Of a stretch of 64,000 bases of DNA, positions 1 to 64,000 are shown piece by piece. Each line of letters starts with the position of its first letter. Within the stretch, counting starts at the first letter, position 1. The position numbers and the translations under genes were made by a program. The stretch is taken from positions 30,628 to 94,627 of the forward strand of contig JAHJRV010000094.1 in the NCBI GenBank assembly GCA_018830725.1, written 5' to 3'. The notes under the pieces are model-generated. The model saw only the letters and a list, made by a program, of their open reading frames with translations, searched no databases and was not told the origin of the DNA. This DNA comes from Actinomycetota bacterium. Its GTDB lineage: Bacteria > Actinomycetota > Humimicrobiia > JAHJRV01.

Positions 1-89
1 CTAACTTTAAAAATTTAATTTTAAAAAGCTGAATGTTAAAAGAAACAGTTAGTTCTTTTTGGAGTTTTTTCAAAAACTTTTTGTAACTA

Positions 90-323
90 TTATTCGGTAA
101 CTTCCCGCTTAACATCAAAAGATATTTGAACTTTTACTCTATATTCAATAATTTTTCCCTCTTCAACCTTTGCCCAGGAATTTATCACATCTACTCTGTC
201 AATACCCCTGATTGTATGTGATGCATCTGTAATTGCATTTCTCGCAGCGTCACTCCAACTTCTAAAAGAGGAGCCTTCAAGTGTAATAAATTTTTTTACT
301 GCCATTTTCATACCTCCTTGCAT
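90..323 (-). CDS. dodecin-family small flavin-binding protein (likely starts at internal MKMAVKK)
   Basis: 77-aa ORF. Pattern YRV..V.ISFDVKRE/GxIxxV is similar to dodecin (about 68 aa). The call rests on remembered similarity only. Confidence 0.45.
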   Translation of the reverse strand: MQGGMKMAVKKFITLEGSSFRSWSDAARNAITDASHTIRGIDRVDVINSWAKVEEGKIIEYRVKVQISFDVKREVTE

Positions 324-922
324 ATTAAAATGATTAAGTTATTTAAAGATATTTTTACATAATTATTAATTTTATTTAAATATAATTATTATTAAATATT
401 TAAAAAAAAGCAATTTTTATTAATTAAAAATAATAAAATAATTTAGTTTAATATTGACCTTAAAATAAAAATCTTATAAAATTCCAAATAAGCTTATATA
501 TAACAGAAAAATATTTTAAAAATAAAAACAAAAAACAGATAAAATAATTATTAAAAATTTACTTGTATTACAGAAATATTTTTTTATTATTCTTTATTAT
601 TTGTGTATAATATTAATTAAACTAAGATAAAATTCATGTTGAACTATAATTTAAATTGTTCTTTATTAATTTAAAAACAAAAATCTCGTATTAAGCAACA
701 AATTCAAATACATATTCGTCAAAAACTAAAATATGAACTCAAATATTGAGCAGGAATCTACTAAAGTAAGATTATCAAAATCAATATAATACTCAATAAT
801 AAAATAATTAATAATCTACTAAAGAAAGGAGGATCTATAGAGAATTAACTCTTTATTTGAAAGAGTAATCTTTCAAATCACCTCTTGTATAAATATTTTA
901 TTAATGTTAGGAGGTTATTTTT

Positions 923-2617
923 ATGCAAGAAGAAAAAAAGTTATTTACTAGAAAAGCTACAGGATTGGTACGAGAAATAGGAGTTGGAACTGCAGTTATT
1001 ATAGCTATTGCTAATGTTGTTGGACTTGGATGGCAGAAAAGAGTATTTCAAGCAACAGGTTGGACTCCAGTCGGTGAGAGTAAATTTCTTTTTGGAATTC
1101 ATCCAGTTGTAATGGCTTTTGCTCTTGCTGGATTAATTATTTTGGTATCATTGTACTGTTTTTCAATGTTATCAGCTGCTATGCCAAGATCAGGTGGTGG
1201 ATACATATTCATTTCCAGAATTCTAAATCCTGCTTTAGGATTTGTAGCCACATGGCTTCAGTTCTTTGCTGTTGCTGTTTCTTATGGATTAATAGCTGTT
1301 GCAGTAATGGAAGCAGTCTGGATCTTTGGTGGACTCGCTGGTATTTCACTTCCAGGTTGGCTTACTAGCCCTGTTGGTTTGTTTCTATCAGGTGTAGTAA
1401 TACTTATAATCTTTAGTGGTATTGCATTCTATGGAATAAAGATGACAGGAAAATTGCTTCAATGGTTATTCTGGATCCCAGCAGCAGTACTGGTAATTGT
1501 GTATATACTATTTATTGTAGCAAATCCTCAAACTATGGAGGCAGGTGTTCAAAATCTATTTGGTTCAAGTGCAGCTGAGTATACACAAGCAGCTATTGAC
1601 CAGGGAATGGCAGATGTAGCAGCAGGAAATACTTATTGGAAAGCGGTTGGAAGTGCAATGTTAGCGGCTTATTGGGCTTATATTGGTTATGCCGCTGCCT
1701 CATTTATAGCTGGTGAAGTAAAGGAAGCACACAAAGCTCTACCAAGAGCTATGTTCACATCTGGATTAGTAATCATTGGTATATACATGACCATTTCAAC
1801 TCTTATGGCAAGAGCTGCAATGATGGCTGGAAAGGTTGGAGATTTCTCATTGATGTCAGCTATTGGATTTCTTAATTTTGGAGGAGGAGATTTTGCAGCT
1901 GCTGGATTAGAAAAAATTGGCGGATGGATGCCAGTTGTTGCTGCAATTTCAGCTTCTGGATTTGGACTTCCAAGAGCATTCATGTTCCTATTGGTATTAT
2001 TTGCTGCTTTATGGGTTGCTAATGATATTCCACCATTTATCTTGACTTCTTCAAGAATGATATTTGCTATGGCTTTTGATAGAGTTCTACCTGATAAATT
2101 AGCAAAAGTTAATGAGAAATGGCATTCACCAGTAAACGCTATAATCTTTGTTTCACTTGTTTCTTTGTTTGGTTGTGCTGCTGAGGCTGACTTTTTTGGA
2201 GAAAAGGGGTTGTATTTAGGCAAATTCATTCACAGTATTATAAATCCAGGTGGAGCTATTGCAGCAACTGACTTATGGGATACAATATTCTTCTTAGTTG
2301 TGTGCATTGCAGCATTCATGTTCCCCATAAGAAAGCCCGATATATTTGAGAGGTCACCATTCAGAGCAAGTAAAACAGTTACACAAATAATTGCAGGACT
2401 GGCAATAATAGGAAATCTTATTGCGTTCTGGATATTCGCTACTGATCCTCATGGATGGAACCTTTTTGGAATTAAGAATCTGGCTTCTGCAATGCCATTC
2501 TTATTCTCTATTTTCCTAATTCTTTTGGGCTTGGGAATTTATCTTTACTACAGTAATAAAGCCAAGGCAACAGGTGTTGATCTAACCACAATATTTACAG
2601 AAATTCCTCCAGACTAA
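923..2617 (+). CDS. APC-superfamily amino acid/polyamine permease (polytopic membrane transporter)
   Basis: 564 aa with 12 or more hydrophobic helices and an APC-like N-terminal region. A strong RBS (aggagg) sits 8 nt upstream of the ATG. Confidence 0.7.
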   Translation: MQEEKKLFTRKATGLVREIGVGTAVIIAIANVVGLGWQKRVFQATGWTPVGESKFLFGIHPVVMAFALAGLIILVSLYCFSMLSAAMPRSGGGYIFISRILNPALGFVATWLQFFAVAVSYGLIAVAVMEAVWIFGGLAGISLPGWLTSPVGLFLSGVVILIIFSGIAFYGIKMTGKLLQWLFWIPAAVLVIVYILFIVANPQTMEAGVQNLFGSSAAEYTQAAIDQGMADVAAGNTYWKAVGSAMLAAYWAYIGYAAASFIAGEVKEAHKALPRAMFTSGLVIIGIYMTISTLMARAAMMAGKVGDFSLMSAIGFLNFGGGDFAAAGLEKIGGWMPVVAAISASGFGLPRAFMFLLVLFAALWVANDIPPFILTSSRMIFAMAFDRVLPDKLAKVNEKWHSPVNAIIFVSLVSLFGCAAEADFFGEKGLYLGKFIHSIINPGGAIAATDLWDTIFFLVVCIAAFMFPIRKPDIFERSPFRASKTVTQIIAGLAIIGNLIAFWIFATDPHGWNLFGIKNLASAMPFLFSIFLILLGLGIYLYYSNKAKATGVDLTTIFTEIPPD

Positions 2618-2662
2618 AATTTCTGGATTTTGTTAATGTAGTATTGCCATAGATTGATATAT

Positions 2663-2697
2663 CAGCTCCTGCTCTAAGTAGGAGCTGATTATCATTT
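2663..2697 (+). terminator. intrinsic terminator after the transporter gene
   Basis: cagctcct-gctctaagt-aggagctg forms an 8-bp GC-rich stem. It is followed by attatcattt, about 45 nt after the stop. Confidence 0.45.
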
Positions 2698-2709
2698 AAC
2701 TCCATAGCC

Positions 2710-2802
2710 AAGAAGTCCCTTTGCGATAACTGGGGGATGAAAGGCATTATTAATAGAAGATAGATACTCACAGGAAGCCCTCTGCGTTAGCTGAGGGTAG
2801 TT
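2710..2802 (+). other. pair of paralogous about 31-nt hairpin elements (GGAAGyCCCTyTGCGnTArCTGrGGG) spaced about 62 nt apart
   Basis: Unit A is at 2710-2740 and unit B at 2772-2802. Each is a CCCT(C)/(G)AGGG stem with a TGCGNTARCTG loop. The units are GC-rich in an AT-rich intergenic region. Confidence 0.3.
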
Positions 2803-2908
2803 TACATATTATAATAAATAGATAAATAGGAATAAAATAACATATTTAATATATAAAGTAAGGTCGTGTTAAACAGTTTTCTCTCGTTATACTCAGGACA
2901 AGATCTAA

Positions 2909-3439
2909 ATGAAGCGAAGGAACTACAAAAAAAATGGAAAATATATGAAAAGAGTAATTGATTTGAGAGACTTTATAGATAAAATAGAAAATCAATTGAT
3001 TAAAGGAAGGGGGAAGTGGATTGCTGAGTTCAATGAATCATTTATAAACTATCCACTTGATAATTTTGTTTTTCCATTAGTTGTTAGAGGGCAAACAAGA
3101 AGTAAAGGATTTTTACTCTCGAGATTATTTGCTTACTTGGCCATGCCAAACTATTTGGTGTCATGTTTTGTATATCCTTCAGAAATAAATTCATATATTA
3201 AAAAAGAGAAACTAGAAATATTACTTAGAGAAATATCCAAAATGATGAAGAAGAACAATGTAAAATGGTCCTGGCTTATCATCCCAAAAGAGGGTGAATT
3301 TAATCAAAGAATAATAAAGTGGGTTGAAAAAAATGACCTTTCTAATATTGGTATTGCTTTAGTAGACTTAAATACTAAAAATATTTTAACTAATAATTCA
3401 GTTATAGGAAGAAAAATTAAAACTATTTTAAAATTTTAG
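2909..3439 (+). CDS. hypothetical protein (basic N-terminus; start may be the internal MKRVIDL)
   Basis: 176-aa ORF with no recognisable motif. Confidence 0.35.
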   Translation: MKRRNYKKNGKYMKRVIDLRDFIDKIENQLIKGRGKWIAEFNESFINYPLDNFVFPLVVRGQTRSKGFLLSRLFAYLAMPNYLVSCFVYPSEINSYIKKEKLEILLREISKMMKKNNVKWSWLIIPKEGEFNQRIIKWVEKNDLSNIGIALVDLNTKNILTNNSVIGRKIKTILKF

Positions 3440-3527
3440 CGATTATTTATAATATATCCTTTTAAACATATTGTACAAAAAAAATTAAAAACTTCTTATA
3501 AAGAAATAAAACTATTTCGAAATTCTA

Positions 3528-3959
3528 ATGAAGAAAATATCAAAAATAAATTTTGGAGATTTAGGAAAATCATTCTCTATCTTTTTTATTCTTATAGTGA
3601 CATTACGAATTATTACAAATTTCTTATTCACAAAGATTATAATTGTAGAGTGGTGGATTTTAACAATAGAGCTAATTTTAGCTGCTATTGTGTCCTATTT
3701 GTATTATAGACTTAAATATCATCCCACCTTTAGTTATGACAAAGAAAGTTTTATTTTAGAAATTGGTAAGGAAAAAATATCCTCAAAATGGAAAGATTTT
3801 AAATTTATCTCTTTGTATTATAGTGGTTTAGGAAAAACTTCTTTAAGATTATATATAAATGATATCTATAAAGATGATTATATTGAAATCTCAGTCTCTG
3901 ATTTAAGACTTAATCCAAAAGATTTTAGAAGTGAAGTTTCAAAATTAATTTCAAACTAA
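3528..3959 (+). CDS. hypothetical membrane protein (2 TM helices plus a possible bacterial PH-like domain)
   Basis: 143 aa. Two hydrophobic helices are followed by a soluble tail, an architecture like DUF304/bPH_2 proteins. Confidence 0.35.
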   Translation: MKKISKINFGDLGKSFSIFFILIVTLRIITNFLFTKIIIVEWWILTIELILAAIVSYLYYRLKYHPTFSYDKESFILEIGKEKISSKWKDFKFISLYYSGLGKTSLRLYINDIYKDDYIEISVSDLRLNPKDFRSEVSKLISN

Positions 3960-3960
3960 A

Positions 3961-4908
3961 TTAACCTTCTACTCTCTGAAGTCTAAGTATTTTACCACCT
4001 TCAATTTCTACTAGATAACCTTTAAATATACCCTCTCCATATTCACTCCCTGGATTGAAACATACAGTTTTACCAATTTTTATATATCCTGGGCTTTCAT
4101 GAATGTGTCCATGAAGTCCTACTAATGGTTGGTATTTTTTAATAATTTTTCTAACAGTATGACTTCCTACTGGTATCTCGCGAGGTTTACCACCTACAAT
4201 TATTATATTTAAATCTTTATCTACCATTGGTGCATAATCAAGATAAGAATCATATGGTGGGCAGTGGATGCAAAATACAGCAGTCTTTATATTCTTAACT
4301 TTAGCTACTACTTTCTCCAATTTCTCCTCCATCTCTTCCTCTGAGCATTCTCTTGGAGAATCAAATGGGGTGGGATTTGTCCAGCCAAAACATAGAACCT
4401 CATGTTCCCCATCTAAATCAACAACTTCTTCCTCACCAAATGTTATTCTTGGATCTTTCTTGATTACTTCATCAATAGCAAACTTATCATCATTTCCAGG
4501 ACTTATAATAACTTTGCACTTATCAGGTACTCTATCTGATACTAATGTAAGCCAGTGTTCAACAATATCACATTCTAATTTCTCAAATAGATTTTCCCTG
4601 TATTCTTCATCGTTCCCTATCCTGATACTTTCTTCACTTGTAGTTCTATATGGAAGATAAGAAGTCATTCTTACTTTTTTTTCGTATTCAGGTAATTCCT
4701 CTTCTGATAAAACATACTCTCTTCCTAAAAGATGTGAGGTATATTTCCCATGATCCCTTTTCATTATTGGTACCATTATTTTACCAGTCATATCTCCACT
4801 AAGTATTAAAGCATCCAGGTCATAAATCTTTGCTGTATTCAGAAACTTTCTCCAAACAGTTTCTGAACCATGTAAGTCTGTTGCAAACATAAATTTAGTT
4901 CTTGCCAT
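3961..4908 (-). CDS. calcineurin-like metallophosphoesterase
   Basis: Motifs DLHG (DxH), SGDMTGK (GD), PGNDD (GNH[DE]-like), IHCPPY and GLHGHIHE (GHxH) in canonical order. Confidence 0.75.
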   Translation of the reverse strand: MARTKFMFATDLHGSETVWRKFLNTAKIYDLDALILSGDMTGKIMVPIMKRDHGKYTSHLLGREYVLSEEELPEYEKKVRMTSYLPYRTTSEESIRIGNDEEYRENLFEKLECDIVEHWLTLVSDRVPDKCKVIISPGNDDKFAIDEVIKKDPRITFGEEEVVDLDGEHEVLCFGWTNPTPFDSPRECSEEEMEEKLEKVVAKVKNIKTAVFCIHCPPYDSYLDYAPMVDKDLNIIIVGGKPREIPVGSHTVRKIIKKYQPLVGLHGHIHESPGYIKIGKTVCFNPGSEYGEGIFKGYLVEIEGGKILRLQRVEG

Positions 4909-4910
4909 TT

Positions 4911-5681
4911 TTAACCCCTCCCTACTTCCTCAACTTCTTTATACCATTTTTTCTTTGTACCAACCTTAGACCTTATTTTCCATTTCAAGCTTTTAGGTTC
5001 ATCTTCTATTCTTTCAAGTATTTTATCAATTCTATCTGTAACTATTTTGCTATTTTCATCCGTCAAAGATTCGAATTCACCCAGAAAATTTTTAACTTTT
5101 TTAAGGTTAGTTGTCACTGTATAATAATATCCCCAATCTTTTGCCAGAAGCTTAGATATATAGTTCATGTTTATTGTTTCTTCTTCCTTATCCCCAACAT
5201 CGTGCTCAAGTAACATTATACTAGTATCTTTGATATCCTTTGGATTTATCTCTACTATCTGCATCTTTTCTAATAATATATCAGTTAAAGTGATAGTAGG
5301 GTCATCTAATTCCAATCTGTTTCTAAAATCAACCTTGTGACACATATCTAACTCATCAAAAAAGATATCTACTTGCCATTTTTTCTCATCACTCCAGTAG
5401 ATTTGTCTTTTTTTACCATACAATGCAAAAAATATCGGGCTTATTGGTTCATAACCTAAATCCTTAAAAAATTTTTTCATTCCTTCTCTAAATTTTCCAT
5501 ATGTCATTAAGTCTATATCTGTAAGTGGTCTCTTCATTTCATCATATAGATACCTATATTTTGGACTATGATTTTTTACTGCAATTGAACCCAATAATCT
5601 AAAAATTATCCCTTTTTCTTTGCCTTTTTCAATTATTTTAAATGCTTCTTCAACAAAAGCTTTATCTCTTTCAGGATCCAT
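4911..5681 (-). CDS. nucleotidyltransferase-fold (pol-beta-like) protein, translationally coupled to the metallophosphoesterase
   Basis: LLGSIAV...TDIDLM gives a GS...DxD pattern, and VDIFFDE supplies a third acidic residue. The GS-D spacing is longer than canonical, so the call is tentative. The stop lies 3 nt before the downstream gene start. Confidence 0.4.
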   Translation of the reverse strand: MDPERDKAFVEEAFKIIEKGKEKGIIFRLLGSIAVKNHSPKYRYLYDEMKRPLTDIDLMTYGKFREGMKKFFKDLGYEPISPIFFALYGKKRQIYWSDEKKWQVDIFFDELDMCHKVDFRNRLELDDPTITLTDILLEKMQIVEINPKDIKDTSIMLLEHDVGDKEEETINMNYISKLLAKDWGYYYTVTTNLKKVKNFLGEFESLTDENSKIVTDRIDKILERIEDEPKSLKWKIRSKVGTKKKWYKEVEEVGRG

Positions 5682-5878
5682 AACTCCTCCTATTTTAATT
5701 AATTATCGATAAAATAAATTATATATAATTTATTTTATTTTATTAATTAATTTATTAATTATATCAGTAAAATTTAAAGAATCAATATATTGTATTATCT
5801 TTTGTCACAATTACAAAATGTTAAAAATAATAAATTTAAATGAGATTGCACAGCCTGTTCCGAGCAAGCTCCTGGTTG

Positions 5879-6520
5879 TCATTCAGAAGAGCTTTCCTTT
5901 AATATCTTTTCTAAAGCTCTTACTTGCTTATCTGATAGAATTTTAGGTTCACCTACCTGAAGAGCTTTATGATAAATTTTTGCTGATTCTTCTACTAATA
6001 TCGCAATTAAAACTGCATTCGATAATGAAGAGCCTATTGTTAAAACTCCATGACTTTCTAAAAGAACTGCTGATCTATTAGAAAGTTTTTTAAGTGATTT
6101 TTTTGCCAATTCTTCTGAACCAGGAAGTGCAAAATCAACAACTGGAATATCTCCTCCTACTGAAAAGAATGTCTCAATATGTATAAGAGGAATACTCTTT
6201 TTAAGTACAGCAAAGCATGCAGCATATGGAGAATGCGTATGAGCAATTCCAAAGATATCCTCCCTATTTTTATAAATTTTTAAATGAATGGGAGTCTCAT
6301 ATGATGGTTTATTTTTACCCTCAATCTTATTTCCATTTATATCTAAAACTACAATATCCTGTAGATTTAAAAATTCCCTGAGTACTCCATGAGGAGTAAC
6401 AAAAATATATCCTGTTTCTCTATCCCTTAAACTAAAATTACCAGTTGTTGGGACAACCAAACCTAATTTCTCAGCTTTTTGAGCCCAGAAAATAACCTCA
6501 TTTTTATAATCTTCATACAT
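5879..6520 (-). CDS. class II aldolase/adducin-family protein (FucA/AraD/MtnB-like)
   Basis: Motifs GNFSLR, PSYETPIH and HTHSPY. Confidence 0.7.
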   Translation of the reverse strand: MYEDYKNEVIFWAQKAEKLGLVVPTTGNFSLRDRETGYIFVTPHGVLREFLNLQDIVVLDINGNKIEGKNKPSYETPIHLKIYKNREDIFGIAHTHSPYAACFAVLKKSIPLIHIETFFSVGGDIPVVDFALPGSEELAKKSLKKLSNRSAVLLESHGVLTIGSSLSNAVLIAILVEESAKIYHKALQVGEPKILSDKQVRALEKILKESSSE

Positions 6521-6637
6521 ATTTATTCTAAGTTATCCTTTCTATATTTAATAGAAAATTTATTTATTAAATAATTTTTCTATCGAATATTTAACAAAAA
6601 TTTTTTTAATGTTTATTAAAAAGTTTCATTATAAAAG

Positions 6638-6725
6638 TGGTGTCGGAGGGGGGACTTGAACCCCCACGAGCTACTCACTCACAAGGTCCTCAACCTTGAG
6701 CGTCTACCAATTCCGCCACTCCGAC
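6638..6725 (-). tRNA. tRNA-Leu (anticodon GAG), type II with long variable arm, CCA encoded
   Basis: Cloverleaf read by hand. Acceptor GTCGGAG/CTCCGAC, anticodon arm CAAGG-TTGAGGA-CCTTG, T-arm GGGGG-TTCAAGT-CCCCC, 3' ACCA. Confidence 0.85.
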
Positions 6726-6760
6726 ACAAATTAATTATATCAAAATAATTTTGTATTGAT

Positions 6761-8554
6761 TTATTTTTCAATCCAGACTGTGTAAAAATATGGACCTGTA
6801 AAAGGATTGGATTGATAACCTTTCACCCATGGTCTAATTAAAATATTTCTTGAGCCATAATATAATGGAATTATTGGGAACTCACCTGGATACTTATCTT
6901 CATCACTTTTATCACCAAAAGCAATTTTTGAAGCTTTTTTATATAATTCGACCTGTTTGTCCAAATCACTAAATATCACAGCATTTGTTACCAATTCATC
7001 AAATTCATCATTTTTCCACCCAGTATAATTGTTAGGTGATCTACTATGCAATTCTGTAAATAACCAATTACTTACATGAGGATAATCAGGTATCTTTTCC
7101 ATTAGATACATATCAATAACTATAGTACTTCCATATATGTCATGGATTGTATCAAAATATGTTTCAGAATCCATTTCAATTAAATCAACTTCTAAATTTA
7201 AATTTTTAGATAACATACTCTTTATAGATTTAACTAATATCTCATTCTCCTCTGACTCCTCATAAACAAATTTTAAAGGTCTAATCCCTTTATTATTTGA
7301 GCTTTCATCAGCTGGTTGAAGAGCTTCAACAAGAATTTTTTTTGCTTTCTCAACATCAAAATCAATTCCTATTGTTTCATCATGTCCTAAAACTTGAGGT
7401 GGGATAAATTGATTTGCTACTGTCTGATTTTTCCAAAATATATTATTTTTCAATTCATTCTTATTTATAGCTAATGCTATTGCTTTTCTAATTAGTGGAT
7501 TATTACCTGGTTCATGCTTAGTATTAAAACCTAAGTAATAAGTTGAAAGTCTTGGTTCAGTTAATAACTGACTTTTAATTAAAGGGGTAGAAATAATTTC
7601 CTCCAACTTATCGGATGGAATTCCAGATTGCCATCCCCAAGTTCCATCTATCTTCCCCTCCTCATAAACAGATAATTCTGTATATTTATCCTTGCTTAAA
7701 AATATATTGATAGTGTTAAGTTTTGGTGAACCTTCAAAATAATTAGGATTTGCTTTCAAAACAATCTTTTCATCAGGTTCCCAATTTTTTAAAATAAAAG
7801 GACCATTTGTTACTAAATTCTTAATATTTGTCCAATTTTCCTTATATTTTTCAACTACAGATTCAGGAACTGGCTTTGTTATCCAGGTAGAGGTTATATA
7901 AGTAAAATAATTAACAGGACCTCTCAATTTAACTTCTAATACATTATCACCTTTAGCCTCGATGCCAAGAGCAGCTGAATCTAATTCACCTTTACGAAAT
8001 TCTTTAGCACCTTCTATATCAAAAAATAGGTAAGCATAGGGAGAGTTAATTTCTGTGGAAAGCGTTCTTTTCCATGAATAAACAAAATCATGTGCTGTAA
8101 TATGATCACCATTAGTCCAATAAGCATCCTCTCTTATTGTAAATGTAATAATAGTTCCATCATCTGAAATTTCCCAATTTTCAGCAATACAGGGTGAAAC
8201 AGACAAATCTGGCTCAAGCTTTGTAAGACCAACAAAAATTTGATTAATTATATTAATAGAAGCTCTGCTATTAGCTAAATTTGGATCAATTGTTATTGGT
8301 TCTTCATTAAAACATAAATTTAGAATTTGCTCAGACTCAAGCTTTAATTCTTCAGATATTTTTGTTGATTCCAAAGGAATTTCTGTAATTTTTTTTTCTT
8401 CCAAATAAATTTTTTTTCTTATTCTCTCTATTTGGTTGCATCCAATAGAAGAAAAACTATAAGTGATTAAAAGTATAGGCATAAATATTATAAAAAATCT
8501 TCTTAAATTATTCATAACTCTTTTGAATATTTTTATTTTAAAGCAATCAATCAT
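6761..8554 (-). CDS. ABC transporter substrate-binding lipoprotein, family 5 (peptide/nickel, OppA/DppA-like)
   Basis: 597 aa with a signal peptide and lipobox (SSIGC). It has the typical SBP_bac_5 length and composition and overlaps the upstream SBP gene by 4 nt. Confidence 0.7.
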   Translation of the reverse strand: MIDCFKIKIFKRVMNNLRRFFIIFMPILLITYSFSSIGCNQIERIRKKIYLEEKKITEIPLESTKISEELKLESEQILNLCFNEEPITIDPNLANSRASINIINQIFVGLTKLEPDLSVSPCIAENWEISDDGTIITFTIREDAYWTNGDHITAHDFVYSWKRTLSTEINSPYAYLFFDIEGAKEFRKGELDSAALGIEAKGDNVLEVKLRGPVNYFTYITSTWITKPVPESVVEKYKENWTNIKNLVTNGPFILKNWEPDEKIVLKANPNYFEGSPKLNTINIFLSKDKYTELSVYEEGKIDGTWGWQSGIPSDKLEEIISTPLIKSQLLTEPRLSTYYLGFNTKHEPGNNPLIRKAIALAINKNELKNNIFWKNQTVANQFIPPQVLGHDETIGIDFDVEKAKKILVEALQPADESSNNKGIRPLKFVYEESEENEILVKSIKSMLSKNLNLEVDLIEMDSETYFDTIHDIYGSTIVIDMYLMEKIPDYPHVSNWLFTELHSRSPNNYTGWKNDEFDELVTNAVIFSDLDKQVELYKKASKIAFGDKSDEDKYPGEFPIIPLYYGSRNILIRPWVKGYQSNPFTGPYFYTVWIEK

Positions 8555-10422
8555 TCCTCTATGATTTTTCTCTTTGTATCCAAATCAATATTCCATAGAT
8601 AAAAATCTTGTTGGCCTACAGTCTTAATGGTACGATTTACCCAAGGTTTAGTTAAAGTTACTATCGTGTCAAAGTAAATTGGTACAATTGCAGTCTCAAC
8701 ATTATTTAGCTGATATTCTGCCTGTTTATAAAGTTCTTTTCTTTTCTTAGGATCTTGTTCTATACTAGCTTCCCTGGTTAATTTGTCAAATTCTAACTCT
8801 TTTACCTCAGTGCAAATTGGATCTGAACATCCTCTTCTTAACCTATTAGTTCCAGCTTCATTGTTAAATATTTCATGTACCCAGTTATTTTGATCAGGAT
8901 AATCAGCAAACCAAAATAGTCTCCAAATATGTGGCATATCTTCTAAGGGAGTATCCTTCTGTAGAGTTTTAAGATATTCCATCAATTCCTGAGTTTCTAT
9001 TTTAACATCAACATTTAATACTTCCTTCCACATAACTACTATCGCTTCAGCTATTTTTTTATGATGCTCACTTTCATTGTGCATTAGGATTACCTCAGGG
9101 AAACCTTCACCATCTAGATATCCAGCTTCAGCTAAATATGCTTTTGCTTTTTCTGGATCATATGTTATTCCCACATCTGGATCGCCAGCAACATTGCCAA
9201 AAATACCTGTAGGAGCAAAAGAGTTTGCTGGTATATGTTTACCGTCTAATACTGTATCTATAAGAGTTTGTCTGTCAATTGCTGCTGAAAATGCCTTTCT
9301 GATTAAATGATTATCAAATGGAGGTTTGTTATTAGTAAATCCATAGTAATAAGTATCAGGTACTGGGATAATAGTTAATTCCTCCTTTAGAACTTTATCT
9401 GATTTTATTTTATTTATTTCTGAAATAGGAACATTGCAGATGTCCAACTGATTATTCTTATACATGTCAAATGCTGAATATTCGTCCTCAACCATATATG
9501 CGATTATCTTTTCAATCTGTACTTTATCTGCATCAGGATAATATGGATTTTTTACTAATGTATAATGGTTACCATGAACCCATTCAGTCATTACATAAGG
9601 ACCATTTGAATATATATAACATGGCTCAATCCATTTCTCTTTGCGATATTCAATAACTTCTTGAGGTAATGGTTTACAAATTGACATACTTACAATTCCT
9701 GGGAAGTAAGGAGCTTTATGCTCCAAAGTGAATTTCACAGTATAATCATCAACTGCTTCAACACCAATGGTTTCTAAAAGTTCAGGTATTATTTCCTCTT
9801 CAGTAGTATTAACTGCTTCTCCATTTTTTAATGCATACAAAACATAAGCATAATCTGAACCAGTTACTGGGTTTAGAGTTCTTCTTACTCCATATACAAC
9901 ATCATTAGCTGTAACTGGAATTGGATTTCCATATTCATCCAAAACTTGCTCTACCTGATTTGTTGAACAATTATATCTAACCCATGTAATATCATCCCTT
10001 ATACTAAAGGTCCATGTAAAACCATCATTAGATAGCTCCCATTCAGTAGCTAATTCAGTAATTACATTACTATCCTCATCCAAACCTGTTAGACCCAGAA
10101 AAATACTCTCGACTAATTGTAATGAAGTGGTATCTGTTACAAATGCAGGATCTGCAGTTTCAGGCTCTTTACCCACATTAAGCATGAGAGTTACTGGTCC
10201 CTCTTCCAGTACAGGAGTTGTTTCTTCTACTTCCATTTCTTCTTCACTTGCTGTCATTTCCTCAATTTTAGTTTCTTCAACTAATGATTGTTTTAAGTAA
10301 GGACATCCTATAATTGAGATAGAGAGAAATATTATTAGAAAAATTATTGATGCGGTAAATATATTTTTTTTTAATAAATTCATAAATTTATTACTTTTTT
10401 TTACAATTAGAATATACTTCAC
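8551..10422 (-). CDS. ABC transporter substrate-binding lipoprotein, family 5 (OppA-like)
   Basis: 623 aa with lipobox IIGC and an acidic linker. It is a paralog of the neighbouring SBP. Confidence 0.7.
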   Translation of the reverse strand: MKYILIVKKSNKFMNLLKKNIFTASIIFLIIFLSISIIGCPYLKQSLVEETKIEEMTASEEEMEVEETTPVLEEGPVTLMLNVGKEPETADPAFVTDTTSLQLVESIFLGLTGLDEDSNVITELATEWELSNDGFTWTFSIRDDITWVRYNCSTNQVEQVLDEYGNPIPVTANDVVYGVRRTLNPVTGSDYAYVLYALKNGEAVNTTEEEIIPELLETIGVEAVDDYTVKFTLEHKAPYFPGIVSMSICKPLPQEVIEYRKEKWIEPCYIYSNGPYVMTEWVHGNHYTLVKNPYYPDADKVQIEKIIAYMVEDEYSAFDMYKNNQLDICNVPISEINKIKSDKVLKEELTIIPVPDTYYYGFTNNKPPFDNHLIRKAFSAAIDRQTLIDTVLDGKHIPANSFAPTGIFGNVAGDPDVGITYDPEKAKAYLAEAGYLDGEGFPEVILMHNESEHHKKIAEAIVVMWKEVLNVDVKIETQELMEYLKTLQKDTPLEDMPHIWRLFWFADYPDQNNWVHEIFNNEAGTNRLRRGCSDPICTEVKELEFDKLTREASIEQDPKKRKELYKQAEYQLNNVETAIVPIYFDTIVTLTKPWVNRTIKTVGQQDFYLWNIDLDTKRKIIEE

Positions 10423-10535
10423 AATTAAAATTGCTTAAATATTTCTTAAAATTTAAAACAACAATTCCTCTTATATTATCTAATTTTTATCTGAGTATAA
10501 TATTGAATAATATTATTTTGAATAATAATATTTTT

Positions 10536-10769
10536 TTATCTTAATATTACATTCAATAGTATTGTGGTAATGGCGAATATTATTGATGTGGCAACTGTTA
10601 TCCTATTTAAATTCTTTTCGACAATACTTGAGCTAGTAACTGGGCCTAAAATCTCACCAAATGTAGCTGACATTCCTCCACCCTTTCCAGCATGAAGAAG
10701 AATCAGAAGAATTAAAGCTAAACAAATTACAGAATGAATTATGATTATTACAGTTGACAAAGTAGTCAT
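10536..10769 (-). CDS. secG: preprotein translocase subunit SecG
   Basis: 77 aa with two TM helices and a central glycine-rich GKGGG loop. Confidence 0.7.
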   Translation of the reverse strand: MTTLSTVIIIIHSVICLALILLILLHAGKGGGMSATFGEILGPVTSSSIVEKNLNRITVATSIIFAITTILLNVILR

Positions 10770-11416
10770 TTTTTAGTAACTCCTTATTGATTATAAATTA
10801 TATATTCACATTGATTATAAATTATTATTTTGACTTTAAAATAATCTAATTAAGTATTATAATTCTAATTTTAAAAACAATCTCAACAAAAACATTTTAC
10901 AATTGTAAACTATTTTTAAAAATTTTAAAATATAAAACATTAAAAAAATTATTCAATAAAATATTCTCTGTATTAGATTTTTTAATCTTTTTATATCATT
11001 CAGACACCGTCCTGGGTAAAATGAAGGAATGACATAAAGTAAATATCTTAAAATTGTAAAATTTTACAAAATTTTTTGATTAATTTGCATTAGTTCCAAA
11101 TTTAACATTAGTAACTATTTTCTTTGTAATAAGACAAGCTTTAATGAATATGTCAGGCCCAATATATAGCAACTTTGTTATGGAGACTGTCCCAGGTGAA
11201 GAAAGGGGTATTGCAAGTGGATATGTTTCTTTTTTTACCTAATTTCTGCAATAGCATTTGTTTCATTCTTTAAAAGATCCGAAAAAGTGACCCTTCAATA
11301 AACAATGACAACCACAACCTCTTCAGAATTATAAAAAATATAATTACTATCATCATAAGTAAAACAAGGGAATGACAAAAAAGAAGAGAGTTTAGAATAG
11401 CAGAAAGAAGGTTTTT

Positions 11417-13162
11417 TTACATAAAGATTCTTAAAATTGCTGGAAAGGTTGAGAAGATTCCTTCAAAAACAAACCATAAAAATACTATTATAATAATTTC
11501 TGCTACAATTTGATTTTTAAAATCTAAAAATTTATAAAATAGAAAAGTAAAAATGGATGCAATTATGTATCCAATGATTGTATAAGAAGGTAAAAATTCT
11601 ACATTAAGGAGATTTTTAATACCAGGAAAAAAGAATCTACTAAATGAAGCTATCATAGATACAATTAAAATAATTAACAGAATATGTAAGCTACTTTTAG
11701 CCATTTTAGAAACTAAGTAATTTACAATTATTAAAGATAAAATTAAAGTTAAAATAACTGCTCCAATGTTTAGAATGGAAATCATGGAAGATAGAATAAG
11801 AGAAAAAAGATATCCTCCCATTCCAAAAAAATACTCTTTTTTACTTCCAATTCCCAATTTATTAAATAAATTAGTTCTAACTACATCTTTATTATCTTTA
11901 TAAACAACTTTACTGGTTTGATCGGGATTAAATCCTATCCAAAAGAATTGAGCGTAATCATCTTCGTAAGGAAAAACTTTTGGCAGATATGTGTCTTCAC
12001 CCCTGTCATTTACTCTCATCTCATCTTTAACAATAGTACCATCTTTATTTATTAGTTTATAGTAAGTTTCAAGTCTATCTCTTCTGTTATCCATCCAGAC
12101 TAAGTGTATTTTATCCTTGTTGGAAGAGATGTATGGATTGTAAGACCATTTCAATGTTCTTGTTATAAATTCACCTCTTGTAATATCTTTTCCGTCCAAA
12201 TCAAATATATCCATAATTATGTCTTTGTGCCCACCTATTTCAAGACTTAAATCTTCTTCAGTTATAAGACCTGATCTAAAAATATAAATTCTATTTTCAT
12301 TAACAAAATGAACTGCTTGAATATTAGTTGTGTACAATATTGTTCTGCCAACTTTTTTTTCAAAAATCTTTTCAAAGTCTTGAGTAAATACTCCTAAATA
12401 TATAAATGGTCTCTTAGGGTCTTCTCTAATGTCTCGCCAAATTATATATAATCTATCATTAAAAAATTGCAACTTTGGTTGCTTTGCTTTTCCTTGAGGT
12501 ATCTCTGATAGTTTGTAAGTATCTGAAATATTTCCATCTGAACTAACTTTTATACCAGATAGACCTGTTACACCCTCCTTTATATCTGAAAATACTAAAT
12601 AGATATTATTTTGAGAGTCAAAACATACATTAATATCATCAATGTATTTTCCCTCATAAATTGTTTCTGGGCTTGAAATGTTTTTTCCATCCTTATTAAT
12701 TGTAATGTTATTTAAATTATTTCTCCTATTTTCATTATTAATTGATGAGTAGAAAATGTTAATTTTTCCAGCATCATCAACAAGAATTTTATAATCTATA
12801 TAAGAGCTTTTTTTAGAATCTAGAATTGTTTCAGGTATAAGAGTTTTAAGATTCTCATTGAATTTAGTAAATTTTAGACAAAGATTTTCATTAACTCTAT
12901 CTATCCATACAATCTCGTAATTTTTTAATTTATCTTTATATACAGAATATGAAGTTGATTTAAAACTATCAATTATGGTTTTTGAAACAGAGAATCCCTC
13001 ATCCACCTCAACTAAAAATTTTCCCGATAATTCAGGATTACCAAAGATTTTCTCATAAACTGGTGGTAGCAAAGAGCAGATTATAAGTAGAAATAAGAAT
13101 AAAACTACTTTTAAGAAAATGGGAAAATACTTTATTAATATAGATTTATTATGTGTGTTCAT
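11417..13162 (-). CDS. hypothetical membrane-anchored protein (N-terminal TM, large Asn/Tyr/Asp-rich beta-rich domain, C-terminal multi-TM region)
   Basis: 581-aa ORF with no recognisable catalytic motif. Confidence 0.35.
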   Translation of the reverse strand: MNTHNKSILIKYFPIFLKVVLFLFLLIICSLLPPVYEKIFGNPELSGKFLVEVDEGFSVSKTIIDSFKSTSYSVYKDKLKNYEIVWIDRVNENLCLKFTKFNENLKTLIPETILDSKKSSYIDYKILVDDAGKINIFYSSINNENRRNNLNNITINKDGKNISSPETIYEGKYIDDINVCFDSQNNIYLVFSDIKEGVTGLSGIKVSSDGNISDTYKLSEIPQGKAKQPKLQFFNDRLYIIWRDIREDPKRPFIYLGVFTQDFEKIFEKKVGRTILYTTNIQAVHFVNENRIYIFRSGLITEEDLSLEIGGHKDIIMDIFDLDGKDITRGEFITRTLKWSYNPYISSNKDKIHLVWMDNRRDRLETYYKLINKDGTIVKDEMRVNDRGEDTYLPKVFPYEDDYAQFFWIGFNPDQTSKVVYKDNKDVVRTNLFNKLGIGSKKEYFFGMGGYLFSLILSSMISILNIGAVILTLILSLIIVNYLVSKMAKSSLHILLIILIVSMIASFSRFFFPGIKNLLNVEFLPSYTIIGYIIASIFTFLFYKFLDFKNQIVAEIIIIVFLWFVFEGIFSTFPAILRIFM

Positions 13163-13292
13163 TCATGTAATCTGAGCTATTTAAGATATGTATTTGTATT
13201 ATTATTTCTATTTATAATTTTTAAAAGGAGAAAAATTATTTTGTTTTGTCTTGAAGTATATTTTTTTATGATGATTTATTAATTGGATTTAT

Positions 13293-14264
13293 TTATAATT
13301 CTCCAGCAAAGTGACATGCTACAATGTGTCCCTCACTTATATCTCTTAATTCTGGAATATCTTTTGTACATATATCTTTGCGATACATACATCTTGGATG
13401 AAAATTACAACCTGGTGGAACATTAACTGGACTTGGGACATCACCTTTTAAAATTATCCTTTTAGTTTTCACTCTTGGATCTGGAACAGGAACAGCAGAA
13501 AGTAGTGCCTGAGTATAAGGATGAATAGGATTTTCATAAAGTTCATCCCTAAAGGTTATTTCTACAATTTTACCTAAATACATTACTGCTACTCTATCAC
13601 TTACATGTTCTACTACACTTAAATCATGAGCGACAAAAAGATAAGTTAAATCAAATTCTTCTTGAAGTCTGTCTAATAAATTAAGAATTTGGGACTGAAT
13701 TGAAACATCAAGAGCAGATACAGGTTCATCACAAACAATAAATTTCGAATTTACCGCTAAAGCCCTTGCAATTCCTATTCTTTGTCTCTGACCCCCACTA
13801 AATTCATGAGGATATCTTTTAATATGGTCAACTTCCAAACCAACTTTTTTCAATAAATCAACTACTCTATCTTGGATTTCAGACTTACTATATTTTTTCT
13901 GAATTGCAAGTCCTTCACCAATTATTCTCCCCACATTCATTCTCGGATTAAGAGAAGCAAATGGGTCTTGGAAAATAATTTGCATTTCCTTTCTCAATTT
14001 TAACAATCTTTCTGTAGTAGCAGTGAGTAAATCTTCTCCATTATACATAATTTTTCCTGAAGTAGGCTCAATTAATCTTATAATGCATCTTCCTGTGGTC
14101 GTTTTTCCACAGCCACTCTCCCCCACTAAACCAAGTGTTTCTCCTCTTTTTATATTAAATGTAATTCCATCTACTGCTTTTACCCATGCAGATATTCTAC
14201 TAAAGACACCTGTTCTTACAGGAAAATATTTAACCAAATCTTCAACTTCAATTAAATTATCCAT
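13293..14264 (-). CDS. oppF: oligopeptide ABC transporter ATP-binding protein OppF
   Basis: Walker A GESGCGKTT, signature FSGGQRQR, Walker B FIVCDEP, plus an oligopeptide-type C-terminal extension. Confidence 0.85.
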   Translation of the reverse strand: MDNLIEVEDLVKYFPVRTGVFSRISAWVKAVDGITFNIKRGETLGLVGESGCGKTTTGRCIIRLIEPTSGKIMYNGEDLLTATTERLLKLRKEMQIIFQDPFASLNPRMNVGRIIGEGLAIQKKYSKSEIQDRVVDLLKKVGLEVDHIKRYPHEFSGGQRQRIGIARALAVNSKFIVCDEPVSALDVSIQSQILNLLDRLQEEFDLTYLFVAHDLSVVEHVSDRVAVMYLGKIVEITFRDELYENPIHPYTQALLSAVPVPDPRVKTKRIILKGDVPSPVNVPPGCNFHPRCMYRKDICTKDIPELRDISEGHIVACHFAGEL

Positions 14265-14280
14265 ATAACTCCTTTAAATA

Positions 14281-15258
14281 TTATTGTTTTACCCAACATC
14301 TTACAAAATGACCTGGTTTAATTTCCAGGAGTTCTGGCTCCTCTTTTTCACATTTATCAATCTTGTATTTACATCTTGGATGAAATTTACAACCTGGTGG
14401 AAAATTAATAGGGTCAGGAACACTTCCCTCAATGACATCTAACTTTTTCTTTCTCACATTTAACATTGGAATAGATTTAAGTAAACCTTCTGTATAAGGA
14501 TGAATATGTTCTATAAATATCTCTTCAGATGTACCTGACTCTTGTATTTTACCAGCATACATCACTGCAACTCTATCTGAAACTTCAGCAATTACTCCTA
14601 AATCATGAGTAATAAATAAAACTGCCATTCCAATACTTTCTTGAAGACCTTTTATCAGTTCAAGAATCTGGGCTTGAATAGTTACATCCAACGCAGTTGT
14701 TGGTTCATCTGCTATTAAGAGTCCAGGTTTACATGAAAGAGCCATAGCTATCATTACTCTTTGTCTCATTCCCCCACTTAATTCATGAGGATATCCTTTA
14801 AGAATTTCTCTCGGTCTTGGAATGCCTACAAGTTTTATCATTTCTTCAGACTTATCTAAAGCTTCTTTTTCAGTCATATTTTGATGAAGTATTAAAACCT
14901 CTGAAAGCTGTTTTCCTATTGTAAAAACTGGATTAAGTGAAGTCATTGGTTCCTGAAATATCATGCTTATTTCATTTCCTCTTACTTTCCTCATTTTTTC
15001 TTGAGAAATTTTTAATAAATTCTCTCCTTTATATAAGACTTCCCCTTCTTCTATTTTTCCAGGTGGAGATTCAACTAATCTCATTATGGAGAAAGAGGTC
15101 ACTGTTTTTCCACAGGCGGATTCACCTACAAGTCCCATTGTTTCACCTTTTCTAATATCAAAATCAACACCATCTACAGCTTTAACTACTCCATCATCGG
15201 TATGAAAATAAGTTTTTAATCCTTTTATTTTTATTATTTCATCATTTCCTATAATCAT
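14281..15258 (-). CDS. oppD: oligopeptide ABC transporter ATP-binding protein OppD
   Basis: Walker A GESACGKT, signature LSGGMRQR and LIADEPTTALD. Confidence 0.85.
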   Translation of the reverse strand: MIIGNDEIIKIKGLKTYFHTDDGVVKAVDGVDFDIRKGETMGLVGESACGKTVTSFSIMRLVESPPGKIEEGEVLYKGENLLKISQEKMRKVRGNEISMIFQEPMTSLNPVFTIGKQLSEVLILHQNMTEKEALDKSEEMIKLVGIPRPREILKGYPHELSGGMRQRVMIAMALSCKPGLLIADEPTTALDVTIQAQILELIKGLQESIGMAVLFITHDLGVIAEVSDRVAVMYAGKIQESGTSEEIFIEHIHPYTEGLLKSIPMLNVRKKKLDVIEGSVPDPINFPPGCKFHPRCKYKIDKCEKEEPELLEIKPGHFVRCWVKQ

Positions 15259-15272
15259 TAATTCTCCTTAAT

Positions 15273-16184
15273 CTATCGAATTAATTTTGGGTCTAATGCA
15301 TCTCTTAATCCATCACCAATAAAATTAATACACAAAACAGCAATTGAAATTAGAATTCCTGGTGGCAACCACAACCAAGGCATTCTACTTAATACTGTTA
15401 ACGATTGAGCTGCATGCATCATCTGACCCCAACTTGTATCAGGAAAAACAACTCCTAAACCTAAAAAACTTAATGCTGCTTCAATTATAATAGCATCAGC
15501 TACTCCCATAGTTGCTGCTACTAAAACTGGAGCAAATGCATTTGGTAATAGATGAGTAAATATTATTCTAAAGTTATTTGCACCTAAACCTCTTGCAGCC
15601 AAAGTATATTCCATCTCTTTTAGCTTTAGAAATTCACCCCTTACAAGTCTTGCCACAGTACTCCAACCTGTTAATCCAATAATTAACATAACATTATATA
15701 TACTTGGACCTAAAATTGCAGCCACAAGAATAACTAATACTAACCAAGGGAATGAGATAATAACATCTGTAAATCTCATAAGAATAGCATCTATCCAGCC
15801 ACCAAAAAAACCTGAAATAGCACCTATTAATATTCCAATAGAAACATATAAACAAACAGCAACCAATCCTATAGATAATGAAATTCTTGCACCATAAATG
15901 AGTCTTGATAATACATCACAGCCTAATTCATCAGTTCCTAAGATATGTTCTTTAGAAGGTGGTAATTTTTTATTAGCATAATCAACTGTTGTTGCTGGAT
16001 ATGGTGCAATAAAGTTAGCGAAAATTGCAACAATTACAAGAATAGATATTAATATCAATCCTACTAAAGCTAATTTATTTTTCTTAAATCTTTTCCATAT
16101 TATAGAACGAAGAGTTACAGGTTTTTTTGCAACAGTATAATCAATTTTCTCTTCAATTCCTTCTAATACATTATTATTTCCCAA
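15273..16184 (-). CDS. oppC: oligopeptide ABC transporter permease OppC
   Basis: Six TM helices, OppC-type N-terminus and permease EAA-like region. Confidence 0.8.
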   Translation of the reverse strand: MGNNNVLEGIEEKIDYTVAKKPVTLRSIIWKRFKKNKLALVGLILISILVIVAIFANFIAPYPATTVDYANKKLPPSKEHILGTDELGCDVLSRLIYGARISLSIGLVAVCLYVSIGILIGAISGFFGGWIDAILMRFTDVIISFPWLVLVILVAAILGPSIYNVMLIIGLTGWSTVARLVRGEFLKLKEMEYTLAARGLGANNFRIIFTHLLPNAFAPVLVAATMGVADAIIIEAALSFLGLGVVFPDTSWGQMMHAAQSLTVLSRMPWLWLPPGILISIAVLCINFIGDGLRDALDPKLIR

Positions 16185-16244
16185 ATTTTCACACTCCTAA
16201 TTATTAAATAAACTTATAATTTTTAAATAAATTTATTTTTAATA

Positions 16245-17198
16245 TCATTTATATCTTATTCTTGGGTCAACTACAGCATATAATATATCCGCAATAAGAT
16301 TTCCTAATAAAACCAGTATGGCAGTAACAAGAGTAGTTCCCATAAGTATTGGATAATCTCTTTGAAATACAGCTCCTACTGCTAATCTACCCATACCAGG
16401 CCAAGCAAAAATGGTTTCTGTTATAAAAGCTCCATTAAAAATGAAAGGTATGCTTAACCCAAAAATAGTTACAATAGGAATTAAAGCATTTCTTAATGCA
16501 TGTTTGTAAATAACATCTCTTTCCGAGATACCTTTTGCCCTTGCTGTTCTTACATAATCTTCTCTTATTACCTCCAACATGCTTGACCTTACATATCTTA
16601 CAACAGGTGCAATTTGATAGAATGTTAAAACAGATACGGGTAGTATGAGATGTCTAATTCTGTCCCAAATGCTAAAAGGTATTCCTAATGTTTTCATTCC
16701 AGATGTTGGTAAAATACCAAATCTCACAGCAAAAATGTAAATAACTACTAAACCAAGGAAAAATATTGGTAAAGACATCCCAAAGAAAATGATTACAGTA
16801 CTGGAGTAATCTAAAAGTGAATACTGTTTTGTTGCTGATAAAATACCAAAGGGTATAGCAATTAAAAAACTTAAAAATAGAGTTGTTCCTGCTAAAAGAG
16901 CTGTTGGACCAATTCTCTCTAATATATGTTTTGTAACAGGTCTTTTTGTATATAAAGACCAACCTAAATCTCCTTTTAGTAATCTAGTTAACCATTTAAA
17001 ATATTGTACATAAACAGGATCATCAAAACCATATAATCTTTCCAATCTTGCTCTTTCTTCAGGTTTAATATCTGGGTTAAAAAGCATAGCTTTAAGAGGA
17101 TTACCGGGGCACATTTTAATCAAAAAGAAGGTTACAATTGTTATACCAATAACTATTGGTATAATCTGTATAAATCTTCGAATAATATACTGTCTCAA
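16245..17198 (-). CDS. oppB: oligopeptide ABC transporter permease OppB
   Basis: OppB/DppB-type permease with a MRQYIIRRF start and an EAA motif region. Confidence 0.8.
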   Translation of the reverse strand: MRQYIIRRFIQIIPIVIGITIVTFFLIKMCPGNPLKAMLFNPDIKPEERARLERLYGFDDPVYVQYFKWLTRLLKGDLGWSLYTKRPVTKHILERIGPTALLAGTTLFLSFLIAIPFGILSATKQYSLLDYSSTVIIFFGMSLPIFFLGLVVIYIFAVRFGILPTSGMKTLGIPFSIWDRIRHLILPVSVLTFYQIAPVVRYVRSSMLEVIREDYVRTARAKGISERDVIYKHALRNALIPIVTIFGLSIPFIFNGAFITETIFAWPGMGRLAVGAVFQRDYPILMGTTLVTAILVLLGNLIADILYAVVDPRIRYK

Positions 17199-17402
17199 AT
17201 GAAATCACTCTCCTAGAAAATAATTATATAAAAAAATAAGATTTTTCAAACTATAAATTCAATTCAAAAACAGTATAATTAAAAGAATAATTTTTTTCAA
17301 TAAATTTAAAAATTATCTTTTTATTTAATATTTTCAAAAATGAAAAGAATTATATCATGATAAACTTAATTAAAGAATAAAAATGTAGAGTATTCTTTAA
17401 TA

Positions 17403-17450
17403 AACAACATGCAGCCTACTTAGGCTGCATGTTGTTACTTTTTACTTTTT
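17403..17450. terminator. perfect 14-bp hairpin between oppA and oppB (intra-operon attenuator/terminator)
   Basis: aacaacatgcagcc-tactta-ggctgcatgttgtt, flanked by T/A runs on both strands. Confidence 0.5.
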
Positions 17451-17467
17451 GAACAGGATAATTGGTA

Positions 17468-19267
17468 TTATTCTTCTATCCAAACATTGTATATATCGAA
17501 GAACACTTTTGCTGCATAATCCCATAGACCTGATACTATTTTAACACCTTTAACTCTATCATTTACTGCAACAATTTCATTATCGTTATATAGGAAGATG
17601 GTTGGTAGTTCCTCTGCCAATATCTTTTCCAATTCGTAGTAGATTTCTTTTCTCTTTTCAGGATCCACATACTTTACACCTTCCTCCCACAACGCATCAG
17701 TTTCCTCATTTTTGTATCCGTAACCGTTATATCCATCTGGATGTTCACCTTTGCTGCTCCATATAACTGCTGCGTCAGGATCAATAGAAAGACTCCAACC
17801 CATTAGATATGTATCATAGTCATCTGGTTCGATTTTTCTATCGTCAGGAAATACATGGCCCAAAAGTGTTGGCCAATCCTGAAGTTCTCCTCTTACTTGA
17901 ATTCCAACAGCTGCTAAGTTATTCCAGATAAGAGGCATTGAAGCCATTCTCACCATGTTTCCAGTTGGGTAGAATAGATCAAATATCATTGGCTCTCCAT
18001 TATACTCTCTAATACCATCCTCATCTGTATCTAAATACCCTGCTTCATCTAAGAGTTCCTTAGCTTTTTCAGGATCATATGGGAACGGTTCTACTTCAGG
18101 ATTATGAGCCCACGATTCTGACCAGATTGGTGAAGCCTGAATAATTCCATGACCATCAAGGATATCATCTATTATGCTCTGTCTGTTAATTGCATAACAA
18201 ACTGCTTGTCTGAACTTCACATCATTAAATGGAGCTTTATACTGATTTAGACTAAAGTGCTGGAATCCACCTCCTGTAACTTCATACATTTGAGCAAATT
18301 CAACTTCAGCTATCATATCATATTCAGCAATAGGAACAGAAACTGCATCAACTTCACCAGCCAAGAAGGCAGCAAGACCTGTATCTTGATCCATTATCTT
18401 ACAAAAAATGGTATCTACAAAAGGACCTTTGCCTGTACCCTCTCCACTTGCACCCATACCATATTCATATCCCCACCAATCCTCATTTCTGGCAAGTTCT
18501 ACATATTGGTCTGTTTCATAAGCTACCCATTTGTAAGGACCAGTTCCTATTGGTACAAAATCAGCAGAAGTTGTGAAGTCTCTCTGAGCTGCTCCAGTAT
18601 TACCTTCATATATATGTTTTGGAATTACTGAAGCTCCACAGGACTCTATTGCAGGTGCAAAAACTTCCTCAAATGTGAACTTTATTGTAAGAGGATCAAT
18701 CACTTCTATACCCTCTATTTTATCTGCTGTACCTTCCTTATATGCTGGTGCTCCAAGAATAGGTTCTACAACTTCACCATATCTAACACCTAAATAATCA
18801 GGATTTCCCATCACATGGAATGTAAAGGATACATCTTCAGCAGTAAAGTCTTCACCATCATGCCACTTAATACCCTCTCTTATATGGAATGTAATTTCCT
18901 TCTGATCTTCTGAGATTTCCCAGCTTTCAGCTAACCATGGAATCAATTCTAGATTTTCATTATAAGTGGTTAATCCTTCATTTATTAAACTCAATGACAT
19001 TGATGTATAAGCATCTGTATAAAGAGTTGGATCAAATGGACCATCAGGAGAACTCCATTGTGCCATGATTAAACTTCCACCAGGTTTTGGTCCTACTACA
19101 ACCTCTTCAGGAGTAGTTTCCTCTTCAGGAGTAGTTTCCTCAACTTCCTCAGCAGGTGGGGCTGGAGGGCAACCAATAAGTGTGAGCGACAGTGATGTAA
19201 CAATTGTAAGAGCTACAACCGTCAAAATTATTTTTTTAAGAAAATTCATTAAAAACCTCCTTATCAA
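17468..19267 (-). CDS. oppA: oligopeptide-binding lipoprotein OppA (family 5 SBP)
   Basis: 599 aa with lipobox LIGC, a TTPEEETTPEE acidic tether and an SBP_bac_5-like body. It is the first gene of oppABCDF. Confidence 0.75.
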   Translation of the reverse strand: MIRRFLMNFLKKIILTVVALTIVTSLSLTLIGCPPAPPAEEVEETTPEEETTPEEVVVGPKPGGSLIMAQWSSPDGPFDPTLYTDAYTSMSLSLINEGLTTYNENLELIPWLAESWEISEDQKEITFHIREGIKWHDGEDFTAEDVSFTFHVMGNPDYLGVRYGEVVEPILGAPAYKEGTADKIEGIEVIDPLTIKFTFEEVFAPAIESCGASVIPKHIYEGNTGAAQRDFTTSADFVPIGTGPYKWVAYETDQYVELARNEDWWGYEYGMGASGEGTGKGPFVDTIFCKIMDQDTGLAAFLAGEVDAVSVPIAEYDMIAEVEFAQMYEVTGGGFQHFSLNQYKAPFNDVKFRQAVCYAINRQSIIDDILDGHGIIQASPIWSESWAHNPEVEPFPYDPEKAKELLDEAGYLDTDEDGIREYNGEPMIFDLFYPTGNMVRMASMPLIWNNLAAVGIQVRGELQDWPTLLGHVFPDDRKIEPDDYDTYLMGWSLSIDPDAAVIWSSKGEHPDGYNGYGYKNEETDALWEEGVKYVDPEKRKEIYYELEKILAEELPTIFLYNDNEIVAVNDRVKGVKIVSGLWDYAAKVFFDIYNVWIEE

Positions 19268-19597
19268 TTTTATACACGAATAACATTAACTTTCTATAGA
19301 ATCACCTCCTGTTTATTTTTTAAATGCTACTTCTAATTTAAGATATGCAACTTCTATTATTTATAAGATTACAATTAATAAAATCTATTAAAATAATAAA
19401 GATTAAAAGTCCATTTGTCAATAGAATAAAATATTTTGATAGATTTTAATTCAATACAATATTTAATAAATTTAATTTTATGAAATATTAAATAAAAAAA
19501 TAGCTTTTGTCAATACCTCTTTAGTCAATTCAAGTTTTTAATCTTTAATATATTATACAACATTCTTTATTAAATAAATTTTTTAAATAATTTTTGG

Positions 19598-21262
19598 TTA
19601 GTCAAGTTTTTTCAGTCTTTCATAAACAACAGTGCCACCATTACCTGCTTCATAAACTGTTTTGAAATTTTCCTTATATTTTTCAATTATCGGGTACACA
19701 TATTTCATAAAGCGCTCATTTGTTTTATCCTGTATTATAAAATTAGATTTATTCAAATACTTCTTTTGTTTTTGTTCATCATCACTATACGGAAATGCTA
19801 TTGTTTCCCTCCCGGTTAAAATATAAACTAAGAAATTACTCCTGCTAAGTATTGAACTACCATCATAAGAATTTTCCTTTAACCAATACATTGCATCATA
19901 GAAATTCTCCCATTGTTTGCTATATATAAAAATTCCCTTATTTTTGTAATCAAGGCTTTTTTTTATCACAAAATATCCACTATATGTACTTCCAACTAAA
20001 AATATAATAAAAGTTAATATTAAAACTGTTGATGCAAATATTTTAATTATTTTTTTTGTTGAAATTTTTAGTATTATCTTTTTAAAAAACAAGACCCCGC
20101 TTGAAAAAAGAATGATTAAAATAGGAATTACGCAAATTGTAAGTCTTTCTGATTGCCATGGCCACATAAGAAGTCCTACAAAGTAGAAAATAAAATATAA
20201 TATATAAATATATTTTCTCCTTTTTAAAAAATATATAATTCCTAAAATGACAAATATTATTACTACTAAAATTGCAATAAAATGTAAATCTTTAATTTTT
20301 AAAATTTCAAAAATATTTGAATTTTTAATTACAAAAATATTTCTTCTTAAAATATTTGAAATATTGCCTTTTAAAATATCTTTTAAGCCATTTGTCAGCT
20401 GCGAAAAAACTGCTTTAAAATAATAATCAAAATTTGATTTTGCTCTTTCAAAAAATTTTATAAAATCTATATCCCCTTTAGAATAATCACTAAGATTGAC
20501 TTTAAAGAACTCACTTACATAGCTAACTTTATTTGAAATTACTACTCTTAAGTTCCACAAAATAACTGGTACTAACGTAAATACAAAATAAATTCCTGAT
20601 CTAATTTTGTTCTCACTTAAAAAGATTTGTATAAAGATTGCAAGGATGATGAAAATACCAATTGGTCTAATTAAAAAAGTAAAGATTGAAAAAAATATCA
20701 ATAATAAAAAATTTTTATCTCTTAAATACTCACCAATAATATCATTGATTTTATAGATGTTTTTTTTCTTCTTCTTATTGCTATCATTGTTTTTATTTTC
20801 ACTACTTCCCCTATCATCAATGTTGGTATTATAATTATTATCTTTATTAATTTTCTTTTCTGTTAGACTAAAGAAATATAAAGTGATAAGAATAAAAAGA
20901 TTATATACAGTCTCTGTCATTACCTTAGATGAGAAGCTTAAAAGTTCAGGATGAGTTATAAAAAAAATTGTTGCCAGCAATAAAGTTAATCTATCCAGAT
21001 CCTTTTTTGCTACAAGGTAGAAAAATAAAACAGAGAGAATAAAACATGTAAAAACAATTATTTTGGAAACTATTAAGATGTTTACTTCAATAAATTTAGA
21101 ACCTAAAATAAAATAAAAAAATGATAATATAAGTGGAAAACCTGGATATGCCTTGTAATCAGGAGAATTTTCTGGATAATTTATCAGTCTAAATCCAGAT
21201 CCTAAAGAAATGGATTTTCCAAGTATCATATATCTTGCATTATCACCAAAACAAGACAACAC
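19598..21262 (-). CDS. polytopic membrane protein, possibly a GT39/GT83-like glycosyltransferase. Start is uncertain: GTG at 21262 or the ATG at M12.
   Basis: More than 10 TM helices and an internal Lys/Asn-rich low-complexity insert. No firm motif. Confidence 0.35.
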   Translation of the reverse strand: MLSCFGDNARYMILGKSISLGSGFRLINYPENSPDYKAYPGFPLILSFFYFILGSKFIEVNILIVSKIIVFTCFILSVLFFYLVAKKDLDRLTLLLATIFFITHPELLSFSSKVMTETVYNLFILITLYFFSLTEKKINKDNNYNTNIDDRGSSENKNNDSNKKKKKNIYKINDIIGEYLRDKNFLLLIFFSIFTFLIRPIGIFIILAIFIQIFLSENKIRSGIYFVFTLVPVILWNLRVVISNKVSYVSEFFKVNLSDYSKGDIDFIKFFERAKSNFDYYFKAVFSQLTNGLKDILKGNISNILRRNIFVIKNSNIFEILKIKDLHFIAILVVIIFVILGIIYFLKRRKYIYILYFIFYFVGLLMWPWQSERLTICVIPILIILFSSGVLFFKKIILKISTKKIIKIFASTVLILTFIIFLVGSTYSGYFVIKKSLDYKNKGIFIYSKQWENFYDAMYWLKENSYDGSSILSRSNFLVYILTGRETIAFPYSDDEQKQKKYLNKSNFIIQDKTNERFMKYVYPIIEKYKENFKTVYEAGNGGTVVYERLKKLD

Positions 21263-21400
21263 TGGATTAAATGCTAAAATAGCTAAGAATAATGCTAAAA
21301 GAAGTATAAATATTAACTCAAGGTTTATTCTTTTAATTTATAGCTCACCTTTTTAAATAATCAAAATCTTTTTAAGTACTGATTAATATTATTTAAGTTT

Positions 21401-22192
21401 TTATAATTTTTTTAATCTTTTTTTATAATTTATAATATCAATAAAGTCCTGTGCATTTAAACTTGCACCACCGACTAATACTCCATCTATCTCAGGTTGA
21501 ACCATAATCGGTACAATATTAAAAGGTTTTACGCTCCCACCGTATTGGATTCTTATTTTTTCGGAAATTATTGGAGAAAATAGTCTACTTATTCTTTGTC
21601 TTATGAATGAAATCATGAAATTAGCATCTTCAGGAGTTGCTGTTTTTCCTGTTCCAATTGCCCATATTGGCTCATACGCAATAACAATATTTTGAATATA
21701 ATCTTTATTTAAACCCTTCAAACAATTGTTCAATTGTTCCCTAACATATTGCTTCTGTCTTCCTAGTTCTCTAATTTTAAGAGGTTCTCCAACACAAAGG
21801 ATGGGGTTTATATTAACATCGAGTGCTTTTTTTAATTTTTTATTTATTAATTCATCAGTTTCATCAAAATATTGCCTTCTCTCAGAGTGACCAATTATGA
21901 CATATTCAACATTAAGTGCTTTCAACATAACTGGTGATATCTCACCTGTAAATGGACCTTCTGACATATAATGCATATTCTGAGCCCCTAATTTTATCTT
22001 CATCTTATCAGCTTCTATAACAATCTTAATGCTTCTTATTGCTGTAAAAGGAGGAATAACAACGACCTCAGCATCTAGATTTTTATCTATGCCATAATTT
22101 ATTTCCTGAACAAGTTTAACTCCCTTAAGATGAGTCTTAAACATCTTCCAATTTCCTGCTATTATTGGTCTTCTAATTTTTTCATTTACCAT
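21401..22192 (-). CDS. tpiA: triosephosphate isomerase
   Basis: Motifs IAGNWKM, IGHSERR, AYEPIWAIGTG and GGASL. Confidence 0.9.
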   Translation of the reverse strand: MVNEKIRRPIIAGNWKMFKTHLKGVKLVQEINYGIDKNLDAEVVVIPPFTAIRSIKIVIEADKMKIKLGAQNMHYMSEGPFTGEISPVMLKALNVEYVIIGHSERRQYFDETDELINKKLKKALDVNINPILCVGEPLKIRELGRQKQYVREQLNNCLKGLNKDYIQNIVIAYEPIWAIGTGKTATPEDANFMISFIRQRISRLFSPIISEKIRIQYGGSVKPFNIVPIMVQPEIDGVLVGGASLNAQDFIDIINYKKRLKKL

Positions 22193-22220
22193 TTATTTCC
22201 CTATTCTTAAAATTAACATT

Positions 22221-23405
22221 TTATTTGTTATTTAATGCTTCTACTGCTGGTAGTTTTACACCTTCAAGAAATTTTAATGATGCACCACCACCAGTTGTAA
22301 TGTAACTGATTTTATCTGCAACACTATACTTTTTTACTGCTGCTATTGTATCTCCTCCACCCACTATAGTTTTTGCTTTACTTTCTATAACTGCGTAGGC
22401 AATTTCCTTTGTTCCTTTTTCAAACGATTCCCACTCAAATACTCCCATCGGACCATTCCACAAAATGGTTTTTGCTTTCAATATCTCTTCTTTATATTTA
22501 TCGATTGTCCCTGGACCGATATCTAGTCCTAACCAATCCTTAGGAATCTCTTCTATATTTACTGTTTTAAAAATAGAATCATGTTTGAATTCTTTAGCCA
22601 CAACAACATCCTCTGGCAACATGAATTTCTTTCCCTTATCTTTAAATTCATCTAAAACTTGCTTACAGTATTCAAGCATCTCCTCTTCCAGTAAGGAATT
22701 CCCTATTTCAAAACCTATAGATTTTAAGAATGTATAACACATTCCACCGCCTGCAATCACAGTGTCAACAACATTTAAAAGATTCCTAACAACTCCAATT
22801 TTGTCTGAGATTTTACTGCCTCCTAAAATTGCAACAAAGGGATGTTTCGGTTTTTTAAGTAGAGAAGAAAGTGTTCTTAGTTCTTTTTCCAATAAAAGAC
22901 CCATCACAGATGGTATATATTTACAAATACCTACCATAGATGTGTGTTTTCTGTGTGAAGTGCCAAAAGCATCATTAACATATATATCTGCAAGTTCTGC
23001 AAGTTCCCTTGAGAAATTATCATCATTACTTTTTTCACGCGGGTCAAATCTTAGATTCTCTAAAAGTAAAATATCACCGCTTTTTAAATCTTTTACCTCA
23101 TTTTTAACCTTATCAGAAATAACATAATTCATCCTCTTTATTTCTTTATCAAGATGTTTACCTAAAGCTATTGCCACCGGATCCATTTTTAGTTTTTCTA
23201 CAAATTTACCTTTAGGTCTTCCAAGATGTGATGCAAGAATAATTTTCGCATTATTTTTTATTAGATAATCAATTGTTGGTAATGATGCTATTATTCTAGT
23301 CTCATCAGTAATATTGCTATTATCATCTAAAGGAACATTAAGATCTGCCCTAACAAAAACTCTCTTATTTTTAACATCAATATCCCTTATGGATTTCTTA
23401 TTCAT
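22221..23405 (-). CDS. pgk: phosphoglycerate kinase (start trimmed to MNKKSIRD with an aagga RBS)
   Basis: VFVRADLNVP, ASHLGRP and GGGASL motifs. The 13-codon upstream extension lacks an RBS. Confidence 0.9.
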   Translation of the reverse strand: MNKKSIRDIDVKNKRVFVRADLNVPLDDNSNITDETRIIASLPTIDYLIKNNAKIILASHLGRPKGKFVEKLKMDPVAIALGKHLDKEIKRMNYVISDKVKNEVKDLKSGDILLLENLRFDPREKSNDDNFSRELAELADIYVNDAFGTSHRKHTSMVGICKYIPSVMGLLLEKELRTLSSLLKKPKHPFVAILGGSKISDKIGVVRNLLNVVDTVIAGGGMCYTFLKSIGFEIGNSLLEEEMLEYCKQVLDEFKDKGKKFMLPEDVVVAKEFKHDSIFKTVNIEEIPKDWLGLDIGPGTIDKYKEEILKAKTILWNGPMGVFEWESFEKGTKEIAYAVIESKAKTIVGGGDTIAAVKKYSVADKISYITTGGGASLKFLEGVKLPAVEALNNK

Positions 23406-23495
23406 ACAACAATCCTTAAAATTTGTATTAAATTTATGCATCATATAAGAAATTAGGAGCTTTAAAAGCTCCCAATTTTTAAATATAATTTGGAA

Positions 23496-24500
23496 TTAGT
23501 AACCTTTTTTTGCAATGTATTTGATAAGGTCATTTACTCTCTTTGAGTAAGCCATTTCATTATCATACCAACCAAGAACTTTCACCATATTACCAATTAC
23601 CATAGTTGCTAATGAATCATAGACTGAAGAATACAGATTCCCTATTATATCGCATGAAACCAAGGGTTCATCACTATATTGCAAGATACCCTGAAGAGGT
23701 GGTTCTTCAGATGCTTTCTTCATGGCTTGATTTACTTCTTCAATTGTTACATCCCTTTCCAAAAAAGCAACAAAATCTACTATTGAACCATCATGAACTG
23801 GAACTCTCATAGCCATTCCATCCATTTTACCTTTAAGTTCTGGTATAACTAAAGTTGTTGCAATAGCTGCCCCTGTCGTTGTTGGAATTATATTCATTGC
23901 TGCTGATCTTGCTCTTCGTTTATCCTTATGTGGAGCATCTACCAAATTTTGGTCACTAGTGTATGCATGAATTGTTGTCATGAAACCTTTCTGAATCCCA
24001 AAATTCTCATGTAGAACTTTTGCTAATGGAGCAATACAATTTGTAGTGCAAGATGCACCAGATATAATATTATGATTTTCTGGGTTATACTTCTCATGAT
24101 TAACCCCCATTACTAAAGTAATATCAGGATTTGTTGCTGGTGCACTTATAATTACCTTTTTAGCACCTGCATCCAGATGTTTTTTTGCATCCTCTCTTTT
24201 TATAAAAAGTCCTGTTGATTCTACTACAATATCTACATCTAACTCATCCCATGGTAACTGAGCAGGATCTTTGACACAAAGAGCTTTTACCTTTCTATCA
24301 CAAATCGAAATTATATCATCATTAACTTCTACATTAGCTATTCTTCCATAGGTTGAATCATACTCTAACAGGAACGCTAAAACTTCAGGTGTTGTGATAT
24401 CATTAACAGCCACAAAGTCGATTTCCTTATCATCTATTCCAGCTTTAAAAACACATCTTCCAATTCTTCCAAATCCATTTATACCAACCCTTATTGCCAT
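23496..24500 (-). CDS. gap: glyceraldehyde-3-phosphate dehydrogenase (start at MAIRVGINGFGRIGR, RBS aaaggag)
   Basis: NAD-binding GINGFGRIGR and catalytic SCTTNC. The 43-codon N-terminal extension in the ORF track is non-coding upstream sequence. Confidence 0.9.
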   Translation of the reverse strand: MAIRVGINGFGRIGRCVFKAGIDDKEIDFVAVNDITTPEVLAFLLEYDSTYGRIANVEVNDDIISICDRKVKALCVKDPAQLPWDELDVDIVVESTGLFIKREDAKKHLDAGAKKVIISAPATNPDITLVMGVNHEKYNPENHNIISGASCTTNCIAPLAKVLHENFGIQKGFMTTIHAYTSDQNLVDAPHKDKRRARSAAMNIIPTTTGAAIATTLVIPELKGKMDGMAMRVPVHDGSIVDFVAFLERDVTIEEVNQAMKKASEEPPLQGILQYSDEPLVSCDIIGNLYSSVYDSLATMVIGNMVKVLGWYDNEMAYSKRVNDLIKYIAKKGY

Positions 24501-24671
24501 TTTATTTTCTCCTTTCTTTAAAAAATGTTTATAAAAAAATTTAAAAATTAATATTAAGGAAAATCTTATCATTTTACCAGATTCTTTAATATATTTAATG
24601 AGATTCTTCCCCTTTCCCTTCGCTACGCTCAAGGGTCAGGGTCAGAATGACAAATAAATAATAGATATCTT

Positions 24672-24751
24672 CTATAGGCTTTCTATTATTTCTATAGGTT
24701 TTCTATTATTTCTATAGGTTTTCTACTATTTTTATAGGCTTTCTACTATTT
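24672..24751. repeat. four tandem 20-nt units TCTATAGGyTTTCTAyTATT. The last unit overlaps the whiA stop codon.
   Basis: Read directly: 24672-24691, 24692-24711, 24712-24731 and 24732-24751, with 1-2 substitutions per unit. Confidence 0.85.
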
Positions 24752-25670
24752 TTTGTATCCTTCTTAATCTATTATTAACTGCAGATTTTGAAATTATTTT
24801 CGAACTCAGTTTCCCCAACTCTGATAAAGATGCTTGAGGATACTCAAGTCTAATATAAGAAATTTCCCTAAGAGCTTCTGGAAGCAAATCAAGACCTATA
24901 GAATTATCTATTTTTATAATATTATCAATCTGTTTATAAGATGCTTTTATAGTTTTATTAAGATTTGCTGCTTCAAAATTAACAATTCTTCTTATATAAC
25001 TTTTCGCTTCTTTTAATACTTTAATGCTTTCCAAATTTAAAACTGTTCCATGAGCTACAATTAATTTAAGAAAATTAAAAATATCCTCACTCTTTTTTAG
25101 ATAAACAACAAAAAATCCTCTTCTTTTGTATATCTTAGGATTAATATGAAATCCGTTAAGAATTTTTAATATATATTTTGCATCATCTTGGCTGTTAGTT
25201 AAGATCTCTAAATGATATCCACTTTCTGGTTTTGATATATAACCTCTACTATAAAAACAGCTTCTTAAAAAAGAAATCTGACAACATTTTTTGCTAATTA
25301 AATCTGAAGATATTTTATCTCTTACCTCAAATTTATCATCTAAATATTTTAACATCTTTAGCAACTTAGCTGTTTTTTTCTGAAAAGGTATCTCTATAAA
25401 ATATCTCTTTCTTTTGTTCTTATAACTTTTAAATTTTGTATAAGTATTTATTTCTTCTTTAAATAGCTTTTTAATTAAAGTGATTATTTTCCGAGCAACT
25501 GAAGCATTTTCTGTTCTTATCTTCACACCAAAATTCTGTTTTTCTTTTTTTATAAGCCCGGACATTCTTATCACAACATATAGTTCTGCTTTTTGACAGC
25601 AAATCTTTTTTGGTATTTCCCGAGCTAATTCATCCTTTACGCAGGATGAGAAACTTTTAATTTTCCCCAT
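24732..25670 (-). CDS. whiA: sporulation/cell-division regulator WhiA (YvcL)
   Basis: 312 aa with LAGLIDADG-like N-terminal domains and a C-terminal HTH. It sits in the conserved position after rapZ. Confidence 0.75.
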   Translation of the reverse strand: MGKIKSFSSCVKDELAREIPKKICCQKAELYVVIRMSGLIKKEKQNFGVKIRTENASVARKIITLIKKLFKEEINTYTKFKSYKNKRKRYFIEIPFQKKTAKLLKMLKYLDDKFEVRDKISSDLISKKCCQISFLRSCFYSRGYISKPESGYHLEILTNSQDDAKYILKILNGFHINPKIYKRRGFFVVYLKKSEDIFNFLKLIVAHGTVLNLESIKVLKEAKSYIRRIVNFEAANLNKTIKASYKQIDNIIKIDNSIGLDLLPEALREISYIRLEYPQASLSELGKLSSKIISKSAVNNRLRRIQKIVESL

Positions 25671-26539
25671 TATTGTAAATCCCTATGATTAATTATAACC
25701 TCATAACCTTGCTCTTTCAAAAAATTAAAAATTTCTTTAGCAATCACTGCAGATCTGTGTCTTCCCCCTGTACAACCAATTGCAATTTTTAAATAATTTT
25801 TTCCCTCTAAAATATATTTGGGTATGGTATAAGATAGTAATTTTTTAAAAATATTTAGAAACTTAGTGGTCCCTTTTTTACTTATCACAAAATCATAAAC
25901 TTCCTTATCTAACCCACTTTTTAACCTTAAAGATTCAACATAATTCGGATTAGGTAAAAAACGAACATCCATCACTAAATCGGCATCTTGCGGAATACCT
26001 AAACTATACCCAAAAGATACTACCTGTATTTGTATTCTTTTGCTTTCAAGACCTAAAATTATTGTGTTATTTATCCTATTTTTAAGCTCCATTGGAGTGA
26101 GATGAGATGTATCAATTACAATATCCGCTGTTTCTCTTAAAAATTTTATTCTTCCTTTTTCAATACGAATTCCTTCTAAAAAATCTGCTTTTTTTGCTAA
26201 CGGGTGTGTTCTTCTCGTCTCTTTAAATCTCTTAACTAATGTTTCTTCATCTGCTGATAAAAAAAGAATTTGATAATCTATATTTTTTTTATTTAAGTCT
26301 TTTAATACATTAGGTAGTTGATCAAAAAAATCCCTACTACGAACATCTATAACAAGTGCTAATTTATCAATTTTACTTCCTGGAAGTGAACATATATTTA
26401 TCAAATCTAAAATTAAGGATGATGGCAGATTATCTATACAAAAATAGCCTGCATCTTCAAAGCATCTCATAGCTAAGGTTCTACCTGCGCCAGAGAGTCC
26501 TGTTATTATTATTGTTTTTAAACCTTCACTTTTTTCCAT
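25670..26539 (-). CDS. rapZ: RNase adapter/nucleotide-binding protein RapZ (YvcJ)
   Basis: P-loop GLSGAGRT and C-terminal GCTGGRHRS motif. It overlaps whiA by 1 nt. Confidence 0.8.
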   Translation of the reverse strand: MEKSEGLKTIIITGLSGAGRTLAMRCFEDAGYFCIDNLPSSLILDLINICSLPGSKIDKLALVIDVRSRDFFDQLPNVLKDLNKKNIDYQILFLSADEETLVKRFKETRRTHPLAKKADFLEGIRIEKGRIKFLRETADIVIDTSHLTPMELKNRINNTIILGLESKRIQIQVVSFGYSLGIPQDADLVMDVRFLPNPNYVESLRLKSGLDKEVYDFVISKKGTTKFLNIFKKLLSYTIPKYILEGKNYLKIAIGCTGGRHRSAVIAKEIFNFLKEQGYEVIINHRDLQ

Positions 26540-26556
26540 AATTATTTCCTACAATA

Positions 26557-26967
26557 TTATTTTTGTTTATCTTTTAATAATTTATATAAAACAGAATTTA
26601 TAATACTTATTGCCAGTGCTCCAAGAAAATATCCCCAGAAGCCAAATACAGAAAATCCCTCAACGAAGTGATCCACGATCCAGAGCATTGCAGCATTTAT
26701 TATTAAAGAAAAAAGACCTAATGTTAAAATATTTATAGGAAGTGTTAAAACCTTAACTATAGGTCTGATTATTAAATTTACTAATGCCAAAACAATTGCT
26801 GTGAAAAGGGCTGATAATAGTTTAGCATTACCTTCACCCTCAAGATGAATCATATTATCAGGAAATATATAAGTAATTATAATAATCGCGAGAGTTAAAG
26901 TTATTATCCTGATTAATATATTCTTCATAAGTAATCCTCCTCCCAATAACAAGTTCACTTTTTTCAA
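26557..26967 (-). CDS. small membrane protein, phage-holin-4-like (DUF360) family
   Basis: 136 aa with four TM helices. Family assignment comes from overall pattern only. Confidence 0.4.
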   Translation of the reverse strand: MKKVNLLLGGGLLMKNILIRIITLTLAIIIITYIFPDNMIHLEGEGNAKLLSALFTAIVLALVNLIIRPIVKVLTLPINILTLGLFSLIINAAMLWIVDHFVEGFSVFGFWGYFLGALAISIINSVLYKLLKDKQK

Positions 26968-27017
26968 AGAATAAGTATATCATATTAATTAAAATTAAAT
27001 GATAGTTAAAAATAGGA

Positions 27018-28925
27018 TTAAAAGCGGTGAAAATGTCTGTATATTCTTTGGACGACTTTAGAAGGTATTCCTTTAATATCATATAGTTCTTGAAGTGTCG
27101 CTTTTGCAACATATTCTGCTGAACTAAAATGTTTAATCAATTTTGCTTTTCTTTTTGGACCAACTCCATAAATTTTATCAAGAATTGATGTTATCATATC
27201 TTTGTTTCTAAGATTTCTGTGATAAGAAATTGCAAAGCGATGAGTTTCATCTCTAATATTTTTTAAAAGCAAAAGCGCTGATGAATTCTCTTGAAGTATA
27301 AGAGGATATTTCTTGTTTAATAAATGTATTTTATCAGGTTTTTTAGATAGTCCAATAACAAAGATATTTTCTAAACCTAATTCTTTTAAAACTCTTTTTG
27401 TAATTTGCAGTTGACCCTTTCCACCATCTATTATCACAAGATCAGGGATAAAATCAAATGCATTAAATTCTTTATATTCCTTTTTATAAACTTTATTATC
27501 TTTTTTATATTTATAGGTTTTTTCATCTATCTTATATGGATATACTAACTTTTTAAATCTTCTCTCAATTACTTCACTTATCATATGAAGATCGTCTTTA
27601 ACAGATATATTTTTTATTTTAAATCTCCTATATTGTGATTTCTTTGGAATACCATTTAAAAATACAACCATTGAGCCAACAGAATGAGAACCTGCTAATG
27701 TTGATATATCATAACATTCAATCCTATAAGGAATTGAACTAAGATTTAATCTATTTTTTAATGAAACAAGTGCATCTTTCTCCCTCATTTTTTTTAGCTT
27801 TTCCTTGTTCAGAAATTGCTTAATTTCAATTTCAGCATTTTTTTCTGCTAACTCTACTAATCTTCTTTTCTCCCCTCTTCTCGGAATCTTTATGTCAATA
27901 TATGTTTCCTTTTTCATGCTCAACCAATTTTTTATGATCTCCATTTCATAAATATTTGTTGATAAAATAATCTCCTTAGGATATCTAAAAGCTGAATTAT
28001 AATACTGTTTGATAAAGAAAGTAAGAAGCTCGCTTTTATCAAACTCTGATGTCTTTTCTAAAATAAAGCAATCTTTACCTAATAAAAATCCCCCTCTTAT
28101 TGTAAAAAGTTCAACACATGCTATGTCTTCGTTTAATACAACAGCTAATACATCAATATCCAGTCTTTTTATTGTTGCAACTTTTTGTTTCTGAGTAAGC
28201 TCATTTATTGCAATAAATTGATCTCTATATCTTGCAGCATCCTCAAATCTTTTTTCACTTGATGCTAACTTCATAGATTTCTCTAAACCTTGCTTGATTT
28301 CTTTTCTTCTTCCATTAAGAAATTGAATGATTATACTTATTATTTCTTTATATTCTGTTTTTTTTACTTTCCCAATACACGGAGCTAAGCATCTATTTAT
28401 ATAATAATTCAGACATGGTGAACTAGTCTTTTTTCCTGGCTTTGATCCTTTACAACCTCTAATTTTAAATTTTTTATGAATCATATCTAAGATTTTTCTG
28501 ACATTTTGAGGTCTTGTATAGGGACCAAAATAGATATAGTTTGGATTGGATGTTTTTCGTGTAAAAAATACCCGAGGATAATCTTCTGAAATAGAGATAG
28601 CAATATAGGGATATCTCTTATCATCTTTTAAATTCACATTATATTTTGGTCTGTGTTCCTTTATCAGTGTACTTTCAAGTATTAGTGCTTCAACTTCATT
28701 ATCAGTAACGATAAAATCTAATTTGTCTGTATGAGATAGCATATCAGTTATCTTTGTAGGTAGTTTTTGATACTTTTGAAAATAGCTTTTAATCCGTTTC
28801 TTTAAGGACTTAGCTTTACCAATATATAAGACTTCCTCTAAAGAATCATAGAATATATAAACACCTGGTTTATCAGGTAAATAATTTAGACTTTCTTTTA
28901 TCTTTGTTGGAGCTTTTCTAAACAT
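27018..28925 (-). CDS. uvrC: excinuclease ABC subunit C
   Basis: GIY-YIG N-terminus (GVYIFYD...YIGKA), UvrBC motif and C-terminal HhH. Confidence 0.9.
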
Positions 28926-31743
28926 TTAATAAATCCTTTAAATACATACCTGTATAAGATTTTGGATTTTTTGCAACTTCTTCTGGTGTACCTTCAGCTA
29001 CTATCCATCCCCCTTCATCACCACCTTCTGGTCCAAGATCAATTATATAATCAGCTGTTTTTATTACATCTAAATTATGCTCAATAACAATTACTGTATT
29101 TCCCTTATCAACTAATCTGTTTAATACTTTGAGTAGTTTCTTTATATCATCAAAATGAAGTCCTGTTGTTGGTTCATCCAATATATAAATAGTTCTACCT
29201 GTAGCAATTTTTGATAGTTCCTTAGAAATTTTTACTCTTTGAGCTTCCCCTCCTGAGAGCGTAGTAGCAGATTGACCCAATTTTATATATCCCAGTCCAA
29301 CATCATCAACTAATTGTAATTTTCTTTTTATTCTTGGAATGTTTTTAAAAAACTCTAATGCTTTTCTAACACTCATATCAAGAACCTCTGAGATGTTTTT
29401 TCCTTTAAAAGTTACATCTAAAGTTTCATTATTGTACCTTTTTCCCTTACATACATCACAGGTTACATATATATCAGGCAGAAAATGCATCTCTATTTTA
29501 ATATTCCCATCACCCCTGCATGCCTCACATCTTCCACCCTTTACATTAAAACTGAATCTACCTTTTTTATAACCTCTAATTTTTGCTTCTTGAGTCTCCG
29601 CAAAGACCTCTCTGATAGGAGTAAATACTCCTGTATATGTTGAAGGATTTGATCTTGGAGTTCTTCCAATTGGTGATTGGTCAATCTCAATTACTTTATC
29701 AATATTTTCTATACCTTTAATGTCTTTGTGCTTACCAGGTTTAAACTTTGACCTGCTATGTAATCTATTCATTAGTGCCCTATATAAAATTTCATCAACT
29801 AATGTGCTTTTTCCTGAACCCGAAACTCCGGTTATACAAATAAATTTACCAAGTTTAAAAGAAACATTTATTTCTTTTAAATTATGTTCTTTTGCACCTA
29901 ATATAACCAGATCTCCCTTATAATCAATTCTTCTCTTATTTGGAACATTGATCTTTTTCTTACCACTTAAATACTGTCCAGTTATAGAGGTAGGTTCATT
30001 TTTAATATCTTCTATAGTTCCAAGTACAACAACATCCCCGCCACGCTCTCCAGCTCCAGGACCTAAATCAACTATAAAATCTGCTTGGTTAATAGTTTCT
30101 CTATCATGTTCTATCACAATTAAAGTATTTCCTAAGTCTCTTAATCTTTTTAATGTTTCAAGAAGTCTCTTATTATCCCTGTTGTGAAGACCTATACTTG
30201 GTTCATCAAGAATATATAAAACCCCAATCAAACTTGTTCCAATTTGGGTAGCTAACCTTATTCTCTGAGCTTCCCCACTGGAAAGAGTTCTTGTTTCTCT
30301 ATCAAGCGTTAGGTAGTTCAAACCCACATTTTCCACAAAGGCTAATCTTTCTTTTATTTCTTTTAATATTCTTCTTGCTATTATCTTTTCTTTATTTGTT
30401 AATTTAAGATTCTCAATAAAAGATTTGCATTTGGAAACACACATTTGGGTTAGTTCATAAACATTTTTTCCACCAACTGTTACTGCTAAGCTTTCAGGTC
30501 TAAGTCTTGCACCATTACATTTAGGACATGGGCTTATGCTCATATATTCTTCAATTTTTTCCCTACTATATTCAGACTTTGTCTCTCTGTATCTTCTTTC
30601 TAAATTATTAATTACGCCTTCTACAGAAGTAGGCCATCTTACTACTGTTCCATTATATCTTTCATACTCAACAAGCACTCTTTCTACTGGTACACCGTAC
30701 AAAATTATATTTTGTATATTCTTATCTAAATTATTAAATGGTGTTGAAAGATCAAAATTATATTTTTTAGAAAGAGCCTTTATATACATTGGAAAAAATG
30801 CTGATGAACTATCTCTCCATAATTTAATAGCTCCCTGTGATAAACTTAGACTTTTATTAGGTACTACTAAATCTGGATCTATTTCTTGTTTAAAACCCAA
30901 CCCATCACAATAAGTACAAGCACCAATAGGACTATTAAAAGAAAACATCCTTGGTGAAAGTTCCTCAAAGCTTATACCACAATCAAGACAAGCAAATTTT
31001 TGAGAAAATATCAAATTTTCTCCATCAATTATCTGAATATAGACTATCCCATCTGATTCCCTTAATGCTGTTTCAATCGAATCAGCAACTCTTTTTCTTA
31101 TATTGGATTTAGACACCAATCTATCTATTACTACTTCAATATCGTGTTTCTTGTACTTCTCCAGTTTTATTTCTTCCTCTAAACTCTTTATTTCTCCATC
31201 CACTCTAACTCTAACATAACCTTTTCTCCTTATTTGTTCAAAAAGATTTTTATATTCCCCTTTTCGACCCCTGATTACTGGTGATAGAATCATATATTTT
31301 GTACCTTTAGAAATTTTTAAAACCTTATCTATTATCTGTTGTGGTGATTGTTGTGATATTGCTTTCCCACATATATGACAATGAGATTTTCCAATACAAG
31401 CATAAAGTAATCTAATATAATCATATATTTCAGTTATTGTTCCCACAGTTGAACGAGGATTTTTAGTAGCACCTTTCTGGTCAATTGAAATAGCAGGAGA
31501 AAGACCTTCAATATAATCAACATCAGGTTTTTCCATCTGTTCAAGGAATTGTCTTGCATAAGCAGAAAGAGATTCAACATATCTTCTCTGACCTTCAGCA
31601 TAAATGGTGTCAAATGCAAGACTCGACTTACCAGAACCACTGATACCAGTTATTACAATCATCTTATCTCTTGGAAGATCTAAATTTATATTTTTTAAAT
31701 TGTGCTCTCTTGCACCTCTAATAATTAGCTTTTTCTTTTCCAT
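28918..31743 (-). CDS. uvrA: excinuclease ABC subunit A
   Basis: Two ABC modules ([20 protein letters not shown]), zinc-finger Cys pairs and LSGGEAQR signatures. Confidence 0.95.
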
Positions 31744-31768
31744 TTTTTTAAAAATTAATTTTCATTAG

Positions 31769-31824
31769 TAGATTTGTGGCATGGTTTCGAAGACATTTAG
31801 TCAAGAAACTATGCCCAAATCTTT
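31769..31824. repeat. short (arms-only) copy of the MITE-like inverted-repeat element
   Basis: tagatttgtggcatggtttcgaagacattt / caagaaactatgcccaaatc. This is identical to the arms of the 43689-43803 copy but lacks the GC core. Confidence 0.7.
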
Positions 31825-31850
31825 CAAAGGTTATTTAATTCATTTTTTTA

Positions 31851-31878
31851 ATGAGATTGCGCAGCCTGTTCCGAGCAT
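31851..31878. repeat. 26-28-nt motif AATGAGATTGCrCAGCCTGTTCCGAGCA (second copy at 5838-5865)
   Basis: Both copies lie immediately 3' of the stop of a minus-strand gene (uvrB here, the aldolase at 5879). Confidence 0.6.
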
Positions 31879-31910
31879 TAGCGAGGAAGCCCATCCCTCG
31901 CAAGGACAAG

Positions 31911-33890
31911 TTAATATTTTGTTTGTTTTTTTAATTCTTTTATCTGGTCTCTTAAAATAGCTGCATATTCAAAGTTTAACTCCTCAGCAGCAAGTCTCAT
32001 CTCTTCTTCAAGTCCCAATATTATTTTTGGTATTTCATCAGGTAATATTTTTCCTGGTTTCATTATTTTATCTTTTATCTTTATTTTTTCAGCTACTTTA
32101 GTTGCCATCAAAATATCAGATATCTTCTTGTGAATTGTTTGAGGTTCTATATTATTCTCTTCATTAAATACTAATTGAATATCTCTTCTTCTGTTAGTTT
32201 CATCTATTGCTCTCTTCATTGACCTTGTTATATTATCAGCATACATTATAACTTTACCTCTGATATTTCTTGATGCTCTACCAATAGTTTGGATAAGTGA
32301 TGTTTCTGATCTTAAAAATCCCTCTTTATCAGCGTCCAATATAGCAACAAGAGAAACCTCCGGAAGATCCAAGCCTTCTCTAAGAAGATTTATTCCAACT
32401 AATACATCGAAGTCTCCTTTTCTCAACTCTCTTATAATTTTTACCCTCTCTAAAGTACCTATTTCTGAATGAAGATATCTTGATTTAATACTCATATCAA
32501 GAAAATAATCAGTCAAATTTTCAGCCATTCTTTTTGTTAAAGTTGTAATTAAAACCCTCTCATTTTGTGTGGTTCTTTTCTTAATTTCCGTCATCAAATT
32601 ATCAATTTGACCTGTTGTTTTTCTAACTTCAACTTCCGGGTCAACAAGTCCTGTAGGTCTAATTATCTGCTCAACAACCTGACTACTATTTTCAATTTCA
32701 AAATCCCTAGGGGTTGCTGAAACAAATATTACCTGGTTTATTGCATTTAAAAATTCTTTCATCCTTAAAGGACGATTATCAAGAGCTGATGGTAGTCTAA
32801 ATCCATATTCAATAAGTGTTTCTTTCCGAGACCTATCCCCATGATACATCCCATTTATCTGAGGAACTGCTATATGGGACTCATCAATAAATGTTATAAA
32901 ATCATCCGGAAAATAATTTAGTAGTGTAGATGGAGTAGCTCCTGGTTCTCTTCCTGAAAAATATCTTGAGTAATTCTCAATTCCTTTACAGTATCCGATT
33001 TCTTTTAACATCTCCAAATCATATTTTGTTCTCATCCTTAATCTCTGAACTTCAAGCAATTTATCCTGAGATTTTAATTCCTTTAATCTATCATCTAAAT
33101 CCTTCTCAATTTCGAATAAAATCTCTTCCATTCTTTTTGGTTCAATAACAAAATGAGTTGCTGGTGAAATCATAATAATTGCTATTTTTTCAATTATTTC
33201 GCCAGTTAAATAATTAAATTTACATATTTCCTTTATATCATCACCAAATAATTCAATTCTAATAGCATAATCATTATAGGGTGGGAATATATCTACTATA
33301 TCTCCTTTTACTCTGAATGTCCCAGGACTAAAGTCAATATCGTTTCTTTGATACTTTATTTTGACAAGTTTTAATAATATTTCATCCCTTTCATATTTTT
33401 CACCCTTAGATAAAATAAGAGTTTTCTCCTTATATAGAGATGGTGAACCTAAGTTAAATATACATGAAACACTTGCTACAATAATTACATCTCTTCTTGT
33501 AAGTAATGCATTTGTTGATGAAAGTCTAAGTCTTTCCAATTGCTCATTTATAGATGCGTCTTTCTCAATGTAGGTATCTGTAGTTGGCACATAAGCCTCA
33601 GGTTGATAATAATCATAGTAACTAACAAAATAATGAACTGAATTTTTGGGGAAAAATTCTTTAAATTCATTACAGAGTTGAGCAGCCAATGTTTTATTAG
33701 GAGACATTACCAAGACAGGTCTATTTACACTGTTTATTATCTGAGCCATTGTATAAGTCTTTCCAGACCCGGTAACTCCAAGTAAGGTTTGAAATCTATC
33801 ACCTTTATATAAGCCTTCAACAAGCTTATTTATTGCTGTAGGTTGATCTCCTTGAGGCTTGTAATTTGATATTAATTCAAAGTCTGGCAT
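31911..33890 (-). CDS. uvrB: excinuclease ABC subunit B
   Basis: [12 protein letters not shown] helicase motifs and a C-terminal UVR domain. Confidence 0.95.
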
Positions 33891-34528
33891 TTTAAAAATC
33901 TACAAAATATTCCTATTTTTCTTCTTAAATCATTTATACCCTTATCATTGTTTATAATATGATGTACTTTATCCTTTGGAATAATTAAATTTTGCCCTTC
34001 TACTCTTAATTTAGCTTCTTCTCTTGACAAATTCATTTTAGATATTACTCTTTCTATTCTTAAATCCATTGGACAGGTTACATATAAGATTTCATCACAT
34101 CTATTATATAAATTAGTTCTAAAAAGAAGTGGGGCTTCTATTACAACAATTCTTTCACCTTCTTTTTGAGTTCTTTTAATCTTCTTGCTTGTTGGTTTTG
34201 AAGTTTCTTCCAACTTTTCTTTTTTATAAAGAATTTTTTCAATTTCTTTCACTATTTGAGGAAGCATTATCTCATTTAATTTCTCCAATTTATTCCTATT
34301 TGAAAAAACAATATTTGCTAACTTTTTTCTGTTTAATCTTCCATTTCTGTAAAGTATTTTCTTACCAAAGAATTTAACTAATTCTGATTTAGTAGCAGAT
34401 TTTGAGGAGACAGTCTTTGCAATATCATCAGAATATATAACATCTGCTCCTAAATCTTCTAACATTTTAGCAACTGTAGTTTTTCCTGTTCCAATTTCCC
34501 CAACCAAACACATAAGTTTCATATTCAT
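33872..34528 (-). CDS. coaE: dephospho-CoA kinase
   Basis: 218 aa with P-loop GEIGTGKTT and a CoaE-like layout. It overlaps uvrB by 19 nt. Confidence 0.65.
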
Positions 34529-34598
34529 CCTTAAAATTACATATTTTTATATTTCATTTTAAATTTTAAACCTCTTTGAATTTAAGAGCAAATTAAAT

Positions 34599-34623
34599 AT
34601 GCTCTGGAATAATACCAGAGCAT
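34599..34623 (-). terminator. hairpin terminator downstream of rpsA
   Basis: atgctctgg-aataata-ccagagcat forms a 9-bp stem followed by a T-rich tract on the minus strand. Confidence 0.45.
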
Positions 34624-34707
34624 ACAATTTATAAATTCAGCTAATTTAATTTTATTATATTTATGTCAAGATATTAGATTTTGTTATTTATCTATTAAAA
34701 TTTATAA

Positions 34708-36054
34708 TTATTTATCTTTTATTTCTCCTGATTTCTCTTCTTTAGCTTTTTTCTCTTCTTTTACTGATTTCTCTTCTTTTGTATATTCTACTTCTTCTTC
34801 ATCTCTTATTTTTTCTTTATGATGTTTAGCTTTTTCTTTAATCTTTTCTTTCTCTTCAGTTAGTTTAATTTCTTCTTCAACTTTTATTGCCTTCTCAATA
34901 GGTCTGGCTATTGGTTTGGGTTCCTCACCCTCTTTTTTCTCTCTTGGAGCCTGCCTTATACTCAAACCAATTCTTCTTTTATCAAAATCTATATCAATAA
35001 TTTTTACTTTTACTTTATCATCAATATTTACAACTTCTTCTGGCTTTTCTACACTATAAACAGCAATTTCTGAGATATGAACCAATCCCTCAATTCCTTT
35101 CTCAATCTGCACAAATGCTCCAAATGGTACTATTTTTATAACCTTTCCATCAACCACATCACCGATAGCATATTTTTTTGTTAATTCCATCCAGGGATCA
35201 ATCTGTGTTTGTTTAAGTCCCAAAGCTACTCTCTTTTTCTCCTTATCTACTTCCAAAATAACCACTTCAACTTCGTCTCCAATCTTTACTATCTCAGAAG
35301 GATGGTTTACGTGTCCCCATGAAAGTTCTGAAATATGTATTAAACCATCAACTCCACCTAAATCAACAAATGCTCCAAAATCTAAAATATTAGAAATTAC
35401 TCCTTTTTTAACTTGACCTACCTTCACACTTTTAATAAATGTATCTCTTACTTTCTTTTTTTCAATTTCAAGATAGGCTTTTCTAGAGATGATAACATTA
35501 TTTTTTTGTCTATCAATATTAATTATTTTGCATGTAACTTCTTTATCTAAATATGCATTAAAATCTGTTACCTTTTTTAAATCAATCAAAGAACCTGGAA
35601 GGAAGGCTCTCATACCAATATCCACAATTAATCCACCTCTTACTAAATCTATAACCACTCCTTTAATTAACTTGTCTTCTCTATAAGCTTCTTCTATCTT
35701 CTCCAGAGCTCTTTGAGTTTCTGCTCTTTTTTTTGAAAGGATTAATCTTCCATCTTGATCTTCCTTTTGAAGAACTAATACTTCAATCTCATCATTTACA
35801 CTTATAATTTCATGAGGTTCCAAATCATATCTTACTGATAACTCCCTTGGCGGGATAACTCCTTCAGATTTATATCCAACATCAACCAAAACTTCATCTT
35901 TATTAACTTTCACAACTGTCCCTTTTACAATATCTCCCTCTTCAAAAGATACTATTGTTATTTCATAGTTGGGTACAATTTCACCTTTCTCATTAACAGT
36001 CAAATACTGTTTTTCTTCCTCAGATAAGTTATTTAATATTTTATTTTTCTCCAC
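34708..36054 (-). CDS. rpsA: 30S ribosomal protein S1 (four S1 domains plus a Lys/Glu-rich tail)
   Basis: Repeated S1 motifs (G.V..I..FGAFV.L..GI.GLVHISE). Confidence 0.85.
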   Translation of the reverse strand: MEKNKILNNLSEEEKQYLTVNEKGEIVPNYEITIVSFEEGDIVKGTVVKVNKDEVLVDVGYKSEGVIPPRELSVRYDLEPHEIISVNDEIEVLVLQKEDQDGRLILSKKRAETQRALEKIEEAYREDKLIKGVVIDLVRGGLIVDIGMRAFLPGSLIDLKKVTDFNAYLDKEVTCKIINIDRQKNNVIISRKAYLEIEKKKVRDTFIKSVKVGQVKKGVISNILDFGAFVDLGGVDGLIHISELSWGHVNHPSEIVKIGDEVEVVILEVDKEKKRVALGLKQTQIDPWMELTKKYAIGDVVDGKVIKIVPFGAFVQIEKGIEGLVHISEIAVYSVEKPEEVVNIDDKVKVKIIDIDFDKRRIGLSIRQAPREKKEGEEPKPIARPIEKAIKVEEEIKLTEEKEKIKEKAKHHKEKIRDEEEVEYTKEEKSVKEEKKAKEEKSGEIKDK

Positions 36055-36175
36055 TAATAATTCCTCCTAAAAAATTTTTCTATAATATACTACTAACTAT
36101 AAAAAAAATGCAAGTATTATTGCAATTTTTTATATAAAAAATATTATATTTTGCGGGTAATTATATAATAAAAAT

Positions 36176-38848
36176 CTACATATACCAGTTAGTTCCAATT
36201 TTTATATCTACTTTTAGCCTTACTTTAAGCGGGTAAACATTTTCCATTCTCTCTCTTATAACATTTATAATTTCTTCCTTTTCATCAGTTGGTACTTCTA
36301 ATAGAAGTTCGTCATGAACCTGCAATACGATTTTTGATTTATAATTTTTATTTAATATTTCTTTATATATATCTATCATAGCTATCTTTATAATATCTGC
36401 AGCACTACCCTGAATTGGTGTATTAATGGCAAACCTTTCTCCAAGCTGCTTAATTTTGGGATTTCTTGATTTCAATTCTGGAATGTATCTTCGCCTACCT
36501 AAAATTGTTGTAACATATCCTTTATTTAATGCTTCCTCAATAATATCATCTATATATTCTTTAACTTGTGGATATTGATCAAAATATTGCTCTATATAAT
36601 TTTCTGCTTCATCCTCCAAGATGTTAAGTCTTTCAGCTAAACCAAATTTTGTCATACCATAAATTATTCCAAAATTTATTGCTTTTGCTGACCTTCTTAG
36701 TGCAGGAGTAACCTCATCCATTTTTACGTTAAAAAGTTGAGAAGCAGTAAGCCTGTGAAAATCAACATCTCTTTCAAAAGCATTAATTAGATTTTCATCT
36801 TCAGATAGATGAGCAAGAATTCGAAGTTCAACCTGTGAATAGTCAGCTTCCAATAAAATATGATTCTCATCAACTATAAATGCTTTTCTTGTCTCCCTAC
36901 CCAGGTCAGTTCTTATAGGAATATTTTGAAGATTGGGATCGCTGCTTGATAATCTACCAGTAACAGTACCAGTCTGATGAAATGTTGTATGAATTCTTCC
37001 ATCAAGACCACTAACCAATGAAGGTAAGGCATCTATATATGTTGATTTCAATTTTGATAATTCCCTGTAATCTATTATTTCTCTTATTATTGGGTGTTTA
37101 TCCTCCAATTTTTTTAAAATTGAAAAACCTGTTGCATAACCAGTTTTTGTTTTTTTAAATGGTGTGAGCTTTAGTTTTTCAAAGAGAATTTTCCCCAATT
37201 GTTGAGGAGAATTTATATTAAAATTTTGACCAGCAAGCTTATAAATTTTTCCAGTAACTTTTGATATTTTTTCCTGGTAACCAATTGTTAACTTATTTAG
37301 ATAACTAACATCAACTTTAACACCCCATAATTCCAACATTGCCAAAACCTCTATCAAAGGAATTTCAACTTCATAGAAAAGTTTCTCAATATCTTGAGAA
37401 ATAAGTATAGTTTCTAATATTTTTTTTAAATCAATTAATACACTTGTTCTTCTTCCCTCTACCTCCGACATTTTTTGAATCCAATCTTTATCCTGAATTA
37501 ATCCTAACTGACCAAAAGTCTCTACTCTTTTAAAATCAGATGCACTATAACCCAAATATTTTTGAATAATTTCTGAAAGTTTATGCTCTCTAAAATGAGG
37601 ATTTAATAGATAAGATGCAATATAACTATCAAAAATGAGTCCCTGTAACCTGATATCTTTTTTAAATAGTATCTTTAATTGGTACTTGGCATTATGCATT
37701 ATTTTTTTAATATTTTTATTTATTAAAATCGGTTTTAATAAATAAAAAAATCTATCCTCTTTTTGCTTGCTATCAAAATGAATATAAAAGGATATATCTG
37801 GTTTAATAGAGATAGATATTCCAGTACAGTCGTTATTAGTACCTAAAAATTGAATTGAAATTTCTTCTAAATTTTTTATCTTCTCAATTAAATTTATAAG
37901 CTCGCCTTCCTCATCTATAAGTTTAGTTCTACTTTGAAACTTATTTTCATCCTTTAATGATTTTTTCATTAAATTCATTTTTTTAATTTTCTCCCATAAT
38001 GTTCTAAACTCAAGATACTCAAAAAGCTCATAAACTTTTTTTTCATCAAATTTTTTTAATTTACATTTTTCAATATCTATTCTAATAGGGCTATTACAAT
38101 CTATTGTTGCTAAATTCTTACTTAAAATAGCCGTTTCAGAATATTGTTTGAGTTTTTCTTTAATTTTCTCAGTGGGTATTTCATCTACTCTATCTAATAT
38201 CTGCTCTAAAAAACCAAATTCATTTATAAGCTTGGTTGCACTCTTTTTTCCAATACCAGAGATGCCTGGAATGTTATCTATTTTGTCACCAATCAAACCA
38301 AAATAATCTGCGATGTAGTTTGGACCTATACCATATTTATCAATTACTTCTTCAGGACCATAAATATTAACATCTGAAATTCCTTTTACAGTAAATATTA
38401 TTTTTACATTCTCAGATGCTAATTGAAGTGCATCTTTATCTCCAGTTACTATTAAAACCTCGATTCCCTTATCCTTAGCTTGTGTAGCTAAAGTACCCAA
38501 TAAATCATCTGCTTCATAACCCTCTACTTGATATTTAGGAATATTAAAAACATCTAATACTCTATATATTAAATCAAACTGATTGGCTAAATCTTCTGGC
38601 ATTTTTTCCCTATCAGATTTATAGTCTTTAAATATCTTATGTCTGAATGTTGGTTTTTTACTATCAAAAGCAACTGCCAACATAGTAGGTTTATTATCAT
38701 TTATTATTTTAAGTAACATATTTGTAAAACCATAAACTGAATTAGTTATAATACCAGATATTGTAATAATACTATCAGGAAGGGCAAAAAAGGCTCTATA
38801 TGCTAAACTATTTCCATCTATAATTATAAATTTATCTTTCTTTTTCAT
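36176..38848 (-). CDS. polA: DNA polymerase I
   Basis: 5'-3' exonuclease N-terminus plus family A polymerase motifs (DYSQIELR, QVHDELL). Confidence 0.9.
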   Translation of the reverse strand: MKKKDKFIIIDGNSLAYRAFFALPDSIITISGIITNSVYGFTNMLLKIINDNKPTMLAVAFDSKKPTFRHKIFKDYKSDREKMPEDLANQFDLIYRVLDVFNIPKYQVEGYEADDLLGTLATQAKDKGIEVLIVTGDKDALQLASENVKIIFTVKGISDVNIYGPEEVIDKYGIGPNYIADYFGLIGDKIDNIPGISGIGKKSATKLINEFGFLEQILDRVDEIPTEKIKEKLKQYSETAILSKNLATIDCNSPIRIDIEKCKLKKFDEKKVYELFEYLEFRTLWEKIKKMNLMKKSLKDENKFQSRTKLIDEEGELINLIEKIKNLEEISIQFLGTNNDCTGISISIKPDISFYIHFDSKQKEDRFFYLLKPILINKNIKKIMHNAKYQLKILFKKDIRLQGLIFDSYIASYLLNPHFREHKLSEIIQKYLGYSASDFKRVETFGQLGLIQDKDWIQKMSEVEGRRTSVLIDLKKILETILISQDIEKLFYEVEIPLIEVLAMLELWGVKVDVSYLNKLTIGYQEKISKVTGKIYKLAGQNFNINSPQQLGKILFEKLKLTPFKKTKTGYATGFSILKKLEDKHPIIREIIDYRELSKLKSTYIDALPSLVSGLDGRIHTTFHQTGTVTGRLSSSDPNLQNIPIRTDLGRETRKAFIVDENHILLEADYSQVELRILAHLSEDENLINAFERDVDFHRLTASQLFNVKMDEVTPALRRSAKAINFGIIYGMTKFGLAERLNILEDEAENYIEQYFDQYPQVKEYIDDIIEEALNKGYVTTILGRRRYIPELKSRNPKIKQLGERFAINTPIQGSAADIIKIAMIDIYKEILNKNYKSKIVLQVHDELLLEVPTDEKEEIINVIRERMENVYPLKVRLKVDIKIGTNWYM

Positions 38849-38920
38849 AAATGTAAAAATAATTGCTTGATAATTGTTTATCTACTGTATAAAATTTAAT
38901 TAATATAAAAAATTAATAAT

Positions 38921-39009
38921 GCCGAAGTGGCGGAATTGGTAGACGCGCTGGATTCAAAATCCAGTGAGTTTTAATACTCATGTGGGTTCGATTCCCACCT
39001 TCGGCACCA
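38921..39009 (+). tRNA. tRNA-Leu (anticodon CAA), type II, CCA encoded
   Basis: Acceptor GCCGAAG/CTTCGGC, anticodon arm CTGGA-TTCAAAA-TCCAG, long variable arm, T-arm GTGGG-TTCGATT-CCCAC. Confidence 0.85.
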
Positions 39010-39068
39010 AGGTCAAACTTTTTTAGTGATACGAAGCACCACACACCAATATTAACTTTGGTTCCATT

Positions 39069-42000
39069 TTAGCTTTCCATTTTAACAGTTCCCTTTTCAC
39101 CCAAAAAGTTATTAATTTCATCTAAAAATTCTTCTGATTGAGTTACACTTAGAGAACTACCTAATTTAAAGGTTTTTAAAGATTTATCAGATTTTAATTT
39201 AATGATAACATTAGATGGACCTGGGTTATTTAATAGAATCCTTCTAAGCCTGTGTAAAAAATGATCATTTATACTATTTAAAACCAACTCTATAACCAAA
39301 TTTGGTTTAACCTTTTTAGATGCAGATTTCTTATGTTTTAACTCTATTTCTTCAATTTCACTTGCTATCAACTTCGCTTGGTCCTCTTTTATATCAATTC
39401 TACCCTTAATTCCTATTATCATATCTTCTTTAAGAAATTGATGAAATTTTTTAAGTACAGAGGGAAAAATTATAACTTCTATAGAGTTGCTAATATCTTC
39501 TAAGGTTAGAAAAAGCATTATTTCTCCTTTTTTAGTTGTAATTCTCTTAATCTTAGAAACAACTCCTGCAATTTTTATTAAGCTTTTATCTGTAAACTTT
39601 TTAATTTCACTAATCTGACAATCACTGTATTTATCCAATTGATGCTCATAACCAATTAATGGATGGTCTGAAACATATAATCCCAACATCTCTTTCTCGT
39701 ATGCTAAAAACTTCTTCTGAGAAAATTCTGTTCTTTTCTCAGGTAAAGCTGTAATTAGTGCATCCTTAAGAGTTGTGTCAGCATCAAAAAGAGAAAATTG
39801 ACCTATTTCTTTATTACTTCTTATAGTAAGGACATGAGAGACAATTCTTTTATAATTTTTCATAAGTGCTTGTCTTGTTAGTCCCAACGAGTCAAAAGCT
39901 CCTGCCTTTATCAGGCTTTCTAATGTCTTTTTATTTAAGACAACAGGATCCACCATACTACAAAAATCTACAAATGATTTAAACTTTCCTTTATCTTTCC
40001 TATTAGATACTATATTTTGAATAACATTATCTCCCACATTTTTTACTGCAGATAATCCAAACCTTATTTTATTTCCCACCACTGTGAAGTTAGAAAAGCT
40101 TTCATTAACATCAGGGGGTAATATTTTAATTCTAAGTCTTCTACATTCATTTACATACTGAGCTACTTTTTCCTGATCTTCCATTCTAACAGTAAGTAAT
40201 GCAGCCATAAATTCAACAGGGAAATTTGCTTTTAGATACGCAGTTTGATAGGAGATTAAAGCATAAGCAGCAGAGTGTGATTTATTAAACCCATACTCCG
40301 CAAATAGTAGTAACAAATCAAAAATTTTCTGAGCTGCTCCCCTGCTTATCCCATTTTTCAAAGCTCCGTCAAGGAATTTATCTCTCTGTTTGGATAATAC
40401 TCTTCTCTTCTTTTTACTTATAGCACCTCTTAAAATATCAGCTTCTGCCATGGTAAAATTTGCCATTTTTGATGCAATTTCCATAACCTGTTCCTGATAA
40501 ACAATAATTCCGTAAGTTGTATCCAGGATAGATTCTAATGATGGGTGTGGGTATCTTATTTTTGTTTTTCCCTTTTTTGCTTCTACAAAATCTTTAACCA
40601 TTCCACTTTGCAGTGGACCAGGTCTATAAAGTGCAAGTAATGCAATCAGGTCTTCAATGCAATTTGGCTGTAAATCTATCATCAGATTTCTCATTCCTGA
40701 ACTTTCAAGCTGAAAAATACCAATCGTTTCTCCATGACTTATCATTGAAAATGTCTTTTTATCCTGTAAATCAATCTTATTTAAGTTAATTTCTATCCCC
40801 TTGGTATGCTTTATTATTTCAAGGGTTTTGTCAATAAGGGTTAAAGTTTTTAGTCCTAAAAAATCCATCTTTAAGAGTCCAATACGCTGCACATCATCCA
40901 TTTTATATTGAGTAACAACTTCACCATTTCCTTTTCTTTGTAAAGGAGTGTACTCAGTCAAATCCTCGTCAGATATAACAACACCAGCTGCGTGAATAGA
41001 ATCCTGTCTTGAAAGTCCCTCCAAAGCCATAGCTGCATCCAATATTTTCTTAACTTCTTCATCTTTTTGATAAGAATCTCTTAATTCCGGAACGGTATTA
41101 ATAGATTTATCAATAGTTGTTCCTATTCCCACAGGAATCATCTTTGCTACTTTATCAACCTTTCCATATGGAACACCAAAAACTCTACCTGTGTCACGAG
41201 TTGCTGCTCTTGCAGCCATTGTCCCAAAAGTTATAAGCTGAGCTACTTTATTTCTTCCATATTTACTAACAACATAATCAATGACTTCATTTCTTCTTTC
41301 ATAACAGAAATCTATGTCAATATCCGGAAGACTTTTTCTATGCGGATTCAAGAATCGCTCAAAAAGCAGACCATATTCTATTGGGTCAATATCAGTTATT
41401 CCGAGACAGTATGAAACTATACTTCCAGCTGCTGACCCTCTCCCAGGTCCTACTCTTATACCACTTCTTTTAGCATAGTTTACAAAGTCCCAAACAATTA
41501 AAAAATATCCAGAATATCCCATATCTTTTATGACATTAAGTTCTAGTTCTAATCTGTCTTTTATCTCATCTGTGGGGTCAGAATATCTCTTGTTAAATCC
41601 TTCTCTGCAGATTTCTTCTAAGTAACTATCTAAATTATAATTCTCTGGAACTTTATAGGCTGGCAGTAAATCCAAATTTAATGGTATTTCTAAATTACAT
41701 TTTTCTGAAATTTCTATGCTATTTTTTAGAACCTCGGGAATATTCTTGAAAATATCAAACATCTCTTCTTTGGGTTTAAAGTAAAATTCGGGAGTGGAAA
41801 AACGAAGTCTTTCCTTATCATCTAAAGTTGTTCTTGTTTGAATACAGAGCAAAACATCATGAGCAGTATGGTTTTCTTTATTTAGGTAGTGAGCATCATT
41901 GGTTGCCACTAAAGGAACATTTAATTTCTCTGACATTTTAATTAATTTTGGGTTTAAAATCTTTTGTTCTTTTAAACCTTGATCCTGAATTTCTAAATAA

Positions 42001-42530
42001 AAATTCTCTTTACCAAAGATCTCACAAAACTTTGAAACAGATTCAATTGAGTCATTAATTCTATCTTCTAAAATCAACCTCGGAATATTACCTGAAACAC
42101 ATCCAGAAAGTGCAATAATTCCAGAACTGTATTTACTTAGTAGCTCAAGATCAACTCTTGGTTTGTAATAAAATCCCTCAAAATAACTTAATGTAACAAG
42201 CTTCATCAGGTTTTTATAACCTTGGATATCTTTAGCTAAAAGAGTTAGATGATTAGACTTTTCCTCTCTTTTAGATTTATCAAATCTGGAATTTATTGCA
42301 ACATAAAATTCACATCCAATTATAGATTTAATATCTACTTCTTTTGCTAAGTTGTAAAATTCTATAGCACCATACATGTTGCCATGGTCAGTTATAGCTA
42401 CCGAGTGCATATTAAACTCTTTTGCTTTTGAAATTAAATTCGGTATCTTTATTGCTCCATCCAGTAAAGAGAATTCTGTATGAGTATGAAGATGAATAAA
42501 ATCTGGAATATTTTTTGCCAATTTAAGCAC
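39069..42530 (-). CDS. dnaE: DNA polymerase III alpha subunit
   Basis: 1153 aa with N-terminal PHP (HLHTHTEFSLLDG) and pol III alpha core. Confidence 0.9.
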   Translation of the reverse strand: MLKLAKNIPDFIHLHTHTEFSLLDGAIKIPNLISKAKEFNMHSVAITDHGNMYGAIEFYNLAKEVDIKSIIGCEFYVAINSRFDKSKREEKSNHLTLLAKDIQGYKNLMKLVTLSYFEGFYYKPRVDLELLSKYSSGIIALSGCVSGNIPRLILEDRINDSIESVSKFCEIFGKENFYLEIQDQGLKEQKILNPKLIKMSEKLNVPLVATNDAHYLNKENHTAHDVLLCIQTRTTLDDKERLRFSTPEFYFKPKEEMFDIFKNIPEVLKNSIEISEKCNLEIPLNLDLLPAYKVPENYNLDSYLEEICREGFNKRYSDPTDEIKDRLELELNVIKDMGYSGYFLIVWDFVNYAKRSGIRVGPGRGSAAGSIVSYCLGITDIDPIEYGLLFERFLNPHRKSLPDIDIDFCYERRNEVIDYVVSKYGRNKVAQLITFGTMAARAATRDTGRVFGVPYGKVDKVAKMIPVGIGTTIDKSINTVPELRDSYQKDEEVKKILDAAMALEGLSRQDSIHAAGVVISDEDLTEYTPLQRKGNGEVVTQYKMDDVQRIGLLKMDFLGLKTLTLIDKTLEIIKHTKGIEINLNKIDLQDKKTFSMISHGETIGIFQLESSGMRNLMIDLQPNCIEDLIALLALYRPGPLQSGMVKDFVEAKKGKTKIRYPHPSLESILDTTYGIIVYQEQVMEIASKMANFTMAEADILRGAISKKKRRVLSKQRDKFLDGALKNGISRGAAQKIFDLLLLFAEYGFNKSHSAAYALISYQTAYLKANFPVEFMAALLTVRMEDQEKVAQYVNECRRLRIKILPPDVNESFSNFTVVGNKIRFGLSAVKNVGDNVIQNIVSNRKDKGKFKSFVDFCSMVDPVVLNKKTLESLIKAGAFDSLGLTRQALMKNYKRIVSHVLTIRSNKEIGQFSLFDADTTLKDALITALPEKRTEFSQKKFLAYEKEMLGLYVSDHPLIGYEHQLDKYSDCQISEIKKFTDKSLIKIAGVVSKIKRITTKKGEIMLFLTLEDISNSIEVIIFPSVLKKFHQFLKEDMIIGIKGRIDIKEDQAKLIASEIEEIELKHKKSASKKVKPNLVIELVLNSINDHFLHRLRRILLNNPGPSNVIIKLKSDKSLKTFKLGSSLSVTQSEEFLDEINNFLGEKGTVKMES

Positions 42531-42682
42531 CTTTTAGAAAATAAATTAAAAGTCTCACTTTTTAATTTAATGAAGTTATAAGTTATTAAAAATTAAATTA
42601 CATTTAAGAATTAAATTAGTACAATATTGTCTTAATAATAACACAATAAAAAAAGCATTTATTAGAATTTTTAAATATACAC

Positions 42683-42725
42683 CCTCCCCCTACCCCCTCC
42701 CTTAAAGGGAGGGGAATTGAGTAAA
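42683..42725. repeat. core-only GC-rich hairpin module (CCCTACCCCCTCCC-TTAAA-GGGAGGGG) related to the MITE cores
   Basis: The CCCCTCCC/GGGAGGGG stem and CCCTACCCCCTCCC motif are shared with the 43689-43803 and 54868-54984 copies. Confidence 0.6.
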
Positions 42726-42750
42726 AATATAAATTTTTTTTAAATCTTAT

Positions 42751-43632
42751 TTATCGGGTGTATATTTTGCAAAAATTTATACTTCTTTTAAGTCGATCTT
42801 TAACTCTTCTTTTACTCCAAATGTTAAGTGCTATAGGAGAAATTTCTAAAGTTAGAAAATTGTTATAACTATTTTTTAAAATAAATTTTAAAAATTCTTT
42901 TAGTGGTATTTTTCCAATATAAGGTGGTTCATGTTTCCTTCTTTTAGTGTTGCTTACATGGATATTTATTACTCTGGATTTAAGAATATTAAAGCTATCT
43001 TCAATATTATAGCTTCTTAAACCATGGTGCGTTGTATCGAAAGTGATGAATAAATTGTGTTTCAAAACATAGTTTATTAGAACCTTTGGATCAGCAAAAT
43101 GTCTCCTTCCCAAATTAACTCTTCTATCTAAAACAGTTTCAACTGTAATTAATGGTTCTAAATTGCTTTCTCTAAATTGTTTATTTAAATTTTTACTTTC
43201 ATTTTTTATTTTTTCAAATTTACTTAATTTGTTAAATGATCCCTGCTTAATCTTTGAGATAGCTTCAAGAAACTGTTTTGAATAATTATCCCACCATGGA
43301 TATGAATTATCAGGTCTTAGAAAAATAGGTAAATGAATAGTTATTAATTTACATTGTAGCTGACTTGCAATATTAAAGGTTAATTCTAAAGTTTCCTTAA
43401 CTCCAAGTTTCCAATAAATCATAAAAAGAGGTTGATGAGCTGTATAGACTGGCAAATTATAATGATTTATAAGATTATTAAGTTTAAGAATATTTTTTTC
43501 TATATTCCCTTTTAAGCAGTTGCTGTCTGTAACCAATTCTAATCCATCAAATCCCACATCCTTTGCTATAGAAAAAATTTCTTTATGTGAAAATGGATAT
43601 AAAGAAGCTGTCGATAGTAGAATTTTTAACAT
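42751..43632 (-). CDS. sugar phosphate isomerase/epimerase (xylose-isomerase-like TIM barrel, AP_endonuc_2 family)
   Basis: 293 aa with GFDGLEL, HLP and TLEISP motifs typical of PF01261. Confidence 0.6.
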   Translation of the reverse strand: MLKILLSTASLYPFSHKEIFSIAKDVGFDGLELVTDSNCLKGNIEKNILKLNNLINHYNLPVYTAHQPLFMIYWKLGVKETLELTFNIASQLQCKLITIHLPIFLRPDNSYPWWDNYSKQFLEAISKIKQGSFNKLSKFEKIKNESKNLNKQFRESNLEPLITVETVLDRRVNLGRRHFADPKVLINYVLKHNLFITFDTTHHGLRSYNIEDSFNILKSRVINIHVSNTKRRKHEPPYIGKIPLKEFLKFILKNSYNNFLTLEISPIALNIWSKRRVKDRLKRSINFCKIYTR

Positions 43633-43688
43633 AATTATTAATCTATTTTAATTTAAATTTAATATTTTTAAAATCTAAGAGTTCTAAT

Positions 43689-43803
43689 AGATTTGTGGCA
43701 TGGTTTCGAAGACATTTTACCCTCTCCCTACCCCCTCCCCCCTCTCCTTATTCCTCTCCCACCAGGGGAGAGGATAAACAATCAAGAAACTATGCCCAAA
43801 TCT
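43689..43803. repeat. full-length MITE-like element: imperfect about 18-nt terminal inverted repeats flanking a GC-rich core with the CCTCTCCC-ACCA-GGGGAGAGG hairpin
   Basis: Arms tttgtggcatggtttcgaag / caagaaactatgcccaaa are reverse complements. Core: ccctctccctaccccctcccccctctccttattcctctcccaccaggggagagg. Confidence 0.75.
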
Positions 43804-43815
43804 TCCAAAAGTTAT

Positions 43816-45261
43816 TTATTTCAGTTTTTTCTTTAATAATTCATTAACTAATTTAGGATTTGCTTTACCTTTTGTTTTTTTCATAACCTGACCTACAAGA
43901 AAGTTAAAGACCTGCATTTTTCCTGATAAATATTGTGTAACAATTTCTGGATTCTCTTTTAAAACCTGCTCAATGATATCTGTTAATTTATCAATATCAC
44001 TTATTTGCTTAAGCCCCTTTTGTTCCACGATTTCTTTTGGCATCTTTCCTGTTTTAAACATTTCTTCAAAAATAGATTTAGCGATTTTACCACTAATTTT
44101 TCCTACTTCTATCATTTTTAACATCTCAATTAAGTGATTTGGACTTATCTTACAATTCTCTATCTGAATTTGCTTCTGATTTAATAAATATAAAAGATCT
44201 CTTATAATCCAATTGCTAATTTTCTTTGGATATGGGTAAATTTTTACGCAGGATTCAAAGAAGTCAGCCATGCTTTTGGTAGAAGTTATAATTTCTGCAT
44301 CGTTATCGGAGATATCGTACTGCTTTTTAATTCTATCAGCTCTAACAGATGGAAGTTCAGGAACTGTCTTTTTTATTTCATCTACCCATTCTCTGCTTAT
44401 TTCTATTGGAACCAGATCAGGCTCTGGAAAATACCTATAATCCTGTGCTTCTTCTTTTATCCTCATGGATTTGGTTGTCATTGTTTTTGAGTCAAAATGT
44501 CTTGTCTCCAAATATAGTTTTTCACCCTTGTTGAGAATTTCCCTCTGTCTTTTAATTTCATAACTCAAACCTTTTTCTAAAAATCTAAAGGAATTGAGAT
44601 TTTTGAGTTCTGTTCTTGCTTTACTATATTCATCTCTCAATTTTCTTACTGATATATTAGCGTCAACTCTAAATCTTCCTTCCTCCATATTACAATCACT
44701 TACTTCAAGATATTCAAGTATCTTTTTTAGAAGCATTACATAAGCTTTTGCCTGTGTTACATTTTTTATATCAGGTGCAGAAACAATTTCCAAAAGTGGA
44801 ATCCCGCATCTGTTAAAATCAAGTCCACTTCCGGTTGCCTCACTTATTCTACCAGTCTCGCCAAAATGTAATAACTTAGCTGTATCTTCCTCCATATGAA
44901 CACGGCTTATTCCTATCCTTTTTACTTTACTGTTTAATTTGATATCAAGATACCCATTTAAACCTACCGGTAAGTCGTATTGTGATATTTGATATCCCTT
45001 GGGTAAATCAGGATAAAAATAGTTCTTACGATGAAATTGAGTAAAATTAGCAATTTTACAATTCAAGGCTAATGCTACTTTTAGTGTATAATCAAACGCT
45101 TTTTTGTTTATAACTGGAAGAGTTCCTGGATGACCAAGACATATTGAGCAAGTTTGAGTATTTGGTGCAGCACCAAATTTTGTACTACATCCACAGAACA
45201 TCTTAGAATCTGTAATTAACTCAACATGCGTTTCTAATCCAATTTTAATTTCAAATTCCAA
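43816..45261 (-). CDS. gatB: Asp-tRNA(Asn)/Glu-tRNA(Gln) amidotransferase subunit B
   Basis: GatB N-terminus MEFEIKIGLETHVEL and the GatB/YqeY C-terminal domain. Confidence 0.9.
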   Translation of the reverse strand: MEFEIKIGLETHVELITDSKMFCGCSTKFGAAPNTQTCSICLGHPGTLPVINKKAFDYTLKVALALNCKIANFTQFHRKNYFYPDLPKGYQISQYDLPVGLNGYLDIKLNSKVKRIGISRVHMEEDTAKLLHFGETGRISEATGSGLDFNRCGIPLLEIVSAPDIKNVTQAKAYVMLLKKILEYLEVSDCNMEEGRFRVDANISVRKLRDEYSKARTELKNLNSFRFLEKGLSYEIKRQREILNKGEKLYLETRHFDSKTMTTKSMRIKEEAQDYRYFPEPDLVPIEISREWVDEIKKTVPELPSVRADRIKKQYDISDNDAEIITSTKSMADFFESCVKIYPYPKKISNWIIRDLLYLLNQKQIQIENCKISPNHLIEMLKMIEVGKISGKIAKSIFEEMFKTGKMPKEIVEQKGLKQISDIDKLTDIIEQVLKENPEIVTQYLSGKMQVFNFLVGQVMKKTKGKANPKLVNELLKKKLK

Positions 45262-45270
45262 TATATCTCC

Positions 45271-46779
45271 TTAGAATTTCTTAAAAAGAGGCTTTAATTT
45301 AAAATTAAATTTTTTTTCGAAGTTATAAGCTGTCTTTATTAATAAGCCTTCTTCGAAGTGTGGTGCTATTATTTGAAGACCAATTGGTAGGTTATTTTTC
45401 AATCCACATGGTATGGAGATTGCAGGTATACCTGCTAAATTAATTGGTATAGTGCAGATATCTGATAAATACATAGTCAAAGGGTCTTCGAACTTCTCAC
45501 CAATTTTAAAGGCAACTGATGGAGTTGTTGGTGATACTAAAACATCAAACTTTTTAAATACTTTTTTAAAATCATTTATAATTAATGTTCTTACCTTCTG
45601 AGCTTGTAAATAATAAGCTTCGTAATATCCCCTGCTTAAAGCATATGTTCCAAGCATAATTCTTCTTTTAACCTCGTTACCAAAACCTTGAGACCTCGTT
45701 TTTCTATACATACTTCTAAAACTTTTTACTTTTTTAGCTCTTAAGCCATATCTTATTCCATCATATCTTGCAAGATTTGAACTGGCTTCAGCAGGTGCAA
45801 TAATATAATAAGCACTAAGTGCAAACTTTAAACTTGGAAGTGATATTTCTTCACAAGAGGCACCGAGTGATGAAAAAATATCTATTGCTTTATAAACAGC
45901 ACCCTTAACATAATTTGATATCCCTTCACCCATCAGTTCCTTTATTATTCCTATTTTTAACCCACTTATATCCTCTTTTAAATATTTTGTATAATCCTCT
46001 TTGTCCTTAAATACTGATGTTGAATCAAGTGAGTCGTGACCAGCAATTATATTCAAAAGTAATGCGCAATCCTGAACATTTCTTGTTATTGGTCCAATCT
46101 GATCAAGAGATGATGCAAAAGCAATGAGACCAAATCTTGAAACCAATCCGTAAGTTGGTTTTAATCCAACAACTCCACATAGTGCAGCTGGTTGCCTTAT
46201 TGAACCTCCTGTATCTGTTCCCAATGCTAATGGTGTTTCTCCAACTGCCACTGCTGCTGCAGACCCCCCACTAGATCCACCTGGAACATTACTTAGATTC
46301 CATGGATTGTGCGTTGTCCAAAAACTTGAATTCTCAGTTGAAGAACCCATTGCAAATTCATCCATGTTGGTCTTACCAGTTAGAATCATATTCGATTCTT
46401 TAATTTTATTAATGACTGTAGCATCATAGATAGGTTTATAGTTGCCAAGTATATTAGAGCCACAAGTTGTATGAATTCCCTTAGTAGTTATATTATCTTT
46501 TACTGCTATTGGTATTCCTGTTAATGGTTCAATTTTTTTTGTTTTATAAATGAATTTACCACCTCTTATTCTTTTTTTTCCATAAATAAACTTATCTATT
46601 TTTCTCGCTGCTGCAATAGCTTTGTAGATATTAGTAGTTATATATGATTTAACAATAGTTTCAACTTCTTCAATTCTTTCAGCAATATCCTTTACAGTTT
46701 CGTAACTTGATATCTCTCTTTTCGATATTAAATCTGATAGCTCTTTTGCACTTAATTTATACAGTCTTTCTTTTACCAT
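45271..46779 (-). CDS. gatA: Glu-tRNA(Gln) amidotransferase subunit A
   Basis: Amidase signature [12 protein letters not shown] plus Ser-cisSer-Lys triad context. Confidence 0.9.
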
Positions 46780-46781
46780 CT

Positions 46782-47075
46782 TTATTCCTCAGTTATTAAA
46801 GGAACTTCAAAAAGATCTTCAATTGTTTTTGGAGAATTTAATAGAGCATCTTTTTTGCTTATACACTTTTTAACAATATCATCTCTAAAAACATTAACAA
46901 TATTCGTAACATGAGAAGTTGGCTCAACATCAGTAGTATCAATCTCATTAATTCTTCCTGCATGTTTTAACACAATATTTAATTGATCTACAAATTTGTC
47001 TAGTTCATCTTCTCTGATATCAAGTTCAGCCAATTTTGCAACATGTTTCACATCTTTTTTACTGATTTCTTCCAT
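46782..47075 (-). CDS. gatC: Glu-tRNA(Gln) amidotransferase subunit C
   Basis: 97-aa ORF immediately upstream of gatA, with GatC-like length and charge pattern. Confidence 0.75.
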
Positions 47076-47265
47076 TTAGAAATAGGCTACTGCACTCCTT
47101 CCCTATCAAGGGAGGTGAGCCTTTCTCCTTTCTTTTAATAATGTATCTTCTTACTCTATTAGAGTTAATTCAGTTAATAGTTGAAATTATTTCACAGACT
47201 TTTTAATTTTTTAATAGAGAATTTTATAAACTTAAAATTTAAATTATATCTCATGATGTATATCA

Positions 47266-50012
<2,747 letters not shown>

Positions 50013-50066
50013 TTAATATAAGTCTAAAATTAATTTTTTATAAAATGTATGTTAATTGTAAGGATT

Positions 50067-50849
50067 TTAGTCCAGATATGAATGAGCATAAAGAACCTTA
50101 TTGGTTAAAATATCATATGTCTTTAAAGTAGCCATTAGCTCTTTATCTAATGAATCAGCTATAGCAGCAGATAGTCCATTGCAAGCCAACATAATAAGCA
50201 AGATTCTATTTAACAAACTTCTAAGCTCAGGAGGAGATGACTGAGAAATATTTGATAATCCAACAATAGTTTTTGGAGGTGGATCAGATAATTGACTAAA
50301 CATTTTTATGGACTCAATTGCATAATTTACTTGGTTTTGCATTCCAGAAACTGGTAATATAATAGGGTCAATATATAAATCTTCAGGTGAAATTCCATAT
50401 TCCATTGCTTTTGTTACAATATTAAATGCTATTTGAAATCGCTCATTTTCATCCCTTGGAATACCACTCTCATCTAAAGTTAATCCTATTATTGCTGCAT
50501 TAAACTCTTTAGCCAGTGGCATTACTTTATTCATCTGCATTTCAGAACCATCTGTAGAATTTATTATAGCTCTTCCTTTATGAACCTCTAATCCAGCTTT
50601 CATAGCCTCTATATTTTTTGTGTCAAGACAAAGTGGAATATCAACCTTTTCTTGAATTGATGTTACTAACCATTTCATTAACTCAGGTCCACCCTTTGTT
50701 CCTGGACCAATATTTATATCCAGATAGTTAGCGCCAGCATCTTTCAAACTTTTTGCCAGTTCAATTATTGGTTCACTATTACGTTCCCTCATAGAAGTAC
50801 CTATTTTTGTATTTCTTATATTAATATTCTCAGCAACAATTAACATCAT
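50067..50849 (-). CDS. acsE: methyltetrahydrofolate:corrinoid/iron-sulfur protein methyltransferase (AcsE/MeTr-like pterin-binding protein)
   Basis: Pterin-binding motifs LCLDTKN, INSTDG, LYIDPIILP, PKTIVGLSNISQ and ACNGLSAAIADS closely match the Moorella MeTr pattern. Confidence 0.7.
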   Translation of the reverse strand: MMLIVAENINIRNTKIGTSMRERNSEPIIELAKSLKDAGANYLDINIGPGTKGGPELMKWLVTSIQEKVDIPLCLDTKNIEAMKAGLEVHKGRAIINSTDGSEMQMNKVMPLAKEFNAAIIGLTLDESGIPRDENERFQIAFNIVTKAMEYGISPEDLYIDPIILPVSGMQNQVNYAIESIKMFSQLSDPPPKTIVGLSNISQSSPPELRSLLNRILLIMLACNGLSAAIADSLDKELMATLKTYDILTNKVLYAHSYLD

Positions 50850-51351
50850 TCCCTCCTTCCTAAAATAAAAGTAACTTTAAATATTATTATATTTAAAATC
50901 GTAGCCAAATATCTTTAAATTATTAACAAAAATAGTAATAAATATTCTAATATTAAAAAATATAAAAATACAATTCAATATTTAATTTAAAATTAGCTTT
51001 ATATTTATACTTAAAAGCTTACTCGAGAAATTTGTGCAGTAAATAGTTCAAAAACATAGATTTAATTTATAAATAGTATAAACTATTTTTACCAATCCAA
51101 AAAAATATTAAAGTAATTTATTATAAAAACATATTAATATCAGAATTCTAAAAGATTTTAGAAAATTTTAATAATTACTTTATGAGTTAAATTTAGTTTA
51201 CGATTTTATTGGCTTTCTGTATAATTTAATGATGTTGCCTTAAAACTTTTGAATTTGTATTTTTTAAAATAATTTCTAAGTTTCCTTCTTTTTTAAAGTA
51301 AAATTCAGTATATATATAAATAAAATTAATAACCTAAACAAAGGCTTCAGA

Positions 51352-54300
51352 TTGTCATTACAAAATGAGCAAAATTTGATAAAAAAAATATCCAAAACTG
51401 GCGCGGTAATGGTTATAGGTGCTGGTGTTTCAGGAATTCAAGCTTCACTGGACTTAGCTGACTCTGGATATAAGATTTATTTAGTGGAGAAGGGACCATC
51501 AATTGGTGGAAAAATGACACAGTTGGATAAAACATTTCCTACCAATGACTGTGCCACCTGTATAGTTGCTCCCAAATTAGTTGAATGTATAAGACATCGA
51601 AATATCGAGACAATGACGCTTTGTGAAATAGTAAAGGTCGACGGTTATGCTGGAAGCTTTAAGGTTACAATTAAAAGAAATCCAAGATATGTTGATTTAG
51701 ACAAATGTACTGGGTGTGGTCAGTGTGAGAAAGCATGTCCAGTTAAATTACCAAATGAATTTGATTTGGGACTATCTCAAAGAAAGGCTATTTACAGATT
51801 CTCTCCACAAGCAGATCCCAATGTTCCAGTTATAGATGCACCTAATTGCAGATATTTAACAATGGGAAAATGTGAAGCTTGCAGTAAAATATGTCCAACG
51901 GGTGCAATAAACTTTGAGGATAGGAAAGAATTAATTAATTTAGATGTTGGTGCCTTAATTTTAGCAGTAGGATTTGAACAATCAGATATAAGCAAATTAA
52001 AAGAACTTGGTTATGGAAGATACCCTAATGTAATTACAGCTCTTCAATTTGAGAGAATAATGAATTCATCAGGTCCATTTTTAGGTCATATTCAGAGATT
52101 ATCCGATGGTAAGAAGCCGGAAAGGATTGCTTTTATTCAATGTATTGGGTCAAGAAATAAAGAAAGAGATTATTGTTCCTCTGTTTGTTGTATGCAGGCA
52201 ACCAAAGAAGCAATAATGATTAAAGAACATATTCCTGAAATCGATGTATCAATCTATTATATGGACATAAGGGTATATGGGAAAGAGTTTGACCAGTACT
52301 ATAATAGAGCCAGGGATAAATACAAGGTAAAATATATTCGATCCATGCCATCATCTATAGAAGAAGATCCGTTAACTCATAATCTATTTGTAACTTCTGT
52401 GCAAGAGAACTCATTAAAAACTGATGAGTATGATTTAGTTATTCTATCAACTGGAGTAGAACCATCAGTTGATGCTCAAGTACTATCCAAAAATATAGAT
52501 TTTGATTTAAATAAGTATGGATTCTGTAAAACAGATAGATATTCACCTGTGGAAACTACAAGAGATGGAATATACGTTTGCGGTCCTTTCTCAGAACCAA
52601 AGGATATAGCAGAATCTGTTACACAGGGATGTGCTACTGCTGGTTTAGCTGGAGCTCTCTTATCATCAAAAAGAGGGACATTGGTCAAGAAAAAAATATT
52701 TCCTGAAGAGTTGGATGTTATTGGTCAGGAACCAAGAATAGGTGTTTTCATATGTCATTGTGGAAACAACATTGCTGGAGTTGTAGACATCAATTCTGTA
52801 AAAAAATATAGTGAAAAATTGCCAAACGTGGTTTATTGCGAGGACATGAAGTATGCTTGTACTCAAGATAGTCTGCAACAAATATCTCAGATCATAAAAG
52901 AAAATAATCTTAACAGAGTAGTTGTTGCCTCATGCAGTCCAAGAACTCATGAATCATTGTTTAGAGAAAGTTTAAGAAATGCTGGATTAAATCAATTCTT
53001 GTTTGAGATGGCAAACATCAGAAATCAATGCAGCTGGGTTCATTCTAATCAACCAGAAAAAGCGACAGAAAAATCAAAGGACTTAATCAGGATGAGCGTA
53101 GCAAGAGCAGCCAGTTTAGAACCGTTAGAATTATTTTCCATCCCCATTAATAAAAAAGCCCTTATTTTGGGAGCTGGAGTTGCGGGAATGACTGCTGCTC
53201 TAACAATTAGCAAACAAGGTTTTGAAGTAGTTTTAATTGAAAAGAAAAATGAGCCAGGTGGTTTGTCTAAGAGAATAGAATATGATTTTGAAGGAAAGCA
53301 ACCAAAAAAATTTGTAGAAGAACTTATAAACAAAATAGAAAAAAATCCAAATATAACCCTTTTAACAAATTCTGAAATAACTCATATTGCTGGTTTCGTT
53401 GGGAACTTTAAGTCAAAAATAAAGCGCAGAATTAAAGATGGGGAGTTTAAACAGATTGATATTGAACATGGAGTACTAATAGTAGCAACTGGTGGTGAAG
53501 AGTATCAGGGAACTGATTATGGTTATGGAACAAATAATAAAATCTTAAGTCAATTAGAATTTGAGCATAAATTAGTAGAAAAAGAAATTAACCCGAAGCA
53601 ATTGGAGAAAGTCGTTATGATACAATGTGTTGGCTCTCGAACAGAAGAACATCCATATTGTAGTAGAGTTTGTTGTGGAGAAGCTATAAAGAACGCTCTC
53701 AGACTAAAAGAGATTAACCCTGATATAGAAATAGTTATATTATATAAAGACATTATGACTTATGGCTTTTTAGAACAATATTATACCAAAGCAAGGGATA
53801 TGGGAATTGTCTTTCTACGCTATGACGATAATAATAAGCCAGAAGTATTACCTGAGATGAATGGGAAAGTTAGAGTAAAAACTATTGACCTGAGTTTGAG
53901 AAGAGAATTTTTAATAGATTGTGATCTTCTCTTATTAAGTAGAGGTATAATTCCCTCCCCCAGCAATGAGGAACTATTTAAGATTTTAAGAGTATCATTG
54001 ATAGAACAGGGATTTTATGAGGAAGCGCATCCCAAATTGAGACCAGTTGATTTTGCTTCAGAGGGTTTCTTCCTGTGCGGATTAGCTCATACTCCAAGAC
54101 ATATAGGAGAAGTCGTAGCACAAGCACAAGCAGCTGCTTCAAGAGCAACAGTTATACTTTCCCAAAAAGAACTTCTTGCTGGAGGAGAAGTTTCTGTTGT
54201 TGACCAGGACAAATGTGTTGCTTGTCTTAACTGTGTAAGAATATGCCCATATCAGGTTCCATTTATAAATGAAAATGGAGTAGCTCAGATTGAGGTTACT

Positions 54301-54423
54301 AACTGCTATGGATGTGGGATTTGTGTAGGAGTTTGTCCTATCCATGCTATTATTTTAAAGAACTATAAGGATGAACAAGTTATACCAAAAATTGAAGCTC
54401 TTTTTAAGAAGGAGTTGGTATGA
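51352..54423 (+). CDS. hdrA: heterodisulfide reductase subunit A-like flavoprotein, double-module form (two FAD sites, two CxGxRD-x(n)-CSxxCC motifs, three ferredoxin-type 2x[4Fe-4S] sites). TTG start is likely.
   Basis: VIGAGVSGIQASLDLA and ILGAGVAGMTAALTIS Rossmann motifs. CIGSRNKERDYCSSVCC and CVGSRTEEHPYCSRVCC. Ferredoxin sites CTGCGQCEKACP / CEACSKICP / CVACLNCVRICP / CYGCGICVGVCP. Confidence 0.8.
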   Translation: MSLQNEQNLIKKISKTGAVMVIGAGVSGIQASLDLADSGYKIYLVEKGPSIGGKMTQLDKTFPTNDCATCIVAPKLVECIRHRNIETMTLCEIVKVDGYAGSFKVTIKRNPRYVDLDKCTGCGQCEKACPVKLPNEFDLGLSQRKAIYRFSPQADPNVPVIDAPNCRYLTMGKCEACSKICPTGAINFEDRKELINLDVGALILAVGFEQSDISKLKELGYGRYPNVITALQFERIMNSSGPFLGHIQRLSDGKKPERIAFIQCIGSRNKERDYCSSVCCMQATKEAIMIKEHIPEIDVSIYYMDIRVYGKEFDQYYNRARDKYKVKYIRSMPSSIEEDPLTHNLFVTSVQENSLKTDEYDLVILSTGVEPSVDAQVLSKNIDFDLNKYGFCKTDRYSPVETTRDGIYVCGPFSEPKDIAESVTQGCATAGLAGALLSSKRGTLVKKKIFPEELDVIGQEPRIGVFICHCGNNIAGVVDINSVKKYSEKLPNVVYCEDMKYACTQDSLQQISQIIKENNLNRVVVASCSPRTHESLFRESLRNAGLNQFLFEMANIRNQCSWVHSNQPEKATEKSKDLIRMSVARAASLEPLELFSIPINKKALILGAGVAGMTAALTISKQGFEVVLIEKKNEPGGLSKRIEYDFEGKQPKKFVEELINKIEKNPNITLLTNSEITHIAGFVGNFKSKIKRRIKDGEFKQIDIEHGVLIVATGGEEYQGTDYGYGTNNKILSQLEFEHKLVEKEINPKQLEKVVMIQCVGSRTEEHPYCSRVCCGEAIKNALRLKEINPDIEIVILYKDIMTYGFLEQYYTKARDMGIVFLRYDDNNKPEVLPEMNGKVRVKTIDLSLRREFLIDCDLLLLSRGIIPSPSNEELFKILRVSLIEQGFYEEAHPKLRPVDFASEGFFLCGLAHTPRHIGEVVAQAQAAASRATVILSQKELLAGGEVSVVDQDKCVACLNCVRICPYQVPFINENGVAQIEVTNCYGCGICVGVCPIHAIILKNYKDEQVIPKIEALFKKELV

Positions 54424-54854
54424 GTAATTTTGAACCTGAAATAATAGCTTTTTGTTGTAATCAATGTGCATATGCTGCAGCTGACCTTACTGGTTCTATG
54501 AGAATGAATTATCCTCCAAATGTTAAGATAATTAAACTACCTTGTGCTGGAAAATTTGAAACAATATATATGTTGAAAGCGTTTGAAATGGGAGCTGATG
54601 GAGGAATCGTGGCGGGATGTTTGGAAGGTTGTTGTCATTATAGAACTGGAAATCTGCAAGCAGCTAAAAGAATTAAAAGGGTTAAGAGGATATTAAAAGA
54701 GTTAGGTTTGGAAGAAGAAAGAGTCGATATATTTTATATGTCTTCAGCTATGGGACGTGAATTTGCTGAAGCTGCTACTAAAATAACTGAGACGGTTAGA
54801 AAGTTAGGTCCAAATCCAATTAAAAAAATCAAATCTGAAAAAGTAAAAATTTAA
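54420..54854 (+). CDS. mvhD: methyl-viologen-reducing hydrogenase delta subunit-like protein (MvhD)
   Basis: Cys pattern FCCNQC...CAG...GCLEGCC typical of the MvhD [2Fe-2S] site. It overlaps hdrA by 4 nt (ATGA). Confidence 0.75.
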   Translation: MSNFEPEIIAFCCNQCAYAAADLTGSMRMNYPPNVKIIKLPCAGKFETIYMLKAFEMGADGGIVAGCLEGCCHYRTGNLQAAKRIKRVKRILKELGLEEERVDIFYMSSAMGREFAEAATKITETVRKLGPNPIKKIKSEKVKI

Positions 54855-54867
54855 ATATTATTGAAAG

Positions 54868-54984
54868 CTTTGGGCAAAGTTTCTCTCTTCCCCTCCCTTT
54901 ATGGGAGGGGGTAGGGAGATTATCCTCTCCCCTGGTGGGAGAGGGTAGGGAGAGGGTAAAATGTCTGCGAAACCATGCCACAAA
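54868..54984. repeat. MITE-like element, inverted orientation, with a duplicated GC core (both hairpin modules)
   Basis: Its reverse complement aligns to the 43689-43803 copy. It contains CCCCTCCC-TTTAT-GGGAGGGG and CCTCTCCC-CTGGT-GGGAGAGG hairpins. Confidence 0.75.
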
Positions 54985-55084
54985 GCTATTTATTACGAAA
55001 ATTAAATTTAAAAAATCAATTATTTAATAAATTCTGATAAAATTTTGTTTTAAAATTTTTTAAGTATTTTTATAATAGATTATT

Positions 55085-58000
55085 ATGGAAGATATCTCTA
55101 AAATAAGTAAAGAATTAGAAAAGATTGGCTCAGTATTAGTAGTTGGTGGCGGTACTGCTGGTGTTCAAGCAGCTTTTGATCTTGTTGAGTCTGGCTTCAA
55201 AGTCTACCTTGTTGAAAAATCGTGGACTCTGGGTGGTAAGATGGCTCAACTTGACAAAACATATCCTACTCTTGATTGCTTTTTCTGTGGAATAGCTCCT
55301 GAACCATTGGGTTGTCTACGTAATTTTGATGTAGAAACTATGGCTTTTGATGATGCACTTGTTGATATAAGTGAAAAAAGAATGTGCAGAGCAACAATAG
55401 TGAGAAAGCCTCACTACATTGATGGGAAACATTTTAATTTAGAGATTTTATCTTCAGTTGAGGTTTCCAGAGTACGTGGATATCCTGGCAACTTTGAAGT
55501 GGCATTATATAAAACACCTAACTTTGTAGATATAAATAAATGTACTGGATGTGGAAAATGTGCTGAGGTCTGCCCAGTAAAAATTCCAAGTGAGTATGAT
55601 GCCAGTCTGGTTGAAAGAAAAATAATCTATCGACCTTACCCACAAATTATGAAAAATATCTTCAGAATAGATAAGATAGATTTAAAGGAAGAGGTACAGA
55701 AATATCATCCAGAATTAGATATTAAAAGTTGTCTTTCATGTAGAAAATGTGAAGAAATATGTCCTGAAGGTGCTATAAACTTTAATGCTGTCCCTGAAAT
55801 GCAATACATCAATGTAGGGGCGATAATTTTAGCTCAGGGATTTGAACTTATTGATCCATTTACTATAACTGAACTTGGTTTTAGTAGGTTCAAAAATGTG
55901 ATCACCTCTCTCCAATTAGAAAGAATCATGACTAAATCTGGTCCTTCGGGAGGAAGACTTGTCAGACCATCCGATGATAAAGAGCCAGGAAAAATCGGTT
56001 TTATTCAGTGCGTTGGAACAAGAAATAAGAAACATGATTATTGTTCGACTGTATGCTGCATGCATGCTACAAAGGAAGCAATCTTAGCCAAAGAAAATTT
56101 GCCAGAAATAGAAGCTAAAATTTTTACACTTGATATGAGGGCATACGGTAAAGGTTATGAGGAACTATATCAAAAAGCAAAGAATTTTTATGGGGTTGAC
56201 TACATAAGAAGTAGACCTTCCTTTATTGAAGAAGACCCAGAAACTCAAGACTTAATTATTACCTATGTAAGTAAAAATGGTAAATTAGTGAAAGAAAATT
56301 TTCAAGTGATTGTTCTTTCTATGGGGTTTGTTGCTCCAAAAACAACCAAAAGAGATAGTCAAATATATCAAATAGAACTGAACGAGCATGGATTTATCAA
56401 AACTACTGATTTTAAACCTCTAAATACAAGTAGAGATGGAATATTTGTATGTGGTTCCTTCTCTGAACCAAAAGACATACCAGATTCTATCACTGAAGGA
56501 AGTGGAACTACTGCTTTGGCATCAGCATTGTTAGCAGATCAAAAAGGCAGTCTTATTGAGAAAAAGAAATATCCTATTCAAATGGAAATTGATTATGAAA
56601 ATCCAAGAATTGGTGTAATTCTTTGTCAGTGTGGAAATGAGATTTCCAGAGTAGTTAAGATGGCAGAGTTGGTAAAATTTATAAGAACCATCAGTGATAT
56701 AGTTGTTGTAGAAAATGAATTCTATGCTTGCTCACCTCAAATTGAGAAAAAAATAGAATATATTATGACTCAGTATAATCTAAACAGATTAGTTGTAGGT
56801 GCCTGCTCTCCAAGAACACATGCTCCGCTTTTCAAAGAAATTCTAAGAGATATTGGAATAAATTATAATATGGTTGAGGTTGTTAATTTAAGAGAACAAT
56901 GTAGTTGGGTTCACTATAGTTCTCCCTATAAGGCGACTCAAAAAGCTATGAGCTTAATTCAGATGGCAATAGCTAAAATAAAGAAAGCAAAACCACTTCT
57001 GGAAAATTATGTAGGTATTAATTCTCGAGCACTTATAGTAGGTGGAGGAATGGCAGGAATGGTAGTAGCCTTGAACCTGGCAGAGCAAGGACATCCTGTA
57101 ACCTTAGTAGAAAAAGAGGATGAGTTAGGAGGGCATTTAAAAAAGATAGTTTTTACCCTATCAGGAGAAGATCCACAAAAACTATTGGTTAATCTAAGAA
57201 AGATGATCAGTTCAAATACGAATATAGAAGTTTTATTCAATTCAGAAGTTACAGATGTGAAGGGATATGTTGGTAATTTCCAGTCAAAAGTAGTTATAAA
57301 AAAACCAGGAGAAAAAGAGGAAATCAAAAAAATTATGCATGGGGTTACCATCATTGCCACAGGTGGAGATGAGTATAGGGGTAATGAATACCTGTTAAAT
57401 AAAGATAGTAGAGTAATGACACAAGTTGATTTTGAACAAAAACTTACTGATAACCAGGAGAAACTAGGTACAATAGGTAACCTGGCTATGATTCAATGTG
57501 TAGGATGTAGAAATAATGAAAGAACTTATTGTAGTAGGGTTTGTTGTGGAAAAGCCATAAAAAATGCAATTAAATTTAAGGAAAAAAATCCTGATTCAAA
57601 TATATTTATTTTTTATAAGGATATTAGAAGCTACGGATTTATAGAGCAGTATTATACAAAAGCACGAGAAATGGGTATTATGTTTATGAGATTTGAAGAT
57701 GATAAAAAACCTGAAGTGCAAAAGTATAATAATAAAAAATCATTAGAGATTTCATTCTTCGATCTTAATTTAAAAAAGAATCTTAAAATTAAAGTAGGTT
57801 TAATTGTTCTTTCTACAGCCATTATTCCTCTTGAAGGAAATAAAAAATTAGCAAATATGCTGGGAGTGCCTCTGGATGAAAATGGATTCTTTTTAGAGAA
57901 GCATATAAAAGTAAGACCGGTTGATACAAAAAGGGATGGAATATTTGTTTGTGGTCTTGCTCACTCTCCTAAATATTTAAGAGAGACTATAGCTCAAGCA

Positions 58001-58297
58001 TTAGCTACTGCTTCTCGAGCAAGTACCGTCTTATCAAAGAAAGAGATGCGGATAGGAATTAAAATCTCTAAAGTAGATGAGGAGAAATGTATAGGTTGCT
58101 TAACCTGTGTAAGAGTTTGTCCTTCAGGAGTACCAAAAATAAATGAGCAAGGAGTATCTGAGATAAATCCATTTGAGTGCAAAGGTTGCGGAATATGTGC
58201 CTCTGCTTGCCCAGCTAATGCTATAGATGTAGTTAACTACCCTCATGATCAGATGATTGCTACAGAATTATCATTAAGAGAGGAAGTGTTAGTTTAA
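55085..58297 (+). CDS. hdrA: heterodisulfide reductase subunit A-like flavoprotein, double-module form (paralog of 51352-54423)
   Basis: VVGGGTAGVQAAFDL and IVGGGMAGMVVALNLA. CVGTRNKKHDYCSTVCC and CVGCRNNERTYCSRVCC. Ferredoxin Cys clusters present. Confidence 0.8.
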   Translation: MEDISKISKELEKIGSVLVVGGGTAGVQAAFDLVESGFKVYLVEKSWTLGGKMAQLDKTYPTLDCFFCGIAPEPLGCLRNFDVETMAFDDALVDISEKRMCRATIVRKPHYIDGKHFNLEILSSVEVSRVRGYPGNFEVALYKTPNFVDINKCTGCGKCAEVCPVKIPSEYDASLVERKIIYRPYPQIMKNIFRIDKIDLKEEVQKYHPELDIKSCLSCRKCEEICPEGAINFNAVPEMQYINVGAIILAQGFELIDPFTITELGFSRFKNVITSLQLERIMTKSGPSGGRLVRPSDDKEPGKIGFIQCVGTRNKKHDYCSTVCCMHATKEAILAKENLPEIEAKIFTLDMRAYGKGYEELYQKAKNFYGVDYIRSRPSFIEEDPETQDLIITYVSKNGKLVKENFQVIVLSMGFVAPKTTKRDSQIYQIELNEHGFIKTTDFKPLNTSRDGIFVCGSFSEPKDIPDSITEGSGTTALASALLADQKGSLIEKKKYPIQMEIDYENPRIGVILCQCGNEISRVVKMAELVKFIRTISDIVVVENEFYACSPQIEKKIEYIMTQYNLNRLVVGACSPRTHAPLFKEILRDIGINYNMVEVVNLREQCSWVHYSSPYKATQKAMSLIQMAIAKIKKAKPLLENYVGINSRALIVGGGMAGMVVALNLAEQGHPVTLVEKEDELGGHLKKIVFTLSGEDPQKLLVNLRKMISSNTNIEVLFNSEVTDVKGYVGNFQSKVVIKKPGEKEEIKKIMHGVTIIATGGDEYRGNEYLLNKDSRVMTQVDFEQKLTDNQEKLGTIGNLAMIQCVGCRNNERTYCSRVCCGKAIKNAIKFKEKNPDSNIFIFYKDIRSYGFIEQYYTKAREMGIMFMRFEDDKKPEVQKYNNKKSLEISFFDLNLKKNLKIKVGLIVLSTAIIPLEGNKKLANMLGVPLDENGFFLEKHIKVRPVDTKRDGIFVCGLAHSPKYLRETIAQALATASRASTVLSKKEMRIGIKISKVDEEKCIGCLTCVRVCPSGVPKINEQGVSEINPFECKGCGICASACPANAIDVVNYPHDQMIATELSLREEVLV

Positions 58298-58299
58298 TT

Positions 58300-58773
58300 A
58301 TGTTTGAACCTGAAATAATAGCTTTTTGTTGTGAATATTGTGGTTACTCTGCTGCTGATTTAGCTGGAGCGATGAGAGTCGAGTATCCTCCAAACGTTGT
58401 AATAGTAAGAGTTCCATGTGCAGGATACTTAACACATGTTCATATATTGAGAGTATTTGAGGAGGGTTATGATGGAGTCTTTATTGCTAGTTGTCTTGAA
58501 GGAAGCTGTCAATATAGAACCGGAAATGAAAGAGCAGAGAAAATGGTGTCAACAGTAAAGAAGTCGTTAGATGAAGTCAGAATAGGTGGAGAGAGATTGG
58601 AGATTTATAAAATGGCTTCCTCTATGGGAAAATATTTCGCTGATATTGCCATAAATATGACTGAGAAAATTAAAAAATTAGGTCCTAATCCTATAAAATT
58701 AATAGAAGAAAGATTTGAGGAAGAGGAGCGTAGACAGTTAAAAGAAATGGGAGTGGGAATCTCAACTACTTAA
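58300..58773 (+). CDS. mvhD: MvhD-like [2Fe-2S] protein (paralog)
   Basis: FCCEYCGYSAADL...CAG...SCLEGSC. It starts 3 nt after the hdrA stop. Confidence 0.75.
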   Translation: MFEPEIIAFCCEYCGYSAADLAGAMRVEYPPNVVIVRVPCAGYLTHVHILRVFEEGYDGVFIASCLEGSCQYRTGNERAEKMVSTVKKSLDEVRIGGERLEIYKMASSMGKYFADIAINMTEKIKKLGPNPIKLIEERFEEEERRQLKEMGVGISTT

Positions 58774-58823
58774 TTAAAAAAGATTGGATTAATAATAAAT
58801 TCGCTTTATGAGGAGGTGAAATT

Positions 58824-59492
58824 ATGATTGTAGCAGAAAGAAAACCCTTCGACGAAATAAAAGAAATAATAAAAGATAAAAAAAATATAACGATTATTGG
58901 CTGTGGAACTTGTGTTACCATAAATCAGACAGGTGGAGAAAAAGAAGTTGCTATATTAGCTTCTGAGTTAAGAATTGCTAAAAAGCTTGATGGTGATAGT
59001 GTTAATGTTAAACAATTAACAATTCAAAGGCAATGTGAAAGGGAATTTGTAGAAGAGATAAGTCAAAAGATTGAACAAGCAGATGTAGTTCTTTCTATGG
59101 CTTGTGGAGTTGGAGTTCAGACAATGGCTGGGATATATCCAGATAAATTAATATTTCCTACCCTGAATACAATATCCATGGCATTTCCTGATAAACCTGG
59201 TTTTTTTAAGGAAATGTGTATAGGTTGTGGAAATTGTGTTCTATGTGAATATGGAGGAATTTGTCCAATTACACGCTGTTCAAAAAGTATGTTGAATGGT
59301 CCCTGTGGAGGATCTCGAGATGGAAAATGCGAAGTCGATCCTGATATTGAATGTGCTTGGCAACTTATAGTTGATAAATTAAAAAAACAGGGTCGTTTAG
59401 ATATATTAACTAAAATAAAACCTGCAAAGGATTGGTCCTCTTCTCATCATGGAGGACCAAGAACATTAATAATTGAAGAGGCTGAGATATAG
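58824..59492 (+). CDS. metV: MetV-like protein (methylene-tetrahydrofolate reductase C-terminal domain family, Cys-rich)
   Basis: 222 aa with Cys clusters CIGCGNCVLCEYGGICPITRCSKSMLNGPCGG. It lies immediately upstream of metF, with a strong RBS ggaggtg. Confidence 0.6.
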   Translation: MIVAERKPFDEIKEIIKDKKNITIIGCGTCVTINQTGGEKEVAILASELRIAKKLDGDSVNVKQLTIQRQCEREFVEEISQKIEQADVVLSMACGVGVQTMAGIYPDKLIFPTLNTISMAFPDKPGFFKEMCIGCGNCVLCEYGGICPITRCSKSMLNGPCGGSRDGKCEVDPDIECAWQLIVDKLKKQGRLDILTKIKPAKDWSSSHHGGPRTLIIEEAEI

Positions 59493-59545
59493 AAATATTG
59501 AGATAAGTAAGTATTTTTTAAGAAATTAACAAATAGAGGATAAAT

Positions 59546-60475
59546 ATGAATAAAGAAATGAAATCAGAGAGCAATTTAGAGAAATTATTAAGCAGAGGGG
59601 AATTCGTAGTTACAGCTGAGCTTGGTCCTCCAAAGGGAGCCAATATTAATACAATTATTAATAAAGTAAAAATATTAAAAGGATTTTGTGATGCTGTAAA
59701 TATCACAGATAATCAAACTTCTATTGTTAGAATGTCTTCTATTGCATCCGCCATTAAAATTATACAATTAGGAATGGAACCCATAATTCAAATGGTAACG
59801 AGAGATAGAAACAGAATAGCACTTCAGAGCGATTTAATTGGAGCTGCTGCTCTTGGTGTAAAAAATGTTCTTTGTCTTACTGGAGATCATCAAAGTTTTG
59901 GAAATCATCCTTCAAGTAAAAATGTTTTTGATGTTGATTCAATCCAGTTGGTAAAAATGTTCAAGGATATGAGAGATGAACATAAGTTTCAATGTGGTGA
60001 AGAGATGAAACATCCTCCAGAGATCTTCATAGGGGCTGCTGCTAATCCATTTGCTGATCCCTTTGACTTTCGACCTATAAGATTGGCTAAAAAGGTGAAT
60101 GCAGGTGTTGATTTTATACAAACTCAATTAGTTTATAATATAGAAAAATTCAAAGAATATATGAAGAAGGTCAGAGAAATGGGCTTACACAAAAAGGTTT
60201 ATATACTTGCTGGAGTTGGACCAATTAAATCTGTGGGAATGGCTAAATACATGCAAAAAAATGTAGCTGGTATGGATGTCCCTGACAAGATAGTAGAAAG
60301 ACTTAAAAAAAGCAAAGATGCAAAAGAAGAAGGTATAAATATTTGTGTAGATATAATCCAGGAAATTAAAGAGATAGAAGGTGTATCTGGAGTCCATATA
60401 ATGGCTATAGCCTGGGAAGAAGCGGTTCCAATTATTGTTGAAAAAACTGGATTACTTCCCAGACCAAAACCATAA
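59546..60475 (+). CDS. metF: 5,10-methylenetetrahydrofolate reductase
   Basis: MTHFR-fold motifs EFVVTAELGPPKG, LCLTGDH and FIQTQLVY. Confidence 0.75.
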   Translation: MNKEMKSESNLEKLLSRGEFVVTAELGPPKGANINTIINKVKILKGFCDAVNITDNQTSIVRMSSIASAIKIIQLGMEPIIQMVTRDRNRIALQSDLIGAAALGVKNVLCLTGDHQSFGNHPSSKNVFDVDSIQLVKMFKDMRDEHKFQCGEEMKHPPEIFIGAAANPFADPFDFRPIRLAKKVNAGVDFIQTQLVYNIEKFKEYMKKVREMGLHKKVYILAGVGPIKSVGMAKYMQKNVAGMDVPDKIVERLKKSKDAKEEGINICVDIIQEIKEIEGVSGVHIMAIAWEEAVPIIVEKTGLLPRPKP

Positions 60476-60548
60476 AAGGAATAGAAAATAAAAGATGGGT
60501 TCAGGTCTTGTAATATAACAAAATTTATCTAATTTTGAAGTAATAAAA

Positions 60549-60647
60549 GCTTTGGGTATACTTTCTTGAGTATTTATCCTCTCCCCTGGTGGGAGAGGAA
60601 TAAGGAGAGGGGGAATTTAAAATGTCTTCGAAAGTATACTACGAAGC
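60549..60647. repeat. MITE-like element, inverted orientation, with diverged but still self-complementary arms
   Basis: Arms gggtatactttcttgag / cgaaagtatactacgaag. Core ttattcctctcccctggtgggagagg is shared with the other copies. Confidence 0.7.
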
Positions 60648-60703
60648 TAAAAATCTCTATAAAAATAAACTTTTGAAATTAAAATTACAAAAAATGGTGA
60701 AAA

Positions 60704-61210
60704 ATGAATGATAAAGTACCAGATAAGCTTTTAAAAATAGATAGATCTTTAGCGCAGAAGTTTATAAAAACACCTGGTCAAAATCCTTATTTGTGCTATC
60801 AATGTAATAAATGTAGTTGTGGATGTCCTACAGCTCATAAAATGACTTTACTACCACATCAGATTATGAGAGCTGTCCAACTGGGTCAGATGGAAATGAT
60901 ACTGGATAACGACTCTATATTTTACTGCTCTTTCTGCCATACTTGCTTAGAAAGATGTCCGCAGGGAATTGCTGTATCAGAGATCATATCTAAATTGAAG
61001 GGTATGGTAGCTAAGATAAAAGGAATGCCTTCTGCATACAAGGATGAGTTTAAAATGATAGCTGAAACTGGTAGAACTTCTCCTCTAACATCTGCAGTTA
61101 GAAGAAGAAGAGAACAACTCGGATTACCTTCATTATCTGAAACAGTTGGAAAGGGAGAAGCTAAAAAGATCATTAAAAAAACAGAAATAATCTCATATAT
61201 AGAAAAATAA
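60704..61210 (+). CDS. hdrC: heterodisulfide reductase subunit C-like protein (2x[4Fe-4S])
   Basis: CYQCNKCSCGCP and CSFCHTCLERCP motifs. Confidence 0.7.
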   Translation: MNDKVPDKLLKIDRSLAQKFIKTPGQNPYLCYQCNKCSCGCPTAHKMTLLPHQIMRAVQLGQMEMILDNDSIFYCSFCHTCLERCPQGIAVSEIISKLKGMVAKIKGMPSAYKDEFKMIAETGRTSPLTSAVRRRREQLGLPSLSETVGKGEAKKIIKKTEIISYIEK

Positions 61211-61240
61211 AGTCAAGCCCTGAAATAACAAATTTCATTT

Positions 61241-62182
61241 ATGTTGAGAAAGGAAATTATAAATAAAGAAATGGGAAATCAAGAAATAACAAAAAAGCAA
61301 GAAAATTATGATTATCTTCTATTTTTAGGGTGTCTTATTCCAACCTCACTTCCCTATATGGAGATAGCTGCAAGAAAATCCTTAGAAATATTAAATATTA
61401 AACTAAAAGAAACAAATGATTTTGCGTGTTGCCCAGATCCGGTTGGAATAAAAGCCATGGATGAAATAACCTGGTTATCTCTTGGAGCTCGAAATCTATG
61501 TGTGGCACAGAAGATAGGTTTAGATATTCTCACTCTTTGTAATGGTTGCTATGAAACTTTAAAAGAAACAAGTCATATATTAAAAGAGCAAAAAGAAACT
61601 TTAGAGAAAGTAAATAAAATATTATCTTCAGTAAACAAAGAATATAAAGGAAACATAATAGTAAAACATATAGCTGAAGTTCTTTACAAAGAAGTTGGTA
61701 CCTCCAAAATTTCCAGTGTTGTAAAAAAACCATTAAAAAATTTGAAAGTATCCGCTTTTTACGGTTGTCATGTAGTAAGACCCAGTGAAATAATGGAATT
61801 TGACGATCCTGAAAATCCGAAATTCCTGGATGAATTAATAGAAGCTATAGGTTGTATTTCAGTTCCTAGAATGCAAAAGATGTTATGTTGTGGAGCTCCA
61901 CTACTTGGAGTAAATATGGAATTATCCTTAGAAATGGCTAAAAATAATCTTGATTATATTAAATCTTCAGGAGCAGATTGTATTGTAACTCTATGTCCAT
62001 TCTGCCAGACTCAATTTGATAGAAACCAAGCTGTTATACAAAGAAAATTTAATTTAGATTACAATTTACCAGCTTTATATTATCCTGAATTGCTTTGTTT
62101 AGCTTTGGGAGTTGAACCTGAAAAATTAGGTTTTAATCTCCATAGAGTCAAAGTAGATCCAATATTGGAAAAAATCCTGTAA
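61241..62182 (+). CDS. hdrB: heterodisulfide reductase subunit B-like protein (two CCG domains)
   Basis: CCG motifs FACCPDP / CNGC and MLCCGAP / CPFC. Confidence 0.7.
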   Translation: MLRKEIINKEMGNQEITKKQENYDYLLFLGCLIPTSLPYMEIAARKSLEILNIKLKETNDFACCPDPVGIKAMDEITWLSLGARNLCVAQKIGLDILTLCNGCYETLKETSHILKEQKETLEKVNKILSSVNKEYKGNIIVKHIAEVLYKEVGTSKISSVVKKPLKNLKVSAFYGCHVVRPSEIMEFDDPENPKFLDELIEAIGCISVPRMQKMLCCGAPLLGVNMELSLEMAKNNLDYIKSSGADCIVTLCPFCQTQFDRNQAVIQRKFNLDYNLPALYYPELLCLALGVEPEKLGFNLHRVKVDPILEKIL

Positions 62183-62249
62183 GAATTTAACTAAACAAAC
62201 CTAATAGATTAAATGAATTTATATAGAGAATTAAAATTTAAAAAAATAT

Positions 62250-63359
62250 TTATTTCACAAAATAGGTATTTCTAATGTTCTCTGATACTTTGTTTAATAG
62301 AATTAGTGCTTTGTCCGCTTCTTCCTCTGAAACTGTTCCCAAGCCACAGGAATGTGTCAAAAGGGATCTCCTCAAAATGAAATCTTTATCTAAACCTTTA
62401 TTAACAAGAAATTCGATCTGTTTATTAAACTTATTAATTATTTCTTCAATTAGGTTATTTATATTATCTTCTCTTGGTTCTGTTGGAACTATCCCCCATG
62501 CTAATACTTTTCCCCTATTTAAAAACTCAATTATTTCATCACTATATATTGAGAAATTTTCAAAATAGTTATATGCATCGAAATTTATGATATCAACATC
62601 TGTTTCGGTTATAAGTGACCAATCAGTTTTTCCGCAACAATGAATTCCCTTTATACCATTAACAGCATTAAAACATTGATTTAATTGATTAATAATCTGT
62701 TCTTTGGAAAGACTTATATAAGAAGACCCTAATGAAGCTAAATAGGGCTCATCAAAAAATATTATACTCTGACAATTAGGGCAGATTTTTTTAAATTCAT
62801 TTTCCTGCCACTTTGCAATCATTGATATTGATTTAACTGCAGTATCCTGAATTATATTATTATAAAAAATTGGTTTTCTATCCTGGTCTAATAAACTAAA
62901 ACCAAGTGTAATTGGTCCAGTAACTTGCCCCTTGATGTACTTTATATCACCCCTAATATTATTAATATTACTTAGGAGTTTTATATCATCACAATATTTT
63001 CCACTCATAATTTCTATAAATTTATAAAATCCTTTTGCTCTATTTGAAGAAATTGCAAAATTATCTATTTTTTTAGAAGTGTATTTAATATAAAACTCAT
63101 CCAAATTTTTAATGTAATCTTTTTCTGTATCAATCCATATCTTTTCATTCTCGTAATCTACTATCTCATTTGGTATATGCTCTGAAAATTGAGCACTCAT
63201 ATTTTCCAGGAAATTTATTTTAGGTAGCTGAGGCCAATATGGAGCAATTGGATACAACTCTAAAACTTTTAAACATGTATACTTTACATCTTTAAAAGGT
63301 AAACTTCCTACCCCTGTGGCAATACATTTTGGTTCAAAATCCAATTTCTTCTCATTCAT
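62250..63359 (-). CDS. UROD/MetE-superfamily methyltransferase (cobalamin-independent methionine synthase catalytic-domain-like)
   Basis: TGVGSLPF (resembles MetE TTIGSFPR), IFFDEPYLA (resembles IQIDEP), IHCCG and THSCGLG putative Zn ligands. Confidence 0.45.
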   Translation of the reverse strand: MNEKKLDFEPKCIATGVGSLPFKDVKYTCLKVLELYPIAPYWPQLPKINFLENMSAQFSEHIPNEIVDYENEKIWIDTEKDYIKNLDEFYIKYTSKKIDNFAISSNRAKGFYKFIEIMSGKYCDDIKLLSNINNIRGDIKYIKGQVTGPITLGFSLLDQDRKPIFYNNIIQDTAVKSISMIAKWQENEFKKICPNCQSIIFFDEPYLASLGSSYISLSKEQIINQLNQCFNAVNGIKGIHCCGKTDWSLITETDVDIINFDAYNYFENFSIYSDEIIEFLNRGKVLAWGIVPTEPREDNINNLIEEIINKFNKQIEFLVNKGLDKDFILRRSLLTHSCGLGTVSEEEADKALILLNKVSENIRNTYFVK

Positions 63360-63439
63360 TTTAACAAAACTAATAAAAACAATTTTTGATATTTATGATT
63401 TCTTAAAGTACAAAGAAACAATTTTTATAATGAAATTAA

Positions 63440-64000
63440 TTATTGAAATTTAGAATTTTTAAAATATTTTAATGCATCACTTGCTTTATATGAAGAACGG
63501 ACAAAAGGTCCAGATTCTATATATTTTATTCCCATATTTAGTGCAATTCGCTTTAGATCTACAAATTCATCGGGATTGTAGAATTTATAAATAGGTGTGT
63601 GATTTTTTGATGGTTGCAAATATTGCCCTATTGTTACAATATCACAACCTGTATTTGATAAATCCTTTAACAAATCTAAAATTTCATCCCACTTCTCCCC
63701 CAAACCAACCATGAACCCAGATTTAACAATTATACTTTTTGAGTATTTTTTAGCTTTTTCAAGAATTCTTAAAGACATATTATAATCAGCACCAGGTCTT
63801 ATTTCAGGATAAAGTCTGGAAACTGTTTCTATATTATGATTTAATACATCAGGAAAATAAGCTAAAACCATATTTAAGTTATTAAAATTACCACTAAAAT
63901 CTGGAATCAAAACCTCAATAGAAGGATTTGGCTTTATTCTTTTTATTTCTTTTATACAATCAACAAATTGATTGGCTCCACCATCTTCTAAATCATCTCT
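63440..64000 (-). CDS. lipA: lipoyl synthase, 3' portion (N-terminus lies beyond the window end)
   Basis: SGFMVGLGE, GCDIVTIGQYLQPS and YIESGPFVRSSY motifs. The reading frame continues to position 64000. Confidence 0.75.
   Translation of the reverse strand, partial: RDDLEDGGANQFVDCIKEIKRIKPNPSIEVLIPDFSGNFNNLNMVLAYFPDVLNHNIETVSRLYPEIRPGADYNMSLRILEKAKKYSKSIIVKSGFMVGLGEKWDEILDLLKDLSNTGCDIVTIGQYLQPSKNHTPIYKFYNPDEFVDLKRIALNMGIKYIESGPFVRSSYKASDALKYFKNSKFQ

Follow-up and report, generated by a model that had tools for sequence, protein, structure and literature searches.

A probable REP-like hairpin element and a minisatellite derived from the end of whiA in the whiA-gap spacer of Candidatus Humimicrobiia (Actinomycetota)

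In the spacer between whiA and gap, a 20-nt tandem array stands next to a GC-rich palindromic segment. Their position ahead of a glycolytic operon raises the question of whether they form a regulatory site or are the product of ordinary repeat turnover. The window, the whole 64-kb stretch of DNA that was analysed, has a G+C content of 30.4% and encodes a WhiA protein identical to MBU2598420.1 from an Actinomycetota metagenome-assembled genome (MAG). The closest genomic relatives are MAGs labelled Candidatus Humimicrobiia or Actinomycetes. The comparison set is made up of 27 Candidatus Humimicrobiia (Actinomycetota) contigs and outgroups, taken from genome collections, metagenome collections and exact-protein look-ups.

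The minus strand is the coding strand of every gene at the locus (Table 1). The gene order uvrC-rapZ-whiA-gap-pgk-tpi is the usual actinobacterial arrangement, and yvcK is absent between rapZ and whiA. The whiA-gap spacer is 231 nt long and ends at the gap ATG at 24500. The gene assignments agree with the first-pass annotation, which had placed the repeat between whiA and gap-pgk-tpi and about 170 nt upstream of gap; the measured distance is 172 nt.

Table 1. Positions of the genes and spacer features at the whiA-gap locus.
Feature	Position in window	Strand	Description or basis
uvrC	28925..27018	minus	
Small holin-like gene	between uvrC and rapZ	minus	
rapZ	26539..25670	minus	
whiA	24732..25670	minus	312 aa; TIGR00647, E = 2.8e-78
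Unit 1, AAATAGTAGAAAGCCTATAA	24732..24751	minus	last 20 nt of whiA, TAA stop included
Unit 2, AAATAGTAGAAAACCTATAG	24712..24731	minus	
Unit 3, AAATAATAGAAAACCTATAG	24692..24711	minus	
Unit 4, AAATAATAGAAAGCCTATAG	24672..24691	minus	
Diverged inverted unit copy	24656..24674		79% complementary over 19 nt to 24693-24711
TGTC-tagged REP-like hairpin element (probable class)	24599..24652	minus	folding; ends shared with relatives
GCGTAGC, hairpin tip	24622..24628	minus	fits the GCGNAGC mini-hairpin DNA consensus (PMC13037366)
gap-proximal spacer	24501..24598	minus	conserved in relatives with and without the insertion
gap	23496..24500	minus	type I glyceraldehyde-3-phosphate dehydrogenase
pgk	23444..22221	minus	after gap
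tpi	22192..21401	minus	after pgk

The array is a period-20 repeat at 24670-24751 with 4.1 copies, 93% matches and a score of 129, which is the top Tandem Repeats Finder score in the window. A 19-mer pattern with up to three mismatches returns four abutting minus-strand copies (24673-24691, 24693-24711, 24713-24731 and 24733-24751). Both results confirm the four 20-nt units that had been reported at 24672-24751. A single further 19-mer match is present in the window, at 8443 with three mismatches; the shuffle expectation is 0.19. The 20-mer was also considered as part of a mobile element, a reading rejected for want of any other occurrence in the window. The units are arranged head to tail with high identity and their number differs among related genomes, as in minisatellites.

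Unit 1, read from 24751 to 24732, is AA ATA GTA GAA AGC CTA TAA: two bases of a Lys codon, then I V E S L and the stop. The overlap of the last unit with the end of whiA, stop codon included, is therefore as first described, except that it covers five full codons plus the stop rather than six codons and that the phase was one base off. Because the stop codon sits in unit 1, whiA is never disrupted by slippage. The gap between the array and the GC-rich segment is filled by a diverged inverted copy of the unit. A perfect 10-nt inverted repeat (24656-24665 and 24682-24691) forms an AT-rich hairpin with a 16-nt loop. Judged by these matches, all sequence from the whiA stop to the GC-rich segment is derived from the whiA terminus, as three direct copies and one inverted copy. 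The independently assembled contig L001 (SRR6514730) contains the same four units, so the array is real and no assembly artefact.

The GC-rich segment contains CCCTT (24616-24620), AAGGG (24631-24635) and GGGTCAGGGTCAGAATGACA (24633-24652), in agreement with its original placement, and is among the few non-coding 30-nt windows in the 64 kb with a G+C content of at least 60%. On the coding strand it reads TGTC ATTCT GA CCC TGA CCCTT GAGCGTAGCG AAGGG AAA GGG GA AGAAT CTCA. This is one long interrupted hairpin with a stem of about 13 bp in three segments (5+4+5) and an apical region of 10 nt. The tag TGTC (24652..24649) is followed by the outer stem, in which ATTCT (24648..24644) pairs with AGAAT (24607..24603). 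The inner stems are CCC/GGG and CCCTT/AAGGG around the apical GAGCGTAGCG, and the tail CTCA (24602..24599) closes the element. The predicted fold of the element has an energy of -9.8 kcal/mol as DNA (z = -2.69). Canonical relatives of the element fold no better as DNA than shuffled sequence under standard DNA parameters. The structural claim is therefore based not on energy but on the covarying outer stem and the fit to the mini-hairpin consensus. Across the window the GCGN(1-2)AGC motif is not enriched (6 found, 7.6 expected).

Among the relatives, the number of units, counted with the one inside whiA, ranges from 1 to 5, which bears out the earlier proposal of a variable-number repeat born from the whiA terminus. 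Four units are present in the window and L001. Three are present in eight contigs (L012, L013 and L022-L027) from at least six samples, and two in fourteen contigs (L002, L006, L004, L007, L015-L021 and L028-L030). L014 contains five units, one of which is 19 nt long. L003 and L008 contain a single unit and have neither the GC element nor the inverted unit.

The same WhiA protein is always accompanied by the same unit number, across samples, in the 27 contigs. For example, WhiA P0017 occurs in six contigs from six samples with 3 units in each, and contigs with WhiA P0004 or P0003, from more than seven samples, have 2 units throughout. The array varies between lineages and is not fast-switching, because contigs with the same WhiA always share copy number. 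The array had also been described as prone to slipped-strand mispairing; fast switching of this kind is not supported, and no within-lineage variation of the sort expected of a phase-variable contingency locus was found among same-WhiA contigs. The array could mark lineages of these organisms in metagenomes.

The two alleles without the insert are informative about its boundaries. L003 and L008 read ...GAAAGCCTATA[G/A]AATATATTAAAGAATCT[G/A]GTAAAATGATAAG..., and their spacer is 94 nt long compared with 231 nt in the window. In both, the whiA stop is fused exactly to the sequence that, in the window, borders the GC element on the right, and the gap-proximal spacer is nearly identical to that of the window. 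In more distant relatives (76-78% whiA identity) the spacer is short, at 69 and 120 nt, and unrelated.

In the filled alleles, the GC element occurs at the same site in several versions. In the L022 lineage it reads TGTC ATTCT GAAG GAGCGATAGCGAC TGA AGAAT CTTA (also given as TGTC-ATTCT-GAAGGAGCGATAGCGACTGA-AGAAT-CTTA). In L002 and L006 it reads TGTC ATTGC GAG GAGCGTAAGCGAC GAA GCAAT CTCA (in L002 also TGTC-ATTGC-GAGGAGCGTAAGCGACGAA-GCAAT-CTCA). The L004 lineage has a version like that of L002 and L006 with GAGCGAAGCGAC and an extra copy of the 5' half ahead of it. The ends of the element are constant among these versions and the outer stem covaries, ATTGC/GCAAT against ATTCT/AGAAT (GC/GC against CT/AG). 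The element core is swapped for other sequences in relatives with whiA approximately 97% identical. The four cores at this site, GCGTAGC, GCGATAGC, GCGTAAGC and GCGAAGC, all fit GCGNAGC/GCGNNAGC.

Elements with the same ends also occur elsewhere. In the window they are present at 5835-5885 and 31850-31912. The pgk-tpi spacer of L003 holds a copy, and that of the window is only 28 nt long. The uvrC spacer of L004 and L006 contains an inverted doublet, and in L002 a reverse-orientation copy lies inside a membrane-protein ORF. A strict regular-expression census (GTC, a 5-nt stem, a GC-rich core and the complementary stem) returns 4 matches against 3.1 expected, and one element of exactly the window type in the 64 kb; this strict definition is too narrow, as the element family is too heterogeneous. 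Outside the lineage, the canonical 39-mer matches a Methylosinus plasmid at 100% over 32 nt (32/32) and is also found on plasmids of Methylocystis, Novosphingobium, Halomonas, Legionella and Calothrix/Trichormus (several Nostocales). Near-identical 32-38-mers are carried on alphaproteobacterial, gammaproteobacterial and cyanobacterial plasmids. In all three plasmids inspected the 39-mer forms an inverted doublet. The 39-mer also matches three unannotated records labelled "Bacteriophage sp.", all from human faecal samples.

These features resemble those of the CGTC-tagged REPs. In that group the CGTC tag is often TGTC, the stem begins with A and T and the tail is short; copies are mostly downstream of ORFs between co-directional genes, with occasional intra-ORF copies; dimers are frequent; and the repeats are spread across phyla with no dedicated transposase (PMC3733652). 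Tag variants include TGTC and CCTC, and some families have atypical loops (PMC3733652). The CGTC/TGTC superfamily (Di Nocera, De Gregorio & Rocco 2013, BMC Genomics 14:522) includes Neisseria dRS3 and Rickettsia RPE-4 and RPE-6.

The GC element shares with this superfamily an unpaired 5' tag, here TGTC immediately before the stem, and a stem whose first two pairs are A-T and T-A, as in ATTCT/AGAAT of the window copy and in ATTGC/GCAAT and ATCCT/AGGAT of relatives. A short unpaired 3' tail ends the element; it reads CTCA in the window, CTTA or CCCA in relatives and CCAG in Methylosinus, where the published consensus is CCA. Its copies lie just downstream of co-oriented ORFs and sometimes within an ORF. 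Three same-ended elements lie in the 64 kb, and further copies in other spacers of relatives. Also shared are the inverted dimers in relatives, such as that of L004 and L006, the occurrence in several phyla and the lack of a transposase nearby. The element departs from the superfamily in its stem and loop. The window copy, with its stem of about 13 bp and 10-nt apical region, does not have the 8-9 bp stem and 4-5 nt loop, and canonical relatives have just a GAGCGAAGCGA-type core enclosed by the 5-bp outer stem. In addition, the host belongs to the Actinomycetota, a phylum missing from the five in which CGTC repeats are listed (PMC3733652). Judged by the features described for the superfamily, the GC element is REP-like and probably a divergent member of the CGTC/TGTC-tagged REPs. 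This would extend palindromic elements of the TGTC/CGTC type to an AT-rich, uncultured class of Actinomycetota.

Other classes fit less closely or in part. The REP, BIME and REPIN sequences of E. coli and Pseudomonas are likewise short, dispersed, GC-rich palindromes between co-directional genes that form doublets, and roles in mRNA 3'-end protection and transcription attenuation have been proposed for them. Unlike those RAYT-mobilised REPs, the GC element has no GTAG tag and a low copy density in the 64 kb, and no RAYT gene was seen at the whiA-gap locus. DNA mini-hairpins of the GCGNAGC/GCGNNAGC type are extraordinarily stable, have been observed to coincide with polymerase pausing in sequencing reactions and occur at single-strand initiation sites (PMC13037366). 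All four cores at the whiA-gap site fit this consensus in sequence. For a MITE with a target-site duplication, the candidate 7-mers are AAGATAT (24671..24665) and AATATAT (24595..24589), on either side of the inverted unit plus REP, and the empty allele carries one AATATAT. This pair was judged a weak candidate: the left 7-mer lies 12 nt off the element and does not abut it, and such 7-mer matches are expected in AT-rich DNA. Rfam covariance models give no match on the spacer or on the elements of relatives (E up to 10 or up to 1). Searches of the literature full text with the element strings and their spurious peptide translations matched only unrelated primers, and no strings in the supplements of PMC3733652 match the element.

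The array resembles a mycobacterial MIRU locus, and MIRU loci are reportedly bacterial intergenic minisatellites or VNTRs. In both, tandem units lie in a spacer of an actinobacterial gene cluster that is conserved, the stop codon of the upstream gene falls within a unit, and the number of copies varies from lineage to lineage but is constant inside each. Unlike MIRUs, which are 46-101 nt long, the unit here is 20 nt, is found at a single locus rather than dispersed, is visibly derived from the end of the adjacent gene and has an inverted unit and a REP beside it. Both components of the spacer are of known kinds, REP-like palindromes and intergenic VNTRs. What is mildly new is the host lineage, the birth of a repeat from a stop-codon region with an inverted copy, and, at a single orthologous site, the swapping of REP cores together with compensatory changes in the stem.

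The observed structures and polymorphism are probably the outcome of a REP-type insertion and a minisatellite made by slippage and template switching, followed by slow drift and core exchange; the causal link between the two and the direction of events are what we infer. Under this reading, two ordinary repeat dynamics would have enlarged the spacer from approximately 94 to 231 nt. A REP-type hairpin would have inserted into a permissive whiA-gap spacer, and the last 20 nt of whiA would have been copied beside it, adding three direct units and a diverged inverted one. These copies probably arose by replication slippage and template switching, both of which the adjacent stable hairpin would promote, possibly via stalling. 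The empty allele has AAAATA at the start of the unit and again right after the stop, a microhomology that could have seeded the first duplication. The number of units would then have drifted slowly between lineages, from 1 to 5, and the hairpin core would have been exchanged by gene conversion from family members or by re-insertion. The association on which this history draws, in which the element is present with 2-5 units and absent with 1 unit, comes from few independent lineages.

In the whiA neighbour-joining tree, subclade A contains the window, L022/L012, L002 and L003; subclade B contains L014 with L008 (bootstrap 100); and subclade C contains L004, L007 and L028. Both empty alleles have filled ones as sisters. 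On this tree, a single gain with two clean losses is as parsimonious as three independent gains. The inverted unit is common to subclades A and B, which favours a single origin with losses. Unit 2 of L004 matches the window-type whiA end at 17/20 positions and the whiA end of L004 itself at 15/20. This closer match to the window type may reflect recombination between lineages, or the array may have overwritten the whiA end in L004. Within approximately 3% divergence of the flanking gene, the site contains a presence/absence difference, an exchange of hairpin cores with compensating stem changes and a minisatellite of 1 to 5 copies.

Most likely the insert has no selected function. Selection for a regulatory role is improbable because close relatives without the whole insert keep the same gap-proximal spacer. 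As a by-product, and by analogy with REPs elsewhere, the hairpin may shield the uvrC-rapZ-whiA transcript at its 3' end or dampen read-through into gap. The strongest rival to insertion and repeat turnover makes such an RNA function the selected one: the GC hairpin and the AT-rich hairpin of unit 4 and the inverted unit would stabilise the 3' end of this transcript, or terminate or attenuate it without a U-tract, and so insulate gap. The sense orientation of the hairpin, 80 nt past the whiA stop, and its predicted RNA fold (-24.5 kcal/mol, z = -3.49) are in line with this proposal, as is the position of the other two family members in the window, which begin at or no more than 2 bases from the stop codons of co-oriented genes. 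In PMC3733652, most REPs are reported to follow ORFs, and an action as RNA elements is presumed. However, the hairpin has no U-tract, the next sequence being CTCATTAAATATATT, and a terminator scan is empty across the spacer. L003 and L008 manage without the element, and weak folds are predicted for the canonical variants at that site. The core consensus GCGNNAGC suits DNA mini-hairpins in all variants and RNA GNRA loops in only some of them. A selected RNA function is thus an unlikely explanation.

A DNA-level variant of the turnover reading would give the hairpin an active part. The GCGNAGC-type tip of the TGTC-REP would act as a local replication obstacle that duplicates tag-side sequence, at this locus the whiA terminus, in direct and inverted form, and the resulting array would be a copy-number-tunable DNA bend before the gap promoter. 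We regard this as a long shot. If true, it would account for the partial 5'-half REP copies and other AT-rich tandem units in relatives, and REPs would be generators of lineage-specific VNTRs and of variation in promoter architecture.

The bend has also been considered on its own, as a curved-DNA module in which the phased A-tracts, with a curvature that rises with copy number, would adjust the gap promoter or bring in a nucleoid protein. Each unit contains two A-tracts 10 nt apart, so that the array has eight at a spacing of 9-10.5 nt, and by resultant-vector score it has the strongest A-tract phasing of approximately 12,800 100-nt windows in the 64 kb. It also lies upstream of the gap promoter region. 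This phasing is, however, automatic for a 20-nt unit with two A-tracts, and no less than 170 nt separate the array from the gap ATG, with the REP lying between them. One-unit relatives keep the same promoter-proximal spacer, and the distant relative L009 has a spacer of only 69 nt. A selected curved-DNA module is accordingly very unlikely. The gap-proximal spacer itself holds TGGTAAAAT (24579..24571), which is extended -10-like, and the ribosome-binding site AAAGGAGAAAA. Its AT-rich proximal stretch is promoter-like and may be the gap promoter, an assignment made from the letters of the spacer; a promoter scan of the spacer gives promoter-like matches at chance level.

The first-pass annotation had read the GC segment as an operator of the glycolytic operon for a CggR/SorC-like regulator or WhiA, with its spacing set by repeat number. 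The CggR operator lies upstream of the gapA operon of Bacillus subtilis. The GC segment is similarly located upstream of gap and contains a short direct repeat, GGGTCA, as the operator reading would have it. Yet this repeat is two stem segments of the hairpin, and GGGTCAGGGTCA and TGACA are no more than segments of its 5' arm and its TGTC tag, so the operator reading is unsupported. No second GGGTCAGGGTCAG occurs in the window. The segment is missing in L003 and L008, the gap-proximal spacer of which is near-identical, and its core is replaced in relatives with approximately 97% identical whiA. Its ends are common to dispersed elements behind unrelated genes and to copies on plasmids of other phyla. 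No cggR or SorC gene adjoins gap; the upstream gene is whiA. GACAC is the WhiA-box motif and is absent here, and a WhiA-box reading was rejected. A TRAP-like reading of the UAG triplets was rejected on spacing. An operator at this position is highly improbable. The apparent regulatory site is instead a repeat-turnover hot spot in the conserved actinobacterial cluster uvrC-rapZ-whiA-gap-pgk-tpi, and the repeat locus gives no evidence for a new regulatory mechanism.

That the insert is an assembly or sequencing artefact of a MAG, as the many short-read contigs that break around here might suggest, has a negligible probability: the 80-nt array is shorter than a read, it is identical in an independent contig, each copy-number state recurs in several samples, and the breaks fall in the GC element and not in the array. 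Many of the short-read contigs stop inside the element, 87-108 nt past the whiA stop, as is expected of a multi-copy repeat, and the element accounts for these breaks in short-read assemblies of the whiA-gap spacer.

In addition to the REP-like elements, which are dispersed GC-rich hairpins, the window contains a second repeat family in which a GC-rich hairpin is nested within an AT-richer palindromic frame (see the table). The hairpin centre reads CCTCTCCC...GGGAGAGG and the frame GATTTGTGGCATGGTTTCGAAGACATTT ... AAGAAACTATGCCCAAATC. Where the gene strand is reversed, the orientation of the element is also reversed. At one locus, the two frame halves are directly joined without the GC centre. 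This frame resembles an unoccupied target.

The REP-like elements include a longer subfamily (...GCTCGGAACAGGCTGYGCAATCTCATT), of which the window holds two copies. Each starts at, or no more than two bases from, the stop codon of an ORF that lies upstream in the same orientation. The copy at 31850 adjoins the empty frame of the second repeat family. The tip of a further GC-rich hairpin, GCGTTAGC, also matches the mini-hairpin consensus (a GCGNAGC-type DNA tip sequence; PMC13037366).

Hairpins and repeat elements in the window
Feature	Position	Strand	Adjacent ORF
GC-rich hairpin CCCTC-TGCGTTAGCT-GAGGG	2767-2800	+	downstream of 923..2617
Longer-subfamily REP-like copy	5835-5885	-	upstream ORF 5879..6520
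Longer-subfamily REP-like copy	31850-31912	-	upstream ORF 31911..33890
Second-family empty version	31770-31835		
Second-family fragment	42678-42717		
Second-family copy	43690-43800	+	
Second-family copy	54870-54985	-	
Second-family copy	60540-60650	-	

REP copies also occur in contigs of related genomes. In L003, the pgk-tpi spacer (5535-5695) contains a REP and an AT-rich stretch of ~95 nt, whereas this spacer is ~28 nt long in the window (22193-22220) and in other relatives. Directly beyond the L003 REP, the first ~35 nt correspond to the flank of the element at 5847 in the window, which implies that a 3' extension moves together with some REPs. In the window, pgk and tpi are two distinct ORFs (21401-23444) separated by 28 nt. 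In NCBIfam, they match best to PRK13962, the model for bifunctional PGK/TIM, at a level under the model cut-off.

Downstream of pgk in L009 (6290-6560) and L011, near-tandem AT-rich units of ~20-24 nt (AATACTACTTAAATAAA...) are followed by clustered GC-rich modules of REP-like type, one of which, CCCTTGAACGAAGTGAAGGG, is a near copy of CCCTTGAGCGTAGCGAAGGG in the window. The locus provides a second example of AT-rich tandem units located on the tag side of REP-like elements.

An inverted REP doublet is present upstream of the holin-like gene in L004 (2570-2735) and L006 (1570-1735), with a 26-nt direct repeat, AATATTGAATTTGTCATTGCGAGGAG, on both sides. The second repeat copy supplies the ribosome-binding site of the gene. 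In the corresponding spacer of the window (~26929-26950, minus strand), the sequence of the ribosome-binding region, GTTATTGGGAGGAGG, resembles a degenerate 5' half of a REP.

In L002, a REP copy in reverse orientation lies in frame within a membrane-protein gene (8790-8830; ...EILRYAQDDNDK...). The copy is located in a loop region, which shows hypervariable, low-complexity sequence in the window ortholog (ORF 19598..21262, ~20740-20880).

ORF 17468..19267 of the window contains a perfect 18-nt tandem repeat (19102-19141; 2.2 copies, 100% identity), which is in frame because 18 is a multiple of 3.

Follow-up and report, generated by a model that had tools for sequence, protein, structure and literature searches.

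What are the short inverted-repeat elements that recur between genes in this 64-kb stretch of actinobacterial DNA (the window), and how did they come to lie there? A sequence-only reading had described them as a MITE-like family, in which terminal inverted repeats (TIRs) enclose GC-rich hairpin modules, and which sits just 3' of stop codons in the manner of stabilisers or terminators. We find that the elements form a new, lineage-specific family of REP-like hairpin repeats, and that this family is dispersed, intergenic and non-coding.

Repeat copies in the window

All four copies described in that reading are present at the positions claimed for them, where none would be expected by chance in 64 kb. 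The 26-nt arm pattern gives three matches at up to three mismatches, compared with 0.00 expected from dinucleotide shuffles of the window, and the 18-nt arm gives five matches, compared with 0.10 expected from such shuffles. A repeat finder independently returned the same pairs (I1, I2, I12, I13, D14, D16 and D18). The features are given below, the spans of copies A to D being counted with a 3-bp extension of the stem.

31770..31822, minus strand: copy A, an 'empty' hairpin with a 47-nt core at 31773-31819 and an AGA/TCT stem extension
42677..42736, minus strand: solo GC module with its hairpin core at 42694-42714, after the isomerase-like gene
43689..43803, minus strand: copy B, a hairpin with a loop insert, between gatB and a xylose-isomerase-like TIM-barrel gene
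43720..43781, minus strand: loop insert of copy B, sense strand TTGTTTAT-CCTCTCCCCTGGTGGGAGAGG-AATAAGGAGAGGGGGGAGGGGGTAGGGAGAGGGT
54866..54987, plus strand: copy C, a hairpin with two tandem GC modules, between mvhD and a second hdrA-like gene
54884..54957, plus strand: loop insert of copy C, two pyrimidine-tract/purine-tract hairpins
60548..60648, plus strand: copy D, a GTATAC-subfamily hairpin with a 47-nt type I module, between metF and a 4Fe-4S protein gene
60573..60619, plus strand: type I module in copy D, TTTAT-CCTCTCCCCTGGTGGGAGAGG-AATAAGGAGAGGGGGAATTTA

The names previously given to the flanking genes agree with the Pfam assignments, by which the gene orders are uvrB, copy A, uvrA (copy A being sense to both genes); gatB, copy B, the TIM-barrel isomerase-like gene, the solo module, dnaE; mvhD, copy C, the hdrA-like gene; and metF, copy D, the 4Fe-4S protein gene. 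The copies had been placed 10-60 nt after a stop codon. This holds for gatB (12 nt), mvhD (11 nt) and the isomerase-like gene that precedes the solo module (25 nt), but not for uvrB (88 nt) or metF (72 nt). The 88-nt gap behind uvrB is filled by a second repeat family, which begins 1-2 nt past the stop codon.

The GC-rich modules do stand out from their surroundings: in a window of 25-36% GC, the CCYCTCCC-N5-GGGAGRGG hairpins are the only strongly GC-rich islands. They occur as CCTCTCCC-N5-GGGAGAGG and CCCCTCCC-N5-GGGAGGGG within copies B, C and D, with the CCCCTCCC type preceding the CCTCTCCC type in copy C, and also alone at 42694-42714, the core of the solo module that had been reported at 42683-42725. 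This solo module is a 60-nt insertion bordered by a 9-nt direct duplication, ATTTAAAAA, at 42668-42676 and 42737-42745. A further, 'degenerate' module proposed at 47104-47130 lacks any sequence specific to the family, its fold is no better than that of shuffled DNA (z = -0.77), and we do not count it as a member. For the GGGAGRGG/CCYCTCCC tracts of the modules, a G-quadruplex or anti-Shine-Dalgarno function would be conceivable.

Hairpin anatomy and stem covariation

The basic unit of the family is a hairpin of 47-49 nt with three more base pairs at its foot, and its sense-strand consensus reads AG[A/C]-TTTGGGCATAGTTTC-TTGAC-T(A/G)AAAT-GTC-TTC-GAAACCATGCCACAAA-[T/G]CT. The stem comprises 18 bp with one bulged base and often one mismatch, and it is closed by an almost invariant apical cap consisting of a GAC/GTC mini-helix and an A-rich loop. 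The three foot pairs lie past the arms as first delimited and take the form AGA..TCT, AGC..GCT or AGT..ACT; the flanks are strongly conserved only at these three stem-extending positions per side, conservation beyond them being weak and AT-rich. The arms TTTGGGCATAGTTTC and GAAACCATGCCACAAA are not self-complementary, and each unit is a single stem-loop. Both as RNA and as single-stranded DNA it has a strong fold, whichever strand is taken (z = -6 to -7); copy A reaches -23.3 kcal/mol as RNA (z = -7.1; z = -6.0 as DNA) and copy C -68.2 kcal/mol (z = -6.0). On the antisense strand, many copies show [A/G]TAG[A/C] directly before the stem. The AG of this motif pairs within the stem, and only CTA (+2 to +4) is conserved at this site.

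Two functions that might be read from the unit itself were considered and rejected. One frame, which could encode a conserved peptide, is open in hairpins of 47 nt and is shifted in those of 48 and 49 nt; stop codons occur in two frames of the hairpin. A promoter could be suspected from the -35-like TTGACT of the loop, which has no -10 partner at a usable spacing.

In a gap-free alignment of 60 distinct copies, 92% of cells are paired, a share that falls to 29-42% if the partner column is displaced by one to three positions, so the arms do pair across the family. The covariation score of these copies is 0.149, compared with 0.073 +/- 0.005 in shuffles, and none of 500 shuffles reaches 0.149. 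Among 160 distinct copies, compensatory changes are frequent at six stem pairs, and the pair types include CG (84) and AU (51) at 6-54, CG (76) and UA (73) at 13-46, GC (85), CG (59) and UA (9) at 17-42, and GC (146) and AU (9) at 12-47. By comparison, the four loop-adjacent pairs and most loop positions are invariant or nearly so. Copy D illustrates the pattern, as had been noticed from its sequence: both its arms are altered and still pair (GTATAC/GTATAC versus GCATAG/CCATGC). At least six stem variants exist, plus one unrelated stem, the latter in the collected locus L124, where the same 26-nt loop sits on a completely different, perfect 18-bp stem.

Stem complementarity is thus kept while the stem sequence drifts, and the loop is conserved. 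TIRs bound as duplex DNA would be expected to show the reverse of a conserved loop on a free yet complementary stem, a pattern that fits recognition of a folded single strand; it points to the folded hairpin, rather than duplex ends, as the form that is probably recognised. The label 'TIR' is not supported, since variation is concentrated in the outer arms and the interior loop stays invariant.

The covariation had also been offered as an argument for selection on secondary structure. The arms do pair and co-vary, but covariation alone is no argument for RNA structure, as a DNA hairpin equally expects complementary arms. With one fixed A.C position left out, G.U and A.C mismatches are equally common (42 versus 47, p = 0.67). 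At that position, A.C is fixed in 84 of the 160 copies and is carried by the commonest subfamily, and it corresponds to G.U or G.T on the other strand; because of this mismatch, the sense RNA hairpin is weaker than the antisense one (-23.3 versus -27.3 kcal/mol).

Family size and host lineage

The family is not restricted to the window. An exact degenerate 23-mer representing the 3' arm gave 68 matches at 55 loci in four MAGs when 185,579 species-representative genomes were searched. All four MAGs belong to the Actinomycetota, one being Candidatus Humimicrobiia (class) and three being labelled Actinomycetes bacterium, and each of these incomplete assemblies holds 10-30 exact matches. A pattern for the loop only added 118 further metagenome loci. 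The collected loci, to which the L numbers refer, amount to 1.37 Mb and contain 224 full copies, 215 of them outside called ORFs. Bare hairpins of 47, 48 or 49 nt make up 197 of the copies, and the other 27 carry loop inserts that bring their total length to 72-259 nt. The bare 'arms only' form of copy A is therefore the standard, and copies B, C and D belong to a decorated minority. Loci of two of the MAGs share 94-97% identity with the window, and no fetched locus is closer. L124, in turn, is a contig of 43% GC with priA-def-fmt-rsmB, and its copy shows that the 26-nt loop extends beyond the class of the four MAGs.

Two scans of viral contigs returned nothing, BLAST searches of plasmids and phages gave only chance matches of 19-28 nt, and the literature that we searched on Humimicrobiia holds nothing about repeats.

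A mobilising enzyme was looked for in the same DNA. The window had been said to lack a transposase, and indeed none of its 47 ORFs (6 of them without any hit) encodes a transposase, an integrase or a reverse transcriptase. In the 1.37 Mb of collected loci, a partial and element-centred sample, a motif prefilter of 544 ORF clusters yielded no true candidate for an HUH-Y1 transposase; the clusters that recur in several genomic contexts across all loci are housekeeping genes. The cognate IS with the same ends that had been envisaged was likewise not encountered in this sample.

Orientation and placement relative to genes

In the window, copies A and B and the solo module, as read on the plus strand, lie among minus-strand genes, and copies C and D, as read on the minus strand, lie among plus-strand genes; the coding strand of every window copy reads 5'-TTTGGGCATAG...CCACAAA-3'. 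The same polarity holds across the family. The first data set has 58 full copies flanked by co-directional genes, and every one of them is sense. In the full set, with orthologous sites merged, 66 sites between co-directional genes are sense and 2 antisense, and sites at contig edges divide into 15 sense and 1 antisense, the remainder being 2 convergent sites, 1 divergent site and 5 that overlap a called ORF. These sites number at least 92, a lower bound because repeat-bearing flanks merge unrelated sites in the flank clustering. In total, 81 independent sites are sense and 3 antisense, so that about 96% run with the flanking genes. The L124 copy is antisense.

The proposed placement near gene ends is borne out by the wider set: the copies are intergenic and 70% of them lie closer to the upstream stop codon than to the next start, with a median distance from stop to hairpin of 37 nt (5th-95th percentile, 6-198).

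Co-directional pairs make up 89% of adjacent gene pairs, and polarity relative to transcription is for this reason inseparable from polarity relative to replication in the full set. Within the window, polarity flips along with the genes across a divergent region at 50.85-51.35 kb. We considered a replication origin there and rejected it, since this region holds no DnaA-box cluster and the GC skew tracks the genes at other strand switches too. The flip is thus weak evidence that polarity follows transcription rather than replication.

Gain and loss between strains

At many sites, a block of 51-245 nt is present in one genome and absent from another although the flanks are 97-100% identical. An extreme case is a spacer that in L054 consists of TAA-AATT-ATG, with 4 nt between stop and start, and that in L053 spans about 245 nt with three hairpins; the family hairpin there stands between two copies of a second repeat. 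Site A is also filled in L029, L131 and L132, and the ortholog of copy D in L027 is nearly identical. In diverged genomes, orthologous sites carry different subfamilies, as in L073 at site A, which implies re-colonisation of the site or gene conversion.

The family also occurs inside a ribosomal-protein operon. In L036, the S10/spc ribosomal-protein operon contains four sense copies (before S10, between S10 and L3, between L23 and L2, and after S8), and the S10-L3 and L23-L2 sites are empty in L047. With hairpins at such positions, read-through must be allowed, and the elements are not terminators.

At some recent insertions, clean direct duplications of 8-11 nt are found (TAAATAAA, CTAAAAATAT, TTAAAAAAATG at site A, and ATTTAAAAA at the solo module), and other events are replacements without duplication. 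Flanking direct repeats average 8.9 nt, compared with 8.1 nt in a control with mismatched flanks, a small excess (p = 0.009). The length of the target duplication is not fixed, being 5-12 nt at some recent events and nil at others. The two features by which a MITE is defined, conserved ends and a target-site duplication of constant length, are thus both lacking, and the MITE-like description is only partly supported.

GC-rich modules in the loop

At least three types of module occur, singly or as mosaics.

Type I module: TTTAT-CCTCTCCCCTGGTGGGAGAGG-GAAAGGGAGAGGGGGAATTTA
Type II module: pyrimidine-tract/purine-tract hairpin around CCCCTCCC-TTTAT-GGGAGGGG
Type III module: TCCCTTCCCCTTCGTTACACTCGAGGGTCGAGGGCAGGC, in the GTATAC subfamily

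That these GC-rich hairpins are separable from their host hairpins, as had been supposed, is seen at orthologous sites, where they are exchanged or missing. At site B, the hairpin is empty in L087 and L133, carries type I together with a G-tract in the window and carries type II in L003. The 47-nt type I block of copy D is also a clean insertion in L026 and L020, where the hairpin measures 95 nt, relative to the 48 nt of L054 and L081 at the orthologous site, and another hairpin has 48 nt in L006 and 82 nt in L033 and L051. At the site of the solo module, the module is absent in L087, partly deleted in L133 and accompanied by extra tandem copies in L003. Because modules come and go at orthologous hairpins in this way, the loop is a hot spot at which GC-rich mini-hairpins are inserted, swapped or lost. 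This hot spot reflects either a second layer of small insertions or cassettes that family members exchange through gene conversion. Insertions of type III occur in the second repeat family as well.

Wherever a module lies inside a hairpin, its purine-rich side keeps to the sense polarity of that hairpin. This side is on the coding strand of the flanking genes at most sites, the exceptions being antisense copies such as those in L012, L031 and L035.

Origin of the family and alternative explanations

The reading that we favour, with somewhat better than even confidence, is that of a hairpin-recognised, non-autonomous repeat that spreads in trans in a strand-specific manner and is tolerated in mRNAs when in the sense orientation. 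The family would be selfish DNA whose copying depends on an enzyme supplied in trans, one that reads the folded hairpin, through its loop and bulge, on one particular strand, as IS200/IS605-type and REP-associated tyrosine transposases (RAYTs) recognise a folded hairpin on one strand. Strand-specific insertion, together with the purging of harmful insertions from very short intercistronic spacers, would then produce the uniform polarity, and copies would be co-transcribed within mRNAs and tolerated there when sense. Secondarily, they may serve as 3' or intercistronic hairpins in stability or processing. Several findings speak against this reading. No HUH-Y1 or other transposase was found in the window or in the checks made on the partial, element-centred 1.37 Mb, and some recent insertions show clean direct duplications of 8-11 nt, which, to our knowledge, IS200/RAYT-type transposition does not make. 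Moreover, the differing subfamilies at orthologous sites need repeated re-insertion or gene conversion, and the prevalence of co-directional genes (89%) leaves polarity relative to transcription inseparable from that relative to replication.

The main rival, which we regard as unlikely, is a cis-acting RNA element selected by the host, i.e. an intercistronic or 3' stabiliser, an RNase III/E site or a hairpin that stalls ribosomes near the stop codon, with polarity maintained by selection on RNA. REPs of E. coli lend stability to upstream mRNA and, if placed very close to a stop codon, can stall ribosomes, and a role of this kind would account for polarity that follows transcription across the strand switch, for copies after stop codons and within operons, for a conserved loop that could bind a protein and for a stable fold (z = -7). 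It would sit poorly with the lack of a G.U excess over A.C in the sense strand (42 versus 47) and with the fixed A.C in 84 of 160 copies, by which the hairpin is weaker in the very strand that should be selected (-23.3 versus -27.3 kcal/mol); nor would it predict that the same sites are empty in sister strains, even in ribosomal-protein operons, that loop content is swapped freely, or that the L124 copy is antisense. Intrinsic terminators duplicated around the genome, the function suggested by stable hairpins shortly downstream of stop codons, are barely credible: no U-tract follows the stem in either orientation, a scan for promoter and terminator consensus sequences gave 9 terminators against 6.5 expected, which is no enrichment, and did not call the elements, and copies lie inside the S10/spc operon and between operon partners (gatB, mvhD-hdrA).

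The remaining rivals concern the mode of spread. A classical MITE would derive by deletion from a DDE-transposase IS, have its arms bound as duplex and move by cut-and-paste with target duplication. Such an origin would explain the inverted-repeat arms, the small size, the AT-rich flanks, the presence/absence polymorphism and the 8-11 nt direct duplications at several of the cleanest events, including the exact 9 nt at the solo module. We consider it distinctly improbable, since the arms vary and co-vary around an invariant interior, the direct repeats barely exceed their control (8.9 versus 8.1 nt), are inconsistent in length and position and are missing from several replacements, a polarity of 81:3 is unexpected from duplex TIR transposition, and no IS with these ends was found in the element-centred 1.37 Mb. 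Spread through an RNA or nascent-strand intermediate (retro-mobilisation or lagging-strand priming) would leave sense-only copies, variable duplications and 5' truncation. Strict polarity, variable A-rich target duplications (5-12 nt) and several independent half-copies that retain only the 3' half from the loop onward are in keeping with such a route. It is nevertheless highly improbable: the window encodes no reverse transcriptase, A/T-rich direct repeats are expected by chance at 30% GC, fragments with only the 5' arm also exist, and we know of no precedent in bacteria for repeats of this kind spreading by retro-mobilisation or from nascent strands. It is also tempting to speculate, as a quite unlikely possibility, that an undescribed strand-specific mobilisation system uses the hairpin as its handle; such a system would read the apical loop of about 26 nt, require of the stem only that it pairs, work without a nearby RAYT/IS200 partner and be shared with the unrelated 43% GC organism of L124. 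The hairpin would in that case also be a docking site for GC-rich mini-insertions of 38-60 nt that move between hairpins and repeat families, and polarity would arise from coupling to transcription or to the replication fork.

Comparison with known repeat systems

REPs of Proteobacteria carry GTAG at the foot of the palindrome, and REPs, BIMEs and REPINs are mobilised by RAYT tyrosine transposases. Among small intergenic palindromic repeats, REP/BIME is the system to which the family comes closest in working principle. REP-type elements are defined as short (20-60 bp) imperfect palindromes that are extragenic and present in many copies per genome (PMC3116915). The hairpin family meets this description in size, palindromy, extragenic position and copy number, and it has no coding capacity. 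Further points of likeness are its lineage-specific sequence, its occurrence as singlets and as mosaics with other short motifs, and the bulge or mismatch of its stem. The TAG that follows A (sometimes G) at the antisense stem foot of many copies, its AG being paired within the stem, may recall the GTAG of REPs. The differences are equally clear: the arms are not themselves palindromic, so that there is no REP doublet as in REPINs; no RAYT was found near the family, in the window or among the 544 ORF clusters from the partial 1.37 Mb; and the family conserves its loop rather than its stem, has near-absolute polarity relative to genes and resides in an actinobacterial host of 30% GC.

MIRUs sit in operon spacers in one orientation relative to transcription, and the family resembles them in its Actinomycetota host and in its single orientation in operon spacers (81:3, with the S10/spc operon as an example). 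However, MIRUs are tandem direct repeats of 46-101 bp with a small ORF coupled to the downstream start codon, whereas the unit of the family is a single hairpin whose 47-, 48- and 49-nt variants break any reading frame. MIRUs insert at gene junctions with little effect on expression (PMC12548453). The Correia/NEMIS elements of Neisseria and ERIC, RUP and BOX are similarly small, non-autonomous and co-transcribed and form long hairpins. BOX and BIME are modular mosaics, a property that resembles the loop inserts of the family. Correia elements differ from it in having conserved 26-bp TIRs, a TA duplication and either orientation, and none of Correia, ERIC, RUP and BOX combines a conserved loop with free stems or has a tier of GC-rich mini-insertions. 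PATEs, which derive from IS200/IS605, are recognised through hairpins on one strand and have an orientation biased by the replication strand; they retain distinct subterminal hairpins at their left and right ends and, with no duplication, integrate 3' of a fixed tetra- or pentanucleotide, in contrast to the one hairpin and the lack of a fixed target in the family. Three traits of the family are unusual: its loop is conserved on stems that are free to vary, its polarity is close to absolute, and GC-rich modules are nested in it.

Most of the small palindromic repeats described so far come from Proteobacteria, Firmicutes and mycobacteria, and the present family extends them to a deep, uncultured class of Actinomycetota with 30% GC. 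Its co-varying stems, 96% co-orientation and rapid gain, loss and exchange of loop cassettes provide a natural experiment on how repeats spread and how genomes tolerate them, and if the polarity is mechanistic, it would be a pointer to an unrecognised single-strand route of mobilisation. In practice, the repeats break MAG assemblies and mark strain-level variation. They are also a hazard for annotation, as the hairpins should not be taken for terminators or small RNAs. In Rfam, the hairpin matches no family, its best sub-threshold scores being 17-29 bits against thresholds of 66-167 and belonging to microRNA and sRNA look-alikes; the hits that reach threshold in the window are two tRNA-Leu genes only.

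A second repeat family beside the main hairpin

A second dispersed repeat, family 2, has the layout TGTCATT-[variable GC-rich hairpin]-GCAATCTCATTAAAAA and frequently adjoins the main hairpin, a dispersed intergenic repeat with a conserved apical loop and a variable complementary stem. The base of its stem co-varies between variants (ATTGC/GCAAT versus ATTCT/AGAAT), its orientation is sense in every case, and it begins immediately after the stop codon or within a few tens of nucleotides of it. One such repeat occupies the 88 nt that separate the uvrB stop codon from copy A, the main hairpin between uvrB and uvrA. Family 2 is found at many loci from related MAGs and metagenomes (L-numbers), the last line giving examples:

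Window 5835-5880, minus strand, family-2 copy
Window 24595-24651, minus strand, family-2 copy
Window 31845-31909, minus strand, family-2 copy
L053 6600-6700 and L012 3080-3140, family-2 copies

Adjoining a family-2 repeat in the intergenic region between whiA and gap, a unit of about 20 nt, AACCTATAGAAATAATAGAA, stands in 3-4 tandem copies (window 24670-24740, minus strand). A third short motif, GG(G/T)TCAGGTCTTGYAATATAAC, occurs 11 times across all loci and recurs about 30-50 nt upstream of main hairpins with GTATAC arms (GTATAC subfamily), as at window 60498-60519 and in L038, L040, L041 and L044.

Half-copies and relatives of the main hairpin

Several independent copies of the main hairpin consist of the 3' half only, spanning from AAATGTC within the loop to the 3' foot, with unrelated sequence 5' of them (for example, L004 1305, L007 4958, L028 7606, L017 1421 and L076 2285). 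The main hairpin's 26-nt loop, TTTCTTGACTAAAAATGTCTGCGAAA, is also carried by L124 (3275-3337, contig ODAI010145308.1) on a perfect 18-bp stem unrelated to main-hairpin stems and antisense to the neighbouring genes. Because this contig (43% GC; priA-def-fmt-rsmB) belongs to a different, higher-GC organism, the loop motif extends outside the Humimicrobiia-like lineage.

At the site of the solo module, a GC-rich mini-hairpin insertion outside any main hairpin, L003 (3990-4180), from a related genome, is about 160 nt longer than the window (42700-42720), and the extra sequence includes additional tandem, partly degenerate copies of the module unit (ATAAAGGGAGGGGAATCATAAGAGAAGTTCTC...).

Genomic setting

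The hdrA-like/mvhD gene pair is duplicated in tandem (window 51352-54854 and 55085-58773), with about 72% DNA identity across long stretches and a spacing of 3.87 kb. Copy C, the main hairpin in the mvhD/hdrA-like spacer, lies exactly at the joint of the duplicates. Together with the metV/metF and hdrC/B-like genes that follow, these pairs form a Wood-Ljungdahl-type electron-bifurcation cluster.

At the thresholds applied, neither Pfam nor NCBIfam gave a match for six window ORFs of 143-581 aa:

Window 2909-3439, 3528-3959, 4911-5681, 11417-13162, 19598-21262 and 62250-63359

The divergent genes at 51 kb are separated by a 500-nt spacer (window 50850-51351) in which no DnaA-box cluster was found. 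Across the whole window, the sign of the GC skew flips at each change in gene direction (near 4, 51 and 62 kb), and the skew therefore follows the coding strand, not replication.

Follow-up and report, generated by a model that had tools for sequence, protein, structure and literature searches.

Known Hdr-type systems

Methylene-tetrahydrofolate reductase (MTHFR) is an enzyme of CO2 fixation. In Moorella thermoacetica its heterodisulfide reductase (Hdr)-linked form, MetFV-HdrABC-MvhD, is encoded by a cluster with the same six subunit types as the locus described here (Mock et al. 2014, via PMC9430772 and PMC9012536). Its HdrA also resembles ours in having two fused TrxR/FAD modules, complementary in their possession of Cys197 and the N-terminal domain, and a Glu/Lys signature in both TrxR modules. 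As described there, the Moorella protein (162.8 kDa) differs in its inserted GltD-type FAD/NAD(P)H domain, which Pfam searches and homologue comparison did not find in either HdrA of the window (the whole 64,000-nucleotide stretch analysed), so that NADH cannot enter as it does in Moorella. Furthermore Moorella has one HdrA-MvhD pair, in the order hdrCBA-mvhD-metVF, whereas the window has two, in the order hdrA-mvhD-(hdrA-mvhD)-metVF-hdrCB (PMC9430772 and PMC9012536). Sporomusa ovata has the subunit set found here with a single pair rather than two, and its HdrA of about 100 kDa has two TrxR/FAD modules without a GltD domain; however, it lacks the inserted ferredoxin, with 5 clusters predicted against 7 in the window proteins, which have the insert, and carries Glu/Lys in one TrxR module instead of both (PMC9430772).

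The order hdrA-mvhD-metVF-hdrCB around metVF has already been reported for the Hakuba actinobacteria, including Ca. Hakubella thermalkaliphila, which belong to the same phylum-level lineage (UBA1414/Humimicrobiia-related), but with a single hdrA-mvhD pair, the window's subclade having an extra divergent one (PMC7325909). The gene order, called unusual in the initial annotation, is therefore not new.

Outside the MetF-associated enzymes, BamE of the Geobacter metallireducens class II benzoyl-CoA reductase consists of an HdrA dimer fused into one chain and holds 2 FAD and 7 [4Fe-4S] clusters; like the window HdrAs it has a Cys-x2-Cys pair near the bifurcating FAD of TrxR1, a C-terminal ferredoxin that an MvhD-like adaptor supplies with electrons, and an inserted ferredoxin through which low-potential electrons leave (cryo-EM preprint, bioRxiv 10.64898/2026.04.10.717634). 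In its TrxR2 Gln replaces the Lys that the window HdrAs keep in both modules, its partners are BamD, BamBC and BamGHI rather than HdrBC and MetVF, and BamF carries selenocysteine (same preprint), which no ORF of the window cluster can encode since none has an in-frame stop. In the methanogen HdrABC-MvhAGD complex (PDB 5ODC and related) HdrA is a homodimer of ~650-aa chains, each with the full domain set, whereas the window chains combine two cores with one accessory set; all four HdrA domain types are recognisable in the window proteins, as are the CCG motifs of HdrB, the ferredoxin motifs of HdrC, and MvhD, and no MvhAG hydrogenase, the methanogen partner, is encoded in the window cluster. 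Finally, the tandem or fused HdrA paralogs of ANME archaea show the complementary loss of Cys197 and the N-terminal domain seen here, implying a built-in heterodimer, and there too each cluster has several HdrA copies; in ANME HdrA3/4, however, it is the N-terminal half that has the N-terminal domain, Cys197 lying in the C-terminal half, the reverse of the window proteins, and the ANME clusters lack linkage to metF (PMC9012536).

Organisation of the cluster

Sequence comparison supports the assignment of the locus as a putative Hdr-type MetFV-HdrABC-MvhD methylene-H4F reductase cluster from an uncultured, low-GC Ca. Humimicrobiia (Actinomycetota) genome; the window is 98% identical to a MAG of that group. 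Its features are as follows.

50067-50849, minus strand: acsE-like methyl-H4F:corrinoid/Fe-S protein methyltransferase (Pfam Pterin_bind, 2.4e-21)
50850-51351, no strand: AT-rich divergent spacer, 502 nt, presumed promoter region (sequence)
51352-54423, plus strand: hdrA1, fused two-module HdrA, 1023 aa, TTG start (phmmer against PDB, 5odc_A, 2.2e-196); by alignment, aa 1-452 (nt 51352-52707) make up module 1 and aa 453-1023 (nt 52708-54420) module 2
54420-54854, plus strand: mvhD1, [2Fe-2S] adaptor, 144 aa (Pfam FlpD, 1.8e-45)
54866-54987, plus strand: inserted hairpin repeat element, copy 1, between mvhD1 and hdrA2 (repeat comparison)
55085-58297, plus strand: hdrA2, divergent fused two-module HdrA, 1070 aa (phmmer against PDB, 5odc_A, 1.7e-153); by alignment, module 1 is aa 1-498 and module 2 aa 499-1070
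55319-55426, plus strand: 36-aa insertion specific to the HdrA2 clade, aa 79-114, after the DCxxC motif (alignment)
58300-58773, plus strand: mvhD2, second adaptor, 157 aa (Pfam FlpD, 2.5e-42)
58824-59492, plus strand: metV, Fe-S subunit of MTHFR, 222 aa, 13 Cys (Pfam PF12225, 2e-34)
59546-60475, plus strand: metF, methylene-H4F reductase catalytic subunit, 309 aa (Pfam PF02219, 3.2e-40)
60548-60648, plus strand: hairpin repeat element, copy 2, one nested GC-rich module, between metF and hdrC
60704-61210, plus strand: hdrC, 168 aa, two CxxCxxCxxxC motifs, 2x[4Fe-4S] (Pfam Fer4_17 and others)
61241-62182, plus strand: hdrB, 313 aa, two CCG domains (Pfam CCG, 4.4e-29, two stretches)
62250-63359, minus strand: convergent neighbour, 369 aa, weakly similar to methionine synthase MetE (NCBIfam PRK00957, 2.6e-12, under its cutoff)

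ORF calls and Pfam bear out the operon that had been annotated initially, hdrA1-mvhD1-hdrA2-mvhD2-metV-metF-hdrC-hdrB with the acsE-like gene divergent 502 nt upstream of hdrA1, and with it the Hdr-MetF component set, HdrA-like (with FAD/Pyr_redox and Fer4 domains), MvhD, MetV, MTHFR, HdrC-like and HdrB all being assigned. All eight operon ORFs are intact. Several NCBIfam matches fall below their cutoffs, namely PRK07535 (249.5 bits, cutoff 259) and CODH_ACS_meth (228.6 bits, cutoff 370) for the acsE-like product, TIGR03290 for HdrC (100.6 bits, cutoff 160), TIGR03288 for HdrB (326.5 bits, cutoff 345), and those of MetF; the CCG motifs of HdrB read Cx31CCx35CxxC and Cx39CCx34CxxC. The divergent spacer holds a single 10/12 sigma-70-like site (51197-51225), with no enrichment of such sites over shuffles. 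The acsE-like gene is syntenic in the related assemblies L001, L002, L037 and L084, and the convergent neighbour, which has no Pfam match, is conserved and syntenic in L001, L034 and L037. In L034, whose proteins from pair 2 to HdrB are 83-96% identical to those of the window, lipA-lpd-folD-fhs lie downstream.

Architecture of the HdrA proteins

The modules were mapped by alignment to the sequence of the M. thermolithotrophicus HdrA structure (5odc_A), against which HdrA1 scores 658 bits and HdrA2 516 bits. Each chain was initially taken to hold two complete HdrA-like modules, and it does have two TrxR/FAD/[4Fe-4S] cores, but the N-terminal domain, the inserted ferredoxin, the C-terminal ferredoxin and the DCxxC pair (Cys197) occur once per chain and are divided complementarily between the halves. 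Module 1 consists of TrxR/FAD, the DCxxC pair and the inserted ferredoxin, and module 2 of the N-terminal domain, TrxR/FAD and the C-terminal ferredoxin. Each ~1000-aa HdrA is in its predicted architecture a fused complementary pseudo-dimer, not two complete HdrA units; for ANME and Moorella this arrangement has been interpreted as a heterodimer within one chain (PMC9012536). Nor is the large two-module protein the novelty it was first presented as: MetF-associated HdrAs normally take this form, which has been published for Moorella and Sporomusa as well as for BamE and ANME, and among more than 6500 HdrA homologues at E <= 1e-20 the best-scoring 120 span 1004-1581 aa.

The FAD and Fe-S ligands are conserved throughout both HdrA-MvhD pairs, and the Glu356/Lys409 signature, quoted as a criterion for a bifurcating flavin (PMC9430772), is present in all four TrxR modules. 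In BamE, however, it is TrxR1 that holds the bifurcating FAD, beside the Cys-x2-Cys pair, and the second FAD is non-bifurcating (bioRxiv 10.64898/2026.04.10.717634), so the signature in module 2 may not mark a second bifurcation site.

The second HdrA-MvhD pair

The new element here appears to be the second, strongly diverged HdrA-MvhD pair, the only unusual feature of the locus, since neither the doubled large flavoprotein nor the order of the genes is new to the literature. The two pairs had been called tandemly duplicated, which is not borne out: the HdrAs are 46-48% and the MvhDs 51% identical, and HdrA2 is as far from HdrA1 as from the HdrAs of other phyla (~47% to all). A more distant relative (L035/L036) has one hdrA-mvhD only, nearest to pair 1, which makes HdrA1-MvhD1 the ancestral pair; HdrA1 is 66% identical to the sole HdrA of L035 and 51% to that of Ca. 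Hakubella (P0124), MvhD1 is 72.5% identical to the sole MvhD of L035, and HdrA1/MvhD1 is the ortholog of that single pair. HdrA2 has just two close 90%-identity clusters in a database of 5.8 billion proteins, and as far as is known HdrA2/MvhD2 is restricted to this subclade.

Both pairs occur together in all five assemblies with context (NCBI MAGs, JGI, Logan and the window); the eight-gene order is identical in L001 and L037 and the same in L002 and L034, although there contig ends interrupt the cluster, and no fewer than three species-level lineages retain pair 2 between mvhD1 and metV. Purifying selection acts as strongly on HdrA2 as on HdrA1 (dN/dS ~0.1); the values are 0.08-0.14 for hdrA2 and 0.08-0.18 for the two HdrAs together, similar to those for MetF and HdrB. 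The start of mvhD1 overlaps the hdrA1 stop (ATGA), mvhD2 begins 2 nt past the hdrA2 stop, and in L037 and L034 gene calls place the pairs 70-128 nt apart; this tight spacing within pairs and the short gap between them suggest co-transcription of both.

The 36-aa insertion of HdrA2 is a degenerate repeat of the segment behind it; its local alignment to the HdrA1 equivalent scores 42, where shuffles average 19.6 (sd 3.9). The spacing of 89 aa between DCxxC and the ferredoxin motif occurs only in the six HdrA2-clade sequences, the other 81 scorable sequences having 52-53 aa. The ferredoxin insert carries an additional 16-aa insertion, and the regions of the two insertions are 94-95% conserved among HdrA2 orthologs, compared with 75-78% for the corresponding HdrA1 regions. 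The second ferredoxin motif is a canonical CxxCxxCxxxC in HdrA2 and Cx7C in the HdrA1 clade; elsewhere this character is phylogenetically coherent, with 61 of 64 nearest neighbours falling in the same class. HdrA2 is to all appearances specialised, its inserted-ferredoxin region, the putative low-potential output, being remodelled and unusually constrained.

Proposed role of the two pairs

[quoted passage not shown] With subunit roles all assigned by homology, MetF would reduce methylene-H4F, MetV would wire it into the Fe-S chain, HdrC and HdrB would make up the Fe-S branch with its cubane and non-cubane clusters, and MvhD would be the [2Fe-2S] adaptor toward an electron-input module that the cluster does not encode, a hydrogenase, Fdh or NuoEF-like enzyme being a candidate partner. 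Flavin-based bifurcation (or confurcation) would take place in HdrA as the core subunit. Each HdrA is predicted to hold 2 FAD and 7 [4Fe-4S] as a single-chain pseudo-dimer; the DCxxC/Cys197 ligand, the low-potential arm with the inserted ferredoxin and, probably, the bifurcating FAD would come from module 1, and module 2 would contribute the N-terminal cluster domain as well as the C-terminal ferredoxin that takes electrons from MvhD. HdrA2-MvhD2 would have been added to the ancestral pair, and the two modules, most likely alternative or parallel bifurcation units, would differ in docking partner at MvhD and/or the inserted ferredoxin. With the Hdr-type MTHFR of S. ovata neither ferredoxin nor NAD(P)+ was seen to be co-reduced, and bifurcation in this class is therefore presumptive.

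It would seem rather unlikely that HdrA1 dimerises with HdrA2 in one heteromeric enzyme, an asymmetric MTHFR with two different MvhD adaptors and two different low-potential arms, which implies two inputs or outputs within one complex. Co-transcription agrees with such simultaneous presence no less well than with alternative isoforms, and the constant co-occurrence of the pairs, their close spacing with translational coupling within each, the single metVF and hdrCB, and the dimerisation of the fused BamE in a (BamED)2 core all agree with it; L035, however, evidently works with one HdrA type, and a strain-specific, very stable hairpin insertion is tolerated between the pairs. Distinctly less probable is that HdrA2-MvhD2 acts outside the MTHFR, as a module for another redox enzyme that landed in the operon, for example by horizontal transfer. 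Its equal distance from HdrA1 and other-phylum HdrAs and its differing, elsewhere coherent ferredoxin motif class would fit, as would the HdrA-MvhD arrays without metF in Desulfobacterales (L008), but the pair has kept its place across lineages and the cluster has no other candidate partner gene.

That the second pair is degenerate, or that the tandem layout and long ORFs are assembly artefacts, is effectively refuted. One public MAG contig (L003) does have an ORF chimeric between HdrA1 and HdrA2, along with scrambled fragments, so the paralogs can confuse assemblers, but the same intact arrangement is found in five independent assemblies, internal stops number zero in the window and in four others, and the conserved ligands and strong purifying selection speak against degeneracy; the hidden stop or frameshift initially allowed for is absent.

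Hairpin repeat element

The "MITE" noted initially between the pairs is real, strain-polymorphic and present in two copies in the operon, of which the copy between metF and hdrC had been overlooked. Copy 1 consists of outer inverted arms and two nested GC-rich hairpins, with an RNA fold of -68.3 kcal/mol (z = -6.2), and its absence from the same site in the 98%-identical relatives L001 and L002 supports an insertion. At the copy 2 site L001 has a minimal element without the 46-bp GC module.

The MTHFR operon and its neighbourhood

Eight ORFs run without interruption along the + strand from 51352 to 62182, forming two HdrA-MvhD pairs (hdrA1-mvhD1, pair 1, and hdrA2-mvhD2, pair 2) followed by metV, metF, hdrC and hdrB, with an acsE-like gene divergent upstream.

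Genes of the operon, in order, and the divergent upstream gene
hdrA1, + strand, 1023 aa: HdrA-like (Pfam)
mvhD1, + strand, 144 aa: MvhD/FlpD (Pfam)
hdrA2, + strand, 1070 aa: HdrA-like (Pfam)
mvhD2, + strand, 157 aa: MvhD/FlpD (Pfam)
metV, + strand, 222 aa: PF12225 (2e-34), 13 Cys
metF, + strand, 309 aa: PF02219 (3.2e-40), adjoins metV
hdrC, + strand, 168 aa: HdrC-like 2x[4Fe-4S] protein (Pfam), two CxxCxxCxxxC motifs
hdrB, + strand, 313 aa: two CCG stretches (Pfam), Cx31CCx35CxxC and Cx39CCx34CxxC
50067-50849, - strand: acsE-like Pterin_bind gene, divergent across a 502-nt AT-rich spacer

The initial annotation had read this cluster as an Hdr-MetF methylene-H4F reductase, and in this it was essentially right, the gene content being confirmed by the ORFs, the Pfam assignments and the cysteine motifs, which are complete in the operon proteins (MvhD1 and MvhD2 have 6-7 Cys). 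NCBIfam agrees with Pfam at the family level, mostly with scores slightly under the equivalog cutoffs; HdrB, which has both CCG motifs, scores 326.5 against TIGR03288, just under the cutoff of 345. The genes hdrA, hdrB, hdrC and mvhD are co-directional with metVF, as is characteristic of an Hdr-type MTHFR, and this is kept in a 98%-identical relative (L001), a Logan assembly (L034) and a JGI metagenome (L037). The hdrA1 and mvhD1 genes overlap in ATGA, hdrA2 and mvhD2 are separated by 2 nt, and on this gene spacing a single transcription unit and a physical complex with methylene-H4F reductase activity are putative; promoter and terminator scans were uninformative, with no convincing intrinsic terminator inside the operon.

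The acsE-like protein scores 249.5 against PRK07535 (cutoff 259) and 228.6 against CODH_ACS_meth (cutoff 370), and no CODH/ACS genes were found within the 64-kb window, the remainder of which is housekeeping (LigA, GatCAB, DnaE, PolA, UvrABC and peptide ABC transporters). Downstream, at 62250-63359 on the - strand and convergent with hdrB, lies a gene for a 369-aa protein that has no Pfam match and only weakly resembles MetE (methionine synthase; PRK00957). It is syntenic in L001, L034 and L037, and in relatives is then followed by lipA-lpd-folD-fhs; it may act as a "core" methionine synthase on the methyl group that the operon makes.

Architecture of the fused HdrA proteins

The halves of each HdrA were aligned to the sequence of the Methanothermococcus thermolithotrophicus HdrA structure. 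HdrA1 and HdrA2 have a common build. Module 1 (aa 1-452 in HdrA1, aa 1-498 in HdrA2) begins directly with a TrxR-like FAD domain and has the FPTxDCxxC motif (Cys194/Cys197), an inserted two-cluster ferredoxin, the four TrxR-domain cluster cysteines, Glu356 and Lys409, and is without an N-terminal domain or a C-terminal ferredoxin. Module 2 consists of an N-terminal (MvhD-like) cluster domain, a TrxR-like FAD domain and a C-terminal two-cluster ferredoxin; it also has the four cluster cysteines, Glu356 and Lys409, and is without the DCxxC motif and the ferredoxin insert. The bifurcating-HdrA signature, that is the GxGxxG FAD site, C386/C399/C403/C404 and the Glu356 plus Lys409 by which Kremp et al. 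(PMC9430772) recognise a bifurcating flavin, is found in all four modules, and the TrxR-cluster cysteines are kept in orthologs.

Each protein had been described as holding two complete HdrA modules. This is incorrect, as there are two flavin cores and only a single set of accessory domains, split between the modules. To judge from the alignment, each fused HdrA is the HdrA homodimer in covalent and asymmetric form, with 2 FAD and 7 [4Fe-4S] predicted. A fusion of two TrxR domains with Cys197 and the N-terminal domain in complementary halves is what is expected of an Hdr-type MTHFR (PMC9012536).

Neither the double HdrA nor the gene order is the unusual feature that it was first taken for; enzyme class, fused HdrA and gene order are all known already. 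Chadwick et al. (PMC9012536) described the same module complementarity in tandem and fused HdrAs, and the MetFV-associated HdrA of Moorella as a complementary fusion; Kremp et al. gave the masses of MTHFR HdrAs as 101 kDa in S. ovata and 162.8 kDa in Moorella, the latter with a GltD insertion (PMC9430772). BamE has been solved as "a fused HdrA dimer" in which TrxR1 holds the bifurcating FAD beside a Cys59-Cys62 pair and TrxR2 a non-bifurcating FAD (2026 preprint, 10.64898/2026.04.10.717634). The order hdrA-mvhD-metVF-hdrCB has been reported for the related Hakuba actinobacteria (PMC7325909), whose HdrA (P0124) is 51% identical to HdrA1.

Whilst the Moorella HdrA has 1487 aa with a GltD/NAD(P)H domain, the HdrAs of the window are shorter and without GltD; no match to this domain (PF14691/GltD), which marks the Moorella subtype, was found in either HdrA or in the 96-98% identical relatives. 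The S. ovata HdrA is without the ferredoxin insert that both HdrAs here keep, and BamE is the closest to them in domain content. Protein database searches returned more than 6500 homologues of HdrA2 at E <= 1e-20, the best 120 being 1004-1581 aa long, and those named among the homologues listed come from Deltaproteobacteria/Thermodesulfobacteriota, Chloroflexota, Firmicutes, Bathyarchaeia, Aminicenantes, Aerophobetes, Elusimicrobiota and others. The finding of an Hdr-type MTHFR here extends the enzyme to low-GC Actinomycetota; the gain overall is incremental.

A second HdrA-MvhD pair in a Humimicrobiia subclade

What is new, in a real if modest way, is that a Humimicrobiia subclade has in its MTHFR operon a second HdrA-MvhD module that is conserved and specialised; a literature search found no paper describing such a module there. 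The best genome match to the window, which has a G+C content of ~30-35%, is a Ca. Humimicrobiia MAG (a class of Actinomycetota) with identical gene order and protein identities of 98% for HdrA1 and 95.5% for HdrA2. The full eight-gene arrangement is present in L001 and in the JGI metagenome L037 (HdrA1 80%, HdrA2 85%). Two further loci match the window as far as their contigs extend: that of a second MAG (L002), which ends in metV, and the Logan assembly L034, where HdrA2 is 84% identical and an upstream partial ORF is 83% identical to HdrA1. The L084 contig, which has a syntenic acsE-like gene, stops after mvhD1 and is uninformative on pair 2.

In a more distant relative (L035/L036) there is only one pair, the order being fhs-hdrA-mvhD-metV-hdrC-hdrB-rnhB-metF, and this pair groups with HdrA1 and MvhD1 (66% and 72.5% identity) and not with HdrA2 and MvhD2 (45-48% and 55%), which makes pair 1 ancestral and pair 2 an addition of the subclade. 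That this relative has yet another order indicates that gene order around metVF is fluid within the actinobacterial lineage; in the metV-hdrC-hdrB-rnhB-metF stretch (L035 13469-17094, and L036) an RNase HII gene separates hdrB from metF.

The initial annotation treated the pairs as a tandem duplication, which is not demonstrated given the flat identities of ~47% and the differing class of ferredoxin motif. HdrA2 shares 47.2% identity with the HdrA1 clade and 45-47% with other subfamilies, more than 120 foreign proteins are nearer to HdrA1 than HdrA2 is, and the two are thus not the mutual closest relatives that a recent tandem duplication would leave. In a midpoint-rooted NJ tree HdrA2 forms a long branch outside all others, and a collection of 5.8 billion proteins holds only two close 90%-identity clusters of HdrA2, all others being at most 47% identical. 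Elsewhere the ferredoxin-motif class, which differs between HdrA1 and HdrA2, follows the phylogeny (61 of 64 nearest neighbours share it). Pair 2 may thus have come about either by local duplication or by transfer. The two outcomes that would have told against the initial annotation, a degenerate copy or a hidden stop, were not encountered: dN/dS is 0.08-0.18 for both HdrAs, with dS up to ~1, purifying selection is as strong as on MetF and HdrB, and all ligand cysteines are kept.

HdrA2 differs from HdrA1 around the ferredoxin insert. Immediately after DCxxC it has a 36-aa insertion that is a degenerate repeat of the adjoining segment (score 42 against 19.6 +/- 3.9 for shuffles), and a 16-aa insertion separates the inserted ferredoxin's two cluster motifs, the second of which is a canonical CxxCxxCxxxC in HdrA2 and Cx7CxxCxxxC in the HdrA1 clade. 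A spacing of 89 residues between DCxxC and the ferredoxin occurs, among 88 sequences, only in the 6 of the HdrA2 clade, with 52-53 in 81 others. Within HdrA2, conservation is highest in these remodelled regions (94-95% between the window and L037), and their counterparts in HdrA1 are among its least conserved (75-78%). As this region is the low-potential exit in HdrA and BamE, we infer by analogy that here HdrA2 has gained a specific partner or acceptor.

One public contig of an "Actinomycetes" MAG, L003 (GenBank JAGMBY010000041.1), seemed at first to come from a relative whose HdrA, 73% identical to HdrA1 and with MvhD2 behind it, was a hybrid; it was rejected as a mis-assembly and excluded. 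Window-by-window identity showed its HdrA to be a chimera with an HdrA1-type N-terminal ~80% (to about alignment column 840) and an HdrA2-type C-terminus; elsewhere on the contig a stray HdrA2 fragment is fused to the tail of HdrB. Besides the chimera, 10001-16564 holds pieces of hdrA2, hdrB, metV, a radical-SAM gene and an unrelated metF in scrambled form. The most probable cause is a collapse of the two paralogs during assembly where they resemble each other most, which in the window is 53616-53846 against 57487-57717 (72% nucleotide identity).

Loci with several HdrA-MvhD pairs are found in other phyla too, in MAGs of Thermodesulfobacteriota, Phycisphaerales and Desulfobacterales (L004, L006 and L008). 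L004 has double-HdrA-mvhD-metV-metF and a divergent second pair, and L008 has three consecutive double-HdrA/MvhD pairs, with ORF interruptions that suggest selenocysteine.

Proposed electron route and the roles of the two pairs

By analogy with the structures of HdrA and BamE, from which every step is drawn, a putative donor module would reduce the [2Fe-2S] of MvhD, which would pass electrons to the C-terminal ferredoxin of module 2 and on to the module-1 FAD beside the DCxxC pair, the putative site of bifurcation, which is itself putative for Hdr-type MTHFRs as a class. One branch would reach HdrC/HdrB through the TrxR cluster of module 1 and presumably continue by way of MetV/MetF to methylene-H4F; the other would run through the N-domain cluster, completed by a module-1 cysteine, to the ferredoxin insert and a low-potential acceptor. 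The donor and second acceptor of Hdr-type MTHFRs bear on the energetics of acetogenesis in Moorella-type organisms.

The presence of two versions of HdrA-MvhD beside one MetVF/HdrBC suggests that HdrA1-MvhD1 and HdrA2-MvhD2 are alternative or parallel modules. The main rival is a heteromeric HdrA1-HdrA2 core, with which the constant co-occurrence of both pairs and their tight gene spacing are consistent. In its strongest form the two HdrAs would be obligate partners in an MTHFR with two non-equivalent bifurcating flavin modules, each with a separate MvhD input and a separate low-potential exit, a two-input or tandem bifurcation with a logic like that of class II benzoyl-CoA reductase and its coupled modules. 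A dedicated partner, for example MetV, would then dock at the 36-aa insertion and the remodelled ferredoxin insert of HdrA2. It would seem rather unlikely that all of this holds. Two HdrA-MvhD pairs that differ mainly in low-potential exit and adaptor, and that share one MetVF/HdrBC, offer a natural comparison for the surfaces that govern partner choice.

Hairpin repeat and other intergenic features

A repeated hairpin element occupies two spacers of the operon and further sites in the window.

Copies of the hairpin element in the window
54866-54987, + strand: 122 nt, in the 230-nt mvhD1-hdrA2 spacer; inverted outer arms, two GC-rich hairpins
60548-60648, + strand: second operon copy, in the metF-hdrC spacer
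43689-43803, - strand: window copy
31770-31822, - strand: window copy
42685-42724: piece with the GC hairpin only

Its core is ~53 nt (61-63 nt with short extracted flanks) with the consensus AGATTTGGGCATAGTTTCTTGACTAAAATGTCTTCGAAACCATGCCACAAATCT; the outer arms pair, with some copies altered on both arms and the pairing kept, and about a quarter of copies have one or two GC-rich hairpin modules nested in the loop. In the metF-hdrC spacer L001 has the minimal form and the window copy nests an extra 46-bp GC module. As RNA, the copy at 54866-54987 is predicted to be very stable (-68.3 kcal/mol, z = -6.2), and Rfam has no family that matches the element. It is high-copy in the lineage, with 46 metagenome stretches that carry it and no fewer than 8 copies on a single 66-kb contig; beside the window, it was recorded at loci L037-L083.

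The copy between the pairs had been called a MITE insertion, a name that fits in part: the element has terminal inverted repeats, is dispersed in many copies and is polymorphic for presence or absence, the 54866-54987 copy being missing from the corresponding site of L001 and L002. No target-site duplication was noticed on inspection of the flanks by eye, and the orientation is not independent of the host genes, as would be expected of a MITE. Of copies between co-directional ORFs, 52 of 54 are in the sense orientation relative to the flanking genes (p = 1.6e-13), none lies in a convergent or divergent spacer, and within the window orientation flips with gene strand. On these grounds its behaviour is closer to that of a transcribed, REP-like intra-operon RNA/DNA element than to that of a classical MITE.

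In front of hdrA2, a TTTAAA-16-TATAAT sequence at 55049-55084 stops 9 nt short of the ATG, and hdrA2, unlike the neighbouring genes, has no preceding Shine-Dalgarno sequence. In L037 and L034 the -10 element is only partly kept. A leaderless transcript that starts internally at hdrA2 is conceivable, as a candidate whose site is statistically indistinguishable in AT-rich DNA, where promoter-like sites were not enriched (45 found against 50.5 expected).

Finally, a second short repeat, TTTAAATGAGATTGCRCAGCCTGTTCCGAGCA, is found in two - strand intergenic spacers, at 5835-5866 and 31846-31877 (94% identical). The former is the spacer between an aldolase-like gene and a 256-aa ORF, and the latter that between uvrB and uvrA, where the repeat directly adjoins a hairpin element.
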